Shown here piece by piece: positions 1 to 33,246 of a DNA stretch of 33,246 nt. The notes under the pieces were generated by a model, which did not search any database, was not told the DNA's origin, and saw only the letters and a program-made list of their open reading frames with translations. The stretch's first letter is position 1; every line of letters starts with the position of its first letter. The stretch is from positions 1-33,246 of the forward strand of contig JAUCBJ010000438.1 in NCBI GenBank assembly GCA_032718475.1. The letters are read 5' to 3'. The position numbers were made by a program, and so were the translations under genes. The stretch comes from Nemertoderma westbladi. Taxonomy: Eukaryota > Animalia > Xenacoelomorpha.

Positions 1-90
1 TATTATATTTGGATATTGTATTTGGATGTTATATTTGGATATTATATTTGGATATTTTATTTGGATATTTATATTGGACATTATGTTTGA
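1..90. repeat. Degenerate ~13-bp tandem repeat (ATATTATATTTGG-like)
   Basis: About 6-7 imperfect copies of tattatatttgga at the window start. Confidence 0.7.
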
Positions 91-757
91 ATGTTGGGTT
101 TGGAGGAGCGAGATATGGAAAGGAAGGCTTGCGAGCCTACCGTTAGCAATTAGTGCTCAGGAGAAGATATCCAGACCAGCAGGACGAACTTTTTAGCTCG
201 TCAGGAGGACCTTTTAAGACTCATTTGGAAGTTATTAGCGCATTATGTTTATATTATATTTGGACAGATTTAATTTGGTGAAGGTTTATTATGTATATTT
301 ACAATATATAAAGATTTATCGAAAGAGTTTGATTTATTTTTTGATTTGTTTGAATTATTTGTTTTGATTTGTTTAATTTGTTTATCTTGATAACCGAAAG
401 CCTTTTTTTGTATTTTAGGCACTAAAGTTAATTCGTAAATTTATATTTGTATGTACGATCGATTGTATTTACGCCGTATCTGCAATATTAAGTATGCAAT
501 GATTAGATAGTGATTATATTTTATATTTTAGGCCCTACCAGTAAATTTAGAAATAGTTTGTAGATATTTTATATTTTGATTGGTGAAAACAGTCTTACTT
601 ACTGTTTTCATGGAGCGGTGATGAATTATTTCACTATAAGGTAGCATTTGTAGTTTAACTTTAACGTAAAAACTTTTGAAAATCCGACGTATTTTGATTA
701 AGTTACAGTAATGTAATATGCCTATTCATATTTGTACACATAAAACCCTTAGGTACT

Positions 758-830
758 CTCGTGGCGTAGTGGTCAGATGGTTAAGGCGTTGGTTACATTA
801 CGTAGGTTACGAGTTCGAATCCCAGTCGGG
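758..830 (+). other. tRNA-like Pol III promoter segment (SINE head or tRNA pseudogene)
   Basis: A-box-like TGGTCAGATGG and B-box GAGTTCGAATCCC at tRNA spacing; no convincing full cloverleaf. Confidence 0.5.
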
Positions 831-907
831 AAATTTGTATTTTGGGGCCATTTATTTTCGTGTGGTGCTAATTGGTAGGCCAATGAGAAGCGTACAACGT
901 AGCGAAT

Positions 908-1131
908 AATGAGCCAGGCCAATCATAGGGCATAAATTATCTTATTGCTCAAATGTGAGGCAGTGGAAAATTCTGTTAGGATTCCATGTCCCAGATTTAG
1001 TGTAAGGGCCGGACTGCGTTGAACGATGAGCTGGGCCAATCATAGAGCACGAAGCACTTCATTGCTCAATGGTGAAGCTGTGGAAAATTCTGTTTAGTTT
1101 CCATGTGCAATTTCTAGTATAAAAGGGCCGG
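908..1131 (+). repeat. Two diverged ~118-bp tandem copies with CCAAT boxes; the second carries TATAAAA
   Basis: atgagc..ggccaatcatag..ttgctcaa..gtggaaaattctgtt..ttccatgt..aagggccgg at ~908-1012 and ~1026-1131. Confidence 0.65.
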
Positions 1132-4100
1132 TTTGCCTTCGGTTATCACGTTATTAACTTCTTAGAACCCTTAACTGTACACTTATATCTTATTTGTAAA
1201 ATTAGTTTATTCGGTTTCTTGTTGAAACTTCCTTTTGATAAATCCTTTGTAAAACTGTAAATATACTGCAATTTCCTGACATGTTTTCTTTTGGTCCGAC
1301 TTCGGGACAGCCGAACACCAGGGAGATGGCAGCCTAGACCGTTAGGCCGTAAGCAACGCAGGGAAGGGATGTCCACAACACGCTAGCGCCCACATTTGGA
1401 TTGACCGCGCACCCCCTTTGCCCTTCGAAATACTCCACTTGCTATGCAGCGCCCGCTTTGTGAGAAGGTAAGACTTTGTTCGACGCCCTTGCCCGCCGTA
1501 AGACCTATAGATCAGGGTAAGCGTGACACCGCACTGGACGCCGCAAATTTAGGATCAAATAATTATATCCAGACACCCCCCCCCCTTCTTGTCAGTCCTA
1601 CGAACCCCTGGGTTAACCTGTACTTCCTACAGGTGCGAACTATTGCTATTCGTCAGTACGCGAGTACACATTAGGTACGGACAGCATATGTTCCATAATT
1701 TAGTGATTCATAGCACTGACTGTTTGGTACCGGTTCGCTTTGTAGAACGTACATTAGTACCCCCCCCCCCCCCCCCCCCCTGTCTGGAGTTAGCTATTTG
1801 ATCAGGCAAGGAGCATTTCTGCTACCGGCACACTGCTTGGCCTAGGGAGGTTTATTAATATCCTACCGCGCCTTGCCACGTACTGATAGGTATTGCTGCT
1901 AACTACCGCAGCAACAAAGTTCTAGAATTAAATTAGTATACCAGATCAGCTAACGTACGGTAGCGATTAACCCCTATTCTTATCTTACAACCAGAATCTG
2001 GTATTAGTGCCGATCACGGGTGTAGTTACTAACACTGTGGTTGCCCATTGGGTTGTGGATAGGAAGGAGAGAGCTTTGACGTCATTCGTGAGTATAAAGT
2101 TCTACAAACGCGACTAGTTTATTTTAGTAGCTAGCGCACGGTATCATTTAGTCAGAAAATCACTAAAACCTAGTAAAAGGAATTACTCGAAATTGTTTTA
2201 TTTGTAACACACCCACACACACACGCCCTAAAACATATCGCCCTTAAAGTTCTACTAGCTATAGCGTACTATACATTACTTTAGGTGGAAATTATCTGTA
2301 TTTGTAAAATTAGGATCTGATTTAGTTGCGGCAAGATAAGGAGTATTTCATTTTCGTTATTAAACTGTTGTTTGTCTGGACAACGGTATTGTTACATTTA
2401 GGCTTGACCTTTTAGACTGATTTCGTACAGGGGGATTAGTTATTGTTACATTTAGGCACGACCCCTTTTCGACTGATTTAGGACTGTCAGTGTTGTTACG
2501 CTAGGTCTGTTAACCCACTAGCTCGTATATAAACCATATAAATCACACCGCGGCAAGTTACTGTATTTAGGACTGTCAGTGATAGTTAGGATTCGCTGCG
2601 CGGGGATTGTTTTCCCGTGAGTTTGGTCTGTTACTGTAACTGTACATCTGCCTCACCGGTTAGAGGACAGGTATCCTTCTGTCTAGTACGTAGGCATTCG
2701 ACCCGCTCACGTACATAGAATAGATACAAGGCTCTGTTCCTCGCCAGTAGTCGTTTGTGTACTGTATCTGTTTGTTTAGATATCCTGGACTGGGATTTGT
2801 TGTCAGATACTGTACAAGCCCGTATACATTACTAGAGTCTCATAGTAAGATACATCGTTACTAGGATCTGGTAAGCGGTATACTACTGGACCCTTACAAT
2901 ATGCTCAGACAGTCAGTAGTCACATGGTCAGACACTCAGTAGTCACTCTATGCTCTATAACCAAAAAAATCGGGCAGCCAAGTGGTGTGCACCAAATTGA
3001 TTTGAGCCGGGTATTAGATTAGTATTAGGATTACACTATTAACAATTACAGAATTAATTATACTATTAAGCACAAGAAATCACACCAAACAGCCAAATCA
3101 CAAACCAAATCACACACCAAATCACAAACAAAATCACAAACCAAATCATAAAAAATAACCGCAAACAAAACCAATTCTCTGGGTATGAAGACTCAACGAT
3201 TCTAATATCGTCATGTACGTGGTTTATTACATTTCAAATTTAGCTGAAATACTACGAGAATACGTACAATGGAATAAGCCTACCAGGTACCAGTAAGGAT
3301 TCCAAATCCAGATTTCAATATCTCCAAAGCTACGACAGGCCTACTCCAAAAGATCAATTGAAAAAAAGATTGAATTTTAAACTCTACCGGTAGGCCCTAT
3401 TCCAAAAGTTTAATTTTAATAAAAAATACAATTAAAAAAAAACGAAGTAGAAATTTCAACTCTAGAAGTTCCCCCGACTACCTATAAACATAACTCCAAT
3501 GCATACAATGTAACGCTCTAACAGGCCTATTATTTGTATTGTCATTACTGGCAGACCGCCAAGGATTAAGCCTACTTCAGTATTTACTAACTTACTACAG
3601 CAGTACTTCAATTGTACATACTTCCAGCAGAACGGCAATAAGCAATACAATACTGAAGCTAAAGCCACAATACTACAATCAGAACAATATCAGAATTTAA
3701 ACTTTAAATTAGATAAACACTACAGACTATTTGATTACACTGGCCTAATTTAAATGTGGCATGCCTTTTATACTGTATTACTATTTCATATTATTAATTA
3801 TCACCTGTCTAGCGCCCTTTACCCAATGGAAATAGAGTTGCCAATGAAATGTTATTATTTAAAATCTCAAACATGACTAAACACCTATAATCTAACAACC
3901 AATGATTAGCCTGTGTGGTATCATTACACCTACCATATATTGTATTAAGTTGGTATGTACAGTGTGCTTCTACTAACAAACACCCTTCAACCAAACAAAC
4001 GCATCACCGATTTACAAAACCAATATCAATAAGCCAATCACAACCCGCCAACATAACAGCCAGAGGAATATCACTCTACCCTACAGTTCGAATAACTCAA

Positions 4101-4540
4101 TGTAACGACCAATTAGAAGGCTTAGCGATGCTCGAAGTGAATTATTACCATATATGGTATTATTAGGGAGGTATGGTAAATAGAGGGAGGTAGATAGGGA
4201 GGTAATCCTACTGACAGCCATCAAGCAATAACCACATTTACCAGTAGGCTACCACAAGAACTGTTAAGGTAATATTACAGCAAGTGTTTCAGTGTACAAT
4301 GTAAATTGCTAGCTACAGTTGCTGAGACGAAATTCAATATGTAGTTACAAAGAAACAGTAGCCATAATTACCATATATGGTATTATTAGATTGGGTGACT
4401 AATCCGCACATGTACCCCGTAACCACCCACGCTGAATTAACAACTGTCCCCACCATCAATATGGTTTACAATTTTCTATATAAACGGAACGCTGTTTAAT
4501 ATTAAATCATCACTTCACCCATTTATCTTCACCCACTACT

Positions 4541-5071
4541 TTGCTCTATTCAGTCTATATTATGCCAAGACCGGTCCAAGCTATTAGTACTGTTGATCAT
4601 GTACAAGTTACCTTTCAGCTGCGGTCTGGGAGAACATTTGAAACCCATAACGCACAGGAGGTAATGGCAAATTGGGACAATAAACCTTGTTTCATTGTAC
4701 TTGTATTTGGAAGCAACGATCTGTGTGTGAGAGACACAGATTACGTTGTCTCCAAATTAAAGACATTGATTCAGGAATATTCTTCCAATGGTGCTTCCTG
4801 TGTCTTATGGACACAAATGTTCCCAAGGTCAATGCGCCCTAAAGGTGTGTCTGTGGACCCCGATTATAATTCACGTCGTGTCGCCACAAATATGCGGATG
4901 GCGGCGTGGCTCGACCACGCCCAGAACGGCGTTCTAATTAAAATGCAAGGTGCATTATGGCATCGGGTGCAGGGAGGAACCTTGCTGCACTCTGATGGTA
5001 TACACCTGAGTGACCTTGGCCATGCCAAACTCTATAGCATCATCCGCCATGCTCTACTTGCTGTGGTGTAG
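4541..5071 (+). pseudogene. SGNH/GDSL esterase-like ORF lacking the N-terminal block; probably retrotransposon-derived
   Basis: Block III GSNDL and block V DGIH (SDGIHLSDLG) present; block I GDS absent; no introns. SGNH esterases occur in ORF1 of some non-LTR clades. Confidence 0.65.
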
Positions 5072-5999
5072 CGGCCACAAAAAATATAATATTGTTTTAT
5101 AGTGTTTTTTTTAGATATTGGTGAATGTTCTAGAACCTTAATAGATATTTTTTTATGGTAGCTAGTGTGTTTTTTTAATAGCTAGTATTTTTTGAAAAAA
5201 AAATGATAGATATTTCTATCTTTTCTAGAATTTTCTAGATATTTTATCTAGAAAGAGTTCTATCTATATTTAATATCACGTCACGACTTGAGGTTAATTG
5301 AATAACATCGGTTTCTGGTAGTTGTCTAAATAAAACGGCGGTTTCTGGTAGTTGTCTAAATAAAACGGCTAGAGTATGTTCGGGTGAGAAGTCGTCAACA
5401 TTTTCGTTCGCTCCATTTCTAAGTATATCTAAGAGTTCAGTAGATTTGGGCTTCTTAGCATAATATGTCTGGCAGGTAGTTCAGGGTGGTAATGTATACG
5501 AAATTAGAAATGTAGTGGAGAAACTTAGAAGAAAACCTCCCCAGTTAACATTTTGGGAACTAAATTTTGACACAATTTCCCATAATATAGAAACATTTGT
5601 TACAATTGTACTAGCTAACCAAACAATTATTGGTTCTTGAGTCTTATAACTGATATGGACTGGGTTCTGCCCTAAACCGCAAACGTTGGAATGGCAGTTT
5701 GATAAAGTAAGTGATAAAGTAAAGTAAGTTTTCTTGTATTTGTCTGTTCTCCTGTTAAAGTATCTCTTACTATAGTTTTTCGAAGTGATACACTATCACC
5801 CAATGGCACTGATGCTGAATTCGCCAAACAATCGTAGTTTTGGTTAGCTGTTGCTCCACTTGTCATACTTAGTAAAGATAGACCGGTTGCAGGGTATATC
5901 AGATAAATGTAATATTTTATTTTATTTTTATATATTTAATATTATATAATAAATAATGTATAATGTAATTATAGTGTTAATTATAATAAAGTATAAACA

Positions 6000-6240
6000 G
6001 GTCTAGTGATGACATTCCTGGGCATCCAATTACGAAGCTCTGGTTCGATCCCTAGATGGGGCAGCACTGTTTCGGCACAGTGCTTTAAATGCTGCAGCCT
6101 AGCCCAACACTGGCTGGCTTTCATCCTTCAGTGGTCGATAAATGGGAACCAAAGCAACTTGGGAAACAGAGTGCAATGATTTACTGTGGATGATCATCCA
6201 TCGTGGTGAACTTGGCTTAATGAGCCTAAAAGATTCTCCC
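6000..6240 (+). mobile_element. tRNA-derived SINE with Nin/Deu-like core
   Basis: A-box-like GGTCTAGTGA, B-box GGTTCGATCCC, then GCTTTCATCCTTCAGTGGTCGATAAATGGGAACC, which resembles the Nin/Deu core consensus as I recall it. Confidence 0.6.
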
Positions 6241-6699
6241 ATTCATTATGTATAATTAGATTTATTATAAACATGCCTGGCCTTTATTTGGTGGGATTCC
6301 AGATTTTTCCTTAACTATCAGAATCAGGCTTAATGTAGCTTCCCAGATCAATCAGGTTTATCATAGATTTATCATTTATCATTTATTTATCATAGGTTTA
6401 TCAGGTTTATCAAGATTTCCTAAGAATATTCCCTGAATTAGAAATACAAAGATATGGCCCTAAAACCCAAAACAAATATATTAAATGGCCTTCCTGGGAA
6501 AATACACCCATGTTAGATTGAGTTAGTTAAATTTATTAACAGTGGCCCTATAAAAATATCAAAATATATAAAATGGCCTTTTAGATTTACAGTAAATATA
6601 TTGCAGCCAATTGGAAAATATAATTTGGCAATTGGCAATTACGATTCCCCGTACTTAGTTCCAATTTAAGCCTCATGCGAATTTAGTTCCAATGGAAAA

Positions 6700-6873
6700 G
6701 AATTTAGTTCCAATGGAAATGATCTCGCATGATATGAACTCTGGCGTCTTCAGGTACACCATTGACCAAGGTAGCCCCCAGCCGAGGATGTACCACCCTC
6801 TCCCTCCGTGTAATTCCAACTCGTTGTTGACATGGTCGAGGGCATTGAGATCTGGGATCATCCGTAGTTGCGT
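6700..6873 (-). pseudogene. Last recognisable exon of unknown gene, copy A (GWxxxGW motif)
   Basis: Acceptor ttttaag then TQLRMIPDLNALDHVNNELELHGGRGWYILGW; after a frameshift ...DARVHIMR. Aligns with the 9920-10183 ORF (LNAWAHVVEELYWYGDCGWHVFGW...AARIHIIR), 12/24 identical in the core. Confidence 0.55.
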
Positions 6874-7352
6874 CTTAAAATTTTAAACATAAGTTCATTA
6901 TAAAATTAACCCTTTCGAGATCCTGCCCTATGCGGGCTGCCACTTTTAGAGGGTACTGTGGACAAGCAATATTATATTTATATACTGCCATCTGAAATAT
7001 CCCGTAATCCATATAGGATGCCAATGAATAGCATGTCATTTTTTATCATTTTGTCACATTAGATGTTGACCAATTTTTTGAATCTTATGGCTGTGTTGTC
7101 TGTATCCGAAAAGATTGAGCCTTACCATGCCACGGTGTCCGGACAATTGTGACCCGGACAATTGCGACCCATGATTTTTTGTTGCGGTTGGCCCTACATT
7201 ATTCGCAATTAGATATTCTGGAATATTTTGAATTAAAATTAACATTTAACCTAAAGAAATTGAAAGTTATGTTTTTCAATCTTCGTTCTACACAAAATTC
7301 CACAGGCTTCTCTAACAGAAGCATCTAATACATATTCTAAATTAGAGCAACA

Positions 7353-8770
7353 CTAATAGATTGTTGGTACGTTCTCATTTATCTGTGGTAAAAGCGCTTT
7401 ATTATATCATAGGGTTTTGGATAATTGACTCACTGCACTTGCTTTCTGACCTTTCACCGGGAAGTTGAACAACTAGGCGGCCGTGAATTGCTGCACAGCC
7501 CATTATATAAATACGCCTGAAGTTAGCGAGGAACCCCTCTAGTTCATTATTGTTACAAACGGCTAAGAGGAATATTCTCAGCATGAATTAATCTTGCGAT
7601 ATTCTTGAGTTTAGTCAAGGTACTAGGCAAATATTCCTCCCAATTGGTAATTCCGACCGATTCTATTATTTGCATTGCCAAAGCATGTATTATGCTGGCA
7701 GTTTGAATTTGAACTCTTGATAATCCGCGATTGTGTCGGATTTTAACTGGCCACATTCCCAACTGGTAACAAATTACTGATATATCATTCCGTATTCCCT
7801 CTGGTTCCCTATAATGAAATAAGGTAGAGTCATGATAAACCTCTTTAGCTTTTCCGGCTACGTACCGATATATCATCTGAAACACTATTAACTATTAAGG
7901 GTAACTTAGATGAGTCGCTGTTTAAGTGAGCAGGGCCCTTAATAACGGCACCGTGGATCATCCTCGAAGACTTTCCGTCAACAATTTCAGTGGTTATTAT
8001 CGGCAGAACGACAATACCATCATTTTGGTTGTACATGTAAGATGCTACGGGACGTAACATTGCTTCATACATACTAATAAACTCATCCCCAATGCTGGGG
8101 CTGAAGGTTGACAATATCTGTTCACTGACGCTAATTGCCTCATCATCTACAGAATTATATGATCTCCTCCCAATTGGTGGGAGATTGCTGTCCAGGTTGT
8201 CTGAGCCGAGATAGGCTACAAATTCCTCCACAATAGGATCAGCTTTTGCTGAAGGAATCTTGAAGTTATGCAGCTCTAAGCCTTCGTCTAGGAAAACCCT
8301 TTTCCTCGACTCATTTGCTCTTCCTACGCCGAATAGCTTTCTCTCAGCCTTTGATAAGGATTCATTTTGACGCCTTGGTTCTTTGATGTTATTCACCCAG
8401 TGTGGTAAGCATTTCCTTCTTATTAAGTCTTCAAATTCACGATTGGTGTCTTGATTTGGAACCAGTCTTGACATTAGATTTACACATGCCTTTATATTAG
8501 TAGTTTGATCCATCAAGGGAGCTTTTTTCATCCTGAGGGGGAACATTGTCTTCCAGGTCATTTTACACCCTTCAGATAGAGGTGTTTTATCAGCGTGTGT
8601 CAAAAGGTCGAAATTACCCCTTGGCTCGTACATCCTTCCTATTGCAATATGCAGGCACTCCTTGCGTAGGTCCATCTTCTTTATGCGGCATTTTTCAAAA
8701 TCTTTATTAGGATCAACTGTATTCTGATTGAACAGTGACATTACTTTGTCTGGAATCTCCAATACTTGAG
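7353..8770 (-). pseudogene. PA: Endogenous viral element: orthomyxovirus-like polymerase acidic (PA) subunit, C-terminal part, frameshifted
   Basis: Three consecutive ORFs (8762-7845, 7885-7553, 7584-7402) carry PA-C motifs in the correct order: HGAVIKGPAHLNSDSSK (influenza YGFIIKGRSHLRNDTD), LAMQIIES (LQQIES), ELEGFLANFRRI (QLEGFSAESRKL), CSESIIQNPMI (IEECLINDPWV). No introns. Confidence 0.85.
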
Positions 8771-9741
8771 TGTTATAGCACCATTTTTTAACCCTACTTT
8801 TGGAACTACCTATTTTTCGGTGTGTCTGCGAGGAATGACAAAGTATCCTAACTAAAGTCCCTACACAGTGTTTTGTCAGTTTTAAGTTCAGTAAAAGGCG
8901 TCATTCCCAAGTCATTAGGATGAGCCAAATGGCAAACTGTAATTGTGGTACTGGTCCAACCCCCTGTCCCGTGTCGTGTAATTTTGCCATTGGAACAGAG
9001 CCTCATCACATGGTACAGTCATCACCCCCCGTATGCAGTCATTTACGTCCTCTGTATCATACCGTGGTGTCCGTGGTGACGTCATTTGCTCCACAAATTC
9101 CAGAACCAGAAAGGCGCGGTTGGTAACGGACTGAGCAATATCGGATCTGTTCTCTAAACAAGAGTCTCCGATTTTCCCAGCCGCTCGTCAACCACATGGC
9201 AATCTGGGTCCGAAATTAATGAGGTAGAGGAGATACCAAAGTACCCACCTATCCCCTTAAATAGAGTTTGTATGTAGTTCTTGTTGTATTACTATTAGGT
9301 GGTTTGTAACAAGTGATATTAGCAGTAGGCGCCAGTTCAGAAATCATAGTGATAAGTGAAGCTCTGGAAATGGGAGTCCCCAGCTAGTAGTATGTGGTGT
9401 TGGTAAATAGATGGACAGGAGCGTAGGTGTTGTAGGTCTAGATAAGTAATGTTAGATAGAATAAAACGGTTCTGTAGTCATCGCTGTATATGAGGCATAG
9501 TGCAATGCAAGTAAGTAGTGTAGTAGTGTAGTGATAGTGGAATGGAAATAGGCCTTGTGAGTAAAGCAAGCAAAAGTGCAGCAAGAGCAGAAGAGTAACA
9601 CACAAATTTTTGCACACTACATTTATCCCTTGATAAATGTAAACTGATGTTGAAATTATATTCCCACATTAATCATTCCTACATTATTCCTATATCATTC
9701 CTACGCCATCTGCTTTGATTATCCAATGGCCATTGAGGCCC

Positions 9742-11357
9742 CTAACATGACATGGTGGTCTGTGATTGGCTTATGGTTATCCAATCTGGCCTAGCCAAAT
9801 TTTCCATACCATGTACACTGTAGAGGTGGAGGGAAACGTCCTGGGCGACCTGGTGGTGTACACCATGACCCTGGATGGCATGGTGGGGAGCACCCTGGGA
9901 TGGGAGCATCCTGGGCAACCTAGGGGTTTGCACCCTGACCCTGGGCGATGTGGCGGGGAGCACCCTGGGCAACATGGAGGGGAGTGTCCTGGGCAACATA
10001 TGTTCTAAATTCGTGCTCCCGATTGGTTGGCACTATCCTGATGATGTGTATTCTGGCAGCCATCATCATCGCTTCCACATTAGTGGCTGACTTTGCCCAC
10101 CCGAATACATGCCACCCACAATCTCCATACCAATAGAGTTCCTCAACCACATGGGCCCAGGCATTTAATTTACGGCCGTTCACAAAAGATTCTATTAAAG
10201 TGTTACGGGACCAGGGATGACGCCATTGATCGTTATTACAGGTAAATTTATTATAATAATCCCATACATAATAATATTCTTAAAAGCAAAATTAATTATA
10301 AGAGTATGAGAATCAGAGATCAATCTGTGATCAATCAATAGTCGCGGATTTTAAAACCGCACAAGGAAATAGCATACGTTTTCCACATCCTAACAGTCTT
10401 AATTCATCCAGCAACTTGCTACGTGGTACCCTATCGTATGCTTTAGAGAAATCTATAAAACAAATAAATAATTTATATTTTTTATATATTGCAAAATCAA
10501 TGATAAGATGTAATGACAAAATTTGTTCCAAGCAGCCCCACTTTGGTTGCCCTCGGAATGCTTATTTATTTTTGATTTTGTGCCAAATAAGAAAATAAAC
10601 TTCCCAACTAAATCCAACAGCAACAAAATAAACCCAACAAAATCCCAACTAAACTCCGGATCCATTAAATATGATGTAAGGCGGGAACACTCTTCCATTG
10701 TCTTCTATTCCCAATTATTTAACTTTCGACTCATATAATTGGAAGAAGTTCTCAATTGCTGTATTGTTACATGCAGTTGCCCTTGCAATGGTAAAGGCAA
10801 TGGTTCTGAACATCAGCCGAAGTTGAAGGAGGTAGTTGCTAAACCTGGAGCCTCTGCATTATGGTGGGTCATAAAACTCAAAAGTCCACGAATTACGTAG
10901 GAACTTACCCAAAAGGTGAGGTTATGTGTTCATAAAACGTGGACTATATATATAATTACGATTAATTAGGATAATTATAATAGGATTATATAATAGGATT
11001 ACTATTATCTTTTATGAAAAATGCCCCGTTAAATTAGGGCTCCAAAACAGCCACTGTCGATCCAATCCCCATGTCATCAAATCTAAGAATGTTTGCAGGC
11101 CTCGCCAATGTTGTGGTAAACAGGAGGGCAATACTACCCCCAACATCTGCCAATACTATCGTTCTGTCGAACCGTTTCTCCATGGAAATGTTTGTACGTT
11201 TGCTGGCGTTTCGCATTTTGTTAAAATTCAATACAGTGGCAATGACCACTGTGTCATCCATGACTGGTTCATCACCCGTTAGAAGCCAAGCGCTTATCAC
11301 CCCATTGAAGGACCTCCTTTCGAAGGGATGTTCCCCAATCACCACAAAATCCATAAT
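9742..11357 (-). pseudogene. Unknown spliced gene, copy B (degenerate, interrupted by a LINE fragment)
   Basis: Acceptor ttatgcag before 11357; exon ...FDRTIVLADVGG...GIGSTVAVLEP parallels copy A DLISGETFAML...GVGSFLRIVEP. C-terminal piece 10183-9920 has GWHVFGW and VAQ(G/D)xP repeats. Confidence 0.5.
10360..10700 (-). mobile_element. Internal non-LTR reverse transcriptase fragment
   Basis: EQILSLHLIIDFAIYKKYKLFICFIDFSKAYDRVPRSKLL contains the RT motif (F)xDFxKAYD. Confidence 0.8.
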
Positions 11358-11428
11358 CTGCATAAAATAGTTGTAAATATTTCTATATTTTATATTTGTA
11401 TTTTATATTAATTAAGTAAATTCAATTT

Positions 11429-11825
11429 TTGACCAACCGTCGCGTCGTAGACGCAACGGTCGTAGACCCTCTAGCGCCCAGCCATCTCGCTACCAGTCTA
11501 TTCGCAGGAGGTCGTGTTGCCAAGGAGCAAGAAGAGACCCAATCCAGAAAGCAAGAAGAACTAGTAGACCGAGGATACCTCTTCGCACCAGTAGCCTTCG
11601 AAACCCTTGGCCGGCCAGGACCAGCAACAACCTCATTCCTGAAAGAGGTCGGCAGGAAGATTCGACAAGCAACACAGGAACCCCGGTCTCATCGATTCCT
11701 GCTGCAAAGACTCCTGATAGCCATCCTAATCGGCAACTCGGTCTCGATCCGAGGAAAAGTAGACTCCACTAACAATAGCGGCCTCTTCGACATACTTGAA
11801 GAACATTAATAATTAATAATTATTA
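11429..11825 (+). mobile_element. 3' end of an RLE-type (CRE-like) non-LTR retrotransposon, 5'-truncated
   Basis: VDATVVDPLAPSH...FAPVAFETLGRPG...LLQRLLIAILIGN is typical of the restriction-like endonuclease C-terminus; stop followed by a TAA/AAT-rich tail; GC-rich island in AT-rich flanks. Confidence 0.75.
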
Positions 11826-12855
11826 AACATAAATACAAAACATTTAATTTAATTTGATTATAATATAATTTAAAAATTTATTTGAATACAATCTAAATAT
11901 AATTATATTGAATATATAGTAAATTAATGAATTAAAATGAAACTTTATGACGTACAATATAACTACATAATTTATACCACATATTAAGGATAGGTGTAGA
12001 GCACATCCACCGTTGGAAATTCTCCAACATATTCCCCTCCCGACTCGAATCCCGAAATGGAAGTAGATATGTTCAACGTTGATGAGGTCAATGACGAGGA
12101 CATTGTAGCTACATTTGAACAAAAGGGAGTGGTTGGCCCTACATTATCCGCAATTAGATATTCTGGAATGTTTTGAATTAAAATTAATTGTTTTGGCATA
12201 ACCTACCTATATTGTTAACATTGTTCATGCAATATTTTTTTACTAGCTATTGATATAATCTATTTGAAATCTATAATGTTTTATAACTATTTATTTATGA
12301 TTGGGTCGCAATTGTTCGGGTCGCAATGGGGTAGACGAGATAATATTCTAGAATAATATTTATTCTAGAATAAATCGCGTGCCAGTTTCATGAATGAAAC
12401 TGGCACGCGATAAATGCAAGCGGCAGAAAATGACGTTTAAATCGCAAATTTACATTACCGCTAATGAACATTTCATGCTTATATGGGTCTCTGGTGCATG
12501 AAATGATTATCCTGATGCCACCAAAACTTGTCCAACACAAATATTCATCATTTGGAGTTAAAATCTGTAGGAATATTTTTTTTTAGTTTTTTTCAATTTT
12601 TCATGTTGAGCCACCTTAATAACTATTTATTCACAAAGAGTGACCAATACATTCTATTTGTAAAGTAATATATTTTATCTAATAAACTTTAATATTAGAG
12701 CTCTGTAAAATCAATATAGGGAAGAATGGAAAAGATATATACTTTATATGTCTAGACTCTTTCATTACACTGAAAGTCAACTTGTTTTCCGTTACAATAG
12801 ACACTGGTGCTTTACTTTACACATAAGGTACATTTCCTATTTATTTATTACTCAC

Positions 12856-14162
12856 TTCTAGGCGCGCTTTATCGAAGAATAATGAGGTAAACTCATTACT
12901 GCAGAAATAATGAGGGCGGATACGTCGTGACTCATTATCGAATACTTCCTCAAGCACAACATCGGCCTCCAACAACGGGGTCCACTATTCGAAAACAGGG
13001 ACATGGCCTACCGTAGTAGGTGCCCCTGCACACTGCCCCTCTGCATCCTTGGACGATGTTGATCTGTAAATATAAAATATATTGTGTGAAAATATATTAT
13101 AATATTTTCATATATAAAATACCTTTTAGGGTTAGCCACAAAATGACCACTATAATAAATATATCAGATTGAAAAAATGAAAAACTATAGATTGCGTTCA
13201 ATGTAGATTGCTATTTCTCAAGAATATTTTGCAGGTACAGCTTTCGTATTTAGTATTCTATATTACAAATTCAGAACATTGTTATATACATTTACAACAT
13301 ACTATTATTTTAAATTTTAGTAACTGTGGCCGGCCACGAGAAAAGGGACCTTATGTCGCAAAACCTGATTCTGAGATAATCGCGTTTAAAGTTTCCCTCT
13401 ATTTTTGAACAAATTTAATTGGATTATCAAGTTAGAAATGTATAAAACGATGCGGGAAATTCAAATTGGTTCTGATATTCAAGATACTGTACCTAGGAAA
13501 GAACTAATTACAGGAAGCAATATAAGATGTTGCAGTGTTGTATATAACACTGTTTTAGTGTTTTCCTGTCTGAATTTAGGACTTTAATAAAAGGTACTAA
13601 TACGGGTAGGTAGGAATAGAGCTACCCGAATCACCTTCACATAAATCGCTATAACTTTTTTTTGGAAATAGATATTGAGACACTGTTTTTTTTGTTAAAA
13701 TCTCTGTAAAATTCTGCATCTCATAGGCCTAATAACTCCAAATCGACCTCTGGTAACATAAGGTCCCTTTTCTCGTGGCCAGCCACAACTGTGTGTTGAG
13801 TTATGACATTAAAGAATAAACATGACAATAAACTCACCCGTTGTAACTGCAATGATTCTAGTCGCATGTAAAAGCCTTTGAGTTCCTTCGATGAGCTTAT
13901 GAGGGATGGACGACTCGATACTAGGGGTATTGTCGGCGGGTCGTTCATCGGCTCCAACTTTGCGTCCGTGGTAATCACCGGTAGATTAACAATCGTGTTT
14001 GTTTGGGGTATCACTGGTAGATTAACAATCGTGTTTCCAGTGGTTGTTGGTTCTACTATCCGTAAGAACGATCCGACGCCAACTCCAGCAGAGTGAAAAT
14101 ATAACGCCGTAGTATGGGGATGCTCAGCCAACATGGCAAATGTCTCACCACTAATTAAATCT
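12856..14162 (-). pseudogene. Unknown spliced gene, copy A, exons 14162-13838 and 13063-12856
   Basis: Canonical splice sites (tttcag, cgg|gtgagt, tttacag|atc, gaa|gtgagt) join in phase 0: ...GFYMRLESLQLQR|INIVQGCRGAVCRGTYYGRPCPCF, one frameshift, then ...FCSNEFTSLFFDKARLE. Confidence 0.6.
13326..13786. mobile_element. MITE with ~31-bp TIRs and 4-bp TSD AACT (possibly Sola-type)
   Basis: GTGGCCGGCCACGAGAAAAGGGACCTTATGT ... ACATAAGGTCCCTTTTCTCGTGGCCAGCCAC, flanked by AACT at 13322-13325 and 13787-13790; lies inside an intron of copy A. Confidence 0.85.
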
Positions 14163-15199
14163 CTGAAAAAATTTCCAAAAATATTAATGTTAGTGCAGTA
14201 GTGTAAAAATAATTATAATTATTAGGGTTCAAATGTTATTTATTGTTAATATATTTCAGTATTTAATCTTTATAAAATATATGTTCAGCTACAGTAAAAC
14301 GTGATATATTTTACTTTATGGTCATTTTGGTCAAGCTAAATTGTAATTTAACAGTCTAAATGATGCTATGGTATTTTTATAATTCCTGAAAATCTAATCC
14401 TTTGTTTCACGTCTGTTAAATGTATATTAAGTGGGTAACATATTATTTCAAAAAAGGTATTAATTTCAATATTCAATTTATTTAATTAATAAATTGAATT
14501 TACCAATAGAATATCTAACAATAATAATTATAAATCAATTATTAACTCTTTAAGTTTAGACCTTAGGCCTGTAATAACCACCAGTCAATTAAACTTGACC
14601 GGGGATCAGTGCCTCTTCATGGGCAGTGCGACTTCTGTCAAACAATAACAAAAAGAGTAAATCAATCATAGAACAATTGCACTTACTGTATATACCAGCA
14701 TATCAGTAAGGAGCATAGCCAATAAGCATCACGTATTCAATTTGAGGCTTAATAGGCCTTTACAGTACAATTTAGATAGAATATAGGTATAATAGCACTA
14801 GATGGCGTTAGAACCTTTACTAAATAATAATTTGTAAGAAATAATCAATATGACACTGTAACTGGTCCTTTATCAATAAATATACAGTATTTTGGGTAAA
14901 TTGGTAAAATAAGTAATTTTAAAGGCAGGATTTATAACTGCAGCAACAACCCCCCCCCCCCCCCCCCCCCACCCCCCCTTCCAATTCCCCCATCTGCTTG
15001 TATTGGTCAAAGAGTGTCCTGCCTACTTGTTATCGACTGTAATCTAATGATGATTGGGGTTTTCTAAATTTTTCAACCCGGAAAATATTTTTTGTTCTGT
15101 AATTACAGTATTTATTATAATGTAGCTCATAAATTCTGGAACCTTTTGCATAGAGTCCCTCCTCCCCACTACTCGCACTATCTAGGAAATATCAAGGTG

Positions 15200-17500
15200 A
15201 TCATGTGATCGGCCCCTCCTTCAAAAAACGTTTTACAACATTCTTAAAACGTTCAATTCCAACCTTTTTTATATCGGAAAATTGGGACGACAACTGAGTG
15301 CTGCCAATACCTCTGGCTGGCAAGGATAGTGTGGTGTCGCAAATTGGAGAGGAGGCTACGACGTCTTGCCACCTTTTGATGGGTGCAGCCATATGCCTCG
15401 AGTGGGAAGTGTCTTTGTCGGTGTTACGCGCTGTTGCGGCGTTAGAGAGTTTCAGGCAGTTTGTCCTCATCTCATAAACGATGCCACCAACCTATAGAGC
15501 TCTTCCCATTTCTCCATGGTTCATGGAAGGCCGTGTGGATGCAGGTGTTTAAGCATCTGGTGTACGCCTTCTAACACGTAGTCGGCCCTTTCACCATTCA
15601 CGGATGTTAGCGTTCTCCTAAATGTCGAATTAGAATCTAAATAATTAATAATGTTTTTAGGAAAGCGTAGGCGTTGGCAGGCCATGTATGCCACTATTTT
15701 TTGATAATGCGCATGTCCCCGCGCAAAGAACAGTGGAGCAAACTTCACTATGGCACACATAATCAAATCTGCACGATTCCTACGGATACCAATACGCAAT
15801 ATCATAATGGCTAAAAGAAACGTGGTGTTGAACTGCAGGAGTGCCACAAAGCCATCATTAGGACAGTTGTCCATAAACTTCTGCAGTTCAACAATAGTTT
15901 CAGTTTCTGAAAGTGTCTCCTTAACTGTTAAGAAAAATTTTCTTAACTGTTCGCGAGTAGTCCCGATTAAAGCAATTTCTATGGCTTCCCATGATTTGTG
16001 GTGATCGGTGGCTCATCGACAACTCCTTAGCCACCCTAGGCTGTTGAATCCATTTGTCGTTGCAAGCAACTCGAACTCAAGCTCCCAAGCGGCGGCAGTG
16101 GCAGCTTTTGTTCCAGGTGTCCCAGACATGGAACCAGAAGGTATTTATCTGCCCAACTCGGGATGTCTTTAATTGCGTTTAACATTAGATTCATTGGACA
16201 GCCGTCCATAACCAGAGTCGCCCATTTCCGAGTGCCATCAATATCTGTTAAAAACAACAAAATATATTTAAAGAGGGCGCGTGCACCCTTTATAAACGAC
16301 TAAGCTACACTTGTGCCGCACACAATGCGACATAAACTAGGTGCCGACACAATGCGACATACACTAGGTGCTGACGCTGTCGACATACACTAGGTGCCGA
16401 CACAATGCGACATACACTAGGTGCCGACGCCATGCCGACATACACTATTTGCGGACGCCATGCCGACATACACTAGGTGCCGACACAATGCGATCAAAAT
16501 TACACAATCAAAATTTTAATCAATTATCCATAAATAAAACATTGATATGTTTACAATATAAATATTAAATATTTAAGATTCAAAACCTACCTGCCAAGTT
16601 CCCAACTTTATTCAGCATTTCCGTTACTTTCTCGAAACTACAAAAGGGTCCTCTGGCAAGGGAGCATGAATATAAATATCAGCAATTGGGGGACCAGTTC
16701 TTTCGTCAAGTACTCCCCACATAACAGCTCCATCTATTAGACACTTGTAGGTCGGATTGTTAAAATGTGTGTTACAGTTCTTATGTTTTAGGACATGCAA
16801 TTCCATGAGTAGAAAAATTGCCCGAAGATCTCGAAAAAGTATCTCATTATATAAAGTCGAAAAAGTATCTCATGAATTTGTCGACAATCCCAGGAATCTC
16901 GTCTGGCTGCAGATCAATACATGTCAAAGCTTCACCCTGAATAGCCATGGTCGGGTTGTTAACCATACTAATGACTGAACAGACGTTTGTAACTAGTTGA
17001 GACTAATGATTATAGGAATGATAGGTTTTGCCAACGAATTGATTATTATCAAGAATAACCATAATATCCCCATTTGGACACATCGTTATAGTATGCGCCG
17101 ACGTCTTGAGGAGACGCAGTAGTGTTGTATAGTGTGGATGTGCAGAACAGGTGCTACGTACCAACTGCGAATTCTTTGAGTTATCACCCGCATAAGATAT
17201 TGCACTCCCGGTTGTGGCCAAATGGCCGCAATAATTTTTGTTTATAGTCGACATTAATAATTCAAAAATCTTCCCAGTAACAATCTTTTTCCGCTTAAAA
17301 TCAGAAGTTACCTTTCCAGCACCAGTAGATACTAGAGTTGCGGAGAGTAATAGTACAGAAGATTGTACACAACATGCCTCTACATATTACTGACTTTAAG
17401 GAAGTTGATCGAGCGAGAATGGATATCGCACCTTGCGTCTTGAGGGGATATTTGACGAGGACAATCCATTTATGGATCGGAGTTGGTTTTATTGTCATTT
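15200..17500 (-). pseudogene. Decayed DUF6589/Academ-like DDE transposase with an intron (16590-16245)
   Basis: Ordered fragments GHLATTGSAISY, VILDNNQ, RKWATLVMDGCP, LVPCLGHLE, FAPLFFARGHAHYQ, GERADYVLE. A GT-AG intron joins NKVGNLA-DIDGTRKW in frame. Many stops and frameshifts. Confidence 0.55.
16303..16493. repeat. 27-28-bp minisatellite (GCCGACACAATGCGACATACACTAGGT), about 7 copies
   Basis: Directly visible; lies within the inferred transposase intron. Confidence 0.85.
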
Positions 17501-19327
17501 TCGAAATAGCGGTTTAAAAAAAGCAAAACCTGCAAAGTGGAGGTGGACTTGTTTTAGTGTCAGTATATTAAAATTACTGTAGTATAATTAAAATTACTGT
17601 AGTATAATATTATACATGATATAACTATTTTATAATAACATTGTTTAAATTTTAGATTGATATTGTATCTACTCATAACGGCGCGCTATGTAAAGGTATA
17701 TATGGGTTATACCACAAGTGCCCATGTGTGTACGGTATAAGGCGTAAGTTATAAGGCATAAGTTAGCCAATCAAAAACTATGGGTAATAGAATGTGACTT
17801 AGTACTTCCAAATTTACCTTTGGATGCTGACGGAAAAGATTTGAGATTAAATGCATTCAAATCCAATGACTTTACCGCCATGTTCATTGGGAATGCTGCA
17901 ATGAATGTTAGTTAATTTTATTAATAAAAGTTTTAAAAATTAATAAATTATTTTACAGTTATTTTTTTTGATCGTCAACATGAAATTTTATGGAAATTTT
18001 GTCTGTTTCTCCGTTATGTTTTTGTTAAACTATATAAATACTTACTCCCCTCCCTCCCACCATTATTATCGAGGTATGTACGACTGTCCTGACCCTCCCA
18101 AATGTTGAAGTATGTATGATTTTGGTGTATGATTTATGTACTAGTAGCCTCGCCTAACTTTTGAGATATGTGTGAGAATATGTATGAGAATTATGCCACT
18201 ACAACTCCTTCCCATCTCCTCCCCATTTTTTGAGTTACGATATTTCCGACTACAATTTCCCTTTAAGTGTTACTGCTGCGGTAGATCCGAATACATACCG
18301 TATTCGGTATGTATACGCATATTGTTGATATGTTTGACAAAATTAAATAAAATATATCTAATAGAATCCACATAATCAAGACATGTCTGTTCATACACAC
18401 GACAGTGCTATGGTGGTGCTGGTGGCACCTACTACCAGTACAAGTAAACCACATAATGGAGTCTACAGTATGTGCTTGGCTTCCCAGAGAGAGATAGACA
18501 CTAGGGCGGTGCGTTTTTTACTTTTTTTCGATTTCATTGTTCTACCGGTGCACAAAAGTTGCCAAATGGTAAAAAAATAAGGCAAAAAAAATTCTTTAAA
18601 TTTCATCTATATCTTCACGGATCCCAAGAGGGTTGAAATTTTGTGCCATCGCGATGCACCATAATGAAATTTATAACAATATAACACATTGATGAAAGAT
18701 CAATGACTCAAAAAAGAACTTCCTGCATGCATCAAATGGGTCCAAACTTAGTTATATACCTAAATTTAATTTTTGGATCAAGGGAACTAGTGCCACAGGC
18801 ACATGGCCAGAACCTACCATTTGGCGCAAGTGATGATTATTCTCAATTTTCGCGATGGCCAACTTTGAGTTCTCCTTCTGCATTCATATTATGCTCATTA
18901 GAACCGCAATGTCCGATTTAGTGGGGGTAGACACCTTCAAAACAAACGTAGAGTGAATAGTTCTTGAGATATCACAGAAAATGTGAAGTACGGCACAAGT
19001 CTACATTACCGCCTTGATGTGATATGGACAAATACACTATAAATGATATATTGAATTATCTCAAGGAATCAAGAATAGACACATCACAGAAATGATCGAT
19101 ATAATGGGTGATGACACCTTCAAAATAAGAGTAGAGTCATTAGTTTTTGAGTTATTTTACAAAATGTCAAGACTATATCCACCAATTAATACTTGATATT
19201 CAGTTGACCCATTCCACACATTTTGTACAAAAACTATACTGAATTAATCACTACTCTTTAATTTTGAAGGTCCCTGTATACACTAAATCAATTTGTTGCA
19301 GTGATGTGTATATTTTTGATGCCTTAA

Positions 19328-20892
19328 CCCTATTAAACCCGGGGGGGGGGGTCAATATGACCCCCCCGTGGTTTTTTTATTATAATTCTGAAACAAACGC
19401 AGTTGGGTATCTGAAATTTTATGACTTTTCCTAAAAATCTATTGTCTTCATGGTAGTGAAAACCGTTTTCAAAAATATTGGGTACTTTTCGAGTTATAGC
19501 ACCATTTTTTAACCCTACTTTTGGCACTTTTTTTGAGACGTTTTTTGAAAATTACATTTCATTAAATATGAATTGTAACATCTCTATTTTTGATTTACAC
19601 CGGTTTTTTGGTGTTAGAAATTGGATGGAATTCATATAAATTGATTTAGAAATTTCAAACTTGTTTTTTTCGATGGGTGCCAAATTTTGGTTCCAGCACC
19701 AAATTTTGAAATAAGTCAATTTTGTAAATTGATTGTTTGAAACTTGTTTTTTACGCAATTGGGGTTTTTTGGGGTTCTGGATTCGATGAAATATATACGA
19801 GTTGCACCAAGCGTATCAAACTTGTATTTTTCGGTGCTGTGTGCAAATTTTGGTGCTAGCACGAAATTTTGAAAATCCATTCAATATATAAAATTGCTTG
19901 TGACAATTTATTTCTTGCGTTTTAGAGGTTTATGGCTGTTCTGAATTCAATGGAAAATATAATTATCGAACTAGTCATCTCAAACTTGTATTTTTCGGAA
20001 GTGGGTGCAAAATGTGGTGCAAGCACCAAATTTTGAAAACCATCAAATATATCAATTGATTGTGTCACCTTGTTTCTTGCGTTATACGGGTTTGTGATGG
20101 TTCTGAATTCAATGGAATCAGAAAAATTTCATAAGAGTTCTCAAACTTGTATTTTTCGCCGGTGGGTGAAAATTGTTGTGCCAGCACCAAATTTTGGAAA
20201 ATATGCAAATTGATCAGTAGATAGTATCACCTTGTTTCTTGCGTTATACTGGGTTACGAGGGTCCTGAATCCGATGGAATCAATAAAAACAGCACTGGAC
20301 ATCGCAAACTTGTACTTTTTGGTGATGGGTACGAAATTTGGTGCTAGCACCAAAATTTGCCAAATTACGCCGAAAAATACAGGTAGCAATGATCTGGTAT
20401 ATTAGAAATGTATTCCATTAGAATCAGCTCCCTCGAAAACCTGAAAATGTGAATTTATAGCATCGTATAAGTGAATTAAAAATTTTGTGTTCTAACTGAA
20501 AAGTGCTGGTTACTTGTTTTTTTCATTTTTTTCCTACGCAGAGAGGACTAAACAGCCATTTATAGTAATCATATCATTTTTAAATATTTTCCAATGTATT
20601 TTGCACCCCAAAAAACCTGTATTGAAAAATAATTAGCCGAAAATGTTACCGGTACTTTCAAATTTTGTGAAAATTGTGCACTACTTGTAATTTTGGTGCT
20701 GCAATATAACCACCCCAGTACATTTTTTCGAAAATTTTTTTTTTCGGACGGATCCAGACAAGTGATACCTACGTACAAACAAAAAATCAGACGTTTTCGT
20801 AAATATTTGTAGATTTTAGAGGGGGGGGGGGGGGGTCAATATGACCCCCCTCCGGTATTTGTACAACATTTTATAGCCCGGTACTAATAGGG
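19328..20892. mobile_element. Non-autonomous piggyBac-type element nested in the hAT element
   Basis: TTAA TSD (19324-19327, 20893-20896); termini CCCTATTA...TAATAGGG; subterminal palindrome GGGGGGTCAATATGACCCCCC near both ends. Confidence 0.85.
19655..20360. repeat. Five diverged ~162-bp tandem units inside the piggyBac-type element
   Basis: caaacttgt.tttt..g...gcaccaaa recurs at ~19655, 19816, 19980, 20141, 20303. Confidence 0.75.
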
Positions 20893-23267
20893 TTAAGATA
20901 ATTAGAAGTAACATTTTTGTGTATTTGTCTATAAATCATCAAGGCAGTAATGTTGACTTGAGCCGTAATTAACATTTTCTGTAATATCTCAAGAACTATT
21001 CGCTCTATGTTTGTTTTGAAGGTGTCTACCCCCACTAAATCGGACATTGCGGTTCTAATGAGCATAACAATAATGCCGTAGTAGAACTAAAAGTTGTCCA
21101 TCACCAAAATTGAGAATAATCATCACTTGCACCAAAGAGTAAGTTCTGGTCATGTGCCTGTGGCACTACTTCCCTTAATCCAAAAATTAAAATTTTGGTA
21201 TCTAACTAAGTTTGGACCCATTTGATGACATTTGATGCATGCAGGAATTTTTTTTTGACTCATTGATCTTTCATCAATGTGTTATATTGTTATAAATTTC
21301 ATTATGGTGCATCGCGATGGCACAAAATTTCAACCCTCTTGGGATCCGTGAAGACATAGACGAAATTTAAAGAAATTTTTTTTGCCTTTTTTTTTTACCA
21401 TTTCACAACTTTTGTGCACCGGTAAAACGATGAAATCGAAAAGAAGTAATAAACGCACCGCCCTAATAGACACTGGTTGACATATATGTACAATACAAGG
21501 CCGCTGTCCACTGCATCAAGATACAAAGAAGCAAGGTCTATGCAGCTATGCTTAGATGTAGGGCCAGATAATGTATGATAATGTATACCACAGAACTCAT
21601 TATTTACATGTTTGTTTGATTTAAACAAGAATGCAAATTTAAAATATTAAAAAGTAGCATTCACATATTTTTCGTTAATTTTTTTTCCGTAATGAAATAC
21701 TTAGTTACATCTGCATTTATTATTAATTCATAGTACAATCCATTCTCGGCATCCAGAAAGTTTTCAACTAAAGTATTTAAAAGTAATTTGTATATTTTAT
21801 TGAAGTACCGGTGCTGGATTGGAAGTCTGTTAGTTAGTTTAGGTGTTTGTTGTCTGTACCATATTGCATACTGCCTAAGTGTATAGGCCTAATAAATATA
21901 TATTTGTAAGCATAAAATAATTAATAAATTAAATATTATTTTAAATAAACCTAGATCGACCTCAGAAAAAAATCATATATTACTTTACAGTATCACTAGC
22001 TTTCGATATAATATGTATATCTTTTTCAAGTGTTGAAAACCAACTGTTTATAAATTAAATAAATTAATAACAATATAAGCACAATTTAAAATTCTAGAAA
22101 GTTTGTATCGTGTTCGTGTTTTTTAGGCAGGTGCCTTCTCGTTTTGGTGGGGAGAAATAGTAAGTATATTTATTTGTCTGTATTTCACATATTTTTTAGG
22201 GTGTATGTGTAACAAACGGGAAATCAGGTAAACCCGGGAAAAAAATCGAAACGGGAAAATAACTAGGAATTCTGGACAAATACTCTGATTAAAACCCCCT
22301 GAAAACAACCAGCTCCAATTTAATATGTTGACCGTTTTGCAAAAAAACAGACAAATTACCCCTATTAATAATATTATAAAATTTTCAAGAGACCGACTCA
22401 ACAATTATATGTTAGATAAAAAAAATTATTAATCGAGTCGAGTCTCAAATTGAAATGGTAACGGATTATGCAATGAATGGAAATGCGGCAGCTAACAACT
22501 TGGTTAAGAAGTAAAACCAACGTACTCAACTCAGCTTCTTGCCTACTTCTTGCCCAACCATACCCATAACCATAACCAACTTGCATGTGTGTGTATAATA
22601 TCTCATTCCAAACCTACTGATCAGCTGACTGCGACTGGTGTCAACTGGTTGCATGCAACGTTTAGCTTTTTGCTTTGCGTTACTTATGAAAGTCCTTCAC
22701 TGGAAGACCCCTAACATTCAGTCCTTTTCACATTTAATTTTTACAATTATTATTTGTAGTTTATCCAGGTAAAAAGAGAGCTACATACCAGATAGCCACT
22801 GATGGAGATATCTGCAGGCGTTTGAGGATCTAGTTTCGAATGAGTCATGAATGGGAGTTAAATGGAACTTATTACTTTCACACTTACTGACTATTGTAAT
22901 ATTTGCTGGTATTATAAATTTACTTATTATCATCTCACTAGGGACATAAAGTAACGTTTTTTTTTATGATTTTTACCACCCCCCCCCCCCCCCCCATGTG
23001 ATTTCACTCAATATGTTCCATATTTATCAACATTACTAATTACATTGATTACATGAAATATTTGTTCTTGTCACGATTTTCGATACACCCTACTCCTATG
23101 CCACAAACTGTCGTGATATGTTGGACCACCACCCCCCTCCCTTGCCCTGCGTAATTTAAGGATGGCCCCCTAGTGAGTTGATAATAAGTTAATTTTATAT
23201 TCCAGTTACATTTTAACAACTTTTAATGTTTCAATCGTTTTCCAAAAAGTTTTGAGTACGCCATAAT

Positions 23268-23442
23268 ATATTTCATTCAATTATTAAATATTTCATTCAA
23301 TTATTAAATATTTCATTCAATTATTAAATATTTCATTCAATTATTAAATATTTCATTCAATTATTAAATATTTCATTCAATTATTAAATATTTCATTCAA
23401 TTATTAAATATTTCATTCAATTATTAAATATTTCATTCAATT
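23268..23442 (-). repeat. 20-bp tandem repeat, about 9 copies, probable 3' tail of the adjacent LINE
   Basis: (ATATTTCATTCAATTATTAA)n begins ~70 bp downstream of the LINE ORF stop. Confidence 0.85.
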
Positions 23443-24481
23443 TGGTTATTATTTTTTTTTTAATATTCTTTAATCCATGCTAACGTACGCCCATAGTAAA
23501 ACATAATTATTAATACATAACATACACAATACATACAAGCACGATAAACCACAAGTAACATAAATTAATATGTAGGAAAAAATATATTAAGGCGAAGCGC
23601 GAACCTGCTTGTATGAATAGTGGCCAATGTAACCGCCCGTATTTGTCGACACGGTGGAACAACGAATTTATTGCATTGAATCTAATGTGACAAAATTTGG
23701 GTAAGTTGAGTTCCCCGAACATCAGTGAAACGCTACAGGCGTAGCTGTACCCGAATAGACGCCTAGCAATATTGTTATAGCCAACGCGCAGTTTATTATA
23801 TATGCTGAGACTGAGATTTCGCCTGGACCACAATGCATTGCAATAAAATTGCGTACAAAAGCATTGGAACAATTTACGCTTGATAGTTCTAGAACAAAAT
23901 TTAAATTTAGAAATAAGCAGATTCCCACGTTTATACAAACTATGAAGTTGATTTAAAATATCAAAGTTATCATCTGTTGAGTTATGTATTATGTGACCCA
24001 AGTATTTGTATTTAGAAACAGTCTCCAATTTCGAACAATTAACAGTAATATTGTTTGCAAGTAAATTTTTATTTGTTTTAGGTGTAAATATCATGAGCTT
24101 AGATTTTTTGACATTCACTTTAATGGAATGGGAATCTGCATATTTTTCATATATCTGTATAAGAGTGTTGAGCCCATGTATAGAATTAGAAGCCAAGGCT
24201 AGGACATCAGCATATATAAGTGGTTAGCCCGCTGGCCACTGACAACACAGCCGACGCTTGATTCGGTGAACTCGACACTGAGATCATCTACATAAAGGTT
24301 GTAGAATCTCGGTGACAAGATCCCGCCCTGTTTCATACCGTTGGATACGGTGAACGAAACAGACACGCAACCTCCCCACCGGACAGAAAGATGTTGAAAT
24401 CTGTACCAAAACCGTATAATGCGAATAAAAAATAATGGAACATTCCTGTCGATAAGCTTCGAAAATAATTTGTAATGACAA
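23443..24481 (-). mobile_element. Dead non-LTR retrotransposon (CR1/L2-group-like), RT C-terminal half
   Basis: NGMKQGGILSPRFYNLYVDDL; catalytic motif degraded to YADV with a 2-bp frameshift; KYKYLGH. Ends abruptly at the TCAC array. Confidence 0.85.
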
Positions 24482-25437
24482 TCACTCACTCACTCACTCA
24501 CTCACTCACTCACTCACTCACTCACTCACTCACTCACTCACTCACTCACTCACTCACTCACTCACTCACTCACTCACTCACTCACTCACTCACTCACTCA
24601 CTCACTCACTCACTCACTCACTCACTCACTCACTCACTCACTCACTCACTCACTCACTCACTCACTCACTCACTCACTCACTCACTCACTCACTCACTCA
24701 CTCACTCACTCACTCACTCACTCACTCACTCACTCACTCACTCACTCACTCACTCACTCACTCACTCACTCACTCACTCACTCACTCACTCACTCACTCA
24801 CTCACTCACTCACTCACTCACTCACTCACTCACTCACTCACTCACTCACTCACTCACTCACTCACTCACTCACTCACTCACTCACTCACTCACTCACTCA
24901 CTCACTCACTCACTCACTCACTCACTCACTCACTCACTCACTCACTCACTCACTCACTCACTCACTCACTCACTCACTCACTCACTCACTCACTCACTCA
25001 CTCACTCACTCACTCACTCACTCACTGACTCACTGACTCACTGACTCACTGACTCACTGACTCACTGACTCACTGACTCACTGACTCACTGACTCACTGA
25101 CTCACTGACTCACTGACTCACTGACTCACTGACTCACTGACTCACTGACTCACTGACTCACTGACTCACTGACTCACTCACTCACTCACTCACTCACTCA
25201 CTCACTCACTCACTCACTCACTCACTCACTCACTCACTCACTCACTCACTCACTCACTCACTCACTCACTCACTCACTCACTCACTCACTCACTCACTCA
25301 CTCACTCACTCACTCACTCACTCACTCACTCACTCACTCACTCACTCACTCACTAACTCACTCACTCACTCACTCACTCACTCACTCACTCACTCACTCA
25401 CTCACTCACTCACTCACTCACTCACTCACTCACTCAC
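24482..25437. repeat. Array 1: (TCAC)n-(TGACTCAC)n-(TCAC)n
   Basis: 8-mer block at ~25026-25177; single TAAC variant at ~25354. Confidence 0.95.
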
Positions 25438-26835
25438 TTTGGCTAAAGTTGCTACATTCTGTTTTACTAATGGATGACACAGCGGTGCTTGCAACAAATA
25501 GATTGGCCGCTTTGGCCAAGCTGGATATACTAATTAATTTTTGCAAGTCTTCTGGTATGACATTGAACGAGAAGAAATCGATGTTTATGGTGATAAACGG
25601 CACTCTGAGTGACAGGGAAGATATCATTCTGGAAGAGTATACCATAAAACATACTTCATCATATATTTATCTTGGCTCACCAATCACCAGTGATGGTTTA
25701 GTATCAACTGCAGTATCCCTCCATGCATCTGCGAAACAATGCCATCGGCTTAAGTACAGTTCATTTCTAATGAAAAACCCGGACATTCCGTTTATGATTA
25801 AAAAACAAGTGTTCAATGCAGCAGTGGTGTCAGCAATAACATATGGTTGCGAAACGTGGTTAGGTGCTAATCTGAATGACGTCGAGGCTCTATATATGTC
25901 AATGGTAAGGAGTTTGCTAGGTGTTAGACCCACCACGTGTGGAGACATATGTCTCATTGAAGCGGGAATCCCTGACTTGAAATCGTTGGTACGTGAGAGA
26001 CAACGAAAGTTCCTTACTAAATTCAAGGTTATTGAAGACTCCCCTCTTGCTGTCGCAATAGAAATATCGAAAGATGGTAACACATCGATGTCCGCGAAAA
26101 TAGATTCTTTGAAATCAGAACAGCGTAATGTTATAGACGAAGGTTCCCGACTCGTCAAGAAAAACGTTTCACTTTCAACGAGTACGAAACGCCACCTGTT
26201 CAAGCTAATGAACCCGGACCTAACTTCCCCCCAGCTCTATTGTGACCCCTCAGTTCCCGAACGTCATCGCATCCCCTGGACCCGTTTTCGGCTGGGTAGC
26301 CATAACTTCCCAGTAGAACGGATGAGATGGAAGAGGGCTAAACCCGAGGACCGAGTTTGTGGATGTGGTGGGATTCAGACCGAAGCCCATATAGTTGTAG
26401 ATTGTCCTATGACAAGGACGTTAAGACGAGAATGCGCCCCCCTGTCTTGGTTATCTATGACTGAGATGTTCTGTCTGGATAACCAAGCCAAAATAGCAAA
26501 ATTTATCTCAAAATTAGATAATGTATTCGATTGAGTAAACAGCCCGATATATGTAATGTTTGATATATTTAGTTAGTATTATGTGTGTTTGTGTGTTTGT
26601 TGGGAATATAAATATATGTTACTCTACTATGTATTACATCTGGTCCTCACACGGCTATAATGTTGTCTATATAAGCATCTGTAATATTTTTGTATGATAA
26701 TGTGCTGTCTTATTTTGAGGGTGACGGTAGATATTTTGATTTGTACGTCTCATTTTGTATCTTGTTTAGTGCATATTACCGATGTTAGTTATGTAACAGT
26801 TAATGTGAAGACAATAAACAATCAATCAATCAATC
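25438..26835 (+). mobile_element. 5'-truncated LINE (possibly RTEX-like), copy 1; ORF 25449-26534 uninterrupted
   Basis: RT motif LMDD, YIYLG, C-terminal RFRLGSH..RVCGCG..EAHIVVDC zinc knuckle, ~290-bp 3' UTR, AATAAA, (AATC)4 tail. Confidence 0.9.
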
Positions 26836-29800
26836 ACTCACTCACTCACTCACTCACTCACTCACTCACTCACTCACTCACTCACTCACTCACTCACTCA
26901 CTCACTCACTCACTCACTCACTCACTCACTCACTCACTCACTCACTCACTCACTCACTCACTCACTCACTCACTCACTCACTCACTCACTCACTCACTCA
27001 CTCACTCACTCACTCACTCACTCACTCACTCACTCACTCACTCACTCACTCACTCACTCACTCACTCACTCACTCACTCACTCACTCACTCACTCACTCA
27101 CTCACTCACTCACTCACTCACTCACTCACTCACTCACTCACTCACTCACTCACTCACTCACTCACTCACTCACTCACTCACTCACTCACTCACTCACTCA
27201 CTCACTCACTCACTCACTCACTCACTCACTCACTCACTCACTCACTCACTCACTCACTCACTCACTCACTCACTCACTCACTCACTCACTCACTCACTCA
27301 CTCACTCACTCACTCACTGACTCACTGACTCACTGACTCACTGACTCACTCACTCACTCACTCACTCACTCACTCACTCACTCACTCACTCACTGACTCA
27401 CTGACTCACTGACTCACTGACTCACTGACTCACTGACTCACTGACTCACTGACTCACTGACTCACTGACTCACTGACTCACTGACTCACTGACTCACTGA
27501 CTCACTGACTCACTGACTCACTGACTCACTGACTCACTGACTCACTGACTCACTGACTCACTGACTCACTGACTCACTGACTCACTGACTCACTGACTCA
27601 CTGACTCACTGACTCACTGACTCACTGACTCACTGACTCACTGACTCACTGACTCACTGACTCACTGACTCACTGACTCACTGACTCACTGACTCACTGA
27701 CTCACTGACTCACTGACTCACTGACTCACTGACTCACTGACTCACTGACTCACTGACTCACTGACTCACTGACTCACTGACTCACTGACTCACTGACTCA
27801 CTGACTCACTGACTCACTGACTCACTGACTCACTGACTCACTGACTCACTGACTCACTGACTCACTGACTCACTGACTCACTGACTCACTGACTCACTGA
27901 CTCACTGACTCACTGACTCACTGACTCACTGACTCACTGACTCACTGACTCACTGACTCACTGACTCACTGACTCACTGACTCACTGACTCACTGACTCA
28001 CTGACTCACTGACTCACTGACTCACTGACTCACTGACTCACTGACTCACTGACTCACTGACTCACTGACTCACTGACTCACTGACTCACTGACTCACTGA
28101 CTCACTGACTCACTGACTCACTGACTCACTGACTCACTGACTCACTGACTCACTGACTCACTGACTCACTGACTCACTGACTCACTGACTCACTGACTCA
28201 CTGACTCACTGACTCACTGACTCACTGACTCACTGACTCACTGACTCACTGACTCACTGACTCACTGACTCACTGACTCACTGACTCACTGACTCACTGA
28301 CTCACTGACTCACTGACTCACTGACTCACTGACTCACTGACTCACTGACTCACTGACTCACTGACTCACTGACTCACTGACTCACTGACTCACTGACTCA
28401 CTGACTCACTGACTCACTGACTCACTGACTCACTGACTCACTGACTCACTGACTCACTGACTCACTGACTCACTGACTCACTGACTCACTGACTCACTGA
28501 CTCACTGACTCACTGACTCACTGACTCACTGACTCACTGACTCACTGACTCACTGACTCACTGACTCACTGACTCACTGACTCACTGACTCACTGACTCA
28601 CTGACTCACTGACTCACTGACTCACTGACTCACTGACTCACTGACTCACTGACTCACTGACTCACTGACTCACTGACTCACTGACTCACTGACTCACTGA
28701 CTCACTGACTCACTGACTCACTGACTCACTGACTCACTGACTCACTGACTCACTGACTCACTGACTCACTGACTCACTGACTCACTGACTCACTGACTCA
28801 CTGACTCACTGACTCACTGACTCACTGACTCACTGACTCACTGACTCACTGACTCACTGACTCACTGACTCACTGACTCACTGACTCACTGACTCACTGA
28901 CTCACTGACTCACTGACTCACTGACTCACTGACTCACTGACTCACTGACTCACTGACTCACTGACTCACTGACTCACTGACTCACTGACTCACTGACTCA
29001 CTGACTCACTGACTCACTGACTCACTGACTCACTGACTCACTGACTCACTGACTCACTGACTCACTGACTCACTGACTCACTGACTCACTGACTCACTGA
29101 CTCACTGACTCACTGACTCACTGACTCACTGACTCACTGACTCACTGACTCACTCACTCACTCACTCACTCACTCACTCACTCACTCACTCACTCACTCA
29201 CTCACTCACTCACTCACTCACTCACTCACTCACTCACTCACTCACTCACTCACTCACTCACTCACTCACTCACTCACTCACTCACTCACTCACTCACTCA
29301 CTCACTCACTCACTCACTCACTCACTCACTCACTCACTCACTCACTCACTCACTCACTCACTCACTCACTCACTCACTCACTCACTCACTCACTCACTCA
29401 CTCACTCACTCACTCACTCACTCACTCACTCACTCACTCACTCACTCACTCACTCACTCACTCACTCACTCACTCACTCACTCACTCACTCACTCACTCA
29501 CTCACTCACTCACTCACTCACTCACTCACTCACTCACTCACTCACTCACTCACTCACTCACTCACTCACTCACTCACTCACTCACTCACTCACTCACTCA
29601 CTCACTCACTCACTCACTCACTCACTCACTCACTCACTCACTCACTCACTCACTCACTCACTCACTCACTCACTCACTCACTCACTCACTCACTCACTCA
29701 CTCACTCACTCACTCACTCACTCACTCACTCACTCACTCACTCACTCACTCACTCACTCACTCACTCACTCACTCACTCACTCACTCACTCACTCACTCA

Positions 29801-30317
29801 CTCACTCACTCACTCACTCACTCACTCACTCACTCACTCACTCACTCACTCACTCACTCACTCACTCACTCACTCACTCACTCACTCACTCACTCACTCA
29901 CTCACTCACTCACTCACTCACTCACTCACTCACTCACTCACTCACTCACTCACTCACTCACTCACTCACTCACTCACTCACTCACTCACTCACTCACTCA
30001 CTCACTCACTCACTCACTCACTCACTCACTCACTCACTCACTCACTCACTCACTCACTCACTCACTCACTCACTCACTCACTCACTCACTCACTCACTCA
30101 CTCACTCACTCACTCACTCACTCACTCACTCACTCACTCACTCACTCACTCACTCACTCACTCACTCACTCACTCACTCACTCACTCACTCACTCACTCA
30201 CTCACTCACTCACTCACTCACTCACTCACTCACTCACTCACTCACTCACTCACTCACTCACTCACTCACTCACTCACTCACTCACTCACTCACTCACTCA
30301 CTCACTCACTCACTCAC
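26836..30317. repeat. Array 2: (TCAC)n-(TGACTCAC)n-(TCAC)n
   Basis: Main 8-mer block ~27394-29153; short block ~27318-27349. Confidence 0.95.
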
Positions 30318-31715
30318 TTTGGCTAAAGTTGCTACATTCTGTTTTACTAATGGATGACACAGCGGTGCTTGCAACAAATAGATTGGCCGCTTTGGCCAAG
30401 CTGGATATACTAATTAATTTTTGCAAGTCTTCTGGTATGACATTGAACGAGAAGAAATCGATGTTTATGGTGATAAACGGCACTCTGAGTGACAGGGAAG
30501 ATATCATTCTGGAAGAGTATACCATAAAACATACTTCATCATATATTTATCTTGGCTCACCAATCACCAGTGATGGTTTAGTATCAACTGCAGTATCCCT
30601 CCATGCATCTGCGAAACAATGCCATCGGCTTAAGTACAGTTCATTTCTAATGAAAAACCCGGACATTCCGTTTATGATTAAAAAACAAGTGTTCAATGCA
30701 GCAGTGGTGTCAGCAATAACATATGGTTGCGAAACGTGGTTAGGTGCTAATCTGAATGACGTCGAGGCTCTATATATGTCAATGGTAAGGAGTTTGCTAG
30801 GTGTTAGACCCACCACGTGTGGAGACATATGTCTCATTGAAGCGGGAATCCCTGACTTGAAATCGTTGGTACGTGAGAGACAACGAAAGTTCCTTACTAA
30901 ATTCAAGGTTATTGAAGACTCCCCTCTTGCTGTCGCAATAGAAATATCGAAAGATGGTAACACATCGATGTCCGCGAAAATAGATTCTTTGAAATCAGAA
31001 CAGCGTAATGTTATAGACGAAGGTTCCCGACTCGTCAAGAAAAACGTTTCACTTTCAACGAGTACGAAACGCCACCTGTTCAAGCTAATGAACCCGGACC
31101 TAACTTCCCCCCAGCTCTATTGTGACCCCTCAGTTCCCGAACGTCATCGCATCCCCTGGACCCGTTTTCGGCTGGGTAGCCATAACTTCCCAGTAGAACG
31201 GATGAGATGGAAGAGGGCTAAACCCGAGGACCGAGTTTGTGGATGTGGTGGGATTCAGACCGAAGCCCATATAGTTGTAGATTGTCCTATGACAAGGACG
31301 TTAAGACGAGAATGCGCCCCCCTGTCTTGGTTATCTATGACTGAGATGTTCTGTCTGGATAACCAAGCCAAAATAGCAAAATTTATCTCAAAATTAGATA
31401 ATGTATTCGATTGAGTAAACAGCCCGATATATGTAATGTTTGATATATTTAGTTAGTATTATGTGTGTTTGTGTGTTTGTTGGGAATATAAATATATGTT
31501 ACTCTACTATGTATTACATCTGGTCCTCACACGGCTATAATGTTGTCTATATAAGCATCTGTAATATTTTTGTATGATAATGTGCTGTCTTATTTTGAGG
31601 GTGACGGTAGATATTTTGATTTGTACGTCTCATTTTGTATCTTGTTTAGTGCATATTACCGATGTTAGTTATGTAACAGTTAATGTGAAGACAATAAACA
31701 ATCAATCAATCAATC
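30318..31715 (+). mobile_element. 5'-truncated LINE, copy 2; ORF 30329-31414
   Basis: Same 361-aa translation and same 5' and 3' junctions as copy 1; offset 4880 bp. Confidence 0.9.
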
Positions 31716-33246
31716 ACTCACTCACTCACTCACTCACTCACTCACTCACTCACTCACTCACTCACTCACTCACTCACTCACTCACTCACTCACTCACTCA
31801 CTCACTCACTCACTCACTCACTCACTCACTCACTCACTCACTCACTCACTCACTCACTCACTCACTCACTCACTCACTCACTCACTCACTCACTCACTCA
31901 CTCACTCACTCACTCACTCACTCACTCACTCACTCACTCACTCACTCACTCACTCACTCACTCACTCACTCACTCACTCACTCACTCACTCACTCACTCA
32001 CTCACTCACTCACTCACTCACTCACTCACTCACTCACTCACTCACTCACTCACTCACTCACTCACTCACTCACTCACTCACTCACTCACTCACTCACTCA
32101 CTCACTCACTCACTCACTCACTCACTCACTCACTCACTCACTCACTCACTCACTCACTCACTCACTCACTCACTCACTCACTCACTCACTCACTCACTCA
32201 CTCACTCACTCACTCACTCACTCACTCACTCACTCACTCACTCACTCACTCACTCACTCACTCACTCACTCACTCACTCACTCACTCACTCACTCACTCA
32301 CTCACTCACTCACTCACTCACTCACTCACTCACTCACTCACTCACTCACTCACTCACTCACTCACTCACTCACTCACTCACTCACTCACTCACTCACTCA
32401 CTCACTCACTCACTCACTCACTCACTCACTCACTCACTCACTCACTCACTCACTCACTCACTCACTCACTCACTCACTCGACTCACTGACTCAATGACTC
32501 ACTGACTCACTGACTCACTGACTCACTGACTCACTGACTCACTGACTCACTGACTCACTGACTCACTGACTCACTGACTCACTGACTCACTGACTCACTG
32601 ACTCACTGACTCACTGACTCACTGACTCACTGACTCACTGACTCACTGACTCACTGACTCACTGACTCACTGACTCACTGACTCACTGACTCACTGACTC
32701 ACTGACTCACTGACTCACTGACTCACTGACTCACTGACTCACTGACTCACTGACTCACTGACTCACTGACTCACTGACTCACTGACTCACTGACTCACTG
32801 ACTCACTGACTCACTGACTCACTGACTCACTGACTCACTGACTCACTGACTCACTGACTCACTGACTCACTGACTCACTGACTCACTGACTCACTGACTC
32901 ACTGACTCACTGACTCACTGACTCACTGACTCACTGACTCACTGACTCACTGACTCACTGACTCACTGACTCACTGACTCACTGACTCACTGACTCACTG
33001 ACTCACTGACTCACTGACTCACTGACTCACTGACTCACTGACTCACTGACTCACTGACTCACTGACTCACTGACTCACTGACTCACTGACTCACTGACTC
33101 ACTGACTCACTGACTCACTGACTCACTGACTCACTGACTCACTGACTCACTGACTCACTGACTCACTGACTCACTGACTCACTGACTCACTGACTCACTG
33201 ACTCACTGACTCACTGACTCACTGACTCACTGACTCACTGACTCAC
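31716..33246. repeat. Array 3: (TCAC)n then (TGACTCAC)n to the window end
   Basis: Switch to the 8-mer at ~32480-32496. Confidence 0.95.

What the first reader, a model, noticed from the sequence alone, without database searches (positions are those of the whole stretch)
7353..8770. Endogenised orthomyxovirus-like PA segment with repairable frameshifts
Seen: three abutting minus-strand ORFs. The first frameshift is a 7-bp tandem duplication (TTAATAG x2, ~7885-7898); removing it gives KLPLIVFQMIYR. Knowledge: the motifs GxxIKGxxHLxxD, QxIES, LEGFxxxxRR and SIIQNP follow the order of the PB1-binding C-terminal domain of orthomyxovirus PA; the N-terminal endonuclease is missing. Inference: a segmented negative-strand RNA virus, which encodes no RT, was copied into the germline and may represent a divergent lineage (Thogoto/Quaranja-like or new).
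Basis: partly seen in the sequence, partly recalled or inferred. Interest (0 to 1): 0.85.

Follow-up and report, generated by a model that had tools for sequence, protein, structure and literature searches.

The report
Flu-family polymerase fossil in animal genome
A broken 1.4-kb copy of most of the PA polymerase gene of a distant influenza-family RNA virus sits among repeats in the DNA of what is likely an invertebrate animal, in samples from two studies; it was likely pasted in by a host jumping-gene enzyme, is likely decaying without function, and records a virus only about 25% like any found here.

Summary
Confirmed as an orthomyxovirus-like PA fossil. Three minus-strand frames match, in order, four full-length PA proteins (Xinjiang sediment orthomyxo-like virus 1, Barns Ness dog whelk virus, two unnamed) at 24-28% identity. 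The third piece hits a 622-aa PA in the PDB at E 4e-9. The endonuclease part is missing here, and a third break near 7405 is likely. The element lies between high-copy repeats and occurs in DNA contigs of two samples from two studies. The 7-base duplication is in one run's contig and absent from two. A second version of 8150-8770 differs by 1 silent, 16 amino-acid-changing and 1 stop change among 18 listed, which fits decay as DNA. That version runs on into 539 unread bases. Orthomyxovirus fossils, including one from PA, are published for insects and ticks, so this is a new member of a known kind. What is new is the lineage. Genus and host are unplaced. The scan had not noted it before.

The parts
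7845..8771 (-). Piece 1: PA linker region and first part of the PA C-terminal domain (part of the stop-to-stop frame 7845-8900), with the GxxIKGPxH motif
   Evidence: phmmer E 3.4e-15 to P0001, 28% identity; hhalign 99.4% to alignment A1; PDB 622-aa PA E 0.029
7553..7891 (-). Piece 2: middle of the PA C-terminal domain, in a second frame
   Evidence: hhalign 94.9%, E 4.4e-8 to A1; tblastn linked segments
7402..7587 (-). Piece 3: conserved C-terminal helices (LEGFLANFRR ... SIIQNP), in a third frame
   Evidence: hhalign 98.8%, E 5.6e-17; PDB 622-aa PA E 4.3e-9
7353..7401 (-). Possible last residues of PA beyond a likely third break; weak
   Evidence: six-frame reading; profile score -4.3 bits, not significant
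7884..7898 (.). 7-base tandem duplication at the first break; varies between samples
   Evidence: present in the X2 contig 7261-8178 (0 differences), absent from the X1 and X3 contigs (tables 4 and 8)
7243..7352 (.). Unassigned AT-rich stretch: viral 3' non-coding end or host DNA; a run of five A on the coding strand at 7272-7276
   Evidence: no poly(A) tail seen
7134..7242 (.). Left flank: high-copy host repeat
   Evidence: second copies at 12131-12187 and 12302-12327; depth about 15,500 against 16.6 in the element in X2
8772..8807 (.). Right flank: 36-base fragment of a very high-copy repeat, where the PA match ends in the window's version
   Evidence: 97% to 19493-19528; loose ends at 8772 and 8807 in all four runs' repeat contigs; bin depth 56,800 in X2
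8816..9260 (.). Moderately repeated host DNA
   Evidence: depth about 490 in X2; loose ends at 8816, 8928 and 9260; no Pfam hit above cut-off

Best explanation
This is a broken DNA copy of about two-thirds of the PA polymerase gene of an unclassified orthomyxo-like virus, lying between host repeats; it was likely reverse-transcribed by a host retrotransposon enzyme in the germline of a likely invertebrate animal, and is likely decaying as a non-functional fossil. Shown: PA homology of three pieces in order, frame breaks, no endonuclease part at this locus, repeat flanks, presence in two samples, a second diverged version. Inferred: (1) viral RNA reached a germ-cell nucleus and was copied by a host reverse transcriptase, since these viruses encode none (established knowledge); (2) the 5' part was lost or cut off where the 36-base repeat fragment now sits; (3) the element was duplicated or split into two haplotypes after insertion; (4) it has mutated without selection on the protein since.
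For: Four proteins of 636-674 aa hit piece 1 among 1.84 billion, all with E up to 3e-6. Two are named orthomyxo-like PA and all four hit Flu_PA, three above the cut-off. All three pieces align in order to them. Contigs from runs X1 and X3 (sample S1, 2019) and X2 (sample S2, 2023) cover the element. X1's contig spans 7235-8799 with no substitution, so the second and third breaks are shared with an independent sample. Both flanks are high-copy repeats with second copies in the window. The second version differs mostly at amino-acid-changing sites: 1 silent of 18 listed, against 21% expected without selection; two virus isolates would differ mostly at silent sites (established knowledge). It also has a 32-base gap and a short duplication. 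Weak reverse-transcriptase remnants lie at 10334-10561 and 23513-24450.
Against: No poly(A) tail and no target-site duplication were found (longest word shared by the two flanks is 7 bases), so the insertion route is not shown. The X1 contig enters the repeats by only 8 and 28 bases, short of the tool's 31-base rule for a bridge. The runs' DNA kind is guessed, and X2 may be the window's own source. Only 18 substitutions were listed (the table was cut), and Logan contigs can be mosaics of haplotypes. The host is not identified. The reverse-transcriptase hits are below Pfam's cut-off.
Confidence: 0.85

Rival explanations
1. The insert is kept as a template for antiviral small RNAs (piRNA-like). 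It would be transcribed with the surrounding transposon debris and cut into guides against the parent virus, so the protein decays while the RNA matters.
For: It lies in a patchwork of repeats and transposon remnants. EVE-derived piRNA-like RNAs are reported in a dog whelk (PMC6085071, passages). It is shared by two samples.
Against: There are no small-RNA data here. Substitutions, gaps and duplications accumulate between the versions. Repeat-rich surroundings are also where neutral inserts survive.
Confidence: 0.15
2. The element belongs to a co-sequenced organism (parasite, symbiont or food), or the joins to the flanks are assembly errors at repeats.
For: No listed contig spans the whole laid stretch; both junctions fall at high-copy repeats; the second version leaves the window's sequence at 8767-8770.
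Against: The X1 contig from another sample runs from the left repeat into the right repeat exactly as the window does. Depth in the element is of the same order as the least deep flank bins (X1 320 against 363; X2 16.6 against 11-30).
Confidence: 0.06
3. The host uses a truncated PA C-terminal domain as a decoy that binds viral PB1 and blocks polymerase assembly.
For: The part kept is the PB1-binding domain (established knowledge), and piece 1 is open over 293 codons.
Against: The conserved C-terminal helices are out of frame in all three runs that hold the element. 16 of 18 listed differences change amino acids and one makes a stop. The gene start is missing at this locus.
Confidence: 0.03
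4. It is sequence of a live RNA virus that entered the assembly as a contaminant.
For: The run kinds are guessed.
Against: Shared frame breaks across two studies, mostly amino-acid-changing variation and repeat flanks do not fit a replicating virus.
Confidence: 0.01

Closest known systems
PA of Xinjiang sediment orthomyxo-like virus 1 (UMO75721.1, P0001) and two unnamed JGI/IMG proteins (P0002, P0003)
   Same: Colinear match from about residue 245 to the C-terminal NP motif; 25.6-27.9% identity over 387 shared columns.
   Different: They are intact 660-674-aa proteins with the N-terminal domain; the window's copy is broken DNA lacking roughly the first 170-200 residues. The identity is as low as between most of these viruses, so it is a separate lineage.
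[quoted passage not shown]
   Same: 23.5% identity. [quoted passage not shown]
   Different: That virus was reported as an RNA infection of a mollusc; this is an inherited DNA remnant.
622-aa PA in PDB 8Z85 and 8P0B (Thogoto virus polymerase; virus name recalled, the tool gives only 'Polymerase acidic protein')
   Same: The only PA chains hit by the window's own pieces: E 0.029 and 4.3e-9. A profile with the relatives ranks them far above influenza-length PA chains (E 1.7e-40 against 4.7e-17 or weaker).
   Different: Piece 1 is much closer to P0001-P0004 than to this PA; membership of Thogotovirus is not shown.
Published orthomyxovirus-derived EVEs of arthropods (Aedes, PMC10956553 sections 13 and 21; Ixodes, PMC6580184 passages; Chilo suppressalis CsOrEVE2 from PA, PMC12810003 passages)
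   Same: Single-segment fragments, many with frameshifts or stops, some duplicated after insertion.
   Different: Those are mostly Quaranjavirus-like and 26-91% (Aedes) or 49-77% (Chilo) identical to known viruses; PA gave 0 of 223 Aedes matches and 1 of 13 Chilo elements. This one is about 25% identical and no hit was named Quaranja.

Membership tests
Orthomyxovirus-type PA (P3) subunit | Sequence homology to the PA C-terminal domain, motifs in order | tested here: met
Orthomyxovirus-type PA (P3) subunit | Direct Pfam Flu_PA (PF00603) hit | tested here: not met
   0 of 3 pieces at E up to 1; the four full-length relatives hit it. The pieces were scanned apart.
Orthomyxovirus-type PA (P3) subunit | N-terminal endonuclease-like domain | tested here: not met
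   No match to the relatives' first 215 residues next to the element; repeat DNA starts at 8772. The second version's 539-base continuation is unread.
Orthomyxovirus-type PA (P3) subunit | PA-C fold | tested here: inconclusive
   Both models of piece 1 unusable (mean pLDDT 32.8 and 35.9); no fold search run
Non-retroviral endogenous viral element | Present as DNA, inherited in more than one individual | tested here: met
   Contigs in 3 of 4 laid runs, 2 samples, 2 studies; run kind guessed as DNA
Non-retroviral endogenous viral element | Joined to host sequence on both sides | tested here: inconclusive
   The X1 contig enters the left and right repeats by 8 and 28 bases, under the 31-base rule
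Non-retroviral endogenous viral element | Mutational decay after insertion | tested here: met
   Frame breaks, a polymorphic duplication, 1 silent of 18 listed substitutions
LINE-type retroposed copy | Poly(A) tail and target-site duplication | tested here: not met
   Longest A run near the 3' end is 5-6; longest word shared by the flanks is 7 bases. Later insertions may have erased them.
Thogotovirus or Quaranjavirus | Groups with genus members in a polymerase tree | not testable with these tools
   No genus reference sequence could be fetched; the 5-taxon tree has no outgroup; PB1, the usual marker, is absent from the window

The most novel reading that the evidence does not exclude
This is the first genomic fossil of the unclassified aquatic and sediment orthomyxo-like viruses with Thogoto-like PA, in an animal outside insects and ticks. 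Its second version keeps the N-terminal domain in the 539 unread bases, a length close to the 510-600 bases missing here. It would tie a lineage known mostly from sediment and metatranscriptomes to a germline host, and allow a minimum age from copy divergence.
Probability: 0.3. Interest if true: 0.62.

Novelty: new member of a known kind. Interest (0 to 1): 0.42.

Why it matters
The deep branches of the influenza order are known almost only from RNA surveys, where the true host is uncertain (PMC10636315 and PMC12277240, passages). An inherited copy is direct evidence that a virus of this lineage infected this animal's ancestors. PA-derived fossils are rare in published surveys, and this one comes from a virus about 25% like any found. 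It shows no new mechanism.

Tried and rejected
No whole genome is held, so PB1, PB2, NP and GP fossils elsewhere could not be sought. In the window, frames of 62 aa or more in 1-24450 gave no viral Pfam hit (86 of 87 such frames scanned), a weak test since the PA pieces themselves miss Pfam. Word-based protein searches found nothing beyond P0001. Viral and metagenome contig scans gave no locus (one search counted 15 matches to P0003 but returned 0 loci), so segment ends of relatives could not be compared. The ESM Atlas gave no usable hit. Both folds were unusable. Rfam had no match in 5000-13000. No RNA holder listed; this says nothing on expression. Run X5 (same species label, 2016) had only repeat pieces laid; this is no proof of absence. 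A run of five A followed by about 17 bases at 7255-7276 recalls an orthomyxovirus segment end (recalled pattern), but six such A runs occur in 7130-8900, so I give it little weight. Piece 2 alone hit only Hsp70-like and talin chains in the PDB at E 0.3 or worse; rejected as chance. The frames at 8915-9187 and 9057-9215 as the missing N-terminus were rejected: they lie in repeated DNA and do not match the relatives. The supplements of PMC6580184 could not be seen; they may list PA-derived Ixodes elements.

Full report
Observation. The minus strand holds three overlapping stop-to-stop frames: 7845-8900, 7553-7891 and 7402-7587. A 7-base tandem duplication lies at 7884-7898, at the first break. 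It is the only perfect tandem duplication of 7-29 bases in 7353-8771. QxIES is not kept in the four relatives, so it carries no weight. The third frame stops two residues after the NP motif, while relatives go on for 16 or more residues. The stretch to 7353 is a fourth frame without a significant score, so a third break near 7405 is likely.

Identity. Piece 1 (311 aa as submitted) found 4 proteins at E up to 0.001 among 1.84 billion representatives: P0001-P0004, 636-674 aa, best E 3.4e-15. [quoted passage not shown] All four hit Pfam Flu_PA, three above the cut-off; the window's three pieces do not. Against the alignment of the four, the pieces give hhalign probabilities of 99.4, 94.9 and 98.8%. 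tblastn places them in order. Read through with X, the element scores 228.6 bits against 2.0 for the best of 200 shuffles. In the PDB, pieces 1 and 3 hit a 622-aa PA (E 0.029 and 4.3e-9) and no other PA chain; that this is Thogoto virus is recalled. Piece 2 alone hit no PA. Both structure predictions failed.

Extent. The match to P0001 begins at about residue 247 (window 8630). The alignment puts the element's first residue at about 170, and linear extension puts it at about 200. PA has an endonuclease domain of about 195 residues, a linker and PA-C in influenza (PMC10709604, passages), so this copy holds the linker region and PA-C. At 8772 a 36-base fragment of a very high-copy repeat begins (97% to 19493-19528). 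On the other side a high-copy repeat ends at 7242. The 110 bases at 7243-7352 are unassigned. No poly(A) tail or target-site duplication was found.

Other samples. Of 6 runs listed, 3 hold the stretch; 4 were laid on 6900-9400. X1 and X3 are one 2019 sample, X2 is a 2023 sample from another study and may be the window's source. X1 has one contig over 7235-8799 with no substitution and a single 7-base gap at 7884. X3 has the same gap, and X2's contig over 7261-8178 matches the window exactly. So the duplication is a young variant, and the later breaks are shared.

Second version. X2 holds two versions side by side at 8230-8355 (0 and 7 differences). X3's contig carries the same alternative letters, a 32-base gap (8348-8381) and a short duplication (8556-8574). 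Of the 18 substitutions listed within piece 1 (the table was cut), 1 is silent, 16 change the amino acid and 1 makes a stop. About 21% silent is expected without selection; the chance of 1 or fewer is about 0.08, by hand. This fits neutral decay as DNA and does not fit two virus isolates. In X2 only one version shows over 7320-7907, so the second version may be partial on that side. Beyond 8767-8770 it leaves the window's sequence: 539 unread bases in X2 contig 15 and 49 in X3. That is near the size of the missing 5' part, but this is only a lead. Contigs may be mosaics of haplotypes.

Lineage. Identity over 387 shared columns is 23.5-27.9% to the four relatives, which are 24-34% like each other. 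The unrooted 5-taxon tree has long branches, weak support (60) and no genus reference. No Thogoto, Quaranja or influenza sequence could be fetched for a tree. The dog whelk virus PA was likewise reported as similar to Thogoto viruses only (PMC7051039, whole text; PMC6085071, passages). Deep invertebrate clades are proposed from PB1 (PMC10636315, passages and a supplement term search; PMC12277240, abstract and passages). Neither named P0001 or P0004 in the text I saw, so I cannot assign a clade.

Host. The window is 30-47% GC outside long TCAC arrays, with repeats, weak reverse-transcriptase remnants and a GDSL-type frame. This fits an animal genome. An earlier unchecked note on the same genome calls it an unidentified animal (e1-10585783). 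'Invertebrate' is my inference; an arthropod host is not excluded.

Mechanism. Most likely (0.85): viral RNA was copied by a host retroelement reverse transcriptase in a germ cell, inserted in repeat-rich DNA, then truncated, duplicated or split into haplotypes, and left to decay. The copying step follows from established knowledge and is not shown; which retroelement did it is open. A role as a small-RNA template can hold alongside this (0.15). A decoy protein (0.03), a foreign or mis-joined source (0.06) and a live-virus contaminant (0.01) are unlikely.

Novelty. Orthomyxovirus EVEs are known: 223 matches in Aedes, none from PA (PMC10956553, sections 13 and 21); 19 in Ixodes scapularis (PMC6580184, passages; supplements not seen); 13 in Chilo suppressalis, one from PA (PMC12810003, passages). 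Searches showed no orthomyxovirus EVE from this lineage or outside arthropods. For most listed papers I saw only the listing, and subscription journals are not covered. The scan's own notes hold no such finding. Verdict: a real, degraded PA-derived EVE from a divergent lineage; new member of a known kind; interest 0.42.

Noticed in passing
window 4484-5071 (+): Open 195-aa frame hitting Pfam Lipase_GDSL above the cut-off (E 1.4e-7); such esterase domains occur in some retrotransposons (recalled).
   Followed up: partly
window 10334-10561 (-) and 23513-24450 (-): Weak reverse-transcriptase remnants (RVT_1 E 0.0022, 0.00025 and 0.0011, all below cut-off).
   Followed up: partly
window 11420-11809 (+): 129-aa frame that recalls the C-terminal endonuclease of R2/CRE-type non-LTR elements (recalled; no Pfam hit).
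   Followed up: partly
window 19324-20359: Longer copy of the repeat whose 36-base fragment flanks the element; it starts TTAA-CCC like a piggyBac-type end (recalled) and includes a 162-base tandem array at 19816-20359.
   Followed up: partly
window 24482-33246: Long TCAC microsatellite arrays fill much of the last 9 kb.
   Followed up: no
window 15521-16012 (-) and 13721-14212 (-): Two 163-aa open frames with no Pfam hit above cut-off; unexplained.
   Followed up: partly
window 9237-9272: One X1 contig skips 34 bases here, a variant of the repeated DNA right of the element.
   Followed up: no
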